This document shows positions 1-64,000 of a DNA stretch of 64,000 nt, piece by piece. The translations under genes and the position numbers were made by a program. Under the pieces are notes generated by a model that did not search any database, had not been told where the DNA came from, and worked only from the letters and a program-made list of their open reading frames with translations. The DNA comes from Chthonomonadales bacterium. Lineage in GTDB: Bacteria; Armatimonadota; Chthonomonadetes; Chthonomonadales; CAJBBX01. The DNA lies in the NCBI GenBank assembly GCA_037443035.1, contig JBBIPC010000005.1:71940-135939 (forward strand), in the 5' to 3' direction. The first letter of the stretch is position 1, and the number at the start of each line of letters is the position of its first letter.

Positions 1-2278
1 AACCAGACGCTCCAGGGCTGCCGGCCACGGTCGTTACGGCGTAGGAAGAGGGTTTCCGCGGGTCGGCACCGGGGCGAAGGAGAATGCGCCGGATCGTGTG
101 ATTGCCGGTATCCGCCACGAGAACGACTCCGCCCATGGAGACAGCTACGCCGGTGGGAGCGCTGAACGTGGCGACCTGGCCGCTGCCATCCGAACTACCC
201 TCCGTGGAACCAGCGACTGTCGCCACAACACCGTTGGGCCACACGCGCCGGATCCGATGGTTGTTCGTATCGGCAATCAAGAGCGATCCATCGGGAGCGA
301 CGGCGATACCGGATGGCCCGTTGAACGATGTCGTACCAGCAGTTCCATCACTGGACCCAGAGCCTGCGAACCCGGCCAGCGTACCCACGTTCCCGCCACG
401 GTCTATGTAACAGACCCTATGCCTGTCGGTGAACACCGCACGGATCGGTTGACCGCTCATCGTGAGGAAGTTTCCCGCGAGCCGTGCGGGTATTGCCGCC
501 ACGCCGACAGGTGTATCCAACCTGGCAACCTGTCCCGGTCCATCCGAGCTTCCAGGCGTTCCGTTGCCGGCGAGAGTCGTCAACGCACAGGCACCGCCGG
601 CGGGCAGATTCACCAAGTTGCTGTCGGTCTCGATACAGACATAGAACGAGAAACCTGACACTCCGTGCGGTACGTAGAACTGCAACTCTGCCTCATAGGC
701 GTTCTCCTTAGGCTCCATGACCTTGCTGCAATCGCCCTGGGGATTCTCGCGGGCGTCCCAGTTGATCCAGCTCACTGTCTCCGAAGGGCTGCCCGCGGCT
801 CCGCCGATGTGGAGAACGTCGGTGGGTACTACGACCTCACGGATACGGCAGTTGATCGCATCGGCCAGATAAGCCGTGGTAGCCGTTGCCTGCGTTCGTA
901 GCATGGTCACGTCATACAGTTGGCTGAACCGTGCCGTGTAGCCGTCCCCGTCTGCATATCCCGAGGACGTCGAACCCGCCAAGGTAGTGACGAGGTAGTT
1001 GCCGGCCTGGGTCGGTTCCGACTCCGAGACTTGTGTGAGTGCCCTAAGCGTGAAAGCGTCGGTCACCAATGCGAACAGGCCTGGTTGTCCCTCTACCCAT
1101 CCTGCACAGATCCCACTCAGGGTGGTAAAGGAGGCGGCCGACCCAGGACCATCCGCTGCACCGGCTCCATTGCCCCCTGCAATGGTTGTGACCACAGCTG
1201 CAGAGCCGTCCGCGGCGTCAATCCTGCGGATGGCGTAGTTCGACATGTCGGCTACCAGCAGTATGTCGGGCTGCCCGGTGCGCTCCAGCAGAGTGAGGTC
1301 GCGGGGTGAGCTGAATCGAGCTGTGGATCCAGGGCCGTCCACGAATCCGGACGCCAAGGCCAGTCCGGCGATGGTCTCCACGTAATATGAAGCGCTCTTG
1401 TCTCTTGGGCCCGCTCCAGTGTAAGTGATACGGCGGATCGTCTGTCCCATACGGTCGCAGACGTAGATGCGGTTTCCGTCTCGGCTAACGCAGATGCCAC
1501 TGGGATTGGCGAAAAGTGCCGAGCTTCCTGGTCCATCCTGCTCCGCGGCTGCTCCGGCACCGGCAATCGTGGTGACCTGGCCAAGATCGGTAATGCGGCG
1601 GATCTTGTGGCCGTATTCGTCCGCTACGAATATAGTGCCACTTCCATCGGTGCAAAGATGGCAAGGCCCCGAGAACGACGCGGATGAGCCGGTGCCATCA
1701 GCACTTCCCACTATGCCGGCGGCACCTGCCAGCGTCGCTACCATGTCGTCTGGCAGTATCCTGCGAATCGTCGGCCCGTTCAGATCCGACACGAATAGGT
1801 CCGTCGCGTTAGGTCCGTCGCCCATACTGACACCCGCGGGTGTGTCGAACGAGGCGTCTTTGCCGTGACCGTCCGATTCGCTCGAGCTCCCGTTTCCGGC
1901 TCTCGTCCTTACGCGAACTCTCATACGGACGTCCTTGCGATCGGAGTTTTCGAGATTGGACACAATGAGCTTGACCGGTGACGCAGGCCACGCATGTCCC
2001 GATTTGTTGGTGGCACGAACACGTATCAGACGCTGACCCGCGTCACCGTTGACGATCAGCAGGTCCGTGCTGGCGAAGGTGACGGCTGCCCCCTCGTAAA
2101 GGGCGCGGCCGGCCGGTTGGGTGATCGTAACCTTACCTGTGCGAACGTCCACATCGAATCTGGCGAGGCCAGAGGCAAGGCTGGAGGGGGTCGTTGGCGA
2201 TGATGCGTGCTGCCCGCCGCCACATCCCACGAGGCCGAGCAAGACGGGCAGCAAACGAAGGACGCGTTGAGCTCTCAT
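1..2278 (-). CDS. NHL-repeat beta-propeller lipoprotein (3' end outside window)
   Basis: Not in the ORF track because there is no stop in the window. ATG at 2278 after GGAGG; N-terminus MRAQRVLRLLPVLLGLVGC (lipobox); in-frame NHL-type repeats such as FNGPSGIAVAPDGSLLIADTNNHRIRRV and GVVLVADTGNHTIRRI. Frame checked at several points. Confidence 0.85.
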   Translation of the reverse strand, partial: MRAQRVLRLLPVLLGLVGCGGGQHASSPTTPSSLASGLARFDVDVRTGKVTITQPAGRALYEGAAVTFASTDLLIVNGDAGQRLIRVRATNKSGHAWPASPVKLIVSNLENSDRKDVRMRVRVRTRAGNGSSSESDGHGKDASFDTPAGVSMGDGPNATDLFVSDLNGPTIRRILPDDMVATLAGAAGIVGSADGTGSSASFSGPCHLCTDGSGTIFVADEYGHKIRRITDLGQVTTIAGAGAAAEQDGPGSSALFANPSGICVSRDGNRIYVCDRMGQTIRRITYTGAGPRDKSASYYVETIAGLALASGFVDGPGSTARFSSPRDLTLLERTGQPDILLVADMSNYAIRRIDAADGSAAVVTTIAGGNGAGAADGPGSAASFTTLSGICAGWVEGQPGLFALVTDAFTLRALTQVSESEPTQAGNYLVTTLAGSTSSGYADGDGYTARFSQLYDVTMLRTQATATTAYLADAINCRIREVVVPTDVLHIGGAAGSPSETVSWINWDARENPQGDCSKVMEPKENAYEAELQFYVPHGVSGFSFYVCIETDSNLVNLPAGGACALTTLAGNGTPGSSDGPGQVARLDTPVGVAAIPARLAGNFLTMSGQPIRAVFTDRHRVCYIDRGGNVGTLAGFAGSGSSDGTAGTTSFNGPSGIAVAPDGSLLIADTNNHRIRRVWPNGVVATVAGSTEGSSDGSGQVATFSAPTGVAVSMGGVVLVADTGNHTIRRILLRPGADPRKPSSYAVTTVAGSPGASG

Positions 2279-2362
2279 GGCAGCCACCTCCCCGGGCTGG
2301 TCGAGTGTTGCCAAGACGCGCCTCGCGGCAGGTAGCCCTGCCGTTCAGTTGTCTACATAATC

Positions 2363-2390
2363 ATTATACGGATGCTAATGGAAATGGCAA
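2363..2390 (-). promoter_or_regulatory. sigma70-type promoter of the NHL lipoprotein gene
   Basis: Minus strand TTGCCA-16 nt-TATAAT, about 85 nt upstream of the start; leader hairpin CGGCAGG-GCTA-CCTGCCG. Confidence 0.55.
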
Positions 2391-2614
2391 GGTCTGTCGG
2401 CCGATTGTCATGGCGATAGTGGCGGTCACGCGCACCCTCGTGACGCACGCTAGTGCGGGCAGTGGAGGGTCGAGGGATCTCCCAATGGCATTCGGTACGG
2501 AGAACATCCGTGGGGCCACAGAAGGCGCCCGGAATGGTGGGCAGACTGTGGTCCCCAGGCGCTGGGGGGCCTGTGCCTGAGGACCGTGCGCCGCACCGTC
2601 TGCGCTGCCGACTT

Positions 2615-3973
2615 CTAAGCCCTTGCCAGCGCTCCCATGGGATCCCATGGGGGCAGTCGGACGGGTTCCATCCGCAGCACCTCGAGGAGCTCCGGCGAAA
2701 GGTACTTCTTTTCGACGGCCACCTCGTAGTTGTACTCGTCGAACCAGCGGTCCGTCATGACCATGAAACCCTTGTTGCCCGGCTTGTCACCCCAGCTATT
2801 CTCGACTCGCCACTTGACCGGCTTGCCCTCGTCATCGAGATCCACACCGGTGAAGACCATGGCATGGTTCATGGCGCTCTGGCCGTAGTCGAGACGCTGA
2901 GCCTTGTCCAGACCGAACTCCACTCCGTAGATCGGCTCGAACTCGAAGAGATCCATGTCCATGAGCCCCAGGTCCCGGTCGAACATCTTCCCTACGTCGC
3001 AACCGAACCACACCGGCTTGCCGTCCTTGATCATCTCCACCGCCGCCCGCTTCATCACGTCCAACTCCACGTTCAGGTACCGGATGATATCGCCCTCCAG
3101 GACGTTCCCGAGGTACTCGATGGTGTACACGGTGTTGTACCTCTTGCTGGATTGCGGGCAGTGGATGAGGCACACCATGCTGTCCAGGTCCGGCTGGACG
3201 TAACGCTCGGTGAACTCGTGGGGGGTCAGGACGCCGTCCCTGTGGAAGACCTTGTCCTTGTCGCGCCACTGCCAAACGAAGGAGGATGGAGGCACCCCCA
3301 GATGGATACAGAGCATCCGGTAGACCTCTTCAAGCATGGCATCCTTTCGCTTGCGGAGCTCAGCGACGGGCACTCCTTCGCGTGCCCAGTCTCGTAGCCT
3401 ACAGGCGTACTCGCGCAGCTTCAGCGTGATGAGCGAGTTCATGACGCCGGTGTTGCTGCTGCTCTCGGTTTCCGGCATGACTTCCTTGGGCACGACACCG
3501 TACTTGCGCACCAGGTTGGCGAACATGTCCCACTGGCCGCCGTCCTGGATGGGGTTCTGGACCAGCCACATGATAAGGCGGCTGTCAGTAGCCTCGTCGA
3601 GCGTCTCGAGGATGCTCTCGAGAAAGTAGTTCGCCTTCTCCAGCTTGTCCCAGAACATGAGGTAGTTCTGCGAAAGCTCGAAGTTCTCCAGGTTCATCCG
3701 TTCGGCGGCTGCCATGCGCATGGTATTCAGACCGGCGAATAGCCAGCACCGGCCGCTGGCGTTCTGGCTGGTGGCCTCTCCGGCCTTCACGATGTGGGAA
3801 AACGTGTGGTTGCAGCGGACCACCGCCTGGCGGTTCATGGCGATGGAACGGACCGACGTCTTGGTGACAGCGTTCAGGGCCGCCCGGCGCACCGGGTCGG
3901 ACTCGAAAGCTCTGCGGAAGCCATCTACCTGCTTCAGGGTGAGCGGGTTGGCTCCGCTGGATACTTCTGGCAT
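2615..3973 (-). CDS. pepC: Aminopeptidase C / bleomycin hydrolase (peptidase C1B)
   Basis: QNASGRCWLFA (catalytic Cys), MNHAM (His), WRVENSWG (Asn), C-terminal PPWDPMGALA. Confidence 0.95.
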   Translation of the reverse strand: MPEVSSGANPLTLKQVDGFRRAFESDPVRRAALNAVTKTSVRSIAMNRQAVVRCNHTFSHIVKAGEATSQNASGRCWLFAGLNTMRMAAAERMNLENFELSQNYLMFWDKLEKANYFLESILETLDEATDSRLIMWLVQNPIQDGGQWDMFANLVRKYGVVPKEVMPETESSSNTGVMNSLITLKLREYACRLRDWAREGVPVAELRKRKDAMLEEVYRMLCIHLGVPPSSFVWQWRDKDKVFHRDGVLTPHEFTERYVQPDLDSMVCLIHCPQSSKRYNTVYTIEYLGNVLEGDIIRYLNVELDVMKRAAVEMIKDGKPVWFGCDVGKMFDRDLGLMDMDLFEFEPIYGVEFGLDKAQRLDYGQSAMNHAMVFTGVDLDDEGKPVKWRVENSWGDKPGNKGFMVMTDRWFDEYNYEVAVEKKYLSPELLEVLRMEPVRLPPWDPMGALARA

Positions 3974-4115
3974 TGGTGTATCTCCTCAGGCGGACATCTC
4001 GGTCAGACGCCGAGATGCCCGTCGTTGTCTCAGTTGTCCGGTTGTTCGCTCGCGCGTATGGGACCAGGATATGCAGCCCCCGGCACCATGCACGCGTACT
4101 GGGCTCGTGGTTCTG

Positions 4116-4997
4116 TCAGCGGTTCGGGCTCGCAGGACGAGGCGGCGCAAGCTTAGCTGCCGTCTCGCGGAACCACTGGACGCACTTTCGCACGTTCTCC
4201 ACCAGCTCTGCGCCGGAGGTCCGCTCGAACTCGATGGAGATCGGTCCTCGGAAGCCCTGAGCCTGCAGCTCGCGAAGCTGTGCTTCAGCATGGCCGACTC
4301 CCTGACCGAAGACCACGTCTTCCTTGTTCTCGTTCAGGTCCTTGAAGTGCAGCGAGACGACCCGTCCCTTGAGCTGCTTTAGACCCTCCACAGGATCGAT
4401 CCCTGAACGGTACCAGTGGCCCGTGTCCGCGCAGGAACCGATCGACTCGCTGACACCGCTGACGGCCTTGAGTACTGTCTCGGGACTCCAGTAATGGGAG
4501 GGCTTGGGGTGGTTGTGAATACCGATCTTGATGCCGTACTCCTTGCACAGCTTGTCCAGCATCGGCATGGCCTCCTCGGGCGGTTCCGAGGTGATGACGC
4601 GGATGCCCAGGGCTTTGGCGAAATCGAAGACCTTGCGCGCAGCCGCTTCGTCGTTTCCCAGGCCGACCACGCCATAGGCCACCGCCCGCACACGCGACGC
4701 TTGCAGCTTGGCCTTCACGGACTCGATGACCTCAGGAGAGGCGTTGTGATCGAAGCCGATGGGGTTCTCCTTGGAAAGCTTCTGACCGGGGAAGAACTCG
4801 ACGAACCGGATCCCGAGCTGGTTCAGCATGTCCAGCGTCTCGAAGACAGTCAGCTCGCGAAACGTCCATGCCTGACAGGCCAGTTGCCATCCCAGGCGCT
4901 GCTCGGGCGTTCGCTGGCGACGCTGTCCTGGCTGCGCCTGGCCGTAGGCGGCAGGCACTAGCACTGCAACAAGGGTGAGAATGGCGAGTGTGCGCAT
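4116..4997 (-). CDS. Secreted sugar phosphate isomerase/epimerase family TIM-barrel protein
   Basis: Signal peptide MRTLAILTLVAVL; motifs IHNH, DTGHW, HFKD, SIEFE. Confidence 0.85.
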   Translation of the reverse strand: MRTLAILTLVAVLVPAAYGQAQPGQRRQRTPEQRLGWQLACQAWTFRELTVFETLDMLNQLGIRFVEFFPGQKLSKENPIGFDHNASPEVIESVKAKLQASRVRAVAYGVVGLGNDEAAARKVFDFAKALGIRVITSEPPEEAMPMLDKLCKEYGIKIGIHNHPKPSHYWSPETVLKAVSGVSESIGSCADTGHWYRSGIDPVEGLKQLKGRVVSLHFKDLNENKEDVVFGQGVGHAEAQLRELQAQGFRGPISIEFERTSGAELVENVRKCVQWFRETAAKLAPPRPASPNR

Positions 4998-5120
4998 TGC
5001 TTTGCTCCTTTCTGGAGAAAGAAGAGTACAGCACAAGCAACGCTTACGTCAACCGGGGAGGAGTTGGATGTTTCGTCCGCTAACAGCCCGACGTCTCCCT
5101 GGCAAACGGATGCTGAAGGG

Positions 5121-5522
5121 TCACCGGTCGGTCTCTCGGGCTGGTTCACGGGCTTCTTGCACGAATCTGGCGAGGGAACCAGCCAGCTTCTCGAGTACGG
5201 CCAGCCAATCCTCGAGGTGTAGTCGTCCTGCGGGCGTGAGACGATACAAGTGCCGCGCAGGTCCTCTCCCCGTCACATCCCATTCGGAAGTCACAAAGCC
5301 GTTCGCCTCCAGCATGTGGAGCACACGGTAGAGAGCCGGCAAGTCCACGACCGAGTCGGTCAGAGCATGATCTTCCAGTGCTTTTCCGAGCTCGTAGCCG
5401 TGTGCCGCTCCCCGATCGCGCAGCAGTTGCAGCACTACCGGCTCGATGAACCGGTATAAGTTCCCCATGGCACAAGAACAGGGCTCTTCGCCACCGTGAC
5501 GACGGCATCTCCTTCGCTGCAT
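5121..5522 (-). CDS. PadR-family transcriptional regulator
   Basis: LQLLRDRGAAHGYEL...LYRVLHMLEANGFV...YRLTPAG winged HTH; start at 5522 after GGAGG. Confidence 0.9.
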   Translation of the reverse strand: MQRRRCRRHGGEEPCSCAMGNLYRFIEPVVLQLLRDRGAAHGYELGKALEDHALTDSVVDLPALYRVLHMLEANGFVTSEWDVTGRGPARHLYRLTPAGRLHLEDWLAVLEKLAGSLARFVQEAREPARETDR

Positions 5523-5632
5523 CGGACCTGGACCTCCGGTAGTGTTGGCCGGCGGCGGCATAGCTAGCAGTGACGCCTCCGGAAAAAAAGCAAGAAATCT
5601 CATGGAACATTGTAACATCTGCCAGCAGCTAT

Positions 5633-5668
5633 ATGTATAATACATGTAGACGCAACTAACATTGTCTA
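5633..5668. promoter_or_regulatory. Divergent promoter with candidate operator palindromes
   Basis: AT-rich intergenic region; ATGTAT-A-ATACAT (5633-5645) overlaps TATAAT (5636-5641); TAGAC-N12-GTCTA at 5647-5668. Confidence 0.45.
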
Positions 5669-5692
5669 GGCGGTGCGTAAAAGGAGCATGTC

Positions 5693-6052
5693 ATGAAGAT
5701 TGCAATCACGGCCAGCGGACATGAACCGACGAGTACTGTGGACGCCCGCTTTGGGAGAGCTGCCTACTTCATGGTGTACGACACCACGACGTCCACTTGG
5801 ACCGCAGTGCCGAACGCGCAGAATGCCGGCGCTCCCCAGGGAGCCGGAGTGCAGGCGGCGCAGTTGTTGGCCAGGGAGAAGGTCTCCGTCGTCATCAGCG
5901 GTCACTGTGGGCCTAAGGCGTTCCGAGCCCTTCAGGCGGGCGCCATAGAAGTGTACAGCGGTGCCAACGGAACAGTGGCGGAGGCTCTGGAGGCGTATCA
6001 GGCAGGGAAGCTGGTCCGACTGTCGGCACCAGATGTGCAAGGACATTGGTAG
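5693..6052 (+). CDS. NifB/NifX-family Fe-Mo cluster-binding protein
   Basis: MKIAI...VDARFGRAAYF...GAGVQAAQ...ISGHCGPKAF. Confidence 0.9.
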   Translation: MKIAITASGHEPTSTVDARFGRAAYFMVYDTTTSTWTAVPNAQNAGAPQGAGVQAAQLLAREKVSVVISGHCGPKAFRALQAGAIEVYSGANGTVAEALEAYQAGKLVRLSAPDVQGHW

Positions 6053-6107
6053 ACGTTAGGCGCTACCGCGAGACAAGCACTCGACGAGGTAAGAGGAGGT
6101 CAAGAGA

Positions 6108-6419
6108 ATGCCAGGAATGGATGGTAAGGGTCCCGCGGGGCAGGGGCCGATGACAGGTCGAGGATTGGGTCCATGCGGGCGAGGTCTCGCCCGAGGCCGC
6201 GCTCCGGCACGGGGTCTGGGTCTCGGTCGCGGCTGGGGACGCGGGCTGGGTTTCGGACTGGGGCTCGCACTCGGGTGGTGCCGGCGCGCCGCCTGGTGGG
6301 CTGGGACACCTGCCGAGGAACGCGAGGTCTTGAAGGCGCGACAGGAAGTCCTCGAGCGGCAACTCGAGCTGGTCAAGCAACAGCTAGCCGAAACTGAGAC
6401 CAAAGAAGAGCAGGCGTAA
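6108..6419 (+). CDS. DUF5320-like Gly/Arg-rich protein
   Basis: MPGMDGKGPAGQGPMTGRGLGPC, GR-rich middle, C-terminal coiled coil; typical companion of NifX-like operons. Confidence 0.8.
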   Translation: MPGMDGKGPAGQGPMTGRGLGPCGRGLARGRAPARGLGLGRGWGRGLGFGLGLALGWCRRAAWWAGTPAEEREVLKARQEVLERQLELVKQQLAETETKEEQA

Positions 6420-6425
6420 GCCCGC

Positions 6426-7280
6426 GTGAGGATCGGCGTCGCCAGTGGCAAAGGCGGAACGGGGAAGACGCTCCTTGCCACGAGCCTGGCCTACATCTTG
6501 GCCGAAGCCAGGCCGGTTCAGTACGTCGACTGCGACGTCGAAGAGCCGAACGGTCGGATTTTCCTGAAGCCGCGTATCACACGGTCTGAAGACGTCCGTG
6601 TGGACGTGCCGGTCATCGATGGAGAGGCATGTGCACTCTGCGGCGAGTGCGCCGAGTTCTGCCGGTTCGGAGCACTCGCCGCAATGGGCGAGAAGGTTCT
6701 GCTTTTCCCCGAGCTCTGCCACTCCTGCGGCGGGTGTGCGCTCGTCTGCCCGAACGATGCCATCCGAATGGGCCGTCGTAGTATCGGCAAGGTCGAGGTG
6801 GGACGATCGGGGAAGGTCGGTTTCGTCGAAGGGCGGCTGAACGTCGGCGAACCCATGGCGGCTCCGGTCATCTACGCGACGCTGGAGGCCGCGGACGAAG
6901 AGTCGCTCGTCATCGTGGATGCGCCGCCGGGTACATCCTGCGCGCTCATTGCCGCCATTCGAGCGTGTGACTACGTCTTGCTGGTCACGGAGCCCACGCC
7001 ATTCGGGCTACATGACCTGAGGCTGACGCTAGAGGTCGTCGCGGCTCTGGGGCTTCGCGCAGGGGTCGTGGTCAACCGAGAAGGGCTGGGCGACTTGGAG
7101 GTGGAGCCACTCTGCGCAGAGGCAGGCGTACCCATCCTGGCCAGGATCCCGTTCGACCGGCGGATCGCGGAAGTCTATGCAACGGGAGATAGCGTCACCG
7201 ATGCTCTGCCGGATGTTCGGTCCATCCTTAGCGACCTGGCCTGTGCGGTATTGCAGGAGAGCTCATGCCGGAACTCGTGA
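6426..7280 (+). CDS. MinD-superfamily P-loop ATPase with inserted ferredoxin domain
   Basis: SGKGGTGKT, DCDVEEPN, CALCGECAEFC, CHSCGGCALVCP, DAPPGTSC. Confidence 0.92.
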   Translation: MRIGVASGKGGTGKTLLATSLAYILAEARPVQYVDCDVEEPNGRIFLKPRITRSEDVRVDVPVIDGEACALCGECAEFCRFGALAAMGEKVLLFPELCHSCGGCALVCPNDAIRMGRRSIGKVEVGRSGKVGFVEGRLNVGEPMAAPVIYATLEAADEESLVIVDAPPGTSCALIAAIRACDYVLLVTEPTPFGLHDLRLTLEVVAALGLRAGVVVNREGLGDLEVEPLCAEAGVPILARIPFDRRIAEVYATGDSVTDALPDVRSILSDLACAVLQESSCRNS

Positions 7281-8179
7281 TACTGAGCGGCAAGGGCGGC
7301 ACGGGGAAGACCAGCGTCACTGCAGCATTCGCAGCGCTGGCCGTGCCTGTTACGTTGGCCGACTGCGATGTGGATGCCGCCGACTTGCACCTCGTGGCCG
7401 CGCCCGAGACAACCGAAACGCACGAGTTCCGATCGGGCTGGCACGCCGTCCTGGACCAGACTCTTTGTCGGCAATGTGGACGCTGCATCGCGTCGTGCCG
7501 GTTCGATGCAATCCACCGCGATAGGACGCGCTACCGCCAACTCCACATTGACCCGTTCGCCTGCGAAGGGTGCGGCGTGTGCGAGTTCGTCTGCCGCATG
7601 GGCGCCATCTCCATGGAGGAGCCGATTCGGGGATTCTGGTACCGATCCGTGACCCGGTTCGGACCCATGTTCCATGCCCAACTACACCCGGGCGCAGAAA
7701 ACTCCGGGAAGCTGGTGACCCTCCTGCGGCGGAAGGCCCGGCAAGCCGCCGAGCAGCCGAACGGTCTTCTCCTGACCGACGGGCCGCCGGGAGTGGGCTG
7801 CGCCGCCATCGCCACGCTTACGGGAGCGGATCACGTGCTCTTCGTTACGGAACCGACCGCAACCGGGCTACACGACCTGAAACGTGCGGAGAGATTGGCC
7901 GCTGGATTTCGTATCCCCGGCAGCGTCTTGATCAATAAAGCCGATCTCAGCCCGGAGATGAGCCGCTCCATTGCAGAGTATGCCGGCCAAGCGGGTCTTC
8001 ATCTCCTGGGAGAGGTGCCGTTCGATGCCGCGTTCGCCCGGGCGCAGGCCGCCGGCCAGACGATATTGGAATACGGTCGGAGTCCTGGAGCCGACGCGCT
8101 ACGAGTAGCATGGTCGCGGCTTCAGCGGCTGCTATCCGCCAAGACGCGCACACCGTTTCGAATTGTCAAGAATATGTAG
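7265..8179 (+). CDS. MinD-superfamily P-loop ATPase with inserted ferredoxin domain (second paralog)
   Basis: SGKGGTGKT, DCDVDAADL, CRQCGRCIASC, CEGCGVCEFVC, ENSGKLV, DGPPGVGC. Confidence 0.92.
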   Translation: MPELVILSGKGGTGKTSVTAAFAALAVPVTLADCDVDAADLHLVAAPETTETHEFRSGWHAVLDQTLCRQCGRCIASCRFDAIHRDRTRYRQLHIDPFACEGCGVCEFVCRMGAISMEEPIRGFWYRSVTRFGPMFHAQLHPGAENSGKLVTLLRRKARQAAEQPNGLLLTDGPPGVGCAAIATLTGADHVLFVTEPTATGLHDLKRAERLAAGFRIPGSVLINKADLSPEMSRSIAEYAGQAGLHLLGEVPFDAAFARAQAAGQTILEYGRSPGADALRVAWSRLQRLLSAKTRTPFRIVKNM

Positions 8180-8195
8180 TTCGAGGGAGCCATCC

Positions 8196-8534
8196 ATGAT
8201 CATCGCGATACCGCTCGTGGGAGACCGGTTGTCGGCCCACTTTGGTCATTGCGAGAAGTTCGCCCTCGTCCATGCCGATGGCGGCAAAGAGGGCGTTCTC
8301 AGGCTGGAGACTGTGACCCCACCGCCGCACGCACCGGGTGTCTTCCCGCAGTGGCTGGCCCAGTTGGGTGTACAGGTCGTGATCGTAGGCGGCATGGGCT
8401 CTCGGGCCCAGTCCCTCTTCGCCCAGCAAGGCATCACCGTCGTCACCGGTGCCCCCGTGGACACTCCGGAAGTTCTTGCGCAAGCCTACCTGAGCGGGTG
8501 TCTCCAGAGCGGAGAGAACGTCTGCGATCACTGA
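8196..8534 (+). CDS. NifB/NifX-family Fe-Mo cluster-binding protein
   Basis: LSAHFGHCEKF, PPPHAPG, GGMGSRA, C-terminal NVCDH. Confidence 0.9.
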   Translation: MIIAIPLVGDRLSAHFGHCEKFALVHADGGKEGVLRLETVTPPPHAPGVFPQWLAQLGVQVVIVGGMGSRAQSLFAQQGITVVTGAPVDTPEVLAQAYLSGCLQSGENVCDH

Positions 8535-8581
8535 CGAGGTGAGGGCCGCCGTAGCTACCCACTAGTCCCCCCAGCCTTCTG

Positions 8582-8629
8582 GATGCCCCCTGATCTCGCA
8601 GACTCGGTCGCGATGCGAGAGGGGGCATC
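8582..8629 (+). terminator. Stem-loop after the NifX operon
   Basis: GATGCCCCC...TCTCGCA / TGCGAGA-GGGGGCATC inverted repeat; no clear U-tract. Confidence 0.35.
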
Positions 8630-8694
8630 GTGTCGTGTGCCGACTAACAACAGAGGAGAAAGCAGTCCCCAGAGCAGCGAATGTGTGGATATAC

Positions 8695-8725
8695 TTGTAT
8701 AGATATTCACAACGTGTGGTAATAT
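8695..8725 (+). promoter_or_regulatory. Promoter of the cytochrome cluster with a Rex-like operator
   Basis: TTGTATA-GATA-TTCACAA (8695-8712) vs Rex consensus TTGTGAA-N4-TTCACAA, 2 mismatches; TG-G-TAATAT extended -10 at 8717-8725. Confidence 0.5.
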
Positions 8726-8804
8726 AGTGGACGATTGGTGGCGCCGGAGCAGTTGCTCCGCTTCGACGTCTGCCAGCTACATAGTGACGGAGGTAACGAG
8801 CACG

Positions 8805-9152
8805 GTGCAAGGACTATGGAAGCCTGCCATCAGCGTCGTCGTCCTGGTTCTCGGTGCGACAGCACTCGCCATGCCTGCGTACAAGGCGGTGTTGCACTCC
8901 ACCTACAAAGTGAAACCGGGCAGCGTCATCGCCAAGGCCGACTGCGCACTCTGCCACGCGACGAAGTCCAACTTCAAGAAGCTGAACGTGTTTGGCGCCG
9001 ACCTTGACAAGGCGCTCAAAGTGGCGAAGTCGAAGGCAATGACCGCGGAGATCCTCAAGAAAGTCGAGACACTTGACTCCGACAAGGACGGGGTGAAAAA
9101 CGTGGATGAAATACAGAAGGACACCCTGCCGGGAGATCCGAAGAGCAAGTAG
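8805..9152 (+). CDS. Small secreted monoheme cytochrome c
   Basis: GTG start after GGAGG; signal peptide; CALCH; Lys-rich; C-terminal DSDKDG...EI...PGDP. Confidence 0.85.
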   Translation: MQGLWKPAISVVVLVLGATALAMPAYKAVLHSTYKVKPGSVIAKADCALCHATKSNFKKLNVFGADLDKALKVAKSKAMTAEILKKVETLDSDKDGVKNVDEIQKDTLPGDPKSK

Positions 9153-9264
9153 CGAGCGGTAGCGGATGCCGTGCGAACCCTGACTACCTCGGCTTCCGCC
9201 GCCTACAGGCTGGAAGACCCAACACCCATGCGCTCGTTGCACGAGCGCAAGAAAGGACAAGAGC

Positions 9265-10467
9265 ATGCGGAGAACGCATAAGGCAATCGTCGCAGTCGCC
9301 ATTCTGTGTGGCTTCGTGGCCGCCGCGTCCAGCGCCTTGGCAGTACCCGCTTTCGGGCGCAAGACCGGCCTAGACTGCACTTCGTGCCACTTCGGTGGTT
9401 CGAATCGACTCACGAGAATGGGCCTGGATTTCCTCGTTCGCGGACATCGTATGAAGGATGATCAGGGCATTGCCAAGGGTGACAAGAGCCTGAACGTTCT
9501 GGACTACATGTCGTTCTCGTCCAAGGTTCGCTACACCGCGAACAACTCGTCACCGTACACGGCTTTCGACGTGGAGTCCTTCTCTATCTACACGGGCGGA
9601 CCTCTTTCCGGGGGTTTCAGCTACTTCGTGGAGTACTACCTCCATGAGCGGGGCAAGGCGGCGTCCTCGACTGGTGGTCAGGTGGACACAGCTACGAGGT
9701 CGAAGCTTGCGGACGCGTATCTCCAATGGAACAGCGCCCCTCAGGGAGATGCGTATTACTACGTTCGAGCGGGCCAGATCTACCCGTACGCCGTCTACGT
9801 CAATGGTTCTGGCGGTCGCCTGAGTATCAGTCGCCCGACAGTGATCGATGGTGATCTCGGGGGTGGCAACTTGTATACACCACGCGACCGTGCCTATGGC
9901 CTGTCGGCCGGCTACGCGAACGGTAATGGGTACCGTATGGAAGCAGGGATCGTCAACAGCGGCGGAACCAACAAGCGCGCCAACCTCGCGGAGCAGAATA
10001 CTTTCAAGGATCTTTTCCTCACCGTGGAGAAGGACCTGACGTCTGAGCTAACGTTCGGACTGTACGGCTACAACGGACGCATCAACATCCCGGCGGCGGG
10101 AAGCATCCCCCAGTGGGAGGATCGCTTCACTCGGTATGGCGTCTTCAGCCGTTACGAGACCGAGAGTCTCGCCTTGAGCGCCGCGTACTTCGGAGGCCAG
10201 AACCAGGTCTACGGCGGCGGACACAGGAATCCTGACGGGTACTATCTCGAAGCGGGATACAACGTCCAGCCAACCTTGACGGGATTCGCACGCTACGACC
10301 ACGTCTACAACGACCTGGGCGCCTCATCGCGGCGAACGGATGTCACGTTCGGCGTGTCCCAGAGGCTGACGGATGTGGGGCGACTGGTGCTGCAGTTCAG
10401 CACTACGACAGTACCAGGATCACCATACAAGCGACAGTTGCAGGCGGAGCTGAACTGGCTCTTCTAG
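9265..10467 (+). CDS. Cyc2-like fused monoheme cytochrome c / outer-membrane beta-barrel porin
   Basis: Signal peptide, then AVPAFGRKTGLDCTSCH...RLTRMGLDF (Cyc2-type N-terminus); alternating aromatic beta-strand pattern; C-terminal Phe (ELNWLF). Confidence 0.8.
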   Translation: MRRTHKAIVAVAILCGFVAAASSALAVPAFGRKTGLDCTSCHFGGSNRLTRMGLDFLVRGHRMKDDQGIAKGDKSLNVLDYMSFSSKVRYTANNSSPYTAFDVESFSIYTGGPLSGGFSYFVEYYLHERGKAASSTGGQVDTATRSKLADAYLQWNSAPQGDAYYYVRAGQIYPYAVYVNGSGGRLSISRPTVIDGDLGGGNLYTPRDRAYGLSAGYANGNGYRMEAGIVNSGGTNKRANLAEQNTFKDLFLTVEKDLTSELTFGLYGYNGRINIPAAGSIPQWEDRFTRYGVFSRYETESLALSAAYFGGQNQVYGGGHRNPDGYYLEAGYNVQPTLTGFARYDHVYNDLGASSRRTDVTFGVSQRLTDVGRLVLQFSTTTVPGSPYKRQLQAELNWLF

Positions 10468-10485
10468 GCACCGTACCGTTGTCTC

Positions 10486-10525
10486 GCTGCGGTGCTCCTC
10501 CCACGCCTAGGTGGAGCACCGCAGC
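10486..10525 (+). terminator. 13-bp perfect stem-loop downstream of the cytochrome-porin gene
   Basis: GCTGCGGTGCTCC...GGAGCACCGCAGC; no U-tract, so it could be a terminator or an mRNA stabiliser. Confidence 0.45.
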
Positions 10526-10708
10526 CTCATACGCAACAAGGGAAAGCACGATACAACGTCGCGAGACGATAGCTGCCAACCTCTGTGGCTACGACCTCCG
10601 TTGCCAGGCTGGGGACGTCGGATGCTTGGTGACCCGGGCGCGCCACCGAATGGCCCGTAGGCCCTGGGTACTGGCCACATCCATCGGCCAGCGGACCACG
10701 ATCTGAGG

Positions 10709-12202
10709 ATGAAGCTCCCACGTTCGTTCTACAACGTCACGACCTTCGTGGGAGCCCTCTTTGCGTTCCTGTTCCTCCTCGTTACGTTGTTCCTCTTCGC
10801 GGTGGAGCTGACCGCTCCGCAGTCCCATCCGTACATGGGGCTCGTCGCGTTCATCGTCCTTCCGACTCTTTTCGTCCTGAGTCTGCTTGTCGCGCTCTTC
10901 GGCATCTTCCGGACGTGGCGCCGGCTCCGAAAGCCGACAGCCACTCCCATCCCGCCGTTCCATTTCGATCTCAGTGTCCCGGCCCAACGTAACGCCGCTC
11001 TGCTCGTCATGGGAGGATCGGGGTTCTTCCTGCTGTTCGCCTCGTTCACGAGCTACCAAGCTTACGAGTACACCGATTCCGTCGAGTTCTGCGGAAGAGC
11101 CTGTCACGCGGTGATGAAGCCCGAATACACCGCCTACAAGGCTTCTCCCCACGCGAGGGTGGCCTGCGTGGCATGTCACATCGGCCCTGGAGCGACCTGG
11201 TTCGTCAAGTCCAAACTGAGTGGTACGTACCAGGTCTACTCCACACTCTTCCACAAGTACCACAAGCCCATCGAGACACCCATCGCCAACCTGCGTCCTG
11301 CTCGAGAGACCTGCGAGCAGTGCCACTGGCCCCAGCATTTCTACTCGGCCAAACTTCGCACGCAGGCCTACTTCCTGTCCGACGAGAAGAACACGCGCTC
11401 CAGCACGACGCTGCTGATGAAGATCGGCGGGGGTGATGTCAATCACGGAGCGGCGGCTGGCATCCATTTCCACATGTACCTGAACGCCACCATCTCCTAC
11501 GTAGCCCTGGACAAGAAGCGTCTGGTGATCCCCTACGTGGAGGTCCGGTACCCTGACGGTACTTTCAGATCGTATCGAAGCACAGAGAATCCCGTACCTG
11601 AAGACAAGCTGCGTAAGTCACCTCGCTACGTCGTAGACTGCATCGAGTGTCACAATCGACCGACCCACCGGTTCCGCCATCCGGCGCAGACCGTGAACCT
11701 GGCCATGTCTTTGAACAAGATCAAGCCGGACCTGCCAGAGATCAAGAAGGTAGCCGTGGAAGCCCTGGAACAGCCATACAAGACGGAGCCGGAGGCCCTC
11801 CGAGGCATTCGCAAGGCTGTACTGGACGCTTTCCGAGCGAACCATCCGGACGTGGCGGCCTCGCGTGGTGCCGACATCGAAGCGGCCATCGAGGAGCTGC
11901 AACGTATCTACCGCACGAATTACTTTCCGGAGATGAAGGTAAGCTGGAAGGAGTTCCCGGATCATATCGGCCATCTGTACTCTCCGGGCTGCTTCCGATG
12001 CCATGACGACAAGCATGTCAGCCCGGACGGCAAGGTCTTGTCACGCGCGTGCAATCAGTGCCACACGATACTGGCACAGACGGACGGCCAGGGCAAGATG
12101 TCCGAATCGCTCGAGGGGCTGGCCTTCAAGCACCCAGGCGATGTGGGAGATGCCTGGATGCAGATGAACTGCACAGACTGCCACGCGCAACCAGCACAAT
12201 AG
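10709..12202 (+). CDS. NapC/NirT-family membrane-anchored multiheme cytochrome c (7 heme motifs)
   Basis: Three N-terminal hydrophobic helices; YTDSVEFCGRACHAVM (CX3CH), CVACH, CEQCH, CIECH, CFRCH, CNQCH, CTDCH. Confidence 0.9.
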   Translation: MKLPRSFYNVTTFVGALFAFLFLLVTLFLFAVELTAPQSHPYMGLVAFIVLPTLFVLSLLVALFGIFRTWRRLRKPTATPIPPFHFDLSVPAQRNAALLVMGGSGFFLLFASFTSYQAYEYTDSVEFCGRACHAVMKPEYTAYKASPHARVACVACHIGPGATWFVKSKLSGTYQVYSTLFHKYHKPIETPIANLRPARETCEQCHWPQHFYSAKLRTQAYFLSDEKNTRSSTTLLMKIGGGDVNHGAAAGIHFHMYLNATISYVALDKKRLVIPYVEVRYPDGTFRSYRSTENPVPEDKLRKSPRYVVDCIECHNRPTHRFRHPAQTVNLAMSLNKIKPDLPEIKKVAVEALEQPYKTEPEALRGIRKAVLDAFRANHPDVAASRGADIEAAIEELQRIYRTNYFPEMKVSWKEFPDHIGHLYSPGCFRCHDDKHVSPDGKVLSRACNQCHTILAQTDGQGKMSESLEGLAFKHPGDVGDAWMQMNCTDCHAQPAQ

Positions 12203-12337
12203 CCACAGAGCGGGAGATCCAGCTCCCGCCACAAACAGGTGGACTGCGCAGTCGCGAAGCCGGACGAGGTCCCGGCCGCGACCTTGTAAGGCAATGTCCG
12301 CACGTGGATGCGGATTCACCGCGGGAGGTGAACAAGT

Positions 12338-12847
12338 ATGCCTGCACAGTCTACGAGGCCGCTGGACGACGAGAGGTCTGACGTTTCCGCAGCGGCCACG
12401 CAAGCCGGTCGCCGAAGCTTTCTCGAGTGGCTGCTGGCCACCTTGCTAGTCGTGACCGGCGCTACCTTTGTTCGTCCTGTGCTGTCCTATCTCAGTCCCC
12501 GAAAGAGCGGCAAGGGTGCCCACGTTCTGCTCGGTACTGACGGCCGCTCCATTCCGTATGCACGGCTAGCCACGGAGCCGACACTCGTCGGCATGGGCGT
12601 GGACGGGGAGCCTACGATTGTCGTGAGGTACGCCGGAGAAACAAGGGCATTCTCGGCGGTCTGCACACATCTGGGCTGCCTCGTCAAGTGGGAGGCGGCC
12701 AAGGCCGAGTTCATCTGCCCGTGCCACAACGGCCACTTCGACGCGAACGGTGTCAACGTTGCCGGGCCACCACCCAAACCGCTGAAACGCTTCAAGGTCT
12801 ACGCAACGGACAGGGGCGAAATCGGTCTCGAGGAGGTATCGGCATGA
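12338..12847 (+). CDS. qcrA: Rieske [2Fe-2S] subunit of a Rieske/cytochrome b complex
   Basis: Tat-like GRRSFL plus TM helix; CTHLGC and CPCHNG boxes; GPPPKPL. Confidence 0.92.
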   Translation: MPAQSTRPLDDERSDVSAAATQAGRRSFLEWLLATLLVVTGATFVRPVLSYLSPRKSGKGAHVLLGTDGRSIPYARLATEPTLVGMGVDGEPTIVVRYAGETRAFSAVCTHLGCLVKWEAAKAEFICPCHNGHFDANGVNVAGPPPKPLKRFKVYATDRGEIGLEEVSA

Positions 12848-13908
12848 AGCGCCTCGTTACCTCGGTGTGGCGATGGATAGATACACGCCTGAAGCTCAGC
12901 GATATCTTGCGGGCTACCCTAACCGAGTACATGGTGCCGGCGAACCTCAACTTCTGGCACACACTGGGCTTCGTTCTGGTGACCTGCTTCGTCATCCAGG
13001 TGGTCACCGGCATGCTCCTCCTGATGTACTACGTTCCGGACACCAGCCGAGCTTTCGAATCCGTCCAATACCTCAGCAATGAGGTGCCTTACGGGTGGCT
13101 CGTGCGGAACATCCACGCGATGACATCCCACCTGTTCGTGCTGGCGCTATTCCTCCATATCGCCTCCACCGTCTGGATGCGGGCCTACCGCAATCCGCGG
13201 GAGCTCCAGTGGCTTTCGGGGATGATCCTCCTGGGTCTAGTGCTAGCTGCCGGTCTGTCTGGCTACCTACTGCCGTGGAGCCAGCTCTCGTACTGGGCGA
13301 CAACCGTGGCGACCAACGCCGCAGGGAGCATTCCTGTCGTTGGTGATGATCTCGTGCTCTGGATTCGCGGAACGCCGAAGGTGACGCAGTTCACTCTCGG
13401 ACGATTCTTCGCGGCGCACGTCTCCATCATTCCGTTCAGCATTCTGGTCCTGATCGGCATCCACCTGCTGTTCCTTCGACTGACAGGTATCTCTGTCCCA
13501 GGGGGTGAGGAGAGGGGTCCGGTCCGCAGAGTGCCATTCTTCCCTCACATGGTGGTGAAGGAGATCGGTTCGGTCTTCGGATTCCTGATCCTTCTGAATG
13601 TCCTGATCTTCTACTTCCCGCAGATCAACTTCCCCGCGGACGCCCTCATTCCCGCTAATCCGCTCGAAACTCCCGCTCATATCAAACCGCACTGGTACTT
13701 CCTGGCTAACTACCAGTTCCTGAAGCTCGTGCCCAGCGAGTTTCTCGGTGTTATCCTCCAAGTCGTTGGAGGGATTATCCTTTTCTTCCTGCCATTCCTC
13801 GACACAGGTAAGCGACGGTCCCCGCTCTACAACCGGCTGTTCTACGCGGTGGTCGGTCTCAGCATCCTCGGTTACATCGGCCTGATGGTCTGGGGCTACT
13901 ACTCATGA
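12844..13908 (+). CDS. qcrB: Cytochrome b (fused b6 + subunit IV type)
   Basis: ATG overlaps the Rieske stop; GWLVRNIH...LH and FFAAH...IH heme ligands; GYLLPWSQLSYWA; ANPLETPAHIKPHWYF. Confidence 0.93.
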   Translation: MKRLVTSVWRWIDTRLKLSDILRATLTEYMVPANLNFWHTLGFVLVTCFVIQVVTGMLLLMYYVPDTSRAFESVQYLSNEVPYGWLVRNIHAMTSHLFVLALFLHIASTVWMRAYRNPRELQWLSGMILLGLVLAAGLSGYLLPWSQLSYWATTVATNAAGSIPVVGDDLVLWIRGTPKVTQFTLGRFFAAHVSIIPFSILVLIGIHLLFLRLTGISVPGGEERGPVRRVPFFPHMVVKEIGSVFGFLILLNVLIFYFPQINFPADALIPANPLETPAHIKPHWYFLANYQFLKLVPSEFLGVILQVVGGIILFFLPFLDTGKRRSPLYNRLFYAVVGLSILGYIGLMVWGYYS

Positions 13909-14726
13909 GGAGGTACGGGTTGATGATGCGCATTCTCGTTACAGCCCTGGCACTATCGGTGGTCGGGGGGGCGGCCCGGGGGCAGAACTCGTGTCTCGCC
14001 TGCCACCGACAGCAAGAGGGTGATCGTGGCGGTCCAGCCCATGACTGGCCGACAAGCGTGCACTTCGTGAACGGGATTGGTTGCCAGGATTGCCACGGCG
14101 GCGACGCCCGTTCCGACGACCCTCAGATCGCCATGAACCCCAAGAACGGCTTCGTCGGTCGGCCAGCTCCAAGGGACGTTCCCAACTTCTGTGGCAAGTG
14201 TCACGAAGCTGTTCGCGACAACTACCTGCAGAGCGCTCATGCAGCCATGCTCCAGGCTGACCCGGCAGCCGCGCCCAACTGCGTCACGTGCCACACCGCC
14301 CATAAACAGCAGAAGGTTACGCTGGACCTCATCAACGAGCGAACGTGCGGCCGGTGTCACGATTACGCACGGGCAGCGAGGCTCAAGGAAGCCATGCGCG
14401 GTATCGAGAACGATGTGCAAGCGGTGACTGCTCGCGAACGTCACGTGTTCCTCCACGGCATCGCCACAGACGACGAACAGAAGGCTATCTTTGCCGTCCG
14501 TAATCAGGCACACAGGCTTACCCACGTCCTGGAGATCCAGAGAATCCTCGGTGCATTGGACAAGGTACGGCCCGACCTGGATCGCGTAGAGGCGCGGATT
14601 TCGGTCAAGGAGAAGGTCCTGGAGGATAGACGGCGAGAAGGGAACGCTCTCCTCGTGCTCTTCTTCATCGGCATGATCGTCGCCTACGCTACGCACAAGA
14701 GGCTCATGCATACCGCCAGCGGTTGA
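13905..14726 (+). CDS. Pentaheme cytochrome c with C-terminal membrane anchor
   Basis: Signal peptide; CLACH, CQDCH, CGKCH, CVTCH, CGRCH; helical region, then C-terminal TM; start overlaps the cyt b stop. Confidence 0.88.
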   Translation: MRRYGLMMRILVTALALSVVGGAARGQNSCLACHRQQEGDRGGPAHDWPTSVHFVNGIGCQDCHGGDARSDDPQIAMNPKNGFVGRPAPRDVPNFCGKCHEAVRDNYLQSAHAAMLQADPAAAPNCVTCHTAHKQQKVTLDLINERTCGRCHDYARAARLKEAMRGIENDVQAVTARERHVFLHGIATDDEQKAIFAVRNQAHRLTHVLEIQRILGALDKVRPDLDRVEARISVKEKVLEDRRREGNALLVLFFIGMIVAYATHKRLMHTASG

Positions 14727-14740
14727 GGCACGAGTTGGAC

Positions 14741-14762
14741 TGGGGGCGTACGGATTCGAACC
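14741..14762 (-). other. tRNA 3'-end-like fragment (possible att remnant)
   Basis: Minus strand GG-TTCGAAT-CCGTA-CGCCCCC-A fits T-loop, 3' T-stem, acceptor strand and discriminator; no matching 5' half. Confidence 0.3.
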
Positions 14763-14767
14763 AACTC

Positions 14768-14797
14768 TTGACAGGCACTCCTTAGCCGTGCTATATA
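14768..14797 (+). promoter_or_regulatory. sigma70-type promoter
   Basis: TTGACA-18 nt-TATATA with TG extended -10, about 30 nt upstream of the next start. Confidence 0.6.
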
Positions 14798-14826
14798 TTT
14801 GTCACGTTCGTGGCAAGGGGAGTGCG

Positions 14827-15528
14827 GTGCATTCGATACGCGTGACATTGGCGGCAGCCCCGCTGGTGGCGCTTCTGCTATGGCCGTCGGCCGCCGCGGC
14901 CGATGTGCGTCACTTCCCCTACACCTACTCCTGGCACCAGCCGTACCGCAACGAGAAGGAGATCGCTTATCACCTGCGGTATCTAGATCGAGACAACACC
15001 TTCACCCATCGCTTCGAGTTCGAGTACGGCCTCACAGATCACCTGTCCGTAGCACCCTACGTCGTCTTCACTGGGAATACCGGCGGCGGCTGGACATACG
15101 ACGCAACGTTGCTAGAGACACGCTGGAACTTCGGAAGTCGCAAGGACGACGTCTGGTTGCCCGCAGTCTACATGGAGTGGAAGAAGGCCAGATCCGAGCC
15201 CTGGGAAGTGGAGGGCAAAATCATCATCACGCGCTATGGCACAGGCGAATCGGATCTCTCGCTCAACTACATTGTCGAGCAACTCCTGGAGACGGGAGCC
15301 AGTGCGCATCATGCGCTGTCTCTGGCGTACAGCAGAACCATCGGTGGCGGCATGCGGGCGGGATTCGAGTGGATTCAGGGTCTCACGTCTCGCAGGATCA
15401 ATGCGGGGCCTGTGTTCTCAAGCTACGTGGGACCAGTGTGGCTCACGGGAGGGCTGGCTCTGCCGCTGAACGGCGTTTCTGGCAATCGCCCCGAGTTCCG
15501 ACTCATCGCCTCCCACCACTGGTTCTGA
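14827..15528 (+). CDS. Putative outer-membrane beta-barrel protein
   Basis: Signal peptide ending AAA-D; aromatic alternating strands (FEFEYGLTDHLSVAPY); C-terminal WF. Confidence 0.65.
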   Translation: MHSIRVTLAAAPLVALLLWPSAAAADVRHFPYTYSWHQPYRNEKEIAYHLRYLDRDNTFTHRFEFEYGLTDHLSVAPYVVFTGNTGGGWTYDATLLETRWNFGSRKDDVWLPAVYMEWKKARSEPWEVEGKIIITRYGTGESDLSLNYIVEQLLETGASAHHALSLAYSRTIGGGMRAGFEWIQGLTSRRINAGPVFSSYVGPVWLTGGLALPLNGVSGNRPEFRLIASHHWF

Positions 15529-15558
15529 GCTGTCGGCAGGCACACGGTCAACGATGCC

Positions 15559-16197
15559 ATGACAGCAGTGGCGTCCGCTACAGGAGACGTACGGGCCGCT
15601 CGGCGGCTGGCCCTGTTCACCGTCGCCTGGAACCTGACCGAGGCGTTCGTGGCCTTGTTGAGCGGAATACTGGCTGGCAGCATCGCATTGGTCGGATTTG
15701 GCGCCGACTCCATAGTGGAGAGTCTATCCGGTGCGGTGATGCTCTGGCGTTTCGGGGCGACCGACCACGACGGCCGTCGAGAGAAGCTGGCCTTACGGTT
15801 GGTGGGAGCCACCTTGCTCATCCTCGCTGTGTACGTCGCAGGCGACGCAGCTCAGAGCCTCGCTCGCCGTGAGCCACCCGAGAAGAGCATCCCTGGCATC
15901 ATTCTCGCGATGCTATCGCTGGCCGTAATGCCTCTGCTCGCACGTGCCAAGCGAAGAGTGGCCGGCAGGCTACAGAGCGCCTCGTTACATGCCGACTCGC
16001 GGCAGACCGACATCTGCGCCGTGCTATCCGCCATCTTGCTTGTTGGACTGGCCCTAAATGCCATAGCTGGGTGGTGGTGGGCCGATCCTATGGCTGCGAT
16101 CGCTATGACGCCGCTCATCGCGCGTGAGGGAGTGAATGCCGTGCGCGGAGAAGCGTGCGGCTGTGCCGTGCAACATCCTACAGCGAAGTCAGACTGA
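15559..16197 (+). CDS. Short cation diffusion facilitator (CDF) family transporter
   Basis: WNLTEA...GSIALVGFGADSIVES, SLHADSRQT, WWWADP; about 6 TMs, no cytoplasmic CTD. Confidence 0.85.
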   Translation: MTAVASATGDVRAARRLALFTVAWNLTEAFVALLSGILAGSIALVGFGADSIVESLSGAVMLWRFGATDHDGRREKLALRLVGATLLILAVYVAGDAAQSLARREPPEKSIPGIILAMLSLAVMPLLARAKRRVAGRLQSASLHADSRQTDICAVLSAILLVGLALNAIAGWWWADPMAAIAMTPLIAREGVNAVRGEACGCAVQHPTAKSD

Positions 16198-17571
16198 CTC
16201 TCCTTGGTTCTCCATGGCGTCGCGGGCCATTCTCACTAGGTCCCGGGCTTCCGGCTCAGTCGGTGCTTCGGCAATGACGCGGATGATAGGCTCCGTGTTG
16301 GACGCCCGGGCCTGCAGCCACCGGTCGGGCCAGATCGCTTTGACGCCGTCGGTGAAGTCGAGCGTCGCGCCAACACAGGCAGCCTGAAGGCGACGCAGTG
16401 CAACGGGTACATCACGCGGACGCGCTGGCATCCGTTCCTTCAACATGGCGTACGCTGGAATCGCAGAACGCAGGTCACGGATCGTCGCGCGCTCCGTGGC
16501 CATGGCCTCCAGGATGTACCCCATGGCTACGAAACTGTCGCGGCACGGATTGATGTGGGGTGCTATGACGCCGCCGTTACCTTCACCACCGATACGCGCT
16601 CCTACCTCCAGCATCTTCTCTACGACATTGATCTCTCCAACCTTCGTGCGGTACAGCGTACAGCCTGTTTCTGAACAGACGTCGTCTATCATGCGGCTCG
16701 TGGAAACGTTGACCACAACCGGTCCAGGACTCCGCCGTGTCGCGTGCCGCACCGCCAGTGCCACGGTCACCTCCTCACCGAGCGGGATGCCGTTCTGGTC
16801 GGCGATGGCCAAGCGATCGGCGTCGGCATCCTGTACAAAGCCAACATCGGCTCCCGATTCCCGAACGGCCATGCCGAGATCCGTCATGTTCTCCGGTACG
16901 GGCTCTGGACTGTGGGGGAACGGCCTATCGGGGTCCGTGTGGATGGCCACAACCTTGCAGCCCAGACCTTCCAGGAAGGTTGGCGTTGCCCTGGACGCCG
17001 CTCCGTTGCAGCAGTCCACCGCAACGCGAATGCCGGCGCGACGAATGCTCTCCACATCCAGAGCCTGCCGGACGGCTTCCAGGTGACGCGGAATGGCCGA
17101 GCTATCGTGACGCACTTGCGGAACGGCCGCACCGCCGACGCGGGGATAGATACCCTGATGGTAGAGATCCGTGAGCTCGGCGGCTTCGTGAGGGCGGAGA
17201 AGGATGCCGTCCGGACCGAAGAACTTCAGAGCATTCCACTCGATAGGATTGTGACTGGCCGTGAGACAAATGCCGCCGAACGCCCCCATGCGCCGTACAT
17301 GTAGCTGCAACGCCGGCACGGGTAGGATGCCGACGTCCACCGGCGTACATCCCACGCTCTGAAGCCCGGCTATGACCGCGTACTCCACCATCTCCCGGGA
17401 TGGTCGGGTGTCCGTTCCCACAAGGATCGGCCCAGCGCCCGCATAGGCACCGAAAGCTGCGGCAAATGACGTCACGAGCTGTGGCGTCAGCGCATCGCCC
17501 ACGATGCCCCGCACACCAGAGATGCTGATCTTGAGTGCGAGCTGCTTGCGACGCAACAGGTTCGCAGCCAT
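16189..17571 (-). CDS. Alpha-D-phosphohexomutase (GlmM/PMM-like)
   Basis: SISGVRG, TASHNP, DADADR, GEGNGG, RASNTEP. Confidence 0.92.
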   Translation of the reverse strand: MAANLLRRKQLALKISISGVRGIVGDALTPQLVTSFAAAFGAYAGAGPILVGTDTRPSREMVEYAVIAGLQSVGCTPVDVGILPVPALQLHVRRMGAFGGICLTASHNPIEWNALKFFGPDGILLRPHEAAELTDLYHQGIYPRVGGAAVPQVRHDSSAIPRHLEAVRQALDVESIRRAGIRVAVDCCNGAASRATPTFLEGLGCKVVAIHTDPDRPFPHSPEPVPENMTDLGMAVRESGADVGFVQDADADRLAIADQNGIPLGEEVTVALAVRHATRRSPGPVVVNVSTSRMIDDVCSETGCTLYRTKVGEINVVEKMLEVGARIGGEGNGGVIAPHINPCRDSFVAMGYILEAMATERATIRDLRSAIPAYAMLKERMPARPRDVPVALRRLQAACVGATLDFTDGVKAIWPDRWLQARASNTEPIIRVIAEAPTEPEARDLVRMARDAMENQGESV

Positions 17572-17572
17572 C

Positions 17573-18949
17573 TCAGCGACCTCCGTGCCCCCAGGCAGCC
17601 CGCCGGGCGATCGTCACACACTCGTCGAAGAGCCGGTCGGCATCATCCGCGCTGGATGCTTCCAATATGATCCGCACCAGAGGCTCGGTGTTGGACGCGC
17701 GAACGTGCAACCATGCCTCGGGCCAATCGAATCGAACACCATCTGTAAGGTCGGGCCGGTCCTCGCGGAATCGTTCGCAGAAGCTGTCGAGGATTCGACG
17801 GACGCTAGTGGGCGGGCAGGGCAGCTCGGCCTTGCGCATATGGTACGCGGGCAGGTCCGCGGCCAGATCCGCAAGCGACCGTCCGCTCACCGATATGGCC
17901 TCCAGCACCGTGGCCAGAGAGAGCAGCGCATCGAATGTAGTCGTGTGCGGTAACGCAGCGACGCCTCCGTTTCCTTCTCCAGCCAGAGCGGCCGACTCCG
18001 TCAGAGCACGGTCCATGACATGGCCTTCGCCAACGCTCGTGCGAATGCATTCGCGGCCGTATTGTCGAGCAACGGCCTCCACCATGCGTGAGGTGGATAA
18101 GTTCGTGACGACCGGCCCCTCGCGCCGGGCCAGCACGTGCCGCGCCACAATCGGCAGGACACACTCTTCGGAAAGAGCCTCGCCGGCGTGTGTAACGAGA
18201 CCCAACCGGTCTCCATCCACGTTGATGGCGGCCCCAAGGTCGGCCTGCACGCTCCGAAGCAGGGCCGCGAGTTGCCGCATGTTCGCTGGTGAGGGAGCGG
18301 GCAAGTGGGCAAAGGAACCGTCCGCATCGTCGTTCAGTGGTATCACTTGGCAGCCAAGGGCGTCGAGGAATCGCTTGCCAAGTTCCGTCGCCGCCCCGTT
18401 GCAGAAGTCCACGGCGATACGAAGTCCTTTGCTGCGGATGGTAGCCGCGTCCACTGCGTCCAGTATGGATGCAACATACGCGTTCGAGGCCTCGGCGGTG
18501 ACATGGCGCTTGCCCAGGGCCTGCCATGGCGCCAGCGTAAACGCTGAGGCATGGTAGATGTCCAGCAGCTCCTCGGTGTTGGCAGCGTTGAGAAGCGCCC
18601 CATCCGGTCCTACGAACTTCAGGGCGTTCCAGCGTACGTCGTTATGGCTGCCTGTAATGGAGATGCCACCTGCGGCGCTCCGTGAGCGCACTGCGTGGCT
18701 TACGGCCGGAGTCGTGCACACACCCAGGTCCAGGACATCCGTACCGGTGCTGATGAGCGCCGAAAGAACCGCGGCATGGAGCATGCTCGAGCTGAGACGC
18801 GTGTCTCGCCCGATCACGACCTCACCGCCGCCGCAATACGTGCCGAAAGCGCTGGCGAAGTCCACCACCAGCTCGGGGGTCATCGCCTCGCCCACGACGC
18901 CTCGAACGCCCGAGACGCCGATCTTGAGTTGACGAAGTGCGAGATCCAT
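17573..18949 (-). CDS. Alpha-D-phosphohexomutase (GlmM/PMM-like), second tandem paralog
   Basis: GVSGVRG, TGSHND, NVDGDR, GEGNGG, RASNTEP. Confidence 0.9.
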   Translation of the reverse strand: MDLALRQLKIGVSGVRGVVGEAMTPELVVDFASAFGTYCGGGEVVIGRDTRLSSSMLHAAVLSALISTGTDVLDLGVCTTPAVSHAVRSRSAAGGISITGSHNDVRWNALKFVGPDGALLNAANTEELLDIYHASAFTLAPWQALGKRHVTAEASNAYVASILDAVDAATIRSKGLRIAVDFCNGAATELGKRFLDALGCQVIPLNDDADGSFAHLPAPSPANMRQLAALLRSVQADLGAAINVDGDRLGLVTHAGEALSEECVLPIVARHVLARREGPVVTNLSTSRMVEAVARQYGRECIRTSVGEGHVMDRALTESAALAGEGNGGVAALPHTTTFDALLSLATVLEAISVSGRSLADLAADLPAYHMRKAELPCPPTSVRRILDSFCERFREDRPDLTDGVRFDWPEAWLHVRASNTEPLVRIILEASSADDADRLFDECVTIARRAAWGHGGR

Positions 18950-19097
18950 GGGTCTTCTCCGTTAGGGCCATTCTACCGCACGTACCTCGGAGTGTATGGA
19001 GCGCGTGCACTGAGAGCGGATGCCGCAACCCGAACGATGTCGGGTACGTAGTGTGAATGTGCGGCGGACACGCAGGTCCACCGCCGAGGAGGATCAC

Positions 19098-19796
19098 ATG
19101 AAATTCGTCAGTCTCCTTGTATTGGCAGGCCTTGCCGCATCGCCTATTCTCGCCCAGACAACCGACCTCGCTCGGCCGCTCTCGGGCACAGAGCATCCGC
19201 ACTCCATGAAACTGAAGCAACTCGACTCGACGTGGCTTCGCCTCGTGATCAAGGGTTCTACCGCGGACAGCGGTTCCTCCGACTTGCTGGGGAACTTGGC
19301 CCGCATCGGCCTCATGTCCCAGGGATCCACGAAGGGTCAGGAAGCGCTCGGTCTTCTCGGTCTGCTGGGCGGTCTTGGCGGCGAGAAACCCGCGGTTTAC
19401 TTCACCAAGGGTGCGACGACAACCATCGGGACGGAGACATTCCTCATCGCCTATACCGTCGAAAGGAAAGGGCCCGACCTTCTACAGATGATTGCCGAAG
19501 CCGAGAAGACCGGCAAAGCGCCGCAGCTCAGCGACATTCTTGCATCAGGCAAGTGGTCGGAAGACACCGAAGCCAGCTTGGCTCTTGTCAATGTGCGGGC
19601 CATCGCTCAGATCACGGGCGTCCGTCCCTTCGAGCTGGCCCGTGAGATCGCCGAGAGCGAGAAGGGCACGCTGAGCCTCATGGAGATGATGATGCTTGGT
19701 GCAGTGTCCGAGTCGAAGGAGCCACCACCCGCTGTGGCACCGGCTCCAGCCGCCCCTACCAAGCCCGTGAAGAAGCCGGCCACGAAACCGAAGTAG
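19098..19796 (+). CDS. Secreted hypothetical protein
   Basis: GGAGG RBS, signal peptide MKFVSLLVLAGLAASPILA, Pro/Ala/Lys-rich tail. Confidence 0.75.
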   Translation: MKFVSLLVLAGLAASPILAQTTDLARPLSGTEHPHSMKLKQLDSTWLRLVIKGSTADSGSSDLLGNLARIGLMSQGSTKGQEALGLLGLLGGLGGEKPAVYFTKGATTTIGTETFLIAYTVERKGPDLLQMIAEAEKTGKAPQLSDILASGKWSEDTEASLALVNVRAIAQITGVRPFELAREIAESEKGTLSLMEMMMLGAVSESKEPPPAVAPAPAAPTKPVKKPATKPK

Positions 19797-19903
19797 GGAG
19801 ATGCACTGACGTCTGCAGCATGAGTTTGGACAGCGGGAGCTTTCCTCCAGCGCCGTGCGTATCGGAACGCATGAGACCATGTCCCAGTGGAGGTAGCTCC
19901 CGC

Positions 19904-20497
19904 ATGAACAACTCGCACTGTCTCCTGCCACTAGCCCTATGGGCGGCGGCGATGACATTTCTTCCTGCAACAGCCTTCTCGTCCGACGGATCGAAGACAC
20001 CAGCCTCGGTGCATGACTTCACTGTCAAGGATATGCGCGGGAAGGACGTCAAACTGAGCCGTTTCAAGGGGAAGGTCCTGCTCATTGTGAACGTCGCCTC
20101 ACGCTGCGGCCTGACCCCGCAATACGCTGGGTTGCAGGCGCTTTACGAAAAGTACCGCAAGTCCGGCTTCGTTATCCTCGCGTTCCCTGCCAATGACTTC
20201 AACAATCAGGAGCCTGGGAGCAATGCCGAGATCGAGCAGTTCTGCAAGACGAAGTATGGTGTGACCTTTCCGGTATTCGCCAAGATCTCCGTGAAGGGAG
20301 AGGCCATGCACCCGCTCTACCGGTACCTCACTTCCAAAGAGACGAACCCGGAGCATAGTGGAGAGATCGAGTGGAACTTCGCGAAGTTCGTCATCGGCCG
20401 GGATGGACGCATCGCGGCTCGGTTCGCGCCGCAGGTGCGGCCTGAGGATCCTGCGGTTGCCAGGGCCATCGAAGGGCTTCTCGAACAGAAACGCTAA
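19904..20497 (+). CDS. Glutathione peroxidase family protein, probably exported
   Basis: IVNVASRCGLTPQY, FPANDFNNQEPG, WNFAKF; N-terminal signal-like segment. Confidence 0.93.
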   Translation: MNNSHCLLPLALWAAAMTFLPATAFSSDGSKTPASVHDFTVKDMRGKDVKLSRFKGKVLLIVNVASRCGLTPQYAGLQALYEKYRKSGFVILAFPANDFNNQEPGSNAEIEQFCKTKYGVTFPVFAKISVKGEAMHPLYRYLTSKETNPEHSGEIEWNFAKFVIGRDGRIAARFAPQVRPEDPAVARAIEGLLEQKR

Positions 20498-20500
20498 ACG

Positions 20501-21148
20501 CTACACTCGCTCCAACCGTCCCGCGCACCAGCGGATGGCACGACCAACAACCTCGCGGTAGGACGGATGCTCCCACGCACGGCGATCATGACCACACTGC
20601 AGACAGAAGATGGGCGTCTCTCCAACCTGTCGGATCCAAGCGAGGGGCCGCATGCTTAGAGGATGGCTCGTGGTCAGCAGGACCGTGCTTTCGGCATCGG
20701 GTTCGGCCATGATGTATGTCTCCTCCGGCATGCTCCACGATTGAACTTCCCTAACGATAGGGTGTTCTGGTAGGGCGACGTCCACCTGCAACGTCTGTTC
20801 CGGGTGATAGCTGAAGGACCTGTCCTGTATGCCGACGATCCTGGACCATGTCTCGAGCTGAGGCCATGCCAGGAGGGCGTGGTGGAGGACGAACACGCCA
20901 CGACTGCGCTGGATCAGTTCCTCGATGGCGTCGCGGAACGCACCATCGGGCTGATCCATGTGCATATTGTAGAAAAGTGTTACGTCGTAGGACCGCCGAG
21001 CGCGACCCCAGTCGTGGACCCAGTTCTCGAAGTCCTGCGGATAGGAATCTATGTCGTCGTGCCCTCGGAAGAGAGCATGGAACCCGGGCACGTCGAAGGG
21101 GTGTGCGCCTGTTACCACAGCGAGGCGGATGGGCGATCTATCTGGCAC
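20501..21148 (-). CDS. ThuA-like domain protein
   Basis: VVTGAHPFD, GVFVLHHA, HPI, ETY, LQCGHD...WEHPSY; GTG start after GGAGG. Confidence 0.8.
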   Translation of the reverse strand: MPDRSPIRLAVVTGAHPFDVPGFHALFRGHDDIDSYPQDFENWVHDWGRARRSYDVTLFYNMHMDQPDGAFRDAIEELIQRSRGVFVLHHALLAWPQLETWSRIVGIQDRSFSYHPEQTLQVDVALPEHPIVREVQSWSMPEETYIMAEPDAESTVLLTTSHPLSMRPLAWIRQVGETPIFCLQCGHDRRAWEHPSYREVVGRAIRWCAGRLERV

Positions 21149-21324
21149 GGCGGAGACCTCCTTCCCGGACCACGCATAAGGGGCGCGGCTTCGAGTGGCC
21201 AACAACGTTGGGTACGACCGCTATTATAGCGGCGTGGGCCCGTCGCAGCATATGACCGAGAGCACGCGCGTTCCGGTTGGTCACGGCTGCGACGGGCAGC
21301 TTGGGAGGTGCCGAAAGCTGGACG

Positions 21325-22008
21325 TTACTGCTCGTCGGTCGGTTCGGGGCGCCGCATCCGTTCCTGCTCCGCTTCTTGGAGCGACCGATCTTCGTCGCTG
21401 AACTCCAACTTCTCCCGCACGTGTTGGCGAACTTCGTCCAGCCGGCGCGCCAGCGATCCGAAGGCATGGCGGACGCCAGGTGCGCTTCGGTCGAAGGCAA
21501 GGCTTGCGCCATACGAGACGCCCAGGCCGGTTGCGTCCTGGATGGCATCGAGATCCGCACTCAGAAAGACGAACTGCCAGCCGCGCTGCTTTCGTTCCTC
21601 CATCATCCGCACGATATCGGACCGCCGATACTCGCGACTGGCGTTCTCAAGCCCGTCAGTGATGACGACGAAGAGGACGTGCTCAGGGCGCGAGTCTTCT
21701 TCGGAAGCTTCCAGCACGCGGTCCAGGTCCGTCATGCCCCGGCCGAGCGCGTCCAGCAGCGGAGTGGCGGCTCGCGGAATGTAATCCTGGCTTGTCAGCT
21801 TCGGTGCTCTGTTGACGTCTTCGCAGGCGCACAGGACCTCGAAGGGGTCCTGAGAGTCGAACTGTACGAGGGTGATGGTCGCCCGCCCGGGCTTGTTGCG
21901 CTGTTCATCGAGGAACGCATTGAACCCGCCGATGACGTCGTCTTTGATGCTCTGCATGGAACCCGTGCGATCCAGGATGACCATGACATGCGTGTAGTTC
22001 GCTTCCAT
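21325..22008 (-). CDS. von Willebrand factor A domain protein
   Basis: MIDAS-like ILDRTGSM, TPLLDA, VITDGLENAS. Confidence 0.88.
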   Translation of the reverse strand: MEANYTHVMVILDRTGSMQSIKDDVIGGFNAFLDEQRNKPGRATITLVQFDSQDPFEVLCACEDVNRAPKLTSQDYIPRAATPLLDALGRGMTDLDRVLEASEEDSRPEHVLFVVITDGLENASREYRRSDIVRMMEERKQRGWQFVFLSADLDAIQDATGLGVSYGASLAFDRSAPGVRHAFGSLARRLDEVRQHVREKLEFSDEDRSLQEAEQERMRRPEPTDEQ

Positions 22009-22156
22009 GTTGTTCCTCCTTGGCTTTGCGCCATGTTACGATGTGGTACAAGAAGACACTCGGTCGAACGCGTCGATTCCGGCAAGCCCACGCGGCAGGA
22101 AGTCGAGAGGCTCGGCGCCGAAGATAACGACACAAGCCGCAAGGTGGAGGAAAGGC

Positions 22157-23392
22157 ATGCCAAACAAGAGAGACGTCGCTATCATTCGCGGGCTCGCTGA
22201 CGAAGTAGCTCGGATCGCTGCCATGCCCGTCCAGGAGGAGAAGCGGGCTCTCTGGCGCCGGCTCAACGGCCTCGATCCCGTCCGCCCCATGGTGATGATC
22301 GACCAGGTTTGCTGGAACGAGATGAACATCGGCGATGAGCTCGTTCTCCAGTGCGAAGACCCGGAATGCCGCAACTACGAGGTCCTCCTACGCCGCACCC
22401 TCTTCCAATGGCGACACTTCCCCGTTGACATGGTGGTGGAGCCCTTCATTCGCGTGCCTAAGGCAATCCATGGTCTCGGTGTTGGAGTGGCCGTCCAGGA
22501 GGAGATCGCCGTCCTGGATGCCACCAACTCCGTGGTCGGGCACCGCTTCATCAACCAATTCGAGACGGAGGAGGATCTCCAGAAGATCCGAATGCCTGTC
22601 ATCTCCCACGACCGTGCCGAGACGGAACGGCGTATGTCGGTCGCCCACCAGCTTTTCGATGGTCTCCTCGACGTGCGAGCCGACGGAGCAGACCTGAATC
22701 TATCCCTCTGGGATCCGATCAGCTCGTGGATGGGGGTGGAGGCGGCGCTCTATGCACTGGCCGACAAACCAGACTACATGCACCGTCTGGTGGGAAGGCT
22801 CACCGACGCCTATATCTCGATGCTCGACCAGCTCGAGGAACAAGGTCTCCTGTGTGGCGTTCAGAGCCTCATTCACTGTACTGGCGCATGGACCGATGAT
22901 CTGCCCGCGCCGGGTTACGATCCGGATAAGCCTCGGCGTAAGGACCTCTGGGCCATGGGATTGGCGCAGATGTTCTCCACCGTCTCTCCAGCGATGTTCG
23001 AGGAGTACGAGGTGCAGTATGTCCAGCGCCTTTTCGAGCCTTTCGGCCTGGTCTACTACGGCTGCTGCGATCCGCTGGACCAGAAGATGGCCCAGGTCCG
23101 CAAGATTCCCCATGTCCGCAAAGTCTCGATGAGCCCCTGGGTCGATCAGGAGAGGGGTGCCAGGGAGATCCGCGGCGACTTCGTCTTCTCACGCAAGCCC
23201 AATCCAGCCTTTCTCGCATGGGACAAGTTCGACGTCGCAGCGGTGAAGGCCGATCTGGAACAGACCCGGGACATCTGCTGCCAGTATGGTTGCCCCATGG
23301 AGCTCATCCTCAAAGACATCAGCACAGTGCGCTACGAGCCACAACGGCTTACCCAGTGGGCAGAGGTCGCCATGGAGGTCGTCGGCGCCTGA
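22157..23392 (+). CDS. Uroporphyrinogen decarboxylase-like TIM-barrel protein of unknown function
   Basis: WMGVEAALYALAD, TVSPAMFEEY, YYGCCDPLD, KVSMSPW, ILKDISTV. Confidence 0.65.
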   Translation: MPNKRDVAIIRGLADEVARIAAMPVQEEKRALWRRLNGLDPVRPMVMIDQVCWNEMNIGDELVLQCEDPECRNYEVLLRRTLFQWRHFPVDMVVEPFIRVPKAIHGLGVGVAVQEEIAVLDATNSVVGHRFINQFETEEDLQKIRMPVISHDRAETERRMSVAHQLFDGLLDVRADGADLNLSLWDPISSWMGVEAALYALADKPDYMHRLVGRLTDAYISMLDQLEEQGLLCGVQSLIHCTGAWTDDLPAPGYDPDKPRRKDLWAMGLAQMFSTVSPAMFEEYEVQYVQRLFEPFGLVYYGCCDPLDQKMAQVRKIPHVRKVSMSPWVDQERGAREIRGDFVFSRKPNPAFLAWDKFDVAAVKADLEQTRDICCQYGCPMELILKDISTVRYEPQRLTQWAEVAMEVVGA

Positions 23393-23437
23393 GCCCGGCC
23401 CGAAAGCCGAACTGCACCGGAGAGTCGAACTGTGGGT

Positions 23438-23968
23438 CTACAAGTGGCGCAGAATGACGCCGAGACTTTCGGGGTCTAGTTCGTTGATGTTCGGGAACTC
23501 GTAGCGATTGCCTTCGATGTCGGTGACGAAGACGCGCACAGCAGATACCTCCTGCAGGTTGTCGCGCAGGTTCCGCACGACAATGTCGCGAGGACCACGT
23601 GTCGTCTCCAAACTCCAGTACACAGTGCCGAACTCCACCTTCACCTTGCGAACCTTGGTGACGACAGGCACGAAATAGCGCAGCTCCAGCTCCTCGGCGA
23701 GGATCTGTTTCGACTCTTCATCCAGCCCCGAGGGGTCCTTGATCATGCCGATGTCCTTGCCGGCTGCATCCAGAAAGCCTATGTAGTGCTCCGGGTCCGA
23801 TATGGGGAACGCCCTGGCCGGTTGCGCCCTCGTCCAGGAGCGATCGCCCTCGACGGTGAGCCGAACCATACCGCCATGACGCCGCAACCGCACCTTAGAG
23901 GGATCCAGCCAACGAATCTGGTGGTAGTCGCTCGAGTCCGTCCAGCCATCGTCATGTTCTTCGGTCAT
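23438..23968 (-). CDS. DUF1854-like protein
   Basis: RAFPISDPEHYI...ELRYFVP...WSLETTRGP...DIEGNRYEF. Confidence 0.75.
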   Translation of the reverse strand: MTEEHDDGWTDSSDYHQIRWLDPSKVRLRRHGGMVRLTVEGDRSWTRAQPARAFPISDPEHYIGFLDAAGKDIGMIKDPSGLDEESKQILAEELELRYFVPVVTKVRKVKVEFGTVYWSLETTRGPRDIVVRNLRDNLQEVSAVRVFVTDIEGNRYEFPNINELDPESLGVILRHL

Positions 23969-24038
23969 TCCCAATTCCTCAGATCGCCCTTGTACTCGTC
24001 TGAGAGTCACTGTACCCGCGACTGGCCCCGGCATGACT

Positions 24039-25676
24039 TCAGTATTCCCACTCCAACCACGTCAGGCGCTCGATGCCTAGTTGGAGAGGGACAACCACGA
24101 CTGCGAGTGTGAGGATAAGGAAGAAGCCCACTCCGGCCGCTGTTACGGGCGTCTGGTACTGGGGCCATTGTATGGCGCCGTACCATGTCGCGCCGAGCGT
24201 GCCCCATGACAGCCCGGAATATGCAACACCCGCACCGAAGCCAATAATCATGGCGAGAGGACTGACCCGGTGGGCCGGATTCTCGAACGTGAACCTGGGA
24301 AGGGCCGATGATACGCCTACTCCGATGGCGCAGAGACCAGCAGCGCTCCCCAAAACGGCCAGCCACAGGATGGCGACCGTTGGCAAGTCGCTACCGAACG
24401 CGACTGCCGCCAGCCCGATGAGACCGCAGGCGGCGCCTCCGGTCAGGAACCAGCTCGTGAGCCACTTGCTCATGACCAAAGTCCGCGCCTGATTGGGTGA
24501 GACGAGATAGACCCAGAACGCGCGTCCTTCGAGTCCCACGGAAGAAGCCGAGATGATGGACGACTGCATATAGAGCACGGCAAGCACCATGAGAACGGCG
24601 AAGGCGAAGAGCTCATCGCCCGGCGCACGAACCCGGAAGCCAGGGTTCGCCGCCATGACGAACGGGACAAGGAAGAGGATCATGGGCATGCCGGCCTGCG
24701 AGAGCAGCAGCGGGTCCCGAAACACGTACCGGGCTTCCTTAGCCATCACCGCGGCCATGGGCATGGGAAGAAGCCGTCTCAGGCAAGCGCGCGAGGTCGT
24801 CACGGCTGACGATGTATGCACCGCGTTTCCGGTACCTTCCGCGAACGAACCGGCATGCCATACGCGCTCGCCTAGCACGATGGCAAGCGAGCCCAGAGTC
24901 ACGGTCGCAAGTACCGCAAGAGACGTTCCCCTGCCGAACGAAACGAAGTCGCCGCTCGCGAGGGCATGGAGGGCCTCCCCGAACCAGCTCCACGGAGGCA
25001 GATAGGCGATTCGGCCGGATGGATTCGCCGTACTCGAGACAAGCGCGTGGAATCCTTCCTGCAGGCGGAGACCGGTAATCTGGCTCACGACAACGACGCA
25101 TACTACGGCGCCGAGGAGCACGTTGACTGCCGCAATCGCCGAACGCACGCGGCCATATCCCAGCCAGTGCACAGCCAGGAGCAGCACTACAGCCGTCATG
25201 CATGCGGGCAGGAGCACAATGAGAGTACCTGGGATCAGTAGGAGAGGAAGACGTAGCGGCGGTGTTCCCATACCCACCACACTCGCGAGTACCGCAGGCG
25301 CTCCGATGGGCAAGAACTGGACGGCACCTGCCAGTGCGCCCTCGAGCAATCGTACGGCGACTACGTGACGCACGCGGACCGGCATGGTGCCCAGCAGTTC
25401 TACATCTCCCGGATGGAGCAGCGTGGCTGCTAGGAAAGGCACGGATCCGGCCAGCATGAACAGGAAGACCGACAACGCGATTTCGTGGGTGAGGGCCACC
25501 CCTGCGTCACCCACGCCACGGAGCATGGTGACGACAAGGAAGCCGACGTAGACACCGGCCGCCAGCAGAAGCGCGAGAGCCCATAGCACCACCCCAAGCA
25601 CGCGCTGGCGCGGCGTCGAGAAGCGAACGCTGTTCCACAAGGCACGAAATCGGTATCGCAGGAGCACGTGAAACAT
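24039..25676 (-). CDS. Putative ABC-2-type exporter permease
   Basis: Many TM helices; AKEARYVFRDP, GLEGRAFW...SP...KW. Confidence 0.75.
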   Translation of the reverse strand: MFHVLLRYRFRALWNSVRFSTPRQRVLGVVLWALALLLAAGVYVGFLVVTMLRGVGDAGVALTHEIALSVFLFMLAGSVPFLAATLLHPGDVELLGTMPVRVRHVVAVRLLEGALAGAVQFLPIGAPAVLASVVGMGTPPLRLPLLLIPGTLIVLLPACMTAVVLLLAVHWLGYGRVRSAIAAVNVLLGAVVCVVVVSQITGLRLQEGFHALVSSTANPSGRIAYLPPWSWFGEALHALASGDFVSFGRGTSLAVLATVTLGSLAIVLGERVWHAGSFAEGTGNAVHTSSAVTTSRACLRRLLPMPMAAVMAKEARYVFRDPLLLSQAGMPMILFLVPFVMAANPGFRVRAPGDELFAFAVLMVLAVLYMQSSIISASSVGLEGRAFWVYLVSPNQARTLVMSKWLTSWFLTGGAACGLIGLAAVAFGSDLPTVAILWLAVLGSAAGLCAIGVGVSSALPRFTFENPAHRVSPLAMIIGFGAGVAYSGLSWGTLGATWYGAIQWPQYQTPVTAAGVGFFLILTLAVVVVPLQLGIERLTWLEWEY

Positions 25677-25868
25677 GCGTCGTTCAGCATACCTGACCCC
25701 CTGAAACCACAGAAGCCGGGCGGGCGTATAGATTCGCAGGACATCGGGGCGCGCAGCGCTCGAGTCCTTCCTCCTATTGCGTCCGAATGTGGCTCCGAGC
25801 GCTCCGCGTGTCCAGGAGTGCCAAGTATGAGCGGACTCCATCGCATTCCGAACCAGCGAGGTGATCGT

Positions 25869-26162
25869 ATGCGTGTCGTCCAAGCTCTGAAGTCCTGGTG
25901 GGAGCGATCGCGGCGCAGCATCATCATCTTCAGCGTCGCAATCCTACTGTTTGCCGGCGTCTTCGGTGTCTTGTTCAGCCGCGCCACACGGGTGCCGGAC
26001 GATACCCATGTGGACCAGCGCCTTGCTCAGATGCGACATCGAATGGAGGCCAAGAGGCGCCAACGTGAGCCAGGTATGGCAGAGATCGCCGAACGGATCG
26101 CCACAGCACCCATCGGGCGTCGCGCTCAGGAGGAATGGCTCAGGGAGACGGATGAGCCATAG
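25869..26162 (+). CDS. Small single-TM hypothetical protein
   Basis: GAGG RBS before ATG 25869; one hydrophobic helix then a charged tail. Confidence 0.55.
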   Translation: MRVVQALKSWWERSRRSIIIFSVAILLFAGVFGVLFSRATRVPDDTHVDQRLAQMRHRMEAKRRQREPGMAEIAERIATAPIGRRAQEEWLRETDEP

Positions 26163-26338
26163 GCGGCAGCAACCCGAACCGCCGCACTCGAGGAATGTGC
26201 GACTCACGCGCTAATGCGTGGGAGGGAGGACTTGGCGCACGTGGCCGCATCCGTACCTACGAGCAGGAGTGACGGCTGCGGATGGGGAATCCAGCTTGTG
26301 GCAGCCTGGTAGGCGTGCTCATGGGAGCGGAATTAGCA

Positions 26339-26950
26339 ATGGCGCAAACGGAGAACCTCACCGCGAACGAGAAGCGGACCCTCCTGCGATTGGCCCGGCA
26401 GACTGTGGAGGCTGCAGTGAGGGGCATGCCAATGCCCTCGGTGCCGGATCATGAGTTGACGGAGGCCCTGCGGCGACCTGCCGACACCTTCGTAACTCTC
26501 TACCGCCTAGGCGAGCTTCGCGGATGCATAGGTAGTCGCACGGGGAAGGAACCCCTTTACCGATCCGTCATGGACAGTGCCCAGGCTTCGGCCACGCGCG
26601 ATCCACGCTTCCCGCCGGTGTCGGGCCACGAACTCCGCGACATCACAATCAACATTTCTATACTGACACCCCCGCGACCCCTGCAAGCTTCGAGCGTTGA
26701 GGAGCTACGTCATGCACTGGAACCGGGCGTCCATGGGGTGATTCTCCACAATGGCGGCCGCCGCGCCCTCTACCTCCCCCAAGTGTGGGACCACTTCGTG
26801 GACGCGCCTGACATGGTGGCCGCTTTCTTGAGCAGCCTCAGCCGCAAGGCGGGCGACATGACGGGCACACTCTGGAAGGATCCCAGCACCCGCTACGAAG
26901 TGTTCGAGGCCGAGAGCTTCAGCGAAGAGGATCTCGAAGCCGCCGAGTAG
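26339..26950 (+). CDS. amrA: AmmeMemoRadiSam system protein A (AMMECR1 domain)
   Basis: TFVTL...LRGCIG, RDPRFPPV, SILTPP, YLPQVW, KAG. Confidence 0.9.
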   Translation: MAQTENLTANEKRTLLRLARQTVEAAVRGMPMPSVPDHELTEALRRPADTFVTLYRLGELRGCIGSRTGKEPLYRSVMDSAQASATRDPRFPPVSGHELRDITINISILTPPRPLQASSVEELRHALEPGVHGVILHNGGRRALYLPQVWDHFVDAPDMVAAFLSSLSRKAGDMTGTLWKDPSTRYEVFEAESFSEEDLEAAE

Positions 26951-26965
26951 GGATTGTCAGCACAC

Positions 26966-28927
26966 CTACAACCGATAGACTCCAACTTCGTAGGGCGACA
27001 TGGCCACTGTGCCACCTGCCACGGGTCCCAAGAGGGTCTCTTGGACCGGTGGCAGGGGGACGTACTGCTCGTCGCCGGTCTGGTTCACCACGAAGAGGAA
27101 ACGACTCTCCTCCTTGGCCCGTACGCGAACATCCACGCCGTGCGGTATGCCATCGTAGGGGATTATGTCGGTCTCATCCACCACACGCTCGACAAGAGTA
27201 TCGTAGGCTTCCGCACCCCCAAGAGTACCCAGATAGAAGCACACACCTCTGCCAAAGGCATGACGTGTGGCTGCCGGTTCACCCGGGAATAGCGACCGCT
27301 CCCAGGTGGCGATCACCTCGGCACCCTTCGATACGAGATACTCCGCCCAACCTCGAGCGACAAAATCCCTGCCATCCAGCCACAGCACCTGATGGTCGTC
27401 ACCATAGATCGGTGAGTAGTCGTCCACTTCCACTCCGGCCACCTCCGACAGCAGCGACGGCAGAGGCTCGATGCGGCATCGGTTCAGCTCGTCTTTGACA
27501 CCCGTCCTGGGGTTCAAGACAAGCATGCCACCGTCCCTCACGTATGCTATCAGTTTCTCGGCATGCCGCTCGGAAAGGAGAAACCACGAGGGGACGAAGA
27601 CAGCCTTGTACTGCTGGAGATTCGCAGTGATCGGCACCATGTCCACGCCGATTCCCCGTCGCGTGAGGGCGCTATGGAAACGTCGAGTTTGGTCCCACCA
27701 GCCCAGTCCATCCGCCTGTGGCTGGATCTGGAGCGCCCAGTTCTGCTCATAGGAATTCAGGATGGCGACGTCGTTCCGTGGTTGGGTGCCGTCCAGAAGA
27801 GGCCCGATCCTGGCAACTTCCTCGGCGAAGGCCTGTATCTCCCTGTAGCGTCGCCTAGGAATGCCGTCATGGTTGAGGATGCCATGCCAGAATTGCTCCG
27901 TGCCGTAGCGACAGGACCGCCACCGGAAGAAGACCACCGCATCAGCACCATGAGCGATGGCCTGCCAGGCCCACATACGTATCTGCCCGGGTTCGGGGCG
28001 GGGCCCCATGCGTTCCCAGCCCGGGATTCCGCTCTGTTCCTCCATGACCCAGAAGTTCTTCTGCTTGATCCCTCGCATGACATCATGGGCCATGCCGGGG
28101 TCTCGGTCACTGTGCCAGGCGCCTCCCGGATAGTTGTCCCAAGAGACAAAGTCCAGGTCGGCCGCCAGCGCGTAGTAGTCCACGCTGTCGTGGAGGCCCA
28201 TGAAGTTGTGGGTGATAAACTGATGAGGTGCCAGACGCCGGATAATCTCCACCTGATCACGCTGGAATGCGACCGTCGTCTCCGAGGCAAAGCGTCGGTA
28301 GTCGAGCCACAAAGAGGGGTTATGAGAGGTCCCGCACCGCGCGTGCCACGGCAGCGGTATCTGTGACCAGGCACTGTATTCCTGACTCCAGAAGACGGTT
28401 CCCCAGGCCGCGTTCAGCGCCTCCAGCGTGCCGTACCGCTGCCGGAGCCAATCGCGAAAACGCCTGGCGCAGTCGGGGCAGTAGCAGAGGTTCGCCTCGA
28501 ACTCGTTGTCCGTCTGCCATCCGATGACGGCTTCGTTGCTGGCGAATCGGCTGACCATGGCCTCGGTGATCTTCCGCGAATAGGCTCGCATGATCTCGTT
28601 GCCGAGGCATCGCTGGAGCCGCGTGCCAAAGCCGAGACGGTACCCACGCTGATCGGCAGGGTAGAGCTCCGGATAGCGCTCGTGAAGCCACGCAGGGGGT
28701 GTGGCGGTTGGCGTACCGAGCACGACCTGGATTCCCTCGTTGTGCAGTATGTTGATGGCCCGTTCGAGCCAGTCGAAGTCGTATTGTCCCTCGATCGGTT
28801 CCATGCGGCACCAGGCGAACTCCGCCAGGCGCACCACGCTCAGGCCCGCTTCGCGCATGAGGCGTGCATCTACAGGCCATCGCTCCTCCGGCCAGTGCTC
28901 TGGGTAGTAATCTACGCCGACTCGCAT
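26966..28927 (-). CDS. Beta-galactosidase, GH42
   Basis: GVDYYPEHW, AEFAW, GTPTATPPAW, WQTDNE, THNFMG, WVMEEQ, GTEQFWHG. Confidence 0.95.
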   Translation of the reverse strand: MRVGVDYYPEHWPEERWPVDARLMREAGLSVVRLAEFAWCRMEPIEGQYDFDWLERAINILHNEGIQVVLGTPTATPPAWLHERYPELYPADQRGYRLGFGTRLQRCLGNEIMRAYSRKITEAMVSRFASNEAVIGWQTDNEFEANLCYCPDCARRFRDWLRQRYGTLEALNAAWGTVFWSQEYSAWSQIPLPWHARCGTSHNPSLWLDYRRFASETTVAFQRDQVEIIRRLAPHQFITHNFMGLHDSVDYYALAADLDFVSWDNYPGGAWHSDRDPGMAHDVMRGIKQKNFWVMEEQSGIPGWERMGPRPEPGQIRMWAWQAIAHGADAVVFFRWRSCRYGTEQFWHGILNHDGIPRRRYREIQAFAEEVARIGPLLDGTQPRNDVAILNSYEQNWALQIQPQADGLGWWDQTRRFHSALTRRGIGVDMVPITANLQQYKAVFVPSWFLLSERHAEKLIAYVRDGGMLVLNPRTGVKDELNRCRIEPLPSLLSEVAGVEVDDYSPIYGDDHQVLWLDGRDFVARGWAEYLVSKGAEVIATWERSLFPGEPAATRHAFGRGVCFYLGTLGGAEAYDTLVERVVDETDIIPYDGIPHGVDVRVRAKEESRFLFVVNQTGDEQYVPLPPVQETLLGPVAGGTVAMSPYEVGVYRL

Positions 28928-29038
28928 ATCCTCACCTCCCGGATGCCGTGCTCAGATTGTCGAAGCCGCGGTGCAAGGCGTCACGGTTTTTCACTTTCCC
29001 GCTGCGGCGGCTGAATCCTGCAGGGCAGTGTCCTCAAC

Positions 29039-30082
29039 TCACTCGCTGATGTTGTCCTTGACGATGTGACCGTCGGCCATATCGAACACGACGGCCGCAC
29101 CGACGTTATGGCGCAGGATGTTGTCTTTCACGATCCAGTGAGCGCACCCCCGATGGAGTACCAGACTGTGCTGGTGGAGAATGGAAGCACTGTCCCAACT
29201 GAACACCTGGTTGGATGTGAAGGTGCCATCGGATGCGCCGTAGACCTCCACGGCTGGCCACTTGCCGGACTGCTCCTGAGAGTTGGTGTGAAAGGTGTTG
29301 CCCGTGAAGATGTTCAGATAACACGCCCCAGCCCCCGGAGCGCCGATGAGAACTCCCTGTCGTCGACTCTCCTCGAATCGGTTGTTCTCGAACCGGTTGA
29401 AATGGCTCCCCGGTCCCATGCGCAACGCGACCTGGTTGCCCCAGTGGTAGTTCATGGCGTAGGTGCCGGCCGAGGACGGCCACAGGGCCACCCCCGACCG
29501 CGGAGCTCGCTCCTTAGTGCGCTGATGAGCACCGAACTGGTTCTGGACGATATAGAAGTCGTTGTTGGCCACGCTGCGGAGTTGGTCGCCAGCATTGTCA
29601 ATGAAGTGGCAGCGGCTCACCGTATTGCTCGACTGAGGACGCTGGGGGGCACCATCGAACAGAACGCCGGACTCGGCGAAGTTGCTAATGCGACAGAAAT
29701 CCACGGTATTGGAGCTGCACTGGCCGCGAAACACAATGCCACTCCCCTTCGTAGCGGAAGTATCACCGTTGACGAGCAGATCTCGAACCGTGCAGAACGA
29801 CACATCCTCGAAGACGAGGGCGTCCCCCTCTCCCACACGCTGGAGAACCGTATTCCATCCGCTGCCGCGGAGGTTGGTATGGTGGTGCCGGACCCGCAGA
29901 GGCTGTTCCAGCCGGTACGTACCGGGCCGCAGCACGATGGTGCCGCCAGCCGCCGTGAGCCTCGCCAGCGCCTGCAGTAGCCCTTTCCCATCCTCGACCT
30001 CCGTGTACACCGGCTTGTCCGCCGCGGTCAGAGAATAGGACAGGAATGCGATCGGGACTAGGAAAAGGATGTTTGGAGTCAT
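29039..30082 (-). CDS. Secreted right-handed parallel beta-helix protein
   Basis: Signal peptide; GGTIVLRPGTY, LRGSG; Asn-ladder repeats (NxF, NTV). Confidence 0.8.
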   Translation of the reverse strand: MTPNILFLVPIAFLSYSLTAADKPVYTEVEDGKGLLQALARLTAAGGTIVLRPGTYRLEQPLRVRHHHTNLRGSGWNTVLQRVGEGDALVFEDVSFCTVRDLLVNGDTSATKGSGIVFRGQCSSNTVDFCRISNFAESGVLFDGAPQRPQSSNTVSRCHFIDNAGDQLRSVANNDFYIVQNQFGAHQRTKERAPRSGVALWPSSAGTYAMNYHWGNQVALRMGPGSHFNRFENNRFEESRRQGVLIGAPGAGACYLNIFTGNTFHTNSQEQSGKWPAVEVYGASDGTFTSNQVFSWDSASILHQHSLVLHRGCAHWIVKDNILRHNVGAAVVFDMADGHIVKDNISE

Positions 30083-30544
30083 GCTGTCATCCTCGTCGGC
30101 GCCACGCGCGTGCCTGCCGACAAGTCCCACTCGGACCAGCCGAAAGCCATGGGTCGCACACCCGGACGTCGACTCCCGCTCATCTGCAGGTGATAGAAAG
30201 CGCGCTCCGAGCCCGCTGGGTGCCCTCCGTGGAGGAAACGCCGCGCAATCGCCATCTCGTCCTAGCCCTCCAATGCCACATGGTAGCAGCGCACCGTTCC
30301 AATCCTTTGCAAGGATACCATTCGAAAGCAGCGACGGACTGTGTCAGCAGTCACGTCCCCTTCACTATGTAGGGTATCGGGTCCAGCAACGGCAGTGACA
30401 TCCGCGAGACCCAGCTCCGGCTCTGTTGCCAAGAGGACCGGAAAGATCTCGCACACTCTCTGTCAGGCTCGAGCATCGCACGGTGGGCGAAGGTCCAGGT
30501 CTTCCAGCGCAAGGGTCTGCTATAATCGGCATGGAGCAGGACGG

Positions 30545-31690
30545 TTGACACTGACGGAAATCACAGACGGCAATGCGCTCATCGAGTTGCGCGAGGCGTG
30601 GCGAGCTCTCGTCGAGCGTGCCGAGAACGCTACAATCTACCAGACCTGGGAGTGGAACGAAGCCTGGTGGAGGACGTTCCGGAGAGGCAAGACGCTGCGG
30701 CTCCTCCTTGTCCGGAACGGCGAGGACTTGGTCGGTATCGCTCCGTTCTACGTCAGCCGACACCTGGGCACGCCTCTGCGCCGTCTGGCATTCCTGGGCA
30801 CTGGTTGCTCGGACTACCTGGATATCATCGCAGCTCGGGACGCCGAAGCGGGCGTCTTCGCTGCAGTCCGGGATCACCTCGACCGCGCCAGCGGCTTCGA
30901 CCTAGCAGATCTTCAGCAGCTCCCTCAGGGCTCCCGGTTCGCGGAGTATCTTCGTCTGGCTGGCTATGCCAATGACGGCGCGAGCGGCAACGGTGCGCAC
31001 GCTGCTGTGCGTATTCTCGTGAAGCCTATGGAGCGCTGTCCCTACGTTCGTTTGCCCGATACCTGGGAGGAGTTTCGGCGCGGTCTGAGCAAGAGCATGC
31101 GCCAAAACATAGGTTATTATGAGCGCTTGGTACGGCGAGAACTGCCGGACGTCGCCTTCGAGATCCGTGGTGGAACGGACATCCCGGAGGCGATGGCGGC
31201 GCTGTTCCGTCTTCATCAGAGACGCTGGCGCGCGCAGATGCTTCCGGGCGTTCTGGGTTCGCCAGCAGTGCGCCGTTTCCACCTCGATGTCGCCAACCGC
31301 TTCCAGGACCGCGGCTGGCTTCGACTTCATGTCATCAGAAGCAACGACACCATCATCGCCGCACTCTACTGCTTTCGCTACCGAAATCGCTATTACTACT
31401 ACCTGGGCGGGTTCGAACCCAAGCTCGCACGCTATAGCCTTGGCACGACACTCACCTCTGCAGCCATACGTCAGGCCATCGAGGAGGGCTGCGTGGAGTT
31501 CGATTTCCTGCGTGGCGAGGAGGCTTACAAGGAGCGCTGGAGACCAGAGCAGCGCACCAACCTCCAGTGCCTCATTCCCGGACCTTCGGCCTGGCGGTCT
31601 GAAGCCATGTTCGCTCTGAACCGTATAGAACGGTATATCGAACATCGAGCCAAGGCCTTTTCGGACCGGGGCAAGGGAGTGCGAACATGA
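30545..31690 (+). CDS. GNAT-family acetyltransferase (CelD/BcsL-like)
   Basis: YQTWEW, SDYLDI, YYLGGF...YSLG, FDFLRGEEAYKERW; start uncertain; TGcTATAAT upstream. Confidence 0.85.
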   Translation: MTLTEITDGNALIELREAWRALVERAENATIYQTWEWNEAWWRTFRRGKTLRLLLVRNGEDLVGIAPFYVSRHLGTPLRRLAFLGTGCSDYLDIIAARDAEAGVFAAVRDHLDRASGFDLADLQQLPQGSRFAEYLRLAGYANDGASGNGAHAAVRILVKPMERCPYVRLPDTWEEFRRGLSKSMRQNIGYYERLVRRELPDVAFEIRGGTDIPEAMAALFRLHQRRWRAQMLPGVLGSPAVRRFHLDVANRFQDRGWLRLHVIRSNDTIIAALYCFRYRNRYYYYLGGFEPKLARYSLGTTLTSAAIRQAIEEGCVEFDFLRGEEAYKERWRPEQRTNLQCLIPGPSAWRSEAMFALNRIERYIEHRAKAFSDRGKGVRT

Positions 31691-32031
31691 AGAACTGCGG
31701 TCAGGGGGTCGTGCTGCTTGCACTGCTGGCACTGAGCGTCTACAATCTCTGGATGAGCCATTCGCTCCAGGCGGAGGTCCGCAGCCTCCGCGAGGAAATC
31801 CGCAGCCAGCGCCAGACGACGAACCTCATGGCCCAGGCCATGCAGGCTCTGCAACAAGCGCGGGAAGCCGTTGGCAGAACCGACACGGCGAAGGCCAAGG
31901 ACGCACTCGAGACGGCGCGGGGTGCAGTGGCAGGCTTGGCCAGGAGTGCGGAGCCTGCTGCTCATTGGCTGCAGGAACAGGTTCGGGCATTGACAAAGCA
32001 ATTGGAGAGCCAGCGAGGCAACGCACCATGA
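31687..32031 (+). CDS. Small membrane-anchored coiled-coil protein
   Basis: Overlaps both neighbours (ATGA); N-terminal hydrophobic helix. Confidence 0.7.
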   Translation: MKNCGQGVVLLALLALSVYNLWMSHSLQAEVRSLREEIRSQRQTTNLMAQAMQALQQAREAVGRTDTAKAKDALETARGAVAGLARSAEPAAHWLQEQVRALTKQLESQRGNAP

Positions 32032-32798
32032 GGAGTTCTCGTAGTCACGGAGCCGCTCTGCGCGGTCTGCGTAACGCGCTCTGTGTGCTGCTTGGTGGCG
32101 CTGTGCTGATCTTTACGGGCGCGGGAGCGTGCAGGAACACCAACTTCCTGAGCACGAAGGATGAAGTGCGCATCGGCAAAGACGCCGCCGCAGAGGTGGA
32201 GAAGCGATACAAAGTCATCCAGGGCACGGCGGACGCGCGCCGAGTTGGGGTGATCGGGGCGCGCATCCTGGAACACTGTGATCGGCGGGAAGGCGTACCC
32301 TACTTCGTCAAGCTTCTGGATGTGAAGGACGTGAACGCCGTGTCACTGCCCGGCGGACCCATTTACGTGTACAGAGGGCTGCTCGAGTTCCTCCAGGGGG
32401 ACGATGATGCGCTCGCATGCGTTATCGCGCATGAGGTGGGACACGTGGACGCACGGCACAGCGCCAAGCAGATGAGCCAGCAGATGGTGGCGAATCTCGG
32501 CGTACTGCTAGTCCTCCGCGGCAAGACGGCGCAGGATATCGGCGCTCTCACCACTGACTTGCTAAACCTCAGCTACAGTCGCGAAGACGAGTACGAGGCA
32601 GACCACAGGGGTGTGTCCTATGCCCACAAGGCGGGCTTCAAGGCAACGGGCATGGTCGCCTTCTTCAAGAAGCTGCAGGAGCTGGAGAAGGGCAAGGCAC
32701 GGGACCCCGAGATACTGCGATCGCATCCCTACACAACCGCGAGGCTGGCCCGTGTAGAGCGGATCATCGAGAGGCAGGATTACCGCTATGGCCGCTGA
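32028..32798 (+). CDS. M48-family metalloprotease, probable lipoprotein
   Basis: NAVSLPGG, HEVGH, YSREDEYEAD, SHP; AGAC lipobox-like. Confidence 0.9.
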   Translation: MRSSRSHGAALRGLRNALCVLLGGAVLIFTGAGACRNTNFLSTKDEVRIGKDAAAEVEKRYKVIQGTADARRVGVIGARILEHCDRREGVPYFVKLLDVKDVNAVSLPGGPIYVYRGLLEFLQGDDDALACVIAHEVGHVDARHSAKQMSQQMVANLGVLLVLRGKTAQDIGALTTDLLNLSYSREDEYEADHRGVSYAHKAGFKATGMVAFFKKLQELEKGKARDPEILRSHPYTTARLARVERIIERQDYRYGR

Positions 32799-32825
32799 CC
32801 GCACGCATCCTGGAATGGAGTTATC

Positions 32826-33650
32826 GTGAACGCCCCCTCCCGGTCAGGCAATGGCAAGACGGCTATGCGCGTGGCTGCCATCCTGCCGGCCTACAATGAG
32901 GCAGATAGGGTCCGGCACGTTCTGACCGCTGTTTCCAAGGCGCCCTCCGTGGATCAGGTCGTCGTGGTCAACGACGGGTCCACCGACGACACGGCGGCGC
33001 GTGTCTTGGAGGTGCCAGGCGTCTACCTGCTCAGCCTGCCGCAGAACGTCGGGAAGGGCGGCGCCATGGCGGCTGGTGCCCGGTTTGCCGACGCCGATGT
33101 TCTCCTGTTCCTCGATGCGGACCTGATCGGCCTGACGCCGGAGCATGTGGAGAACCTCTTGCAGCCCGTGCTCGACGGCAAGGCTGAGATGGCTGTCGGC
33201 AAGTTCAGCGGCGGTCGCTATCTGACAGACCTGTCCCAGCGTATCGTGCCGAGCGTCAGCGGTCAGCGTGCCATCGCCCGCCGCGTCTTCGATGCCATCC
33301 CGTGTGTCGAGGATGCTCGCTATGGCGTGGAGATGCTGATCACGCGATTCTGCCGGCATTATCGCGTTCGGACAGCCACAGTTCCTCTCCGAGGGGTAAC
33401 CCACCCCATGAAGGAGGAGAAGCTGGGGCTCTTGCGAGGATGGGCGGCGCGCGGTCGGATGTACTTCCAGATCATGCGGATCTTGCTGAACCCACGGGTA
33501 CCGACGGCTCTGGAGAAACGGTCTGGGCGTGTCATGCGACATTCATTGCCTAGACTCCGATCCTTCAGCGGCTACGATGGTTTGGTCAGCCGTCTCCGAC
33601 AGAAGCCTCTGGGCACCGTCGGCTCCCGGGCGCGGCGTCACCGGCGCTAG
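32826..33650 (+). CDS. Glycosyltransferase family 2
   Basis: PAYNEA, VNDGSTD, GKGGAM, FLDADL, SGQRA. Confidence 0.9.
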   Translation: MNAPSRSGNGKTAMRVAAILPAYNEADRVRHVLTAVSKAPSVDQVVVVNDGSTDDTAARVLEVPGVYLLSLPQNVGKGGAMAAGARFADADVLLFLDADLIGLTPEHVENLLQPVLDGKAEMAVGKFSGGRYLTDLSQRIVPSVSGQRAIARRVFDAIPCVEDARYGVEMLITRFCRHYRVRTATVPLRGVTHPMKEEKLGLLRGWAARGRMYFQIMRILLNPRVPTALEKRSGRVMRHSLPRLRSFSGYDGLVSRLRQKPLGTVGSRARRHRR

Positions 33651-33806
33651 ACGGTGTCCATGCTCCAGCAAGCCACTGCAGTAAACGCGAATGATCCTGC
33701 GGTAACAAAGAAGGAACTAGACGGCGAGCAGTCGAATCCAACAATTGGTAGGCTGGGACACGCACGGTGAGGAGATCGGGCGTCCCCAGTCGAAGAGGAG
33801 GAAGGA

Positions 33807-34055
33807 ATGGCAATAAGCAAAGGACCCGAGATCCCGCCTTGGGTCGCCGTCCTTGTCATCGTGCTTGTGGTAGTTGTCGCAGGCGCGATGATCTGGCGGG
33901 CAACGGGCAAGAAAACCATGAGCGTGGATCAGCAGGCCAAGATGCGTGAGATCATGCAGCAACGCGGTTTCACGCTCAAGGGCCAGCAGCCACCGCCGGT
34001 TGGCCGCCCGGGCATGTCCAGCCAGGCAACTACACCGCAGCAGGCACCGCGATAA
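33807..34055 (+). CDS. Small single-TM protein upstream of the prepilin-like gene
   Basis: Strong RBS; EIPPWVAVLVIVLVVVVAG TM; Pro/Gln-rich tail. Confidence 0.7.
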   Translation: MAISKGPEIPPWVAVLVIVLVVVVAGAMIWRATGKKTMSVDQQAKMREIMQQRGFTLKGQQPPPVGRPGMSSQATTPQQAPR

Positions 34056-34107
34056 CGGGCCTGCCATCAACCATCCACCACCATAAGAAGGGGAGGTACG
34101 CAAACCA

Positions 34108-34872
34108 ATGTCACGTCGTGGTTTCACCCTCATCGAGTTGCTCGTCGTGATCGCGATCATCGCGATCCTCGCCGCGATCCTGTTCCCTGTCTTCGCACAG
34201 GCACGGGAGAAGGCCCGCTCGATCTCCTGTCTGTCCAACGTCAAGCAGCTGACTCTGGCGCAGCTCATGTATGTTCAGGACAACGACGAGAAGTTCACCG
34301 GATGGAACTGGGGCCAGCGCTTCGAGATGGACTCCGCATCCTACTGGTCCGTGTGCGCCCTGCCGTACATCAAGAGCATCAAGCTGTATCAGTGCCCCAG
34401 CGACGCCCTCGAGTGGCCGACGGTCAACGACTGGACCGGTCAGGGACCTGACGCCGGCGCCCACGATCCGTTCGCTAGCTGGCAAGATAGGTACTGGTGG
34501 GAGAAGCCGAACAACCCGAACTTCATCTCCTACGGAATCAACGAATCGCTCATGGGCGGGCGCAAGCTCGCAGCCGTCAAGAGCCCGGCGAACTACTCCA
34601 TGATCATGGACTCGTCCATCGGTCTGGTGAACGCGTGGGAAGGCTGGGGGCAGGACTACATCGCCTGCCGCGCCGCGTTCTCCAACCAGGGCTGCTGCTT
34701 GATCTGGCAGGACGGCCATAACGCTGCGTGGTTCAAGGCCAACTACAGCGCCGAGGAACTCGAGTCAGCCACTCGTCATACGGGCGGCCAGAACGTCAGC
34801 TTTGTCGACGGCCATGCCAAGTGGATGAAGTGGGAGAACATGACCGTCGCGAACCTGTCGCCGAGCAACTGA
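34108..34872 (+). CDS. Prepilin-type N-terminal cleavage/methylation protein (DUF1559, H-X9-DG)
   Basis: [35 protein letters not shown]...[18 protein letters not shown]. Confidence 0.93.
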
Positions 34873-34896
34873 TCCCCAGACGGTACTCAGACGACG

Positions 34897-34925
34897 AGGC
34901 CCCGTCCTGCAAGGCGGGGCCTTTT
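34897..34925 (+). terminator. Rho-independent terminator
   Basis: AGGCCCCGTC...GGCGGGGCCT followed by TTT, between convergent genes. Confidence 0.7.
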
Positions 34926-34938
34926 CCGTCGGGTGGAC

Positions 34939-35991
34939 CTAAATGCTGTCTATGGCCGGATCATCCAGGAGGACACGGCGTCCTTCTTTGCTCGAGATGT
35001 AGCATGCCAGTGTCATCCGCAGACTGATGCGGCCTTCCTCCGCTGTGGATATGGGAGGCCGCCGTCCGTGTAGCCACTCCGCCAGGGGTTCGGCAAGGGC
35101 ATGGATTCGGTGACCATGACCAGCGGGAGAAAGAATACCTGAGTTCGTCCACGCGCGCGTGTCGGCTTTCCACCACTTGAGCCCTTCGGCGCCGTGCGTG
35201 TGCGGCCACTCATTGCTAGGGCCATCCCCGTAGTTCTGAATGATCGTACCCTTCTCGCAGACGATCTCGGTCGTATTCTCATGCGCTCCGCAGGTGAAGG
35301 AGCACACCACCTCGGCAAGGGGGCCGCCTAGGTACCGATAGATGGCGATTCCGTTGTCATTCGGCACCCGCGGATCCAAGAGGGTCTCTATCTCGGCCGT
35401 GACGGTCTCGGGAACTCCCAGCAGCCAGTGGAGAAAGTCTATGGGATGGGCGGCATCATCGGCCCAGATATCCCGATTGAACTCGGGCTTGTTATGCCAC
35501 AGGTCCACGAACGTCGGCCACAGGTGCGTGGCCAGCGCATGCCGGCGGCGCACCATGAGAACCTTGCCGAACTCGCCGCTGGCCAGCAGCTCCTTCATGC
35601 GGATGTTCTGGGGATCCACTCTCATCTGCCAGGCCATGGTGAACGGCACCCCTGTACGCTCCACCGCCGAGACGATCCTATCGGCCTCCGACATGGTCAG
35701 CGCCATGGGCTTTTGCAGGACTATCGCCTTGCCAGCACTCGCTGCTTCCTCCACGAGATCGGCATGCAGAGAAGTCTCCGAGGCGATGACTACCCCGTGG
35801 ATACTTTCGTCGAGGAACTCGTCAAGGCTTGTGCAAGCTTTCAAGCCGTAGTTCGATGCATTGCTCTGCAGTCGTTGCTGGTCATGGTCCCAGGCGGCAA
35901 CGACCTCGACACCAAGCTCCGGCCTGTCACGCCAAACATTGCAGTAGGCATTCACATGGCCATGGGCGAAGCCCATGATCCCGACTTTCAC
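34939..35991 (-). CDS. Gfo/Idh/MocA-family oxidoreductase
   Basis: KVGIMGFAHGH, LQKPMA, DDAAHPID. Confidence 0.9.
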   Translation of the reverse strand: MKVGIMGFAHGHVNAYCNVWRDRPELGVEVVAAWDHDQQRLQSNASNYGLKACTSLDEFLDESIHGVVIASETSLHADLVEEAASAGKAIVLQKPMALTMSEADRIVSAVERTGVPFTMAWQMRVDPQNIRMKELLASGEFGKVLMVRRRHALATHLWPTFVDLWHNKPEFNRDIWADDAAHPIDFLHWLLGVPETVTAEIETLLDPRVPNDNGIAIYRYLGGPLAEVVCSFTCGAHENTTEIVCEKGTIIQNYGDGPSNEWPHTHGAEGLKWWKADTRAWTNSGILSPAGHGHRIHALAEPLAEWLHGRRPPISTAEEGRISLRMTLACYISSKEGRRVLLDDPAIDSI

Positions 35992-36046
35992 GAACCGTTG
36001 TCTCCTTTTCTTCTATCGCTTCCGGCGGATGGACCGCCGTCGTTTC

Positions 36047-37270
36047 TCACTGGTTTCGCAGGTGCAGGAGCATCCCCTGACCCGGTGCCAGCCAGTTGTT
36101 CTCGCCAACCCACACTTCCTCGGCGCCGCTATACGGGTTGATGAGATGGACGCGTCCAGGCGCCTTGAATCGAACGGAAAACGGTGTCGAGCGGTGGAGG
36201 TCCTTGTTCACCACCAGCGCCCACGCGCTCCCGTCGGGCCCTTCGAACTCACCTACCACCAGGTCGCGACCAGAAACCTCGGCAACGTGCTTGGCGCTGT
36301 CCATGCCGTGGCAACCGTTGGGCACGCTAGGGTGATGGAAGACATTCACGCTCCTCAGCTTCAGATAGGCAGGACCGAGGCGATGGATCTGCAGATTCAC
36401 GTTCCTGAGCATGTCCCAAGTTGGCGTGCGATGCCCAAACTGATCCACAGGGGCCAGCCGGTAGTTGCCGATGGCAGGTGCGAAGTAGGTGAAGTAGGCG
36501 ATGCCTCTGGCACCGTAGGCAAGAGTCGTGAACGCCTGGAACCTCAGACCAGCAGGCGATGGCTCGGCGTAGGTGAAATGGGCGTTGGCGAGCACGACAT
36601 TCCAGAACGGGACATTGTGCTTCAGCGCAGCAGCTCGGACAGCCTCCAGGTTCTGGAAGTACCCGTCTCGCAGGGTGCCATCCTCCATGAGCGCGTAATG
36701 GTCGTAGCACAGGACTGCCGGTCTGACGAGAGTCAGGTACCGTTCCAGATGCTCTTCGTAGGTCTGCGTTCCGAGCTGGGCTGGACTAGCGTAGTTCGGG
36801 AACAGGTTGATGTAACCAGGCGTTGTGGGCGCGAGCTTGCGAAAAGCTGCCACCCACCGGCCAAGCGAGGGAAACAGCGAGGCGTTCGGTTCGTCCCGTA
36901 GGTAGTAACCGAACACGGCGGGATGACCATTGACCTTCGCCAGCACATTCTTGACGCGCCGCTCGATCTCAGCTTCGTCCAGCCCGGCCTCCGCATCCAC
37001 AACGTGGATCGTGGGATCGAAGACGAAGCCCTTCAGACCGAACTCGTGGAGGAGATTCAGGCGTTCCAGCGGTACGATCCCTGCGAGATTGATCCCGCAA
37101 TCCCGCATGCCCTTGACCTGGTCACGATCCGCGGGCACGTCGCCCCACGCCAGTACAGCGAACTCCTCAGGCTTCAGCATGGAGACCTCTTGACCTGCCG
37201 AACGCTCCGCAATGTTAGTAGTGAGCAAACACGCAGACAAGAGCACAAGCAGCACGGTGTACGATTGCAT
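36047..37270 (-). CDS. Secreted glycoside-hydrolase-like hypothetical protein
   Basis: Signal peptide; HPAVFGYYLRDEP, YINLFPNYA, YDHY, LAYGARGIAYFTY. Confidence 0.7.
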   Translation of the reverse strand: MQSYTVLLVLLSACLLTTNIAERSAGQEVSMLKPEEFAVLAWGDVPADRDQVKGMRDCGINLAGIVPLERLNLLHEFGLKGFVFDPTIHVVDAEAGLDEAEIERRVKNVLAKVNGHPAVFGYYLRDEPNASLFPSLGRWVAAFRKLAPTTPGYINLFPNYASPAQLGTQTYEEHLERYLTLVRPAVLCYDHYALMEDGTLRDGYFQNLEAVRAAALKHNVPFWNVVLANAHFTYAEPSPAGLRFQAFTTLAYGARGIAYFTYFAPAIGNYRLAPVDQFGHRTPTWDMLRNVNLQIHRLGPAYLKLRSVNVFHHPSVPNGCHGMDSAKHVAEVSGRDLVVGEFEGPDGSAWALVVNKDLHRSTPFSVRFKAPGRVHLINPYSGAEEVWVGENNWLAPGQGMLLHLRNQ

Positions 37271-37296
37271 AGGACGGGCCCCCGTTTCTGTTGACT

Positions 37297-38199
37297 CTAC
37301 ATCTTCTCCAACAACGCCTCGATCCGCTGGATGCACGATTCCTCGAGATCTCGAGCCCAAGCAAGATGCTCGACCTTGTCCTGCACGGGCACCTCGGATG
37401 GCGCGCAGCGGCGCAGTAGCTCACCGATTTCCTTGTAACCGGCGCTCAGGGTGCGGGCCTGGCTGGCCGAAGGAAGCATTTCCTCGATTTCGCGGAAGTA
37501 AGCCCCCGCCTGTGATCGGCATTCCGACCAGACCATGGCGTTCCACCACGCGCCGTGGTGCGCTCCATGCCCGTTCTGAACCGCCTCGATCCACCAGTCA
37601 TAGGCTGCCGACCCCATGGCATAGGCGTCGTCCGCACCGGGCAGCGCACGCCAGACCTCCACTGCATATCGGAGGCTACCGAGGACGGCTTCGGTCCGGT
37701 CGGCGGGCTGGCACTCGTCGAGGATCGTAAGCTCCATGTGGATCTCGCTGCCGAGCTCCTGCCACGCTCCGTACGTGAGCCGCGCCGGCGGGTAGTCCAT
37801 CTCCGGCCACGGCTGGGCTGTGAACAACCCCTCGTCGTCGTAGCCAGTTATGAGCTGGTGCTCCATATTGAGCAGACTGCAGGGTGTACCTTCGTCAAGC
37901 GCGCTGCGGATCGCCTGTTCTGCGGATGCGCGCTCCGCCGTGCTACTGCCTGCATGGAAAAAACCGAGCGAGACAGGGCGGATACCCAGGTTCGCGAGGA
38001 GCTGTTCCACGCGCCGCCGGTCCCAGACGTACGGCCCACTGGGACACAGCTCCTTGTGAATGTTGAGGACGAACGCATGTCCGCTCGCCCCGAAGAGGAA
38101 CGCGTCAGAAACGTTGGCGCCGTAGTAGTTCAGCGCGCCTCTCATGACGCCCATCATCGTCGTGCAGAATGGGGCCTGCACGAGCCCCTCGATATGCAC
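37297..38199 (-). CDS. Hypothetical protein (BtrH N-terminal/papain-like fold possible)
   Basis: CTTMMG...FGASGHAF...EHQLITGYDDEG; GTG start after a purine-rich RBS. Confidence 0.6.
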   Translation of the reverse strand: MHIEGLVQAPFCTTMMGVMRGALNYYGANVSDAFLFGASGHAFVLNIHKELCPSGPYVWDRRRVEQLLANLGIRPVSLGFFHAGSSTAERASAEQAIRSALDEGTPCSLLNMEHQLITGYDDEGLFTAQPWPEMDYPPARLTYGAWQELGSEIHMELTILDECQPADRTEAVLGSLRYAVEVWRALPGADDAYAMGSAAYDWWIEAVQNGHGAHHGAWWNAMVWSECRSQAGAYFREIEEMLPSASQARTLSAGYKEIGELLRRCAPSEVPVQDKVEHLAWARDLEESCIQRIEALLEKM

Positions 38200-38347
38200 A
38201 CTAGACTCCCTTCCTCCGCGTCCGGCGGAGACATGCCGTATCTTCTTGACAGGCGACCTCTTGTCCTGCGAAGACCCGCTTCGCGTGTCGGATGTGTCGT
38301 CGGGAGGTGCCTGGCCGCCTAGACGTGAAGGTACTATCTGCATACCC

Positions 38348-39610
38348 GTGAAGCCCCTGACCCGTTTCGGACTCTTTGGCATCAGCGTCTACTGGCTCGC
38401 AGTGAACCTGCATTGGAGTGCACTGCTGGTCGCCATCGTTCCACACCAAGTGGCGGTCATGCATCCCACGGGCCATGGTCTGATTCTGAGCTTCATTCTG
38501 GGCGCTGGCGCCCTAGTCGCGCTGGTCATGCCGCCGGTCGTGGGGGCGTACTCGGACCACTGCGCCCATCCCATGGGACGACGACGGCCCTACATGCTCG
38601 CCGGTACGGCGTCGAACCTGCTAGGGTTGGCCCTGTTGTGTTGGGCAGGCGAAAACCACATGCTCGGCCTCTATCTCGCTGGCTACATGGTAGTGCAGTT
38701 CGGCAGCAACCTTGCAACCGCAGCCTACAGCGGCGTGATACCAGACATCGTCCCCCCTGACCAGCGCGGAGCCGCCAGTGGATGGATGGCAGCCATGACG
38801 CAGATGGGGAACATCCTCGGAGCGCTGGGTGGCGGCGTGCTCATCCAGCGCGGCCATGCTCTCGCCGCCTATGGCATTATCGGTGGAATGCTCGTGCTCC
38901 TCCTTACGATCACGGTGGTGACAACACGGGAAACGGCCCTCAGTAAGCCCACGGAGAAGCCCACCCTCGGCGCGATTATCAAGAGCTTGTGGATAGACCC
39001 GCGCCACTATCCAGACTTCGCGTGGGTGTGGTTCACGCGATTCCTGTTCACGGCCGGAATGTGGATGGTCCAGCCATTCATCCAGTATTACCTGCGAGAC
39101 GTCATCGGCTCGCCGAAGCCAGCGGAAGATGCCGGGCGGATCATCGGAGTGGCGCTAGTAGGCGCTACGGTGACGGGCCTTATCGGTGGAAGCGTCTCCG
39201 ATCGGCTGGGACGCAAGCGTGTGGTGTATGCCGCCAATGGTCTTATGGCGGTCGTCGCACTCGCTTTCATGGTAGTCCGCTCCATGGAGGCCGTCTACGT
39301 GACAGCTGTGGTCTACGGCCTGGCGTTCGGCGCCTATTACAGTGTGGACTGGGCGCTTGGATGCGATGTACTACCGCGCAAAGAGGAAGCCGGGAAGGAT
39401 ATGGGAGTTTGGCACATCTCCATGGTGCTCCCCCAATCGCTGGCGCCATTCTTGAGCGGCTTGCTCCTTACCCTAGGAGGCTCCAGCACGAGTCCAGCGT
39501 GGCCCGAACCGCACTATGCCTTGCAGGGTTACGTGTATCTCTTTGTGGCGGCCTCCTTCTTGCTGGCGCTGAGCGCCGTGCTGCTGAAAAACGTGAGAGG
39601 CGTGCGGTAG
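38348..39610 (+). CDS. MFS transporter (GPH/SLC45-like)
   Basis: GAYSDH...GRRRPY, GSVSDRLGRKR; about 12 TMs. Confidence 0.9.
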   Translation: MKPLTRFGLFGISVYWLAVNLHWSALLVAIVPHQVAVMHPTGHGLILSFILGAGALVALVMPPVVGAYSDHCAHPMGRRRPYMLAGTASNLLGLALLCWAGENHMLGLYLAGYMVVQFGSNLATAAYSGVIPDIVPPDQRGAASGWMAAMTQMGNILGALGGGVLIQRGHALAAYGIIGGMLVLLLTITVVTTRETALSKPTEKPTLGAIIKSLWIDPRHYPDFAWVWFTRFLFTAGMWMVQPFIQYYLRDVIGSPKPAEDAGRIIGVALVGATVTGLIGGSVSDRLGRKRVVYAANGLMAVVALAFMVVRSMEAVYVTAVVYGLAFGAYYSVDWALGCDVLPRKEEAGKDMGVWHISMVLPQSLAPFLSGLLLTLGGSSTSPAWPEPHYALQGYVYLFVAASFLLALSAVLLKNVRGVR

Positions 39611-39696
39611 ATCGCGGGAGGACGGCGACACCCGCGGCGAGAAGTCAATCAGTGCAGTATCGCACCCATGCGAATGCAGGAGGTCGTCCCTGCGCA

Positions 39697-42600
39697 ATGT
39701 ATGTTCTCCCGCTCCTCTATGTCCTTATCCAGCTTCCGGCATCTTGCTCGGCCCAGGGCGCGCTACCGCCAGAGAAGATTCGCATCGTAGGGGGAAGTGT
39801 CGCTGCAGCCATAGGTACGGCGACTGGCACCGTTCGGACGCTGGCCGACTCCCACTACGGAGTGACGCTGACTGCGGCCAGCAGCGGTGAAGCGTTCCGG
39901 CTCATCCTGAGGGATTCTGAACGCGCGATCCACATCATTCGCAGCAGCGGTCAGGCCCCACCGTCGTGGGCGACAACCTCCACGCAGGCCACGGCGAGCT
40001 GGGCCGGCCCTCTGCGCGATGATCATGGCAACCTGCACGACATCGGTGTGAGGGTGACGTACGCCGTGGTTCGCACTCTCACTGGGGGTAGCGAGTTGCG
40101 GATCTGGCTCTCGCTGAACAATCGTTCGCAGTGCACCGTCCTCGAGGTGTGGATGCCGACGGTCGGGGGGTTAGCGGATCTCGGTGGCGAGGTAGTAGGC
40201 TCCAATCCTGCCAACCGCCGCGCTCTCCGGTTGCCCTTTGGCGACTGGGCGCCCCACTATCCTGGTGCCATCCCCATGGGATTCGTGGACATTGGCGGCC
40301 CTACCGGCCTGTACTTCGGGGCGCAGGAGACGCTGGCTCGCATCAAGCTCCTGCGAGTCATGGAGTTGGACGGAGACATCGCTGCCCGCATTACGCACTT
40401 GCCCTTCCTGCAGCCTCGCGGACGGTTCCGGAGCTGTGCGGCCGTATGTCGGTTCCACCGTGGTGGCTTCGAGGAGGCCGGGCGGATCTATCGCCGATGG
40501 TTCCTCCGCACGTTCGGCATGAAGGACCCACGCAAGGACTGGCTGCGGAGGCAGTCGTTTTTCCAGATGACGATGATCATGCTGCCGGAGGGCAACATCC
40601 GGTACCGCATTCGCGACATTCCTCGCCTGGCGGCCGATGCAAAGAAGTATGGCGTCACCGCCATCCAGATCGCCGGCTGGCAACGGGGCGGCCATGACAA
40701 CGGTTACCCCTACTACGAGCCAGATCCCAGGCTGGGCACATGGGAGGACTTGCGCAAAGCCATCGCCGAGTGCCATCGGATGGGCGTTCGTGTCTTCTTC
40801 TTCGTGAACCTGCAGGTGGCCATGCTGGACCTGAACTGGTACAAGCGGGAACTGCGAGGTTACGAGATGGAGAGCGAGAACGGTGATCCCTTCTGGGTTG
40901 CCGGATGGGGTATGGGTACGCTGGCCTCGCGCATGGGGCTCACGACTCCAATGATGGCCTTCCTCGATCCTGCCTTCCCACGCTACTCAGAGGCCTTGCT
41001 TCACTATTATCGCAAGCTCGCCAGCATCGGTGCCGATGGTGTCCACGTCGACAAGATGTTTCCCCAGGCTGTTACGGCGAATCCCATGGCCCCCATGCCG
41101 GCCGACACGAGCACCTGGGAAGGCGCCATACGCTTCCTGAAGCGCATGGACAGAGAGTGCCGAGCCATCAACCCCCAGTGGCGCGTCTCCAACGAATGCG
41201 CGTGGGACCGCGTGCTCCAGGTAGGCACCACCACGTGGTGGGCAGGGAACATGACGGCGGTGAAGGCCGTTTTCCCTGAGACTGCCGAGACGGTAGGTCT
41301 ATACCAGCCCTACGACTTCGCCGGCGTGAACGATGCCGTCCGGGAAGGCTGGGCTGTCATGGTCGCCCCCTATCACTTCCAGCGCTCCATGGATGAACCA
41401 GCCTGGAGAGGACTGGCACGTTACATCCGGGATGTCAAAGCAATACGGGACAGGCTCGCTGACGCCGTGTTTCTCGGAGAGCGCGCCCGCACCGAGGAAG
41501 TCACGCTGCAGGCGACCGGCGGTCGGGCACAATGGTCCGTCTTCCGGAATCCTGCAAGCGGCAGGCGCGTCTGTGTTGTCACGAACAACAGCATCGAGCG
41601 GGCGACCTGCGTGCTGTCCGGATGGTCGGGTAGTCGTGCCGGTGCCGTGAGGGTTCACATCCCTGGCAAGTCACCCGTACTTCTCGCACTACCTGCCACC
41701 GTCGAGGTTGCAGAGGAGCGGCTGATCTTCTTCGAGGAACTCCCTGCCAGCGTGCCCGCACCGAAGGTGCATGTCATACGTTTGCCACGCGACAAGGACC
41801 CGTTGCCGGGCGTGCGCCGTCCCTTTGCCAACGCCGACTTCGAAGGTGGCACGTTGGACGGTTGGAAAGCTGATGCGAACTGGACGGTGGATGACAACAG
41901 CGCGGGTGGGTGGTACAGCGGGTGGCAGGGTCGGAAGTTCGCCTGGAGCGGCAGAGGTGGTGAACCGCGGACAGGCAGACTCCGCTCGCCAATCTTCGCC
42001 CTCGACGCCGAGGGTGTTCAGGTGAGCATCGCCGGATGGGCTGACATCAGCGGCCGCACGCCCAATCGGTGGAACTATGTGACGCTGAACCTGGAGACTG
42101 GGCAAGAGCTGGACCGGGCCTATGCGCCCAACACAACACAGTTCCAACCGGTCATTCTCATGGGTCCGGGTCACCGCGGGAAACGGGTCTATCTCGAAGC
42201 AGTGGACGACGGCACGGAGGAGACCTACTCCATGATCTGCATTGACGATGTCCGGCTCTGGGATCCTCCAAGAGAACAAAGCCCCAAAGTGGCACCGGCC
42301 CCGAACACCATCGTGCTCGAGAACGGCCGCTACCGGCTCGAGATAGGGCGTGCCAACGGCACCATTGTCCGGCTCCGGGACAAAGTCAACGGCGAGGAGG
42401 TCATTCGCGAGCCTCGCCTGGCCGACAACTGGCGCATCAGCCTGCCGATGCGGGACGCGGTATCCCGTGGTACACAGCCACGAAAGAGCGCATGGGAGCG
42501 TCGCTGGCCAGAAGCATGGCGGAATCATGACGGCAACTACGTCCAGGGGAGGATCCAGAGGCTCACGCACGTCAGCCGGACGGCCGACGGGCTACGTCTG

Positions 42601-43911
42601 CGATGGGGCCCACCTCTCCGTGCAGAGGACGGAGCCAAGTATCCGGTCACAGTCACAATGCATATTCGCCTGGTCGGCGACACGCTGCGGTTCGAGACTA
42701 CGGTAACGAACAAGAGCACCTACGAGCTGGGCGAGGTGTATGCACCCATTCTTGGCGGTCTTCAGGGGCTTGGTGCTTACGCTGAGCTGCGAAAGAACAC
42801 CGAAGTCGTGTTGCCCCAGAATGGCGGCCTGACCAGCTCGCGTCCGTTCCACTCCTTCGCTAGCCAATCGTGGCTGGGTATCTTCGGGCCCGAGCGTTAC
42901 GCGGTCTATCCCTCGTCGCTCGATGCACCGTGGATTGCGCTGAGCCAACGTCAGGGGCGACGCCTTCTCTACTTCGGAGCGCATGACCCTGTAGCACGGC
43001 TGAAGGTCTTTCACCTAGAGCAAGTGCCAGGTGTCTCCGGTGCACGGCCGTCCGGCAACTGGCCTCGGCCCGAGGAGCTGCGAGGCCGCCCAGCGGGCGT
43101 TCGCATGGCCTGGGTCCACATTCCTTACGAGTCTCCGGGCAAGACCTTCCAGGCCGGTCCGGTCATCGTGCAGGCGATGACAGGAGAGCCGAGCGACGCT
43201 GCACGCGTCTACACTAGCTGGTTTCGATCCAGGGTCCGTGCACCCGTAGCCACGCTGCCAGGGACCTCGCGTCAGGTTGGTCGTAGCTCGTTCAGAGAGA
43301 TAGAGTCCCTGGCTCAGGAGGCAGCGAGAACGGGAGAGGGCGCATTGACGCTAACGGCATGGAAACGGGGATCGCCCGGCGATGGCGTGCCGCTGCTGGA
43401 GCCAGATCCAGGTCTTGGAGGCTGGGCAGGGTTACGCAGTGCAGCGAACATCTGCCGTCGGAGGAGAGTGCGGCTGATCCTCCAGGTCACGATGAACCCC
43501 GTCTCGCGGCGCTCGGAGCTCTTCCGGACCACGCTCTATCGTTTCCAATGCGTGGATCGGTGGGGCGTGCCCCAGACAGTCATGGGATGGTCCGAGCCAC
43601 GCTGTACTGCCGAGGTGTTCTCTGGTGGTGAGCGTCGTGGCTATGTCAACACTGGCCATCCGGGATTTCGCGCGTGGTTCGTTCGACAGGTCGAACGACT
43701 CGCCGAAGCGGGAATCTCAGGCATTCACCTGCAGGGGTTCTTCCCCACGCTGCTGGATTTCAATCCCACGGTGGGTTCCACACCCGACAAATCCCTTTGG
43801 GAAGGTGCGTTGGCGACCATCGAAGCGGCCGGCCGAGCGGCTCGGAGGCATGTGCCCGACTTCAGCATAACGGTTGAAGAACGCCGGGATTACACCATGC
43901 CCTTGGAGTAG
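39697..43911 (+). CDS. Large secreted protein with duplicated glycoside-hydrolase-like (DUF6259-like) modules
   Basis: GGAGG then MYVLPLL; GWQRGGHDNGYPYYEPDPRLG module recurs as AWKRGSPGDGVPLLEPDPGLG; central NADFEGG CBM-like segment. Confidence 0.75.
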   Translation: MYVLPLLYVLIQLPASCSAQGALPPEKIRIVGGSVAAAIGTATGTVRTLADSHYGVTLTAASSGEAFRLILRDSERAIHIIRSSGQAPPSWATTSTQATASWAGPLRDDHGNLHDIGVRVTYAVVRTLTGGSELRIWLSLNNRSQCTVLEVWMPTVGGLADLGGEVVGSNPANRRALRLPFGDWAPHYPGAIPMGFVDIGGPTGLYFGAQETLARIKLLRVMELDGDIAARITHLPFLQPRGRFRSCAAVCRFHRGGFEEAGRIYRRWFLRTFGMKDPRKDWLRRQSFFQMTMIMLPEGNIRYRIRDIPRLAADAKKYGVTAIQIAGWQRGGHDNGYPYYEPDPRLGTWEDLRKAIAECHRMGVRVFFFVNLQVAMLDLNWYKRELRGYEMESENGDPFWVAGWGMGTLASRMGLTTPMMAFLDPAFPRYSEALLHYYRKLASIGADGVHVDKMFPQAVTANPMAPMPADTSTWEGAIRFLKRMDRECRAINPQWRVSNECAWDRVLQVGTTTWWAGNMTAVKAVFPETAETVGLYQPYDFAGVNDAVREGWAVMVAPYHFQRSMDEPAWRGLARYIRDVKAIRDRLADAVFLGERARTEEVTLQATGGRAQWSVFRNPASGRRVCVVTNNSIERATCVLSGWSGSRAGAVRVHIPGKSPVLLALPATVEVAEERLIFFEELPASVPAPKVHVIRLPRDKDPLPGVRRPFANADFEGGTLDGWKADANWTVDDNSAGGWYSGWQGRKFAWSGRGGEPRTGRLRSPIFALDAEGVQVSIAGWADISGRTPNRWNYVTLNLETGQELDRAYAPNTTQFQPVILMGPGHRGKRVYLEAVDDGTEETYSMICIDDVRLWDPPREQSPKVAPAPNTIVLENGRYRLEIGRANGTIVRLRDKVNGEEVIREPRLADNWRISLPMRDAVSRGTQPRKSAWERRWPEAWRNHDGNYVQGRIQRLTHVSRTADGLRLRWGPPLRAEDGAKYPVTVTMHIRLVGDTLRFETTVTNKSTYELGEVYAPILGGLQGLGAYAELRKNTEVVLPQNGGLTSSRPFHSFASQSWLGIFGPERYAVYPSSLDAPWIALSQRQGRRLLYFGAHDPVARLKVFHLEQVPGVSGARPSGNWPRPEELRGRPAGVRMAWVHIPYESPGKTFQAGPVIVQAMTGEPSDAARVYTSWFRSRVRAPVATLPGTSRQVGRSSFREIESLAQEAARTGEGALTLTAWKRGSPGDGVPLLEPDPGLGGWAGLRSAANICRRRRVRLILQVTMNPVSRRSELFRTTLYRFQCVDRWGVPQTVMGWSEPRCTAEVFSGGERRGYVNTGHPGFRAWFVRQVERLAEAGISGIHLQGFFPTLLDFNPTVGSTPDKSLWEGALATIEAAGRAARRHVPDFSITVEERRDYTMPLE

Positions 43912-43976
43912 ACTGCGCTACAACCTTCAGCCTGCGCTCCCTCATTCTTTACAGTAGCGGCACGGCAGGGAACTGT

Positions 43977-46298
43977 CTACCCACCGGCCAGAAGAGCTGA
44001 CGCCCGGTCCCGGAGGGAAGCCTCCGTGGCGAGGACTTGGACTCGGGCGAGGATGTCTTTGATCCGCGCAGAGCCTCGCTTCTCCGCTGGCAGTTTTTCG
44101 GCAATGGTCAGGATGGCCTCGGACGCCTCGCTCGCGACTTCAGGAGTATCCAAGAACGCGGATGCCATTTCCAGAGCCTCCGGCAAGGTGATGCTGGACA
44201 GCGAACCTAGAAGGATGCGCTCCTCGTCGCGTCGCGTAACGAGCGGGAGGACGTCGCGACATATCCGCAGACGCTGATCGGCAGGGATATCGGCATTGCC
44301 TGCGATGCGGAGCGCGCCACGAAGAGATCGCAGGCGCACCGAGGTGTTCGCATCCTCCCGTGCAAGCCGGATCAGGTCGGGTACAGCGTCGAGCGTCGTC
44401 CACTCGCAGAGAAGATCTATGGCAAGCGCATGCAATGTCTCATCGAGTGCGGCAATGGCCTCGCGAACGACAGCGAGCGCCTTGGGGCCACCTGCAACCG
44501 CAAGCGCACGTAGCAGCGTACCTCTCCTGTCTCCGGTCGCGCCCGCAAAGGCTCGAGCTAGCATGTCGGCCGTATGCTCCGCGTCTTTCGATCGCGTGAC
44601 CGCAGCCGTCAGCGACGCTTCGAGAGCGGCCAGGTCCTCGCGACTGTCGCATGTCGGGAGGAGCGTGATAAGGCCAGGCAGGTCTCGACCGTCCACCAGT
44701 CCCTGAAGCGCTTTGAGAGCCGCCACCCGTGCGGTTGCTTCCCCAGATCGAGCCATCTCCAAGAGGCGAGGCTTGAGGCGAATGATCCCCCTCCGCGCGA
44801 CGATCTCCATCCCTATCAGGCGGGCGGCCATGTCGCCAGTGTTCATCAGCGACACTGCAGCGGCCTCGGCATCCATCAACGCCAGGTCGGACAGTGCCTC
44901 GCTCGCCGCCGCGGCTGTCTCTGGCGCTCCGCTACGAACGAGACTGACCAGCACCGCCACAGCCGAAGGATGACGGAGCCTCGCAAGTGCTCTTGTCGCG
45001 GCCTGACGGAGAGCCGGAGAACCAGTCTCGGCAGCGGTCCGCAAGCTTTCCAGAGCGGCGAGGTCTCCCCTATGTCCAAGTGCCTCGGCAAGCAGGGCTG
45101 CGCGGTCCTCTGGAAGGTGAGATAGCTCCGAAGCAAGTAGCCTGGTCACTTCGGAACGTCCCTTCAGCTCATGGGCGGCCGTCCAGAGCGCGGCTCGAAG
45201 GACGCGAGTGGAGCCGTCACGGAGCGACCGTACCAGTAACGGCAGGTCTGGCATAGAGTCGGCGAGGAAGATGCCCTGGAGGGCAGCAGCACGAATGTGC
45301 TCGGGGATGTCGGCCTTGTAGACGGCCCTGTAGAGAGAACCTGCACGAACTCGCTCTTTGCGCGCGATGAGCAGCCGCGCGCATTCGAGGGATGCTTCGG
45401 CCAACTCCGCCCGAGCTTCGGAACGGGCTGTGGCCATTGCCGTCGCCAATACGTCAGCGGCGGCACGCGTGCCGATGCGTCCCAGCGCAGCCGCCGTAGC
45501 ACTACGCACCTGCGGGTCCTGGGACATCAGACGGCGTGCCAGCAGCGGTACCGCCCGGGCATCGCGTCGAACACCGATGCTGTTGATGACCCCCACGAGC
45601 AAAGCACCTTCGAGGTGCTCCAATGCCTCACGGAAGACCGTGTCCACCTCTGGGAAGGGCATAGGCTCCAGCGCATGCCGTGCCATGTGGGCCAGGGCAG
45701 GATCTGCCAGCAGGCTGGCCAGGACGTCCACAGATTTCCTATCCCCGACGACGGCAAGCTCGCGGCATGCCTGAGACTTCTCCGCCACCGATGCGTTCGA
45801 CCGGAGGACCGTGACAAGTTCCGCGCTCGTTCTGGCTCCGATGTTCGTCTCCGCGTATCCAGCTACGTAGACGAAGACCCGGCGCCGATCCGGCTTACCG
45901 TCGAAGTACGCGCAGTCGTCGGTCTCGTTCGGGATAGGGTCAGCGTACAGACCTACGCGGGTTGTGCCAGTACGCTCAGAGACTTCCCAGTAGTAGGTGC
46001 CAGGTTTGAGGGGTCGCGGCAGTCGCAGTTCCACATTGGCATTATCGGGGATGTTCGCGTAGCTCTGACGAGCCAACTGGCGACGTCTGGCCGGGGAGTC
46101 CCACAGGGTGAGCGTCAGCCCGCCATCATTGTCCAACCAGCTCGGGACCGTTACCCTGAGGCGATCCAACGGTCTCTCCACGGTAAACCGCTGACCCAGG
46201 CGCACGTAATCATTCAGAGGCACACCTGTGCGCTGAGCCTCGGCTCTCCCAGAGGCTAGGCTGGCCGACAGGACTATCCCCAGCAAGACGATACGCAT
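43977..46298 (-). CDS. Secreted HEAT-repeat protein
   Basis: Signal peptide; ACRELAVVG, ARHALE, INSIGVRRD, AAALGRIG, RQAATRALARL repeats. Confidence 0.85.
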   Translation of the reverse strand: MRIVLLGIVLSASLASGRAEAQRTGVPLNDYVRLGQRFTVERPLDRLRVTVPSWLDNDGGLTLTLWDSPARRRQLARQSYANIPDNANVELRLPRPLKPGTYYWEVSERTGTTRVGLYADPIPNETDDCAYFDGKPDRRRVFVYVAGYAETNIGARTSAELVTVLRSNASVAEKSQACRELAVVGDRKSVDVLASLLADPALAHMARHALEPMPFPEVDTVFREALEHLEGALLVGVINSIGVRRDARAVPLLARRLMSQDPQVRSATAAALGRIGTRAAADVLATAMATARSEARAELAEASLECARLLIARKERVRAGSLYRAVYKADIPEHIRAAALQGIFLADSMPDLPLLVRSLRDGSTRVLRAALWTAAHELKGRSEVTRLLASELSHLPEDRAALLAEALGHRGDLAALESLRTAAETGSPALRQAATRALARLRHPSAVAVLVSLVRSGAPETAAAASEALSDLALMDAEAAAVSLMNTGDMAARLIGMEIVARRGIIRLKPRLLEMARSGEATARVAALKALQGLVDGRDLPGLITLLPTCDSREDLAALEASLTAAVTRSKDAEHTADMLARAFAGATGDRRGTLLRALAVAGGPKALAVVREAIAALDETLHALAIDLLCEWTTLDAVPDLIRLAREDANTSVRLRSLRGALRIAGNADIPADQRLRICRDVLPLVTRRDEERILLGSLSSITLPEALEMASAFLDTPEVASEASEAILTIAEKLPAEKRGSARIKDILARVQVLATEASLRDRASALLAGG

Positions 46299-46341
46299 GT
46301 ACACTCCGTTACTCCCTGGCTTTCCACGAGACACGCGTGGA

Positions 46342-46878
46342 TCACTTGCCCCCCGACGGCGAGCCCTTTCCATCGCGCATTGGCCGCAGCAGCGGATCCA
46401 GCAGCGGTTCGTCTTCCATCTTCTCGACCGTGAGAACTTCCACCACGAAGGTCAGCGTTGTGTTCGGCGGGATCTTGCCATCTTCCGATCCCCTCGCGCC
46501 ATAGCCCAACGACGGCGGTACGACGATCCTCCGTATGCTCCCCACACGAGCACCGGCAATACCCTTGTCCCACCCTTTCACCGAGAGGCCACCGCCCAGC
46601 AGGAAACGATAGGGTTTCTTCTTATCTCGACTGCTCTCCACCTTCTTGCCGTCCGGCAGGAACAGCTCGAAGTGAACCGTCACCATGTCACCAGGCTCCG
46701 CGATGCGGCCCTTGCCGGGCCGGAGCTCGGTGACTGTGGGCATTTCCTTGTCCTCGTTGGTCTGCGTCGCAGGGGGTGTTGTCTCGTGCGCTTCTTCCTT
46801 GGGCTTGGGCAGCATCATCCCGATCCCCAGAGCGAGCACGACAATGCACGCGACAGTCAAGATGCTCCGAATGGTCAT
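46342..46878 (-). CDS. FKBP-type peptidyl-prolyl cis-trans isomerase, membrane-anchored
   Basis: GDMVTVHF, VKGWDKGI, VPPSLGYG, IPPNTTLTFVVEV. Confidence 0.92.
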   Translation of the reverse strand: MTIRSILTVACIVVLALGIGMMLPKPKEEAHETTPPATQTNEDKEMPTVTELRPGKGRIAEPGDMVTVHFELFLPDGKKVESSRDKKKPYRFLLGGGLSVKGWDKGIAGARVGSIRRIVVPPSLGYGARGSEDGKIPPNTTLTFVVEVLTVEKMEDEPLLDPLLRPMRDGKGSPSGGK

Positions 46879-47053
46879 GGTGCCTCCACTCGATACGCAT
46901 GGTCTCCGGCACGATCGTCGAGCCGGAACAGCATACTGTACCGCACGCGGCAGCACTCGATTACCAGTTGCACGAAGATCCCATGCGCTGATGGCAGACT
47001 CCACACCCGTGGAATGCCATTGCTCCGTCTTCGGCTGCGCATGCCGATGCCAA

Positions 47054-47243
47054 CTGGTGGTTGAGTGACCCCGACAGTCGCGGGGGCGTATCCAAACTAC
47101 GCTACCCCCGTTGTGGATTCGCCCCGGTGGTTTCGGTGCGGCCGGTCTGTCAGTCTCCACAGTTCCTGCGGCGTGGCACTCGCTGGGGATTCGCCCCGGT
47201 GGTTTCGATACGTCCCGATATCTCGGGACTACTCAACCACCAG
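47054..47243. repeat. REP/MITE-like element with terminal inverted repeats and an internal 21-bp direct repeat
   Basis: CTGGTGGTTGAGT...ACTCAACCACCAG ends; GGATTCGCCCCGGTGGTTTCG at 47115-47135 and 47187-47207. Confidence 0.7.
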
Positions 47244-47263
47244 ATATGGTCGTACCGCTAGAT

Positions 47264-48130
47264 CTAGGCGGTGCCAGCAACGCGAGCGGCTACCCGTTGC
47301 GCATACTCCAGGTTGTCGCGTACACGCTCGCCGAGGGGCATGTCCGTGGAGAAGTCCTCGAAGGAGATCCATCCGTTGTAGCCGACGCAGTGCAACGCTG
47401 TAAAGAGTGCTTCCACATCCACGACACCATCTCGCAGCGCCGCAAACGAAGGCTGCCAGCGTGCGCTGCCGTCCTCGCGAAGCCCCAAACAGTCCCAGCG
47501 TGCGTTCTTGAGGTGAACATGGGCGAGGAATGGGCCGAGCGCTTCCATGCCAAGCCGGTAGTTCTCGAATCCCTCGTACACCATGTTGCCGGCGTCGTGA
47601 ATCACACCCACGTAATCCGGATCGAATCCTTCGAGGAACCAAGCGGCCGCGCTGGCACTTGGGAGTATGTTGCCCATGTGCAGCTCGATGAGTGCCTTGA
47701 CGCCGAATCGCCGTGCCATCGCCTCGACCTCCCGATACCGGTCACGAGCCGCCTCCCGTAGCTGCCTATAGCTGGACTTGCCGTCGTAACCCGGCACGTT
47801 CACGCGCAGGCACGATGCTCCAGCAGCCACGGCTCCCTGCATGGCAATCTCGACGGACTCGAGATCTGTACAAGTAACATAGGTACCCAAGCAGGCTATC
47901 TCCAAACCGGCCTCCCTGGTCAGCTGCCGCATTCTCGGAGCGTCATCGAGAAGGGTGCGCAACGGCCAAGTGCAGAGATTTCCGGACCAGAACCCAGCTT
48001 TGCCGTCGGATGAAGGCTGCTGATCCGTGACGCGCCATTCCACGCCGTCGTAGCCCAGCGCCGCCAGCTTCTGGACCGCCGTCGGCGGATCCCACTCCGG
48101 TGTGCTCACGGTAAAGACGCTGTAACGCAT
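47264..48130 (-). CDS. Sugar phosphate isomerase/epimerase family protein
   Basis: GYDGVEW, IELH, HDAGN, HVHLKN, SFEDF. Confidence 0.88.
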   Translation of the reverse strand: MRYSVFTVSTPEWDPPTAVQKLAALGYDGVEWRVTDQQPSSDGKAGFWSGNLCTWPLRTLLDDAPRMRQLTREAGLEIACLGTYVTCTDLESVEIAMQGAVAAGASCLRVNVPGYDGKSSYRQLREAARDRYREVEAMARRFGVKALIELHMGNILPSASAAAWFLEGFDPDYVGVIHDAGNMVYEGFENYRLGMEALGPFLAHVHLKNARWDCLGLREDGSARWQPSFAALRDGVVDVEALFTALHCVGYNGWISFEDFSTDMPLGERVRDNLEYAQRVAARVAGTA

Positions 48131-48248
48131 GTTTCCACCTCCCAACGGTGCTCAGTTCTCCGCCATTCGCTTGGACACCTGCGCCAGGCTCGCCATAGAA
48201 AGAACCAGGAAGGTTCAGGTCGTGTACAATGACGGCGAGGAGAGATCC

Positions 48249-48923
48249 ATGTCCTACGTGCGTGTCCAGAACGTGGTCAAGTCGTTCGGCGAACGGACCG
48301 TGCTCGCCGGTGTCAGTCTGGAGGCCGAGCGAGGCGACACGGTAGCGGTGCTTGGGCCGTCCGGCAGTGGGAAGAGCACTCTACTCAACATCCTTGGGGC
48401 ACTCATTCGTCCCGACGAAGGTGAAGTCGTAGTCGGCGACGTGAACGTCACGGACCTGGCCGCGCATGGCCTGGCGCAGTACCGCTCCCGATGCGTCGGT
48501 TTCGTGTTTCAGGACCATCACCTTCTTCCACAGCTCACCATCCTCGAGAACGTCCTTCTACCGACCCTGGCCGCCGGCACGCGTGCGGATCGGGATCGTG
48601 CAGTAGTACTGCTAGGGCGCGTGGGCATCCAGCATCGCATGAACGCGTACCCGTGGCAGGTGTCCGGTGGCGAACGCCAGAGGGCTGCGCTGGCACGGGC
48701 ATTGATGAACGAGCCAGGACTGCTTCTGTGTGACGAGCCGACGGGCAATCTGGATCATGCGACAGGAGCCGAGGTCATGGATCTGCTCCTGGACCTGGCA
48801 TCGGACCGCTCATCCAGTCACGCACCGCTGACTGTCATCATGGTAACGCACAACCTGGACCACGCAGCGAGGCTTTCGCGACGGTATAAGCTAGAGGCTG
48901 GCGTATTGAAGGAGGCAACATGA
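48249..48923 (+). CDS. ABC transporter ATP-binding protein (LolD/MacB type)
   Basis: GPSGSGKST, VFQDHHL, SGGERQR, CDEPTGNLD, VTH. Confidence 0.93.
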   Translation: MSYVRVQNVVKSFGERTVLAGVSLEAERGDTVAVLGPSGSGKSTLLNILGALIRPDEGEVVVGDVNVTDLAAHGLAQYRSRCVGFVFQDHHLLPQLTILENVLLPTLAAGTRADRDRAVVLLGRVGIQHRMNAYPWQVSGGERQRAALARALMNEPGLLLCDEPTGNLDHATGAEVMDLLLDLASDRSSSHAPLTVIMVTHNLDHAARLSRRYKLEAGVLKEAT

Positions 48924-48954
48924 CACCCTCCACATTCGCCAGGGGAGCCGCGGT

Positions 48955-51900
48955 GTGACGCTCGTAGGACTGGCTGCCAAGGGCTTGCGCTACTATTGGC
49001 GGGAGGCGCTGGCTTCAGGAGCGGGTGTGGCGGTCGCCGCAGCTGTCATCTGCGGCAGTCTGATCGCTGGCGGTTCCGTCCAGGCGACCGTGCGCCGCAG
49101 CCTCACTGCACGGCTGGGCAGTGTCACGCACGTCGTGGTTGGCCCAAGGGCGATGACGTTGCGGTTGGCTCGGGACCTGGAGCAGTCGAGAGCGTGTCGG
49201 CACGTCGTTCCCATACTCCTTCTGGAAGGTACGGCCGCCAATCCCGATACAGGCGATGCAGTCCCGCGTGTCCAAGTTCTTGGCGTGCCAGGCGGGTTCT
49301 TCGCCTTCTACGGTGGACAGCGTCCGGCCGCTCTCTTCGATCGGAACGTGCTTCTCAGTCCTGCCCTGGCTTCGGATCTCCACGTGCGGGTCGGCGACGG
49401 CCTCATCTTGCATGTGGCGCGTCCAGACATAATCCCCATGGACTCCCTCTTCGCTCGTCGAAGGATCGCGGAGCGTATGCGCAGCTTTCGCCTAGAGTGC
49501 GCGGGTATTGCACCGCAGGACGGACCAGGCGGGTTCGCTCTCGACGTGGAGACCGGAGCGCGTCGGACGGTCCTCGTTTCGTACGAGTGGCTAGCGCAGC
49601 AGATGGAGCTTGACGGCAGGTGCCACGCCATCCTGCTCGACGTCCTGCCTGGGCACAAGCGAGATGCAGTCGAGAAGCTCGTGCATTCTGTAAGCGAGCC
49701 TCGCGACCTGGGATTGACGCTCGATGCAGCATCCCAAGGGCGTGTCGTCATGCGTAGCGACTCGGTCACGCTCTCCTCGGACGCAGCGGCTGGCCTATCC
49801 GACCTGAGCACGCTGCTGGGCGCCCGGATGGAGGCCGGCTCTATCATGCTGGCTACGTCGCTCAGGGCGCACGGTCGCGCAACAGCTGCCCACTACGTCA
49901 TCGTTGGCTATTCCCCTTCCATAACGGTGCCTGACGGCAGGATCGTTCTGAGCCAGTGGCTCGCCGAGGACCTCGATGCGCGGGTCGGCACACCGATCAT
50001 CCTCGAGTGGATGCAGCCTTCCAGTGACGGAACCTACCCTCTACGGCAGACGCTCGTCCGTATAGACCGCATTGTCGCTACCGACGAGGCCGTGCGCGAA
50101 CGATGGCTTGTGCCAGTGTTCGCGGGCATCACCGACGCTAGGCGCGTTTCTGACTGGGATCCTCCGTTCCCCGTGGACCTGAGGCTTGTGAGGCAGCGTG
50201 ACGAGCGGTTTTGGGAAAGATACCGCGCTGCACCACGGGCGTTCGCCTCGGCTAGTCTTCTCCAGCGCATGTGGGGTGCCGGCTCTGGGACTGATAGCTG
50301 GATCACCGCGGTTCGGCTGACGTTCCCTGCGCCACAATCGGCAGGTCTATCGCAACTGTCAGCGGCCATACGCGAGACGCCCAGACTTCTTCAGGCTGGG
50401 CCCAGAGTCCGCGACATGCGAGCCGAAGCCGAGACGGCAAGCCAGGGCTCCAGCGACTTCAAGGGCCTCATGCTCGGCATGAGCATATTCCTCGTGGCAT
50501 CAGCGGTCGGATTGGCAGCATCCATGATGCGTCTGTCGGCCGAGCGGCGTGCTTCCCAGGTGGGGCTGATGCTTGCCGTAGGTTTCCGATCCCGTCTCGC
50601 TGCCGTGCCTATTGGCATGGAAGGGGCCCTTGCGTCGCTGGTGGGCGCTATGGTCGGGGCATTCTCGGGAGTGCTCGTAGCCCAGGCGCTCGTGCTCGCC
50701 CTGAATACGTGGTGGAGCGGCGCCGTCGCGAGGGAGACGATTCACCTTGTCGTGTCACCGACGGATCTTGTGCAGGGGTTCGTGCTCGCCAGCGTGCTGG
50801 GTGCTGCAGCAGCGTGGAGGACGGCTTTCACCCTCACGGGCGGAGACGTCTGGGCCAAGCTGGCTGGCTGGCGCGCTGTGCAGATCCACAGTGCCGTCGC
50901 GGCGAACGCGGCGGTCGTTCCGTGGCTCGTGCTAGGGCTAGCGGCCGTGGCAGCGGTAACGGTCGGCCACGCCTCCGCAGAAGTGTTCCTCGGGAGCGGC
51001 GCCTGCCTGCTTGTTAGCGGATTAGGTCTGCTCCATTCTGGGCTTCGGCGTGCCCTGGTAGCTTCCGGCGGACCTCCCACATTCTGGCGCATGGCGATCC
51101 GTAATGCCAGCCTCCATCGTGCTCACAGTACACTCGTGGCGGGCATGGTGGCGGCAGCCTCCTTCATTGTCGTGACGGTAGCCGCCAACGTGAGGTCCAT
51201 AGCAGCGGTGGACGTTCGCAGTTCGAGCTCCGGCGCCGGCGGCTTTGACCTGATCGTTCGGTCCTCAACACCGTTGCCGGTCAGCATGGAGACGCCGGAG
51301 GGCCGAAGGAACCTCGGCTTCCGCGGTGAGGATGAGCATTTGTTCGAAGGTGCCGAGATCGTCCCGCTTTGGGTGAGCGATGGTGTCAACACCGGATGCC
51401 TGAACCTCGCTCGGCCAACGGAGCCCCGCATCATCGGAGTCACCGATGCTTTCATCCGACGTGGAGGCTTCACCGTCGAGACACGGGGCAGGACGCGCGG
51501 CAATCCATGGAAGCTGCTCCTCAGCATGTCGGAAGATGGCACGGTACCTACGTTCGGCGATGCCGAGAGCGTGCGCTGGATACTGCGTAAGGGATTGGGC
51601 CAGACCGTTGTGCGTTCTACGGGCCGTGGCCACGTGCGACTGCGTTTCGATGGTCTCATCGCGTTCTCGATCTTCGCTGGCGAACTGCTTGTCTCCGAGA
51701 CGCAGTTCCGTCGCATGTTCCCGGAAGTTACCGGCCCCTCGATGTGCCTCGTTCGTGCTGCTACGCCGGATCTGGTCGGTCCTATTGCAGAGTCCGTCCG
51801 GCGAACCCTTGGCGAGACAGGCGTCGAGGTGCGAACCACCCGGGAAACGCTCAATGAACTGCTGGCGGTGCAGAATGCTTACCTGGCGGCCTTCCTGGTG

Positions 51901-52257
51901 CTTGGGGGTCTGGGGGTCATACTGGGGATGGCGGGACTCGGTGCAGTCGTCCTCCGCACTGCTGCAGAACGCCGCTCGGAGTTCGCTATCCTGACAGCCA
52001 TGGGTTTCCGAAGGAGCGTCCTTGCGAGTATGCTGATGCAGGAGAGTGCGGGCCTGCTCCTATACGGATGGGTACTCGGCACGGGTACGGCCCTTGTGGC
52101 CTCGGTGCCTCGAGTAGCTTCCGGCGATGCGGCTGTGAACTGGCTCGTCCTCGGAGTTACGCTGTTGGGAGCAGTGACGGCAGGTCTTCTCTCCTGTGTG
52201 GTAGCCGCGGCTGCTGCGCTTCGGGGCGATGTGCTCGCAGGATTGCGCTGGGAGTAG
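48955..52257 (+). CDS. Double FtsX-like ABC permease
   Basis: Two ERRxxxxxxxAxGF FtsX motifs with large periplasmic domains. Confidence 0.85.
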   Translation: MTLVGLAAKGLRYYWREALASGAGVAVAAAVICGSLIAGGSVQATVRRSLTARLGSVTHVVVGPRAMTLRLARDLEQSRACRHVVPILLLEGTAANPDTGDAVPRVQVLGVPGGFFAFYGGQRPAALFDRNVLLSPALASDLHVRVGDGLILHVARPDIIPMDSLFARRRIAERMRSFRLECAGIAPQDGPGGFALDVETGARRTVLVSYEWLAQQMELDGRCHAILLDVLPGHKRDAVEKLVHSVSEPRDLGLTLDAASQGRVVMRSDSVTLSSDAAAGLSDLSTLLGARMEAGSIMLATSLRAHGRATAAHYVIVGYSPSITVPDGRIVLSQWLAEDLDARVGTPIILEWMQPSSDGTYPLRQTLVRIDRIVATDEAVRERWLVPVFAGITDARRVSDWDPPFPVDLRLVRQRDERFWERYRAAPRAFASASLLQRMWGAGSGTDSWITAVRLTFPAPQSAGLSQLSAAIRETPRLLQAGPRVRDMRAEAETASQGSSDFKGLMLGMSIFLVASAVGLAASMMRLSAERRASQVGLMLAVGFRSRLAAVPIGMEGALASLVGAMVGAFSGVLVAQALVLALNTWWSGAVARETIHLVVSPTDLVQGFVLASVLGAAAAWRTAFTLTGGDVWAKLAGWRAVQIHSAVAANAAVVPWLVLGLAAVAAVTVGHASAEVFLGSGACLLVSGLGLLHSGLRRALVASGGPPTFWRMAIRNASLHRAHSTLVAGMVAAASFIVVTVAANVRSIAAVDVRSSSSGAGGFDLIVRSSTPLPVSMETPEGRRNLGFRGEDEHLFEGAEIVPLWVSDGVNTGCLNLARPTEPRIIGVTDAFIRRGGFTVETRGRTRGNPWKLLLSMSEDGTVPTFGDAESVRWILRKGLGQTVVRSTGRGHVRLRFDGLIAFSIFAGELLVSETQFRRMFPEVTGPSMCLVRAATPDLVGPIAESVRRTLGETGVEVRTTRETLNELLAVQNAYLAAFLVLGGLGVILGMAGLGAVVLRTAAERRSEFAILTAMGFRRSVLASMLMQESAGLLLYGWVLGTGTALVASVPRVASGDAAVNWLVLGVTLLGAVTAGLLSCVVAAAAALRGDVLAGLRWE

Positions 52258-52275
52258 GAGGAAAGAAGATAGACC

Positions 52276-53403
52276 ATGCGAAGCTGCGTGAGATGCCCTG
52301 TCCTTGTCCTTCTGGGTCTTGCGGTATCCCTTGGTGTGTCTCGTGGCGCTGACTGGCCGATGATGCGGGGATCGCCGGACAACCGCGGAGTCGCAGCGGA
52401 TGTACTAACGCCGCCATTGCGTCGGCTCTGGGTATTCGAGGCGGGCGGTCCGATAGAAGGTACAGCCGCCATCGTCAGAGGAGTGGTCTATGTACCCACC
52501 ATGCGTGGGAAGCTCCACGCTCTCCGCCTCGGCGACGGAAAACGTTTGTGGACGTTCTCATCCTCCAATGCATTCAGCGCCTCGCCATGTGTGCTCGATG
52601 GGGTCGTCTACATCGGCGACGAAGGCGGAGTCTTCTATGCGCTGGACGCAGCTACCGGTAGAGTGCGTTGGAAGCGCGCTACGGAAGACAGGATCATCTC
52701 CTCAGCAGTGCCGGGTCCGGGTTGTATCCTCGTGGGAAGCTACGATAACCATCTGTACTGCTTCCGGAGGAACGGCGGCAGGATTCTGTGGACGTTCAAG
52801 GCTGAGGCACAAGTCCACGCAACGCCCTGTGTGATCGGATCCACCGTCGTCATCGCCGGCTGCGATGGATACGTCCGATGCATAGATCTGACCTCAGGTA
52901 AGCAGAGGAGCCGCACGCACGTCGAGGCGAACTTCGGTGCTCCACCAGCCGGAGTTGCAGGTACCGTCCTCGTTGGATCCCTCTCTGGTGTGTACCTCCG
53001 CATGCGCGTAGCGGACGGCAGGGTGCTCTGGAAGCAGCAGGAAAAGGAGGAAGGCGCAGCGGTCTATGCGGGCGCTGCTGTACAGGGGACGACGGCTATC
53101 TTCGCTTCACGAAGCTCGCGTGTTCTGCGCTTGAACGCTACGACGGGCAAGGTGCTGTGGACTTTCCAGACCAAGTCGCAGGTGAACTCTTCGCCGGTCA
53201 TCTCAGGTACCACCGTATACGTTGGCTCCGACGAAGGCATGCTATATGGGCTCGACATTGCGACGGGCAGTCTACGATGGCGATTCGCCTGTGGAGCTGA
53301 GGTCAAGGCGTCGCCAGCCATCGGTGGCAACAGGTTGGTTGTTGGAACCACCGACGGTGCGTTGTACTGCTTCGGGCCATCTGCCACGACTACGCGTCGC
53401 TAG
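52276..53403 (+). CDS. PQQ-like beta-propeller repeat protein (BamB-like)
   Basis: Signal peptide, ADWPMMRG, repeated YALDAATGRVRW-type motifs. Confidence 0.88.
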   Translation: MRSCVRCPVLVLLGLAVSLGVSRGADWPMMRGSPDNRGVAADVLTPPLRRLWVFEAGGPIEGTAAIVRGVVYVPTMRGKLHALRLGDGKRLWTFSSSNAFSASPCVLDGVVYIGDEGGVFYALDAATGRVRWKRATEDRIISSAVPGPGCILVGSYDNHLYCFRRNGGRILWTFKAEAQVHATPCVIGSTVVIAGCDGYVRCIDLTSGKQRSRTHVEANFGAPPAGVAGTVLVGSLSGVYLRMRVADGRVLWKQQEKEEGAAVYAGAAVQGTTAIFASRSSRVLRLNATTGKVLWTFQTKSQVNSSPVISGTTVYVGSDEGMLYGLDIATGSLRWRFACGAEVKASPAIGGNRLVVGTTDGALYCFGPSATTTRR

Positions 53404-53434
53404 CGGGCGCACCGTTAAGGAGGATTGCAGGGCC

Positions 53435-56400
53435 ATGGGCGCACTCCACGCTCTTGTCGCCGCGGTACTCATCCCCATCGTCATACTCGCTGCATGTCCC
53501 GCACCGTCGTTCGGTCAGTCGCCCCAGGAGGAGTCGGTCGGTGTACGACCGTACGAGCTCGAGTGGGCTGGCAGAACGCAGGATGACCATCCCCCACTCG
53601 TAGATTTCGAGAATCTCGACGGCTGGACCGTCGTCACGAAGAACGCCGCGGCCACGTTCGTGCGCACCCGGGAGCAGCGGATCTGGGGTAGGTACGTGGG
53701 CAAGCTAACGTACCGAGGCGACGGGTCCGGCCCCAACGAAGTCCGCATTGTCCCGCCCCAACCCATTCCCATCTCCCAACCATTCGACGCGGTCACGCTG
53801 TGGTGCTACGGGAATAACTGGGGATGGGCGCCAGACCCAGGCACGCCGCAGGTACGTATTTCCGTGCTATTCGAGGACAGCGACGGACAAGAGTTCGCTG
53901 TCTACCTCTACCATGTGGACTGGACGGAATGGTATCTGCTTCACAGACGGCTGACCCCCGAACAAGCTCGGAGGGTGCAGAAAGGCGCGAGGTTCGCTGG
54001 CATCCTGGTCGCCGGTGGACGACAGAAGGACGACCGCATTCTTTATTTCGACAATCTCGCGGTTTTCACGGAGGAGTTTCCACCGCTGACGTTCGCGCCA
54101 CGCCCCGAGCGTGGCATCTCCATGTTCCCTGGCCAGACCGCAGGTACGAACACAGGTCCGGGCAAGCTACCATTTCCCACGTCGGAGCGTACGATTGTCC
54201 CGCCCGTGCTCGACCCAAGACCAGTGGTAGAGACTCTTCCGGAAGGACAGGGAGCGCGATTTCGCTGCAAGGACCGCACTGGAGTCGTGGAGTATATCGT
54301 CCGACCTGAGACCGGGAGATGGGACGACATTGCGGTTACGTATCGGAAGGCTCGCAACGCTGTTAGTGGCGTGCGTTTCCAGCCCTGCGTGGATGGTGGC
54401 GTGTGGCTGCGCGGACCATCGGGGGCTGTGCGCCCGGAGCGCGGTGAACTGCTCAGTTCGCAGTTCGACCAGGACGTGCTCGAAACTCAATGGAATCTGG
54501 TTGCGGGCGATGTGTCCGCGAAGGTGACGTATCGCTTCCGACTCTGGGGAAAGTCCCTCGTCGTGGATGTCCTTGCGCCGGGCGGCAACATAGCAGAAGT
54601 TCGGTACGGACGCGCCGTCGGCCTGGAGAATCCGCGGCTCGTAACGCACCCCTTCTACCCGGCGGAAGGCGGCCGTCCCGCCACTGTGGTCGCTTCTACG
54701 CCGTCGGGTCCCCTGTTCCTCATGGGTAATACCGACTGGTACCGGACGAATGCCTCTATCATGTGGGCACAGAATGCTGTGGATGCGAGCGGTGTCACCT
54801 ACAACGGAGGTACTCGTTACATTCCGCTCACCAACGGGCGCGTCAACGACTGCTTCGAACGCTTCTTCATCACGGTGTCGCCGGTGTTCGAAGAAACGCT
54901 CCCCACGATCGCCAATCCCGTGTCGCCATGGAAGCATATTACCGGTACCCACGTATGGCGCGCCCACGGTGCAGGCAACCGTGAAGCCGACAAGAAGCTC
55001 TGGGCCGAAGTCCGCAGATATGGGATTCGGAATGTAGTCGTCACGGATCACGAGACCATGTGGCGCGATGGTGGTGAGAGCTTCACGTTCCGTACCCGGG
55101 CTGCTCCCGGCAAGGGAGGTGACGATGGCGCCCGGGACTACTCGCGCTACATGCAGGACACGCTCGGTTTCGTCTATGGCCCCTACAACAATTTCACGGA
55201 TTTCGCGCCCGTCAACGAGTACTGGAGCACCGACATGGTGTCACGGGACCCGGAGAATCAGCTTCAGCATGCCTGGATGCGCTGCTACGCCCCCAAGCCC
55301 GCACGAGCCGTAGAGTACTGCGAGCGTCTCTCACCCGTGAATCAGGCCAAGTTCGGGTTCAGCACCGCCTACTGCGATGTGCATACCGCTGTGGCACCGT
55401 GGCACCGCGTGGACTACGATCCAAGGGTTCCAGGCGCAGGTACGATGGCCGCTGTCTTCTACGCCTACGGCGAGATCATGCTCTTGCAGAAGAAAGCATG
55501 GAGCGGACCGGTCTATTCGGAAGGCAACTATCATGCGTTCTACTGTGGCCTGACGGATGGCAACTACGGCCAGGATCAGGCCTACAGACCTGCGGAGAAT
55601 GCGTGGCTCGTAGATTTCGATCTATGGCGTATGCACGATCTTTGCTGTAACTTCGGCATGGGCAACCCGGACATGTTCTATGCCAACGCGCCTCAGCCCC
55701 AGAACACTCAGGCCGAGCGTGACGCCTGGTTGGATCGGTTCCTTGCAGCGACTGTCGCCTTCGGACATCCAGGGTTTCTCGTCATGGAAGGCGGCATGGC
55801 CAATGCCATGAAGAGCTACTTCATGCTGCAGCAGCTTCACTCCCGGTACTGTCTCGCTTCCGCCGTTGCCATTCGGTACGTGGATCCACGCGGCCGTCTC
55901 CTCAGCAGTTCCGAGGCCGTTGCCTCGGGCGACTATCGCCGGTCGCAGGTCGTTGTGCGGTACAGCGACGGAACAGTCGTCGTTGCTAACGGGAGCAAGA
56001 CCGAAAGGCTCGAGACGGCCGTCGATGGTCGGAAGGTCGTCTTACCACCCAACGGCTACTGCGGCTGGACGGCCGACGGAAAGATCGAAGTCACGAACTG
56101 GCATCCCGAAGGCCGGTATGCCGACTACGCCGTCACCCCGGAGTACCTCTTCATAGACGGCCGCGGTCGGTTCACCCGTTTCCCTATGGCGGCCGCCAGC
56201 GGGATGGGAGTGCTGCGGCGCGTCAAAGCAGGCGAGTGGGAACTCATTCCCTACCAGGGTGCTGAGTGCGGGTTTGCCGTCACGGCGAGCTCCGCTGTTG
56301 CACTGGATCGCGAGGGGAAGGATATGGGGCCGGCATCGCTTCGGACTGCGCGAGGTCTAACCTATGTCCTGCCGGTGGAAGGTGCGTTCAGTTACCTACT

Positions 56401-57907
56401 CCGGGGCGTCAGGCTCATCGCGCCGTCGAGGCAGGATCGTGCTACTCAATCTGCCCTGGCGGAGGCGACAACGGACTCGCGACAAGATGGCGAGGATCTC
56501 CGCGCGAGCCGATGGACCGTGACCCCGGGGGAACAGGTGGCGGTCGCCCGAGGAGGGCGTTCACGTCGTCGCTGGACAGTGACGATCCCTGCAGATGCAA
56601 AGCCCGGGGACCATCTGTGGCGCAAGCTTGGCGATCGGTGGTTGGACTTCGTCGTGGTGGAACCATTCGCTACCTCGCTCAGCCTGGTCGGGGATGATCT
56701 CTGCGTGACCCTGACCTCGCATCTGCCGAAGACGGAGGCTGTGACCTTGACCGCCCTTGGCAGGACGGTGGCGGTTCGAGCCGAACCCAACCGACCCGTT
56801 CTGGCACGTGTGCCGCTAGGTCCTCCGGCCAAAGAGACTGCCGATCTTGTGCGTATTACGGTACAAGCAGGATCAGCGTGTTCCACGATGGAAGCCGGTC
56901 TGCGCGTCACGCTCGGCCACCGCGTCCTGGTGGGCATGCGGGAACGCTTCGTTGGGGGGGTGGGGCTGCGTGGTCAACCCGATACGCCGGGGTTTGGCGC
57001 AACCGGTGCTCACGCGAACGTGGATCGGGGGGAATGCGGTGGTGTGAGCAAGGTCTGTCTGAAGATGCATCCGCCGTGGCTAGGTGGTGCCGTGGGCCGG
57101 ACGTTCGCCCTCTACGATCTCCTCACGCTGCCGGCGCATCCACCGGCCGCGTTCCGCGCCGAGGTCGGCAAGTTGGACGGGAGTGACCCAGGCGACGGCA
57201 TTCTGTATAGGGTGGCGGTTGTGGATCGATATGGCAACGAAGCTGTCGCAGCGGAGCACCTCGTGAAGGAGCATCGCTGGGAGGCGATCGAAGCCGATCT
57301 CTCACGATGGGCGGGCCAGCCCATTCGTGTCAAGCTGATTGCCGACCCAGGCCCGGTGGATGACACGTCCGGCGACTGGGCGTGCTGGGCCAGCATGCGA
57401 ATCGAGACACGCGACGCCATTCTGCACCGGACCCTCGACGCCCAGGCGGAGCGCTATCGTCGTCTGCCGGCCCCGTACCGAGCCCAAGGTCTGACAACGG
57501 AGATTCTGCGAACCGCTCGGCGTGGCTGGCTGCGGTTCGATGGGAAGGGCATGAACGCTGGAAAGTATGTTTGCTACGGCCGTCTCAATGGCGTAGATCT
57601 CGGACCCATGCCGGCCGCAAGTGGTGACGAGACGAGTGGCATCTACGCGGAGAAGGTTGCGGTGGAGCTACCACCTTCCGCCATTGCGAGCCTTGGGATC
57701 TGGAATCGCTTTGTCCTCCTGAATCCGAACCACGATTACTTCAGCGTGCGGCGCTTCTGGATCGAACTGGAGCTCGAAGATGGGAGGAGGTGTTCGTCGG
57801 ACATTGCCGACGTGACCTTCACGCAACCTTCTGACTGGCCGTATGCCGAAGGGATCCGCCTTCCGTTTGGCGAGGACATCACCGTGGACATCTGGTTCAG
57901 CAGGTAG
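53435..57907 (+). CDS. Large secreted glycoside-hydrolase-like protein with an NPCBM-like domain
   Basis: AAGGAGG RBS, signal peptide; YCDVHT, SEG; FRAEVGKLDGSDPGDG...DLSRWAGQPIRVKL...GDWACW. Confidence 0.7.
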   Translation: MGALHALVAAVLIPIVILAACPAPSFGQSPQEESVGVRPYELEWAGRTQDDHPPLVDFENLDGWTVVTKNAAATFVRTREQRIWGRYVGKLTYRGDGSGPNEVRIVPPQPIPISQPFDAVTLWCYGNNWGWAPDPGTPQVRISVLFEDSDGQEFAVYLYHVDWTEWYLLHRRLTPEQARRVQKGARFAGILVAGGRQKDDRILYFDNLAVFTEEFPPLTFAPRPERGISMFPGQTAGTNTGPGKLPFPTSERTIVPPVLDPRPVVETLPEGQGARFRCKDRTGVVEYIVRPETGRWDDIAVTYRKARNAVSGVRFQPCVDGGVWLRGPSGAVRPERGELLSSQFDQDVLETQWNLVAGDVSAKVTYRFRLWGKSLVVDVLAPGGNIAEVRYGRAVGLENPRLVTHPFYPAEGGRPATVVASTPSGPLFLMGNTDWYRTNASIMWAQNAVDASGVTYNGGTRYIPLTNGRVNDCFERFFITVSPVFEETLPTIANPVSPWKHITGTHVWRAHGAGNREADKKLWAEVRRYGIRNVVVTDHETMWRDGGESFTFRTRAAPGKGGDDGARDYSRYMQDTLGFVYGPYNNFTDFAPVNEYWSTDMVSRDPENQLQHAWMRCYAPKPARAVEYCERLSPVNQAKFGFSTAYCDVHTAVAPWHRVDYDPRVPGAGTMAAVFYAYGEIMLLQKKAWSGPVYSEGNYHAFYCGLTDGNYGQDQAYRPAENAWLVDFDLWRMHDLCCNFGMGNPDMFYANAPQPQNTQAERDAWLDRFLAATVAFGHPGFLVMEGGMANAMKSYFMLQQLHSRYCLASAVAIRYVDPRGRLLSSSEAVASGDYRRSQVVVRYSDGTVVVANGSKTERLETAVDGRKVVLPPNGYCGWTADGKIEVTNWHPEGRYADYAVTPEYLFIDGRGRFTRFPMAAASGMGVLRRVKAGEWELIPYQGAECGFAVTASSAVALDREGKDMGPASLRTARGLTYVLPVEGAFSYLLRGVRLIAPSRQDRATQSALAEATTDSRQDGEDLRASRWTVTPGEQVAVARGGRSRRRWTVTIPADAKPGDHLWRKLGDRWLDFVVVEPFATSLSLVGDDLCVTLTSHLPKTEAVTLTALGRTVAVRAEPNRPVLARVPLGPPAKETADLVRITVQAGSACSTMEAGLRVTLGHRVLVGMRERFVGGVGLRGQPDTPGFGATGAHANVDRGECGGVSKVCLKMHPPWLGGAVGRTFALYDLLTLPAHPPAAFRAEVGKLDGSDPGDGILYRVAVVDRYGNEAVAAEHLVKEHRWEAIEADLSRWAGQPIRVKLIADPGPVDDTSGDWACWASMRIETRDAILHRTLDAQAERYRRLPAPYRAQGLTTEILRTARRGWLRFDGKGMNAGKYVCYGRLNGVDLGPMPAASGDETSGIYAEKVAVELPPSAIASLGIWNRFVLLNPNHDYFSVRRFWIELELEDGRRCSSDIADVTFTQPSDWPYAEGIRLPFGEDITVDIWFSR

Positions 57908-57989
57908 AAAACAGCATCCACGGCGCCCAATGTCGTCCTGGAAGATCGCAGCGCCGGCGGCGGACCGCGGTGGCACGGTCATGAAGAAT

Positions 57990-58019
57990 GAAACGACCCC
58001 GCTTGGACAGCGGGGTCGT
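57990..58019 (-). terminator. Rho-independent terminator of the PEP-CTERM gene
   Basis: 11-bp stem ACGACCCCGCT/AGCGGGGTCGT with a short T-run on the minus strand. Confidence 0.6.
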
Positions 58020-58047
58020 CGTCCTCACGAAGTCCGTGAGCTAGCCA

Positions 58048-58854
58048 CTAGCTCTGTGCGAACCGGCGGCGCAGGAACAAGCCACCCATGCTCAGGAAGC
58101 TGCCCAGCGCAACCATGGTTCCCGCCTCTGGAACGGGATCGCAATCCTGCTGGTTCTGGCAGACCTTGAAGTAGTCGTAGGTGTAGTGACCGGAGCTGTA
58201 TAGCTGAATGTTGTTGCTCACGCCTGTCCAGGAACCATAGCCGCTCGACACGGATGCGTCCGGCCCGCTGTTCGTGGACCACACGTACGCCGTAATCTGC
58301 GCCTGGCCCAGATTGTCGACCTCGAGCTTGCCCTGGACCAGATAGGTCTGGCCAACCTGATAGTTGTAAGGAACCCGCTGGGGCGTTCCCAGGTTGCCAC
58401 GCTGGACGAGGAGGTAGTTGCCCGTTTGGTCGCTTTGCAGGCCGAACTGCAGCGCCGTCGGGGTACCAAAACCACCACCTACCACCATCACTCCGGACTG
58501 GCCGTATCCGACCTCGGGCCGGATGAGATACTCGAACCAGGTGGTGGTGTTGTTGCCACCGTAGCTACTTGTCATGTTCCGATTTGCGTAGCTGATAGAC
58601 GTCCCCGAGTAGTTGGCGGTGGTGGCGTACGGAACAGTCACCAGACCGGGGAACGTCAGCCCATAGCTCGTGATGACAAACGAACCTGGGCTGTACTCAC
58701 TCCAAGGACCAGACCAGCCGATTCCTCCGTTCTGACCGTGGAGATTACTGCCCGGTACATAGGCGAAATCGTCTTGCGCCTGGGCCAACACGGCGATTGG
58801 TACGATTGCGATCGCCAAGACGGCGATCAATGCGAACAAAGTCTTAACTCTCAC
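58048..58854 (-). CDS. PEP-CTERM-type sorting-signal surface protein
   Basis: Signal peptide; C-terminal PVPEAGTMVALGSFLSMGGLFLRRR. Confidence 0.85.
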   Translation of the reverse strand: MRVKTLFALIAVLAIAIVPIAVLAQAQDDFAYVPGSNLHGQNGGIGWSGPWSEYSPGSFVITSYGLTFPGLVTVPYATTANYSGTSISYANRNMTSSYGGNNTTTWFEYLIRPEVGYGQSGVMVVGGGFGTPTALQFGLQSDQTGNYLLVQRGNLGTPQRVPYNYQVGQTYLVQGKLEVDNLGQAQITAYVWSTNSGPDASVSSGYGSWTGVSNNIQLYSSGHYTYDYFKVCQNQQDCDPVPEAGTMVALGSFLSMGGLFLRRRFAQS

Positions 58855-58996
58855 AGGCGTTACCTACCTTTCCTTTCCACTCTTTCCGACTGCGAAGTAG
58901 TGCTCTCTTGACGTTACGCACCGCACTTGCGGCTCTCGTTGTGCGAAAGAACTAACGCCCCCTGCTCCGTCTGAGGTCGCAGGGCTGCTTGCAAAC

Positions 58997-59025
58997 AGTA
59001 TACGACGACTCGGGCGAAGTGTCAA
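58997..59025 (-). promoter_or_regulatory. Near-consensus sigma70 promoter of the PEP-CTERM gene
   Basis: Minus strand TTGACA-17 nt-TATACT. Confidence 0.8.
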
Positions 59026-59241
59026 GGGGTTGTCCGAGGATTCTTTCAACAATTTTTCTGCTGTTGCCTACCTCGAGGCTGGCGCACACGAGGTCAATAC
59101 GTGGCACGCGAACGCTGTGCTCCCACGAGCACACCCCAGCTAGACCTGCCAAGCCACTCGGTACGCGACGCATGGGGTATACCATCCTTGGAATGGCGTC
59201 TTCAGCGCCGTCCGTGACATACACTACAGGAAGGACATGCA

Positions 59242-60339
59242 ATGGCATTGGTACGCTTCGCGTCGGCTCACGTGCGGCGCTTGGATCGGAACGCGACACT
59301 CCCGGCCAAGTTCGGGCGAATGCTCGACCAGATGGGCCTCGAGCAACGCCTCAAAGGCCGGAGGGTCGCCATCAAGATGCACGTGGGTGGCGATATCGGT
59401 TTCTATACCATCCATCCCGTCTTCGTGCGTCTGCTCGTCGAGGCAGTGAAGCGAGCAGGCGGCTACCCCTACCTCACCGATGGCGCGTACTCCACCGACG
59501 CGGCCGTTGCCCGTGGTTACACTCCGGAGGTCGTCGGATGCCGCGTCGTCGGTGCTTCAGGCGAGCATGACCGGTACGTCTACGAACGGACCACCGAGGT
59601 GCCTGGTCTGGAGAAAATCGAGATCTGTGGCAACGTCGTGGACGCCGATGCTCTCATCGTCCTCAGCCACGGCAAGGGCCACGGTCACACCGGCTTCGGT
59701 GGCGCGGTGAAGAACATAGGGATGGGATGCGTGAGCTACCGCACGCGTGGCTGGATCCACGCTCTCATGTCCGGGCACTTTGCATGGCAAGGAGAGCTGT
59801 GCACCCATTGCCAGCAGTGCATCAGCGGTTGTCCCACGGGCGCTATTCGGTTCAATGAGAACGACGAGATCACCATCTCCGAGCATCACTGCCGATTCTG
59901 TATGCACTGCGTGCGTGCATGCCCGGCCGAGGCGCTGACAATGGACCAGCCCGTGGAGAAGTTCCGCCTCTTCCAGGCAGGCATGGCAGCCGTCGTCAAG
60001 GAGGTACTCCGCTGCTTCGATGCTGGCTCCGTTACGTTCATCACCGTTCTGATGAACATCACACCTCTCTGCGATTGCTGGGGCTTCTCGACACCACCGC
60101 TCGTACCGGACATCGGCATCCTTCAGAGCGACAGCATCACCGCCATCGAGCAGGCATCCCTGGACATGATCAAGACGGAGGACCTCATCCTGCGGAACGT
60201 GCCGGAGCAGATGCTGCCACTGGGTGACGAAGGCCATCTCTTCCAAAGGCTCCACGGCAAGGATCCCTACGAGCAGGTTAAACAGTGTGTGGCGGCAGGT
60301 CTGGGCTCGACGGACTATACGCTGGAGGAGATCAAGTAA
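59242..60339 (+). CDS. DUF362 domain Fe-S protein
   Basis: VAIKMHVG, SHGKGH, GGAVKNIGMGC, CTHCQQCISGCP, CRFCMHCVRACP, PLCDC. Confidence 0.88.
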   Translation: MALVRFASAHVRRLDRNATLPAKFGRMLDQMGLEQRLKGRRVAIKMHVGGDIGFYTIHPVFVRLLVEAVKRAGGYPYLTDGAYSTDAAVARGYTPEVVGCRVVGASGEHDRYVYERTTEVPGLEKIEICGNVVDADALIVLSHGKGHGHTGFGGAVKNIGMGCVSYRTRGWIHALMSGHFAWQGELCTHCQQCISGCPTGAIRFNENDEITISEHHCRFCMHCVRACPAEALTMDQPVEKFRLFQAGMAAVVKEVLRCFDAGSVTFITVLMNITPLCDCWGFSTPPLVPDIGILQSDSITAIEQASLDMIKTEDLILRNVPEQMLPLGDEGHLFQRLHGKDPYEQVKQCVAAGLGSTDYTLEEIK

Positions 60340-60396
60340 GAACGCCTCGTTAAGCCGATGGTGATCCGGGTACGGACCGTGGCCCATCCCGGCGGG

Positions 60397-63226
<2,830 letters not shown>

Positions 63227-63288
63227 GCGTGAACCCTCACTTCGTAGTTCAAGACCCCGTCTCCGATGAGAGGTATGTAGGTCTCATG

Positions 63289-64000
63289 TCAGCTCCCGGA
63301 CTGCTGGGGTTCCGGCGCTCCCCTCTTGACGGTGTAAGTGATCTTTGTCGTCCCACCATTGGGTAGGGGAATGCCCTCCATGGTCCCTTCTGCGGTCACC
63401 AGCTTGCCCGTCGTCCGGGACACGCGCACTACAACTTCACTCCGGTTCTTGACGTCCGAAGACGCACCCATTACGGGTGCTTCCGAGACGATTCTGTACC
63501 GCAGGCACTCTTCTGGCAGCTCGGCACTCTTCTTATCCACGCCCAGAAGGGTCAGTGTGACGGTGCCCTTGCGCGACTTGTCCGGTCCCAGAGGGAGTTC
63601 TTCCCGCACGGAATCCCCGATTTTCATGGGCTTCTGCACGAATACGGCCGGCCGAGCCACGTTCAGGAGTTGCCCAACTCCACCGCCCCCGAGCGCTTCC
63701 TGCTTCACGAGCTTGCCCGAGGGGTCATAGGTAGACAGGATGACTTGACCGGAACCGCCGGGGAAGGGCATTTCGGTGCCGCGTGCACGGAGCACGAAGG
63801 ACTCCACCGTCGTTGCGACGACGGCTGTGCCATCGTCCTTCACCTCTCGCGTGACATCCGAGGTCACGAGCACTGCTTCCGTGGCGTTCTGCTCGAACTT
63901 GATCGTCGTCGTGTAACGATCAGTCTCGCCTTGCTTGAACACCCGCTTGACGGTATAGGACTCCTGGCTCCAAGCGTGCGGTGCTGCCAGGACCATGGCC
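63289..64000 (-). CDS. Secreted hypothetical protein, likely paralog of the downstream gene (5' end outside window)
   Basis: End of a signal peptide; KRVFKQGETDRY; KPMKIGDS. Confidence 0.7.
   Translation of the reverse strand, partial: AMVLAAPHAWSQESYTVKRVFKQGETDRYTTTIKFEQNATEAVLVTSDVTREVKDDGTAVVATTVESFVLRARGTEMPFPGGSGQVILSTYDPSGKLVKQEALGGGGVGQLLNVARPAVFVQKPMKIGDSVREELPLGPDKSRKGTVTLTLLGVDKKSAELPEECLRYRIVSEAPVMGASSDVKNRSEVVVRVSRTTGKLVTAEGTMEGIPLPNGGTTKITYTVKRGAPEPQQSGS

Follow-up and report, generated by a model that had tools for sequence, protein, structure and literature searches.

A gene island of a Chthonomonadales bacterium with a fused cytochrome-porin, an ImcH-family cytochrome and a Rieske/cytochrome b-pentahaem operon: a candidate electron exit from menaquinol to the cell surface

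Closest described systems and the gene set of the island

The closest published analogue of the gene cluster considered here is extHIJKLMNOPQS of Geobacter sulfurreducens, which, in the sections of the source cited, encodes a Rieske protein (ExtO) and a cytochrome b (ExtP) together with a subunit-IV-like membrane protein (ExtQ), a number of c-type cytochromes and, for the outer membrane, a porin-like protein weakly resembling phosphate porins (ExtI), and is tied experimentally to selenite and tellurite reduction (PMC5877670). An earlier note on this DNA presented its arrangement as one not known to be described; clusters of porin, cytochrome, Rieske and cytochrome b genes have been published for Geobacter (PMC5877670), but the present locus differs in that its porin carries its own haem and an ImcH gene lies in the cluster. 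Rhodanese and selenoprotein genes are missing from it, as is any 10- or 12-haem cytochrome. Its cytochrome b matches the ExtP model over the N-terminal half (E 1.6e-56), and the curated cut-offs are reached neither by this protein against ExtP (191 vs. 290 bits) nor by the pentahaem cytochrome against ExtS (24 vs. 100 bits).

A further point of comparison is the model for iron oxidisers, with which the Acidithiobacillus rus/petI operon belongs. There, as in the window (the whole 64,000-nucleotide stretch analysed), a haem-porin and a Rieske/cytochrome b complex occur in one organism, but the hosts are autotrophs and, in the sections cited, no single cluster uniting these genes with ImcH is described (PMC7029218). 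The logic of the window, in which a quinol oxidase of the inner membrane is combined with a periplasmic cytochrome and a haem-bearing outer-membrane barrel, is also that of the porin-cytochrome (Pcc) and Mtr conduits that work with CbcL, ImcH or CymA (PMC6295460, PMC5877670); these conduits thread multihaem cytochromes through a separate barrel, with solids within reach, whereas the window has one haem fused to a 16-strand porin.

Six co-directional genes (g1 through g6) occupy positions 8805-14726 of the window within a larger island, whose features are as follows.

5130..5540, - strand: PadR-family regulator (Pfam PadR, E 1e-15), at the left island edge
5693..8534, + strand: five-gene cluster of NifX-like, DUF5320, two MinD/ParA-type ATPases with 4Fe-4S domains, and NifX-like (Pfam)
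8700..8728, + strand: sigma-70-like promoter match (9/12 hexamer positions) within the 270-nt gap 5' of g1
8805..9152, + strand: g1, small secreted monohaem cytochrome c; signal-like N terminus, one CALCH, DSDKDG-type C-terminal part
9265..10467, + strand: g2, fused cytochrome-porin of 400 aa; signal-like N terminus, CTSCH at residues 38-42, 16-strand beta-barrel
10709..12202, + strand: g3, ImcH-family inner-membrane heptahaem cytochrome of 497 aa; three hydrophobic helices, one CX3CH, six CXXCH
12338..12847, + strand: g4, Rieske 2Fe-2S subunit; one transmembrane (TM) helix, CTHLGC and CPCH boxes, Tat-like RRSFL
12844..13908, + strand: g5, cytochrome b with fused subunit-IV-like C-terminal domain; 7 TM helices
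13905..14726, + strand: g6, pentahaem cytochrome c; five CXXCH, N-terminal signal, C-terminal TM anchor
14788..15528, + strand: g7, small outer-membrane barrel with 12 strands; family almost orphan
15559..16197, + strand: g8, metal efflux transporter of the cation-diffusion-facilitator (CDF) type, ending the island

All six co-directional genes of the earlier note, and all 14 of its c-haem motifs, are present on the + strand (1 + 1 + 7 + 5 motifs in g1, g2, g3 and g6); the start/stop overlaps that the note saw among the Rieske, cytochrome b and pentahaem genes are likewise there, at 4 nt for both g4/g5 and g5/g6. The haem motifs are not chance occurrences because they are invariant in homologues of g2 and g3 and because frames with several CXXCH are rare genome-wide: only 11 open frames with at least four CXXCH came out of a crude six-frame scan of the genome (3.76 Mb), and two of them lie within the g1-g6 block. 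Gaps of 112-241 nt separate g1, g2, g3 and g4. Promoter and terminator scans of the region gave matches no better than chance; the sigma-70-like matches, three observed against 2.6 expected from shuffles, are weak evidence.

The island, including the g1-g6 block, is gained or lost as one 11.1-kb insertion/deletion relative to a genome of the same genus (G016, 96% complete), in which the island-flanking genes lie about 200 nt apart and searches for g2, g6 and cytochrome b found none of them. Our best reading, held tentatively, is that the island encodes an electron exit from menaquinol to the cell surface with two parallel quinol oxidases.

The haem-porin, its predicted carrier and the case for inward flow

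The g1 protein is predicted to be a periplasmic electron carrier; a g1-like gene adjoins the haem-porin gene in L003, L005 and L009, and twice in the related genome G022. In g2 the CXXCH motif stands directly behind the signal peptide, and its Cys-Cys-His residues are invariant in 30/30 aligned homologues (30 aligned out of 45 matches). AlphaFold2 predicts a confident 16-strand barrel for the porin part (mean pLDDT 85.5), Foldseek matches g2 to PorB (E 5.7e-12), OprP (2o4v_A, 8.1e-10) and OprO (4rjw, 2.6e-9), and 4358 cluster representatives match the family profile at E ≤ 1e-3.

This is the architecture of Cyc2: in the sources as cited, Cyc2/Cyt572 proteins combine a signal peptide, a single N-terminal CXXCH and an OprO/OprP-like 16-strand porin in ~400 aa, as g2 does (PMC8406198, PMC7029218, PMC13741234). 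The earlier label "Cyc2-like" is borne out for architecture (invariant N-terminal CXXCH, 16-strand barrel), the level at which g2 could be tied to characterised Cyc2; membership of that family and iron oxidation are possible. Neighbourhood and host differ as well: Cyc2/Cyt572 genes of iron oxidisers have Cyc1, rusticyanin or oxidase neighbours, whereas g2 has ImcH and Rieske/cytochrome b neighbours, and, unlike those organisms, its host is a heterotroph in which the RuBisCO large subunit was not found.

By marker genes the host genome, taken earlier for that of a sugar-degrading heterotroph, is 100% complete; it is rich in glycoside hydrolases, and a search of it for the RuBisCO large subunit found none. 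Its single haem-copper oxidase is adjoined by an alternative complex III; two PF13447 octahaem cytochromes and, on contig C7, a CbcL-like gene (6 CXXCH and a cytochrome b561 domain) are also encoded.

Inward flow is the main rival, albeit a rather unlikely one, and the Cyc2 architecture of g2 speaks for it. Under this scheme g2 would oxidise dissolved Fe(II), like the characterised Cyc2 proteins, and g1 would carry the electrons to a terminal oxidase; in an uphill branch of the sort proposed for iron oxidisers, the Rieske/cytochrome b complex, perhaps with ImcH, would run in reverse and send part of the electrons to the quinone pool. In a published model of this kind, a periplasmic cytochrome takes the electrons from Cyc2 and hands them to an oxidase or to complex III working in reverse (PMC7029218), Cyc2-annotated genes (cluster 3) are reported in metagenome-derived genomes of Armatimonadota (PMC9671151), and the host encodes a haem-copper oxidase. 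Ferrous-iron genes near related modules (FeoB and Fur in L010, FeoB and DtxR-FeoA in L031, FeoB and FeoA in L092) and the CDF exporter closing the island point the same way. Against inward flow, the function of cluster-3-type homologues is called most uncertain by the Cyc2 authors (PMC8406198), the RuBisCO large subunit was not found in a genome complete by marker genes, and the host looks organotrophic, so that reverse flow to quinone would be without clear use. Moreover, reports of ImcH homologues in the survey as cited are so far confined to Fe(III) reducers and to quinol oxidation (PMC6295460), and the ImcH/Rieske/cytochrome b cassette of relatives stands beside CbcL-like and candidate conduit genes typical of metal reducers.

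An ImcH-family cytochrome beside a Rieske/cytochrome b operon

For g3, which the earlier note had called a NapC-type heptahaem protein, the seven haem motifs and the NapC/NirT homology stand, but the protein is specifically of the ImcH family rather than a generic NapC/NirT. This assignment follows from its size, three TM helices, CX3CH, six CXXCH and NapC/NirT/NrfH region (residues 98-229), which are the traits described for that family (PMC6295460, PMC4251993); all published hallmarks that were tested are present, and G. sulfurreducens ImcH (GSU3259) has these traits in common with g3. The seven motifs, counting the atypical CX3CH (CGRACH at 128, near the membrane domain), are invariant in 22/22 aligned homologues. 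Geothrix fermentans, which carries an ImcH homologue (PMC6295460, PMC4251993), has exactly one g3 match (42% identity, E 1e-115). Purified Geobacter ImcH is reported to oxidise menaquinol electroneutrally and to pass the electrons to a periplasmic cytochrome (bioRxiv 10.1101/2023.05.03.539133), and g3 is predicted to be a menaquinol dehydrogenase. Armatimonadota are absent from the 12 phyla named in the table of the 2018 ImcH survey (PMC6295460).

The g4 protein matches the Pfam Rieske family (E 4.7e-12) and the NCBIfam b6f-type iron-sulfur subunit (E 7e-25, below the NCBIfam cut-off). The sole PF00033 match in the genome is g5 (E 1.6e-56, plus PF00032), and the Rieske/cytochrome b pair is likewise the genome's only one. 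The His ligand pairs of g5 are H91/H105 and H192/H207, its Qo motif reads PHWY instead of PEWY, and the CxGG cysteine for haem cn is absent from its sequence. We predict that g6 is the c-subunit of this complex because its gene overlaps that of g5 and because both genes stay with the Rieske gene as a conserved triad in G022 (60% identity) and G075 (49%).

Geobacter imcH is monocistronic (PMC4251993), whereas g3 adjoins a Rieske/cytochrome b operon, as does ImcH in 16/80 metagenome loci, counted by a Rieske gene in the available flanks; where at least 2.5 kb is present on both sides the proportion is 9/26. In 11 of the 16 Rieske-bearing loci, ImcH is followed after 25-212 nt by the start of the Rieske gene. 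ImcH, Rieske, cytochrome b and a multihaem cytochrome, in this order, form a recurrent cassette, which in some loci (L064, L085) lies beside CbcL-like and candidate porin-plus-multihaem conduit genes.

CbcL-like genes adjoin ImcH in G022, L003, L064 and L092, and together with the additional CbcL-like gene of the host they lend some weight to a bidirectional, potential-sensing valve, in which the two quinone modules would alternate with the potential of the outside partner and electrons would leave or enter. This idea is modelled on Geobacter, which switches between ImcH, CbcL and CbcBA and whose use of ImcH and CbcL depends on potential (PMC4251993, PMC6295460); we regard it as quite improbable, as nothing in the sequence indicates regulation or reversibility.

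Coupling of the parts and the proposed electron path

The complete six-gene arrangement recurs in one other genome among those searched, G022, which belongs to a different genus of the same family and whose flanking genes differ from those of the window. One strand there carries g1-like, haem-porin, g1-like, CbcL-like, ImcH-like (60% identity), Rieske (69%), cytochrome b (79%) and pentahaem (60%) genes. The genes thus stay together in a relative, but among the genomes searched in G022 only and with in-frame stops in two genes (TGA in ImcH-like, TAA in the haem-porin), which may mean that the module is dispensable or decaying. Among 301 sampled Armatimonadota genomes the haem-porin profile is found in 41, ImcH in 9 and g6 strongly in 3; all three g6 genomes also have ImcH and a haem-porin (hypergeometric P 1.9e-5, and 6e-4 when the genome of the window is left out, both overstated because relatives are not independent).

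The outer- and inner-membrane parts are loosely coupled overall, because, where a g2 homologue is present (33 genome loci), ImcH-like genes occur in 2 loci and Rieske/cytochrome b in 1, and the flanks of the metagenome ImcH loci hold g1 or g2 homologues in 0/80. Such looseness favours a reading without an outer-membrane conduit, which we think unlikely: ImcH and Rieske/cytochrome b-pentahaem would be an extra complex-III-like quinol:cytochrome c module feeding the aerobic oxidase or periplasmic reductases, e.g., the two octahaem cytochromes; the haem-porin, like g7 and the CDF transporter, would be a mere neighbour with a role in iron/metal uptake and homeostasis. The presence of those two octahaem cytochromes is in line with it, as are the different contigs on which the triad, ImcH and haem-porins sit in G075, a cassette (L078) adjoining molybdopterin oxidoreductase, Fer4_11 and nitrate-reductase-delta-type chaperone genes, and Fur, FeoB and DtxR genes adjoining haem-porin or cassette genes in three loci. 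On the other side, the window and G022 both hold all parts jointly in different flanks; in unrelated phyla, ImcH-like genes lie next to haem-porins (L017, L003) and a haem-porin directly precedes Rieske/cytochrome b (L031). An alternative complex III already stands next to the oxidase, and covalent haem in an outer-membrane pore makes little sense unless it has a periplasmic electron partner. The recurrence of these pairs, the set kept in G022 and the gain or loss within one insertion/deletion argue for one functional unit, as the earlier note had it; of its overall interpretation, the gene content and this unity survive, the likeness to Cyc2 holds for architecture, and the generic NapC/NirT identity does not stand.

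In the preferred, outward reading, menaquinol would be oxidised in parallel by g3, electroneutrally by analogy with Geobacter ImcH, and by the Rieske/cytochrome b complex with g6, which would run a proton-motive Q-cycle. Both would reduce g1, which would pass electrons to the single haem of g2 and from there to a high-potential acceptor in or at the pore, e.g., chelated Fe(III); the acceptor would have to be dissolved, since a single haem in the pore cannot reach solid Fe(III) oxides. The island parts together would probably allow the cell to unload electrons of its respiration onto dissolved iron or comparable oxidants at its surface. The identities and architectures of the six proteins, their close packing on one strand, the gain or loss as one island, the set kept in a second genus and the recurrent cassette are direct observations; the use of menaquinone, the substrate, the sequence of carriers, the exchange of electrons between the proteins and its outward course are what we infer. 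Menaquinone is the quinone of cultured Armatimonadota. The outward direction is suggested by the search that found no RuBisCO large subunit, the many glycoside hydrolases and the alternative complex III already present, by a heterotroph's lack of obvious need for reverse electron flow into quinone, and by ImcH, so far implicated in quinol oxidation only (PMC6295460).

Several observations run counter to the outward reading. Fe(II) oxidation is the sole activity demonstrated for fused cytochrome-porins in the sources as cited (PMC8406198, PMC7029218, PMC13741234), the full set was found in one other, interrupted, occurrence, and the flanks of the 80 ImcH loci are without g1 or g2, with the outer and inner parts loosely coupled; to these may be added the need for a dissolved acceptor, the PHWY motif and, as regards a single transcript, the intergenic gaps and the chance-level promoter and terminator scans.

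Around the cytochrome genes, the PadR gene is part of the stretch missing from G016 between TIM-barrel and phosphoglucomutase genes. A tblastn search of the G022 locus found 0/5 genes of the NifX-like/MinD cluster, which is thus not linked there to the cytochromes. For g7, AlphaFold2 gives 12 strands (mean pLDDT 66) and Foldseek matches FapF, KdgM, NanC, a COG4313 channel and PcoB; it may be a metal or solute channel. A search of 5.8 billion proteins found only 2 homologues of it. The g8 transporter matches Pfam Cation_efflux (E 1.6e-12) and the NCBIfam CDF superfamily (E 5e-16, below cut-off).

The six-gene cytochrome block and its island

The cytochrome block is real, and its parts were correctly identified in the earlier note. 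All six genes (g1 through g6) are co-directional as described there, lying on the + strand of the window at the following positions.

Genes of the cytochrome block (window positions)
g1, 8805-9152, +, small secreted monohaem cytochrome c with the motif CALCH
g2, 9265-10467, +, haem-porin of 400 aa; signal-like N terminus, CTSCH at residues 38-42, rest of the chain beta-rich
g3, 10709-12202, +, heptahaem protein of 497 aa; three hydrophobic helices, one CX3CH (CGRACH) and six CXXCH
g4, 12338-12847, +, Rieske protein (Pfam/NCBIfam)
g5, 12844-13908, +, cytochrome b with a fused subunit-IV-like domain, seven helices (Pfam/NCBIfam)
g6, 13905-14726, +, five CXXCH, N-terminal signal and C-terminal anchor helix

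The start/stop overlaps claimed for the Rieske, cytochrome b and pentahaem genes are seen in the sequence, each of 4 nt (g4/g5 and g5/g6); the remaining gaps from g1 to g4 are 112, 241 and 135 nt. With the CX3CH of g3 included, the c-haem motifs number 14, as counted in the earlier note. All seven motifs of g3 are preserved in every one of 22 homologues that were aligned, and C38, C41 and H42 of the sole CXXCH of g2 are invariant in 30 of 30 (aligned from 45 matches of a word-indexed search); judged from these alignments, the haem motifs of both proteins are therefore conserved and not of chance origin. Promoter-like sites (3 against 2.6 expected) and terminator-like sites (10 against 6.4 expected) are neutral on operon structure; the terminator scan found no + strand terminator between genes. 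A sequencing-run search for the stretch returned no RNA run and five DNA rows, three of which contain part of the stretch and two of which belong to the same study only.

The block lies in a stretch that differs between close relatives. A TIM-barrel gene and phosphoglucomutase genes are ~200 nt apart on one contig of a same-genus genome (G016; 96% complete), and their counterparts in the window are at 4162-4877 and 16241-18931; window ~5040-16190 (11.1 kb; herein the island) is therefore an insertion or deletion. At 0.60, the GC content of the island is not distinct from that of the remaining window (0.60-0.65), and there is thus no signal of recent transfer.

Other genes of the island (window positions)
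PadR-type regulator, 5130-5540, divergent from the NifX-like cluster, at the island start
Five-gene cluster, 5693-8534: NifX-like, DUF5320, two MinD/ParA ATPases with 4Fe-4S domains, NifX-like
g7, 14788-15528, predicted 12-strand outer-membrane barrel with a FapF-, KdgM-, NanC- and PcoB-like fold
g8, CDF metal exporter (Pfam/NCBIfam), final island gene

The NifX-like/MinD-Fer4 cluster was considered as part of the system and set aside: it shares the island, yet is missing from the corresponding locus of G022, a genome of the same family and another genus. Homologues of g7 number only two among 5.8 billion proteins; a further g7-like gene, 28% identical, occurs near the haem-porin of a Saganbacteria genome (L010 7707-8477). 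Elsewhere in the window are two very long open frames, one of 1640 aa (38989-43911) with a weak DUF6259 match only and one of 1561 aa (53222-57907) with no Pfam match.

Identity of the haem-porin and the quinone modules

Cyc2 was defined by Keffer et al. as a protein with a signal peptide, a lone CXXCH, an OprO/OprP-like 16-strand porin and a length of at least 365 aa (PMC8406198). All four traits are present in g2. A hydrophobic segment (residues 7-25) is followed by SSALA/VPAF (hydropathy window and reading by eye), and the mature N terminus has the conserved pattern A-[VI]-P-A-[WF]-x-R-...-C-x-x-C-H; in the AlphaFold2 model (mean pLDDT 85.5), residues 82-399 contain 16 long strands; and the length of 400 aa exceeds the FeGenie minimum of 365 aa quoted in PMC8406198. 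The best Foldseek matches of the model are 16-strand general porins, and the matches include OprP (2o4v_A, E = 8.1e-10) and OprO (4rjw and 4rjx, ~2.5e-9).

At the level of sequence, the following database searches gave no link of g2 to characterised Cyc2 proteins. No family match was found in Pfam and NCBIfam; the family profile retrieved from PDB sequences antibody chains and one weak multihaem cytochrome match only (E 0.0019-0.8); and the clusters of 20 distant family members, when looked up, gave no names of known iron oxidisers, these relatives being “hypothetical protein” entries of Gamma-/Deltaproteobacteria and Brocadiaceae metagenome-assembled genomes. Matches of the word-indexed search are mostly unnamed or from Armatimonadota, with Porin_O_P in 2 of 45, and a protein atlas yielded unnamed clusters plus one in which 20% of members have Porin_O_P. 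The profile, built from 30 members, reaches 4358 cluster representatives at E ≤ 1e-3 (941 at 1e-10) and is present in 41 of 301 sampled Armatimonadota genomes. The “Cyc2-like porin” of the earlier note stands as an architecture; as far as motif and predicted fold go, Cyc2 membership of g2 is architectural only. A metagenome-assembled genome of Armatimonadota is reported by Kato et al. to have Cyc2 (cluster 3) (PMC9671151); the functions of cluster 3 are, according to the Cyc2 authors, the most uncertain (PMC8406198).

For g3, described as a NapC-type heptahaem, the seven haem motifs, the three helices and the NapC/NirT homology are all found, and its identity can be narrowed. ImcH-family proteins are described as having 495-519 aa, three N-terminal helices, a membrane-adjacent atypical CX3CH and six CX2CH, with NapC/NirT similarity around helix 3 and the first haems (PMC6295460, PMC4251993). 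On every one of these traits g3 (497 aa) agrees with the description: its three N-terminal helices are hydrophobic segments at residues 14-32, 45-63 and 96-114; CGRACH is at 128 and CXXCH at 153, 202, 311, 428, 448 and 488; and the homology to PF03264 (E = 1.1e-8) and NrfH (2j7a_C, E = 7.9e-6) covers residues 106-186 and 98-229, respectively. Geothrix fermentans is a listed ImcH carrier, and strain DSM 14018 has a single g3 match (42% identity, E = 1e-115, 505-aa open frame) inside the 31.5-49% published for Geobacter versus other ImcH homologues; this identification is indirect, since the papers name the organism and not the locus (PMC6295460, PMC4251993). No Rieske gene was found in the 1.5-kb flanks of the Geothrix ImcH loci. 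Taken on these sequence traits, g3 is an ImcH-family protein. The family is large (at least 7999 clusters at E ≤ 1e-3, the best 120 being 51-80% identical), and ImcH occurs in 9 of the 301 sampled Armatimonadota genomes; named relatives of both g2 and g3 are Armatimonadota (Chthonomonadaceae, Fimbriimonadaceae and Fimbriimonadia). Geobacter ImcH is reported to be electroneutral and redox-active from -350 to -150 mV (10.1101/2023.05.03.539133).

The second quinone module comprises g4 through g6. Both cluster-binding boxes of the Rieske protein, CTHLGC and CPCH, are read in the translation (Pfam Rieske E = 4.7e-12). The haem-ligand histidines in helices B and D of g5 (H91, H105, H192 and H207) are invariant in six of six aligned sequences, and 13 and 14 residues lie within the first and second ligand pairs, a b6-type spacing. 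The window and G022 share PHWY as Qo motif; a further Armatimonadota genome (G075) and three metagenome homologues have PEWY. Helix A reads HTLGF at the place of CxGG, the motif named for haem cn in PMC5600118; the missing cysteine distinguishes g5 from b6f and Firmicute-type complexes with haem cn. Like a c1-type subunit, g6 has a signal, a haem domain and an anchor at the C terminus, and with its translational overlap with g5 it is predicted as a candidate membrane-anchored c-type subunit of the Rieske/cytochrome b complex of this operon. Strong g6 matches are confined to 3 of 301 Armatimonadota genomes, one of them the genome of the window; at E ≤ 1e-10 the number rises to 6 of 301. A housekeeping bc1 complex was down-weighted as an explanation of these genes because just 19 of the order's 68 genomes have cytochrome b, the same-genus genome not being among them, and because the host has an alternative complex III beside its oxidase. 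The only cytochrome b of the host is the one in this block; its single haem-copper oxidase adjoins genes for alternative complex III and haem A/O synthase.

Recurrence of the gene set

All parts of the block recur together in G022 despite different flanking genes. The gene set lies on one strand and includes a g1-like gene, Usp, a haem-porin of the g2 family (profile E = 3e-41), a ferredoxin-like gene, another g1-like gene and a CbcL-like multihaem-cytochrome b561 fusion with ~13 CXXCH (by reading); identities to the window are 60% for the ImcH-like protein, 69% for Rieske, 79% for cytochrome b and 60% for the pentahaem. Two frames of this locus (L057, G022:C15) are otherwise intact and each have one in-frame stop: TGA in the ImcH-like gene (9126-10640, minus) and TAA in the haem-porin (14634-15971, minus). 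Recent decay of the genes, variation between strains or an error of assembly may account for these stops. G075 has the Rieske/cytochrome b/pentahaem triad, ImcH (57%) and haem-porins on different contigs. Across the 301 Armatimonadota genomes, all three with a strong g6 match also have ImcH and a haem-porin, and a haem-porin is present in 4 of 9 ImcH genomes against 1.2 expected, figures that overstate the association because relatives are not independent.

We also surveyed the neighbourhoods of 33 genome loci with a g2 homologue. A g1-like gene adjoins the haem-porin in three Fimbriimonadales loci, and an ImcH-like gene is beside or near it in two of the 33: L017 (Lindowbacteria, 44%) and L003 (Fimbriimonadales, 35%), the latter also with CbcL-like and NrfCD-like genes. 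One locus, L031 (Elusimicrobia), combines a tetrahaem, haem-porin, Rieske, cytochrome b6, a subunit IV-dihaem fusion, FeoB and DtxR-FeoA. Some CXXCH open frame lies within 4 kb of the g2 homologue in 20 of 33 loci by a crude scan. In two Fimbriimonadales loci (L005 6531-7532; L009 11195-12292) the haem-porin is followed by a fusion of a monohaem cytochrome c to a DUF2231 membrane domain, which may be a different inner-membrane partner.

Among metagenomes, the best 80 of 595 confirmed ImcH loci include 16 with Rieske, 15 with cytochrome b and 26 with a g6-like multihaem stretch; no g1 or g2 homologue was found in these 80. Where at least 2.5 kb is available on both sides of ImcH, a Rieske gene is present in 9 of 26, and in 11 of the 16 Rieske-bearing loci it starts 25-212 nt after ImcH. 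Two loci, L064 and L085, run from CbcL-like, ImcH, Rieske, cytochrome b, 11-haem and 4-haem genes to a ~450-aa protein (no Pfam match, terminal Phe), a 12- or 14-haem and a 6- or 7-haem protein; we infer that the last genes probably encode a porin-cytochrome conduit. A T9SS sorting domain in L064 suggests a host of Bacteroidota or Ignavibacteria type. The ImcH-Rieske cassette adjoins molybdopterin oxidoreductase genes in L078 and is accompanied by FeoB and FeoA in L092. At three loci that are unrelated to one another (L010 4385-8930; L031 13708-16389; L092 12208-14621), haem-porin or ImcH-Rieske modules have ferrous-iron uptake and regulation genes (FeoB, FeoA, Fur, DtxR-FeoA) as neighbours. 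The last gene of the window's island is the CDF metal exporter.

Direction of electron flow and relation to known systems

The host genome (3.76 Mb, 61 contigs) is 100% complete by marker genes. Its many glycoside hydrolases and sugar-metabolism genes, with a RuBisCO large subunit not found in the genome, agree with the sugar-degrading heterotroph described in the earlier note. By gene content the host is a heterotroph, yet not cytochrome-poor: beyond the block it has a CbcL-like protein with 6 CXXCH and cytochrome b561 (contig C7 25620-27578), two PF13447 octahaem cytochromes (C14 93763-95157; C30 24934-26478) and, where a contig ends, neighbouring open frames that have 8 and 9 CXXCH (C3 220888-225165). 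Cytochrome c maturation genes are represented by two PF01578 matches.

A conduit function is proposed for the block on gene-neighbourhood evidence only; that there is no trans-outer-membrane conduit here we consider distinctly unlikely. In the proposed mechanism, ImcH-family g3 and the Q-cycle Rieske/cytochrome b-pentahaem complex would be two parallel quinol oxidases, both reducing periplasmic g1, and reduced g1 would pass its electron to the haem of porin g2. Flow would then be outward to the cell surface, a reading to which we give just short of an even chance. It is favoured because the host is organotrophic, because alternative complex III and an oxidase are already in the genome, because ImcH is known as a quinol oxidase only and because the same cassette elsewhere sits with metal-reducer-type modules; it is weakened because a pore haem reaches dissolved substrates only. 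All cytochrome-porins characterised so far oxidise Fe(II), and at three loci related modules occur together with genes for the uptake of Fe(II) and its regulation; both points count against outward flow and for inward Fe(II) oxidation, which is nevertheless rather unlikely in an organotroph whose RuBisCO large subunit was not found, through a family known only for quinol oxidation. A bidirectional or potential-switching valve would be quite improbable.

Returning to outward flow, a broader reading, tentative and on balance doubtful, is that ImcH and the Rieske/cytochrome b-multihaem complex make up a single conserved respiratory unit, possibly a supercomplex, which has two different quinol sites and which diverse heterotrophs plug into interchangeable outer-membrane exits, the exit in Armatimonadota being the Cyc2-type haem-porin. 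If this is true, an iron-oxidation marker gene acts in this phylum as an electron outlet. Cyc2-type genes are in wide use as metagenome markers of iron oxidisers, and ImcH of metal reducers; both occur in one sugar-degrading Armatimonadota locus, and caution is therefore due for at least one of these marker readings. The recurrent cassette suggests that electroneutral and proton-pumping quinol oxidases are routinely paired for extracellular or periplasmic acceptors, a pairing relevant to the way in which energy yield is adjusted to the potential of the acceptor. As a compact six-protein system, the island could be rebuilt in a laboratory host, where the direction through a one-haem porin would be testable.

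The cassette of ImcH, Rieske, cytochrome b and multihaem is recurrent and, as far as our literature search reaches, undescribed: that search turned up no description of ImcH beside a Rieske/cytochrome b operon, nor of a Cyc2-type porin with both, although supplementary tables could hold such neighbourhoods. The closest published system is the Geobacter selenite/tellurite cluster extHIJKLMNOPQS, with porin-like ExtI, multihaem cytochromes, Rieske ExtO, cytochrome b ExtP, and ExtQ (PMC5877670). While g5 resembles ExtP, it scores 191.4 bits against an equivalog cut-off of 290, and the block is therefore an analogue of the Ext cluster and not a member; the ExtS score is likewise low (24.4 bits against 100). 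Judged by its predicted gene products, the block has both quinone modules and neither a cupredoxin nor a flavoprotein.
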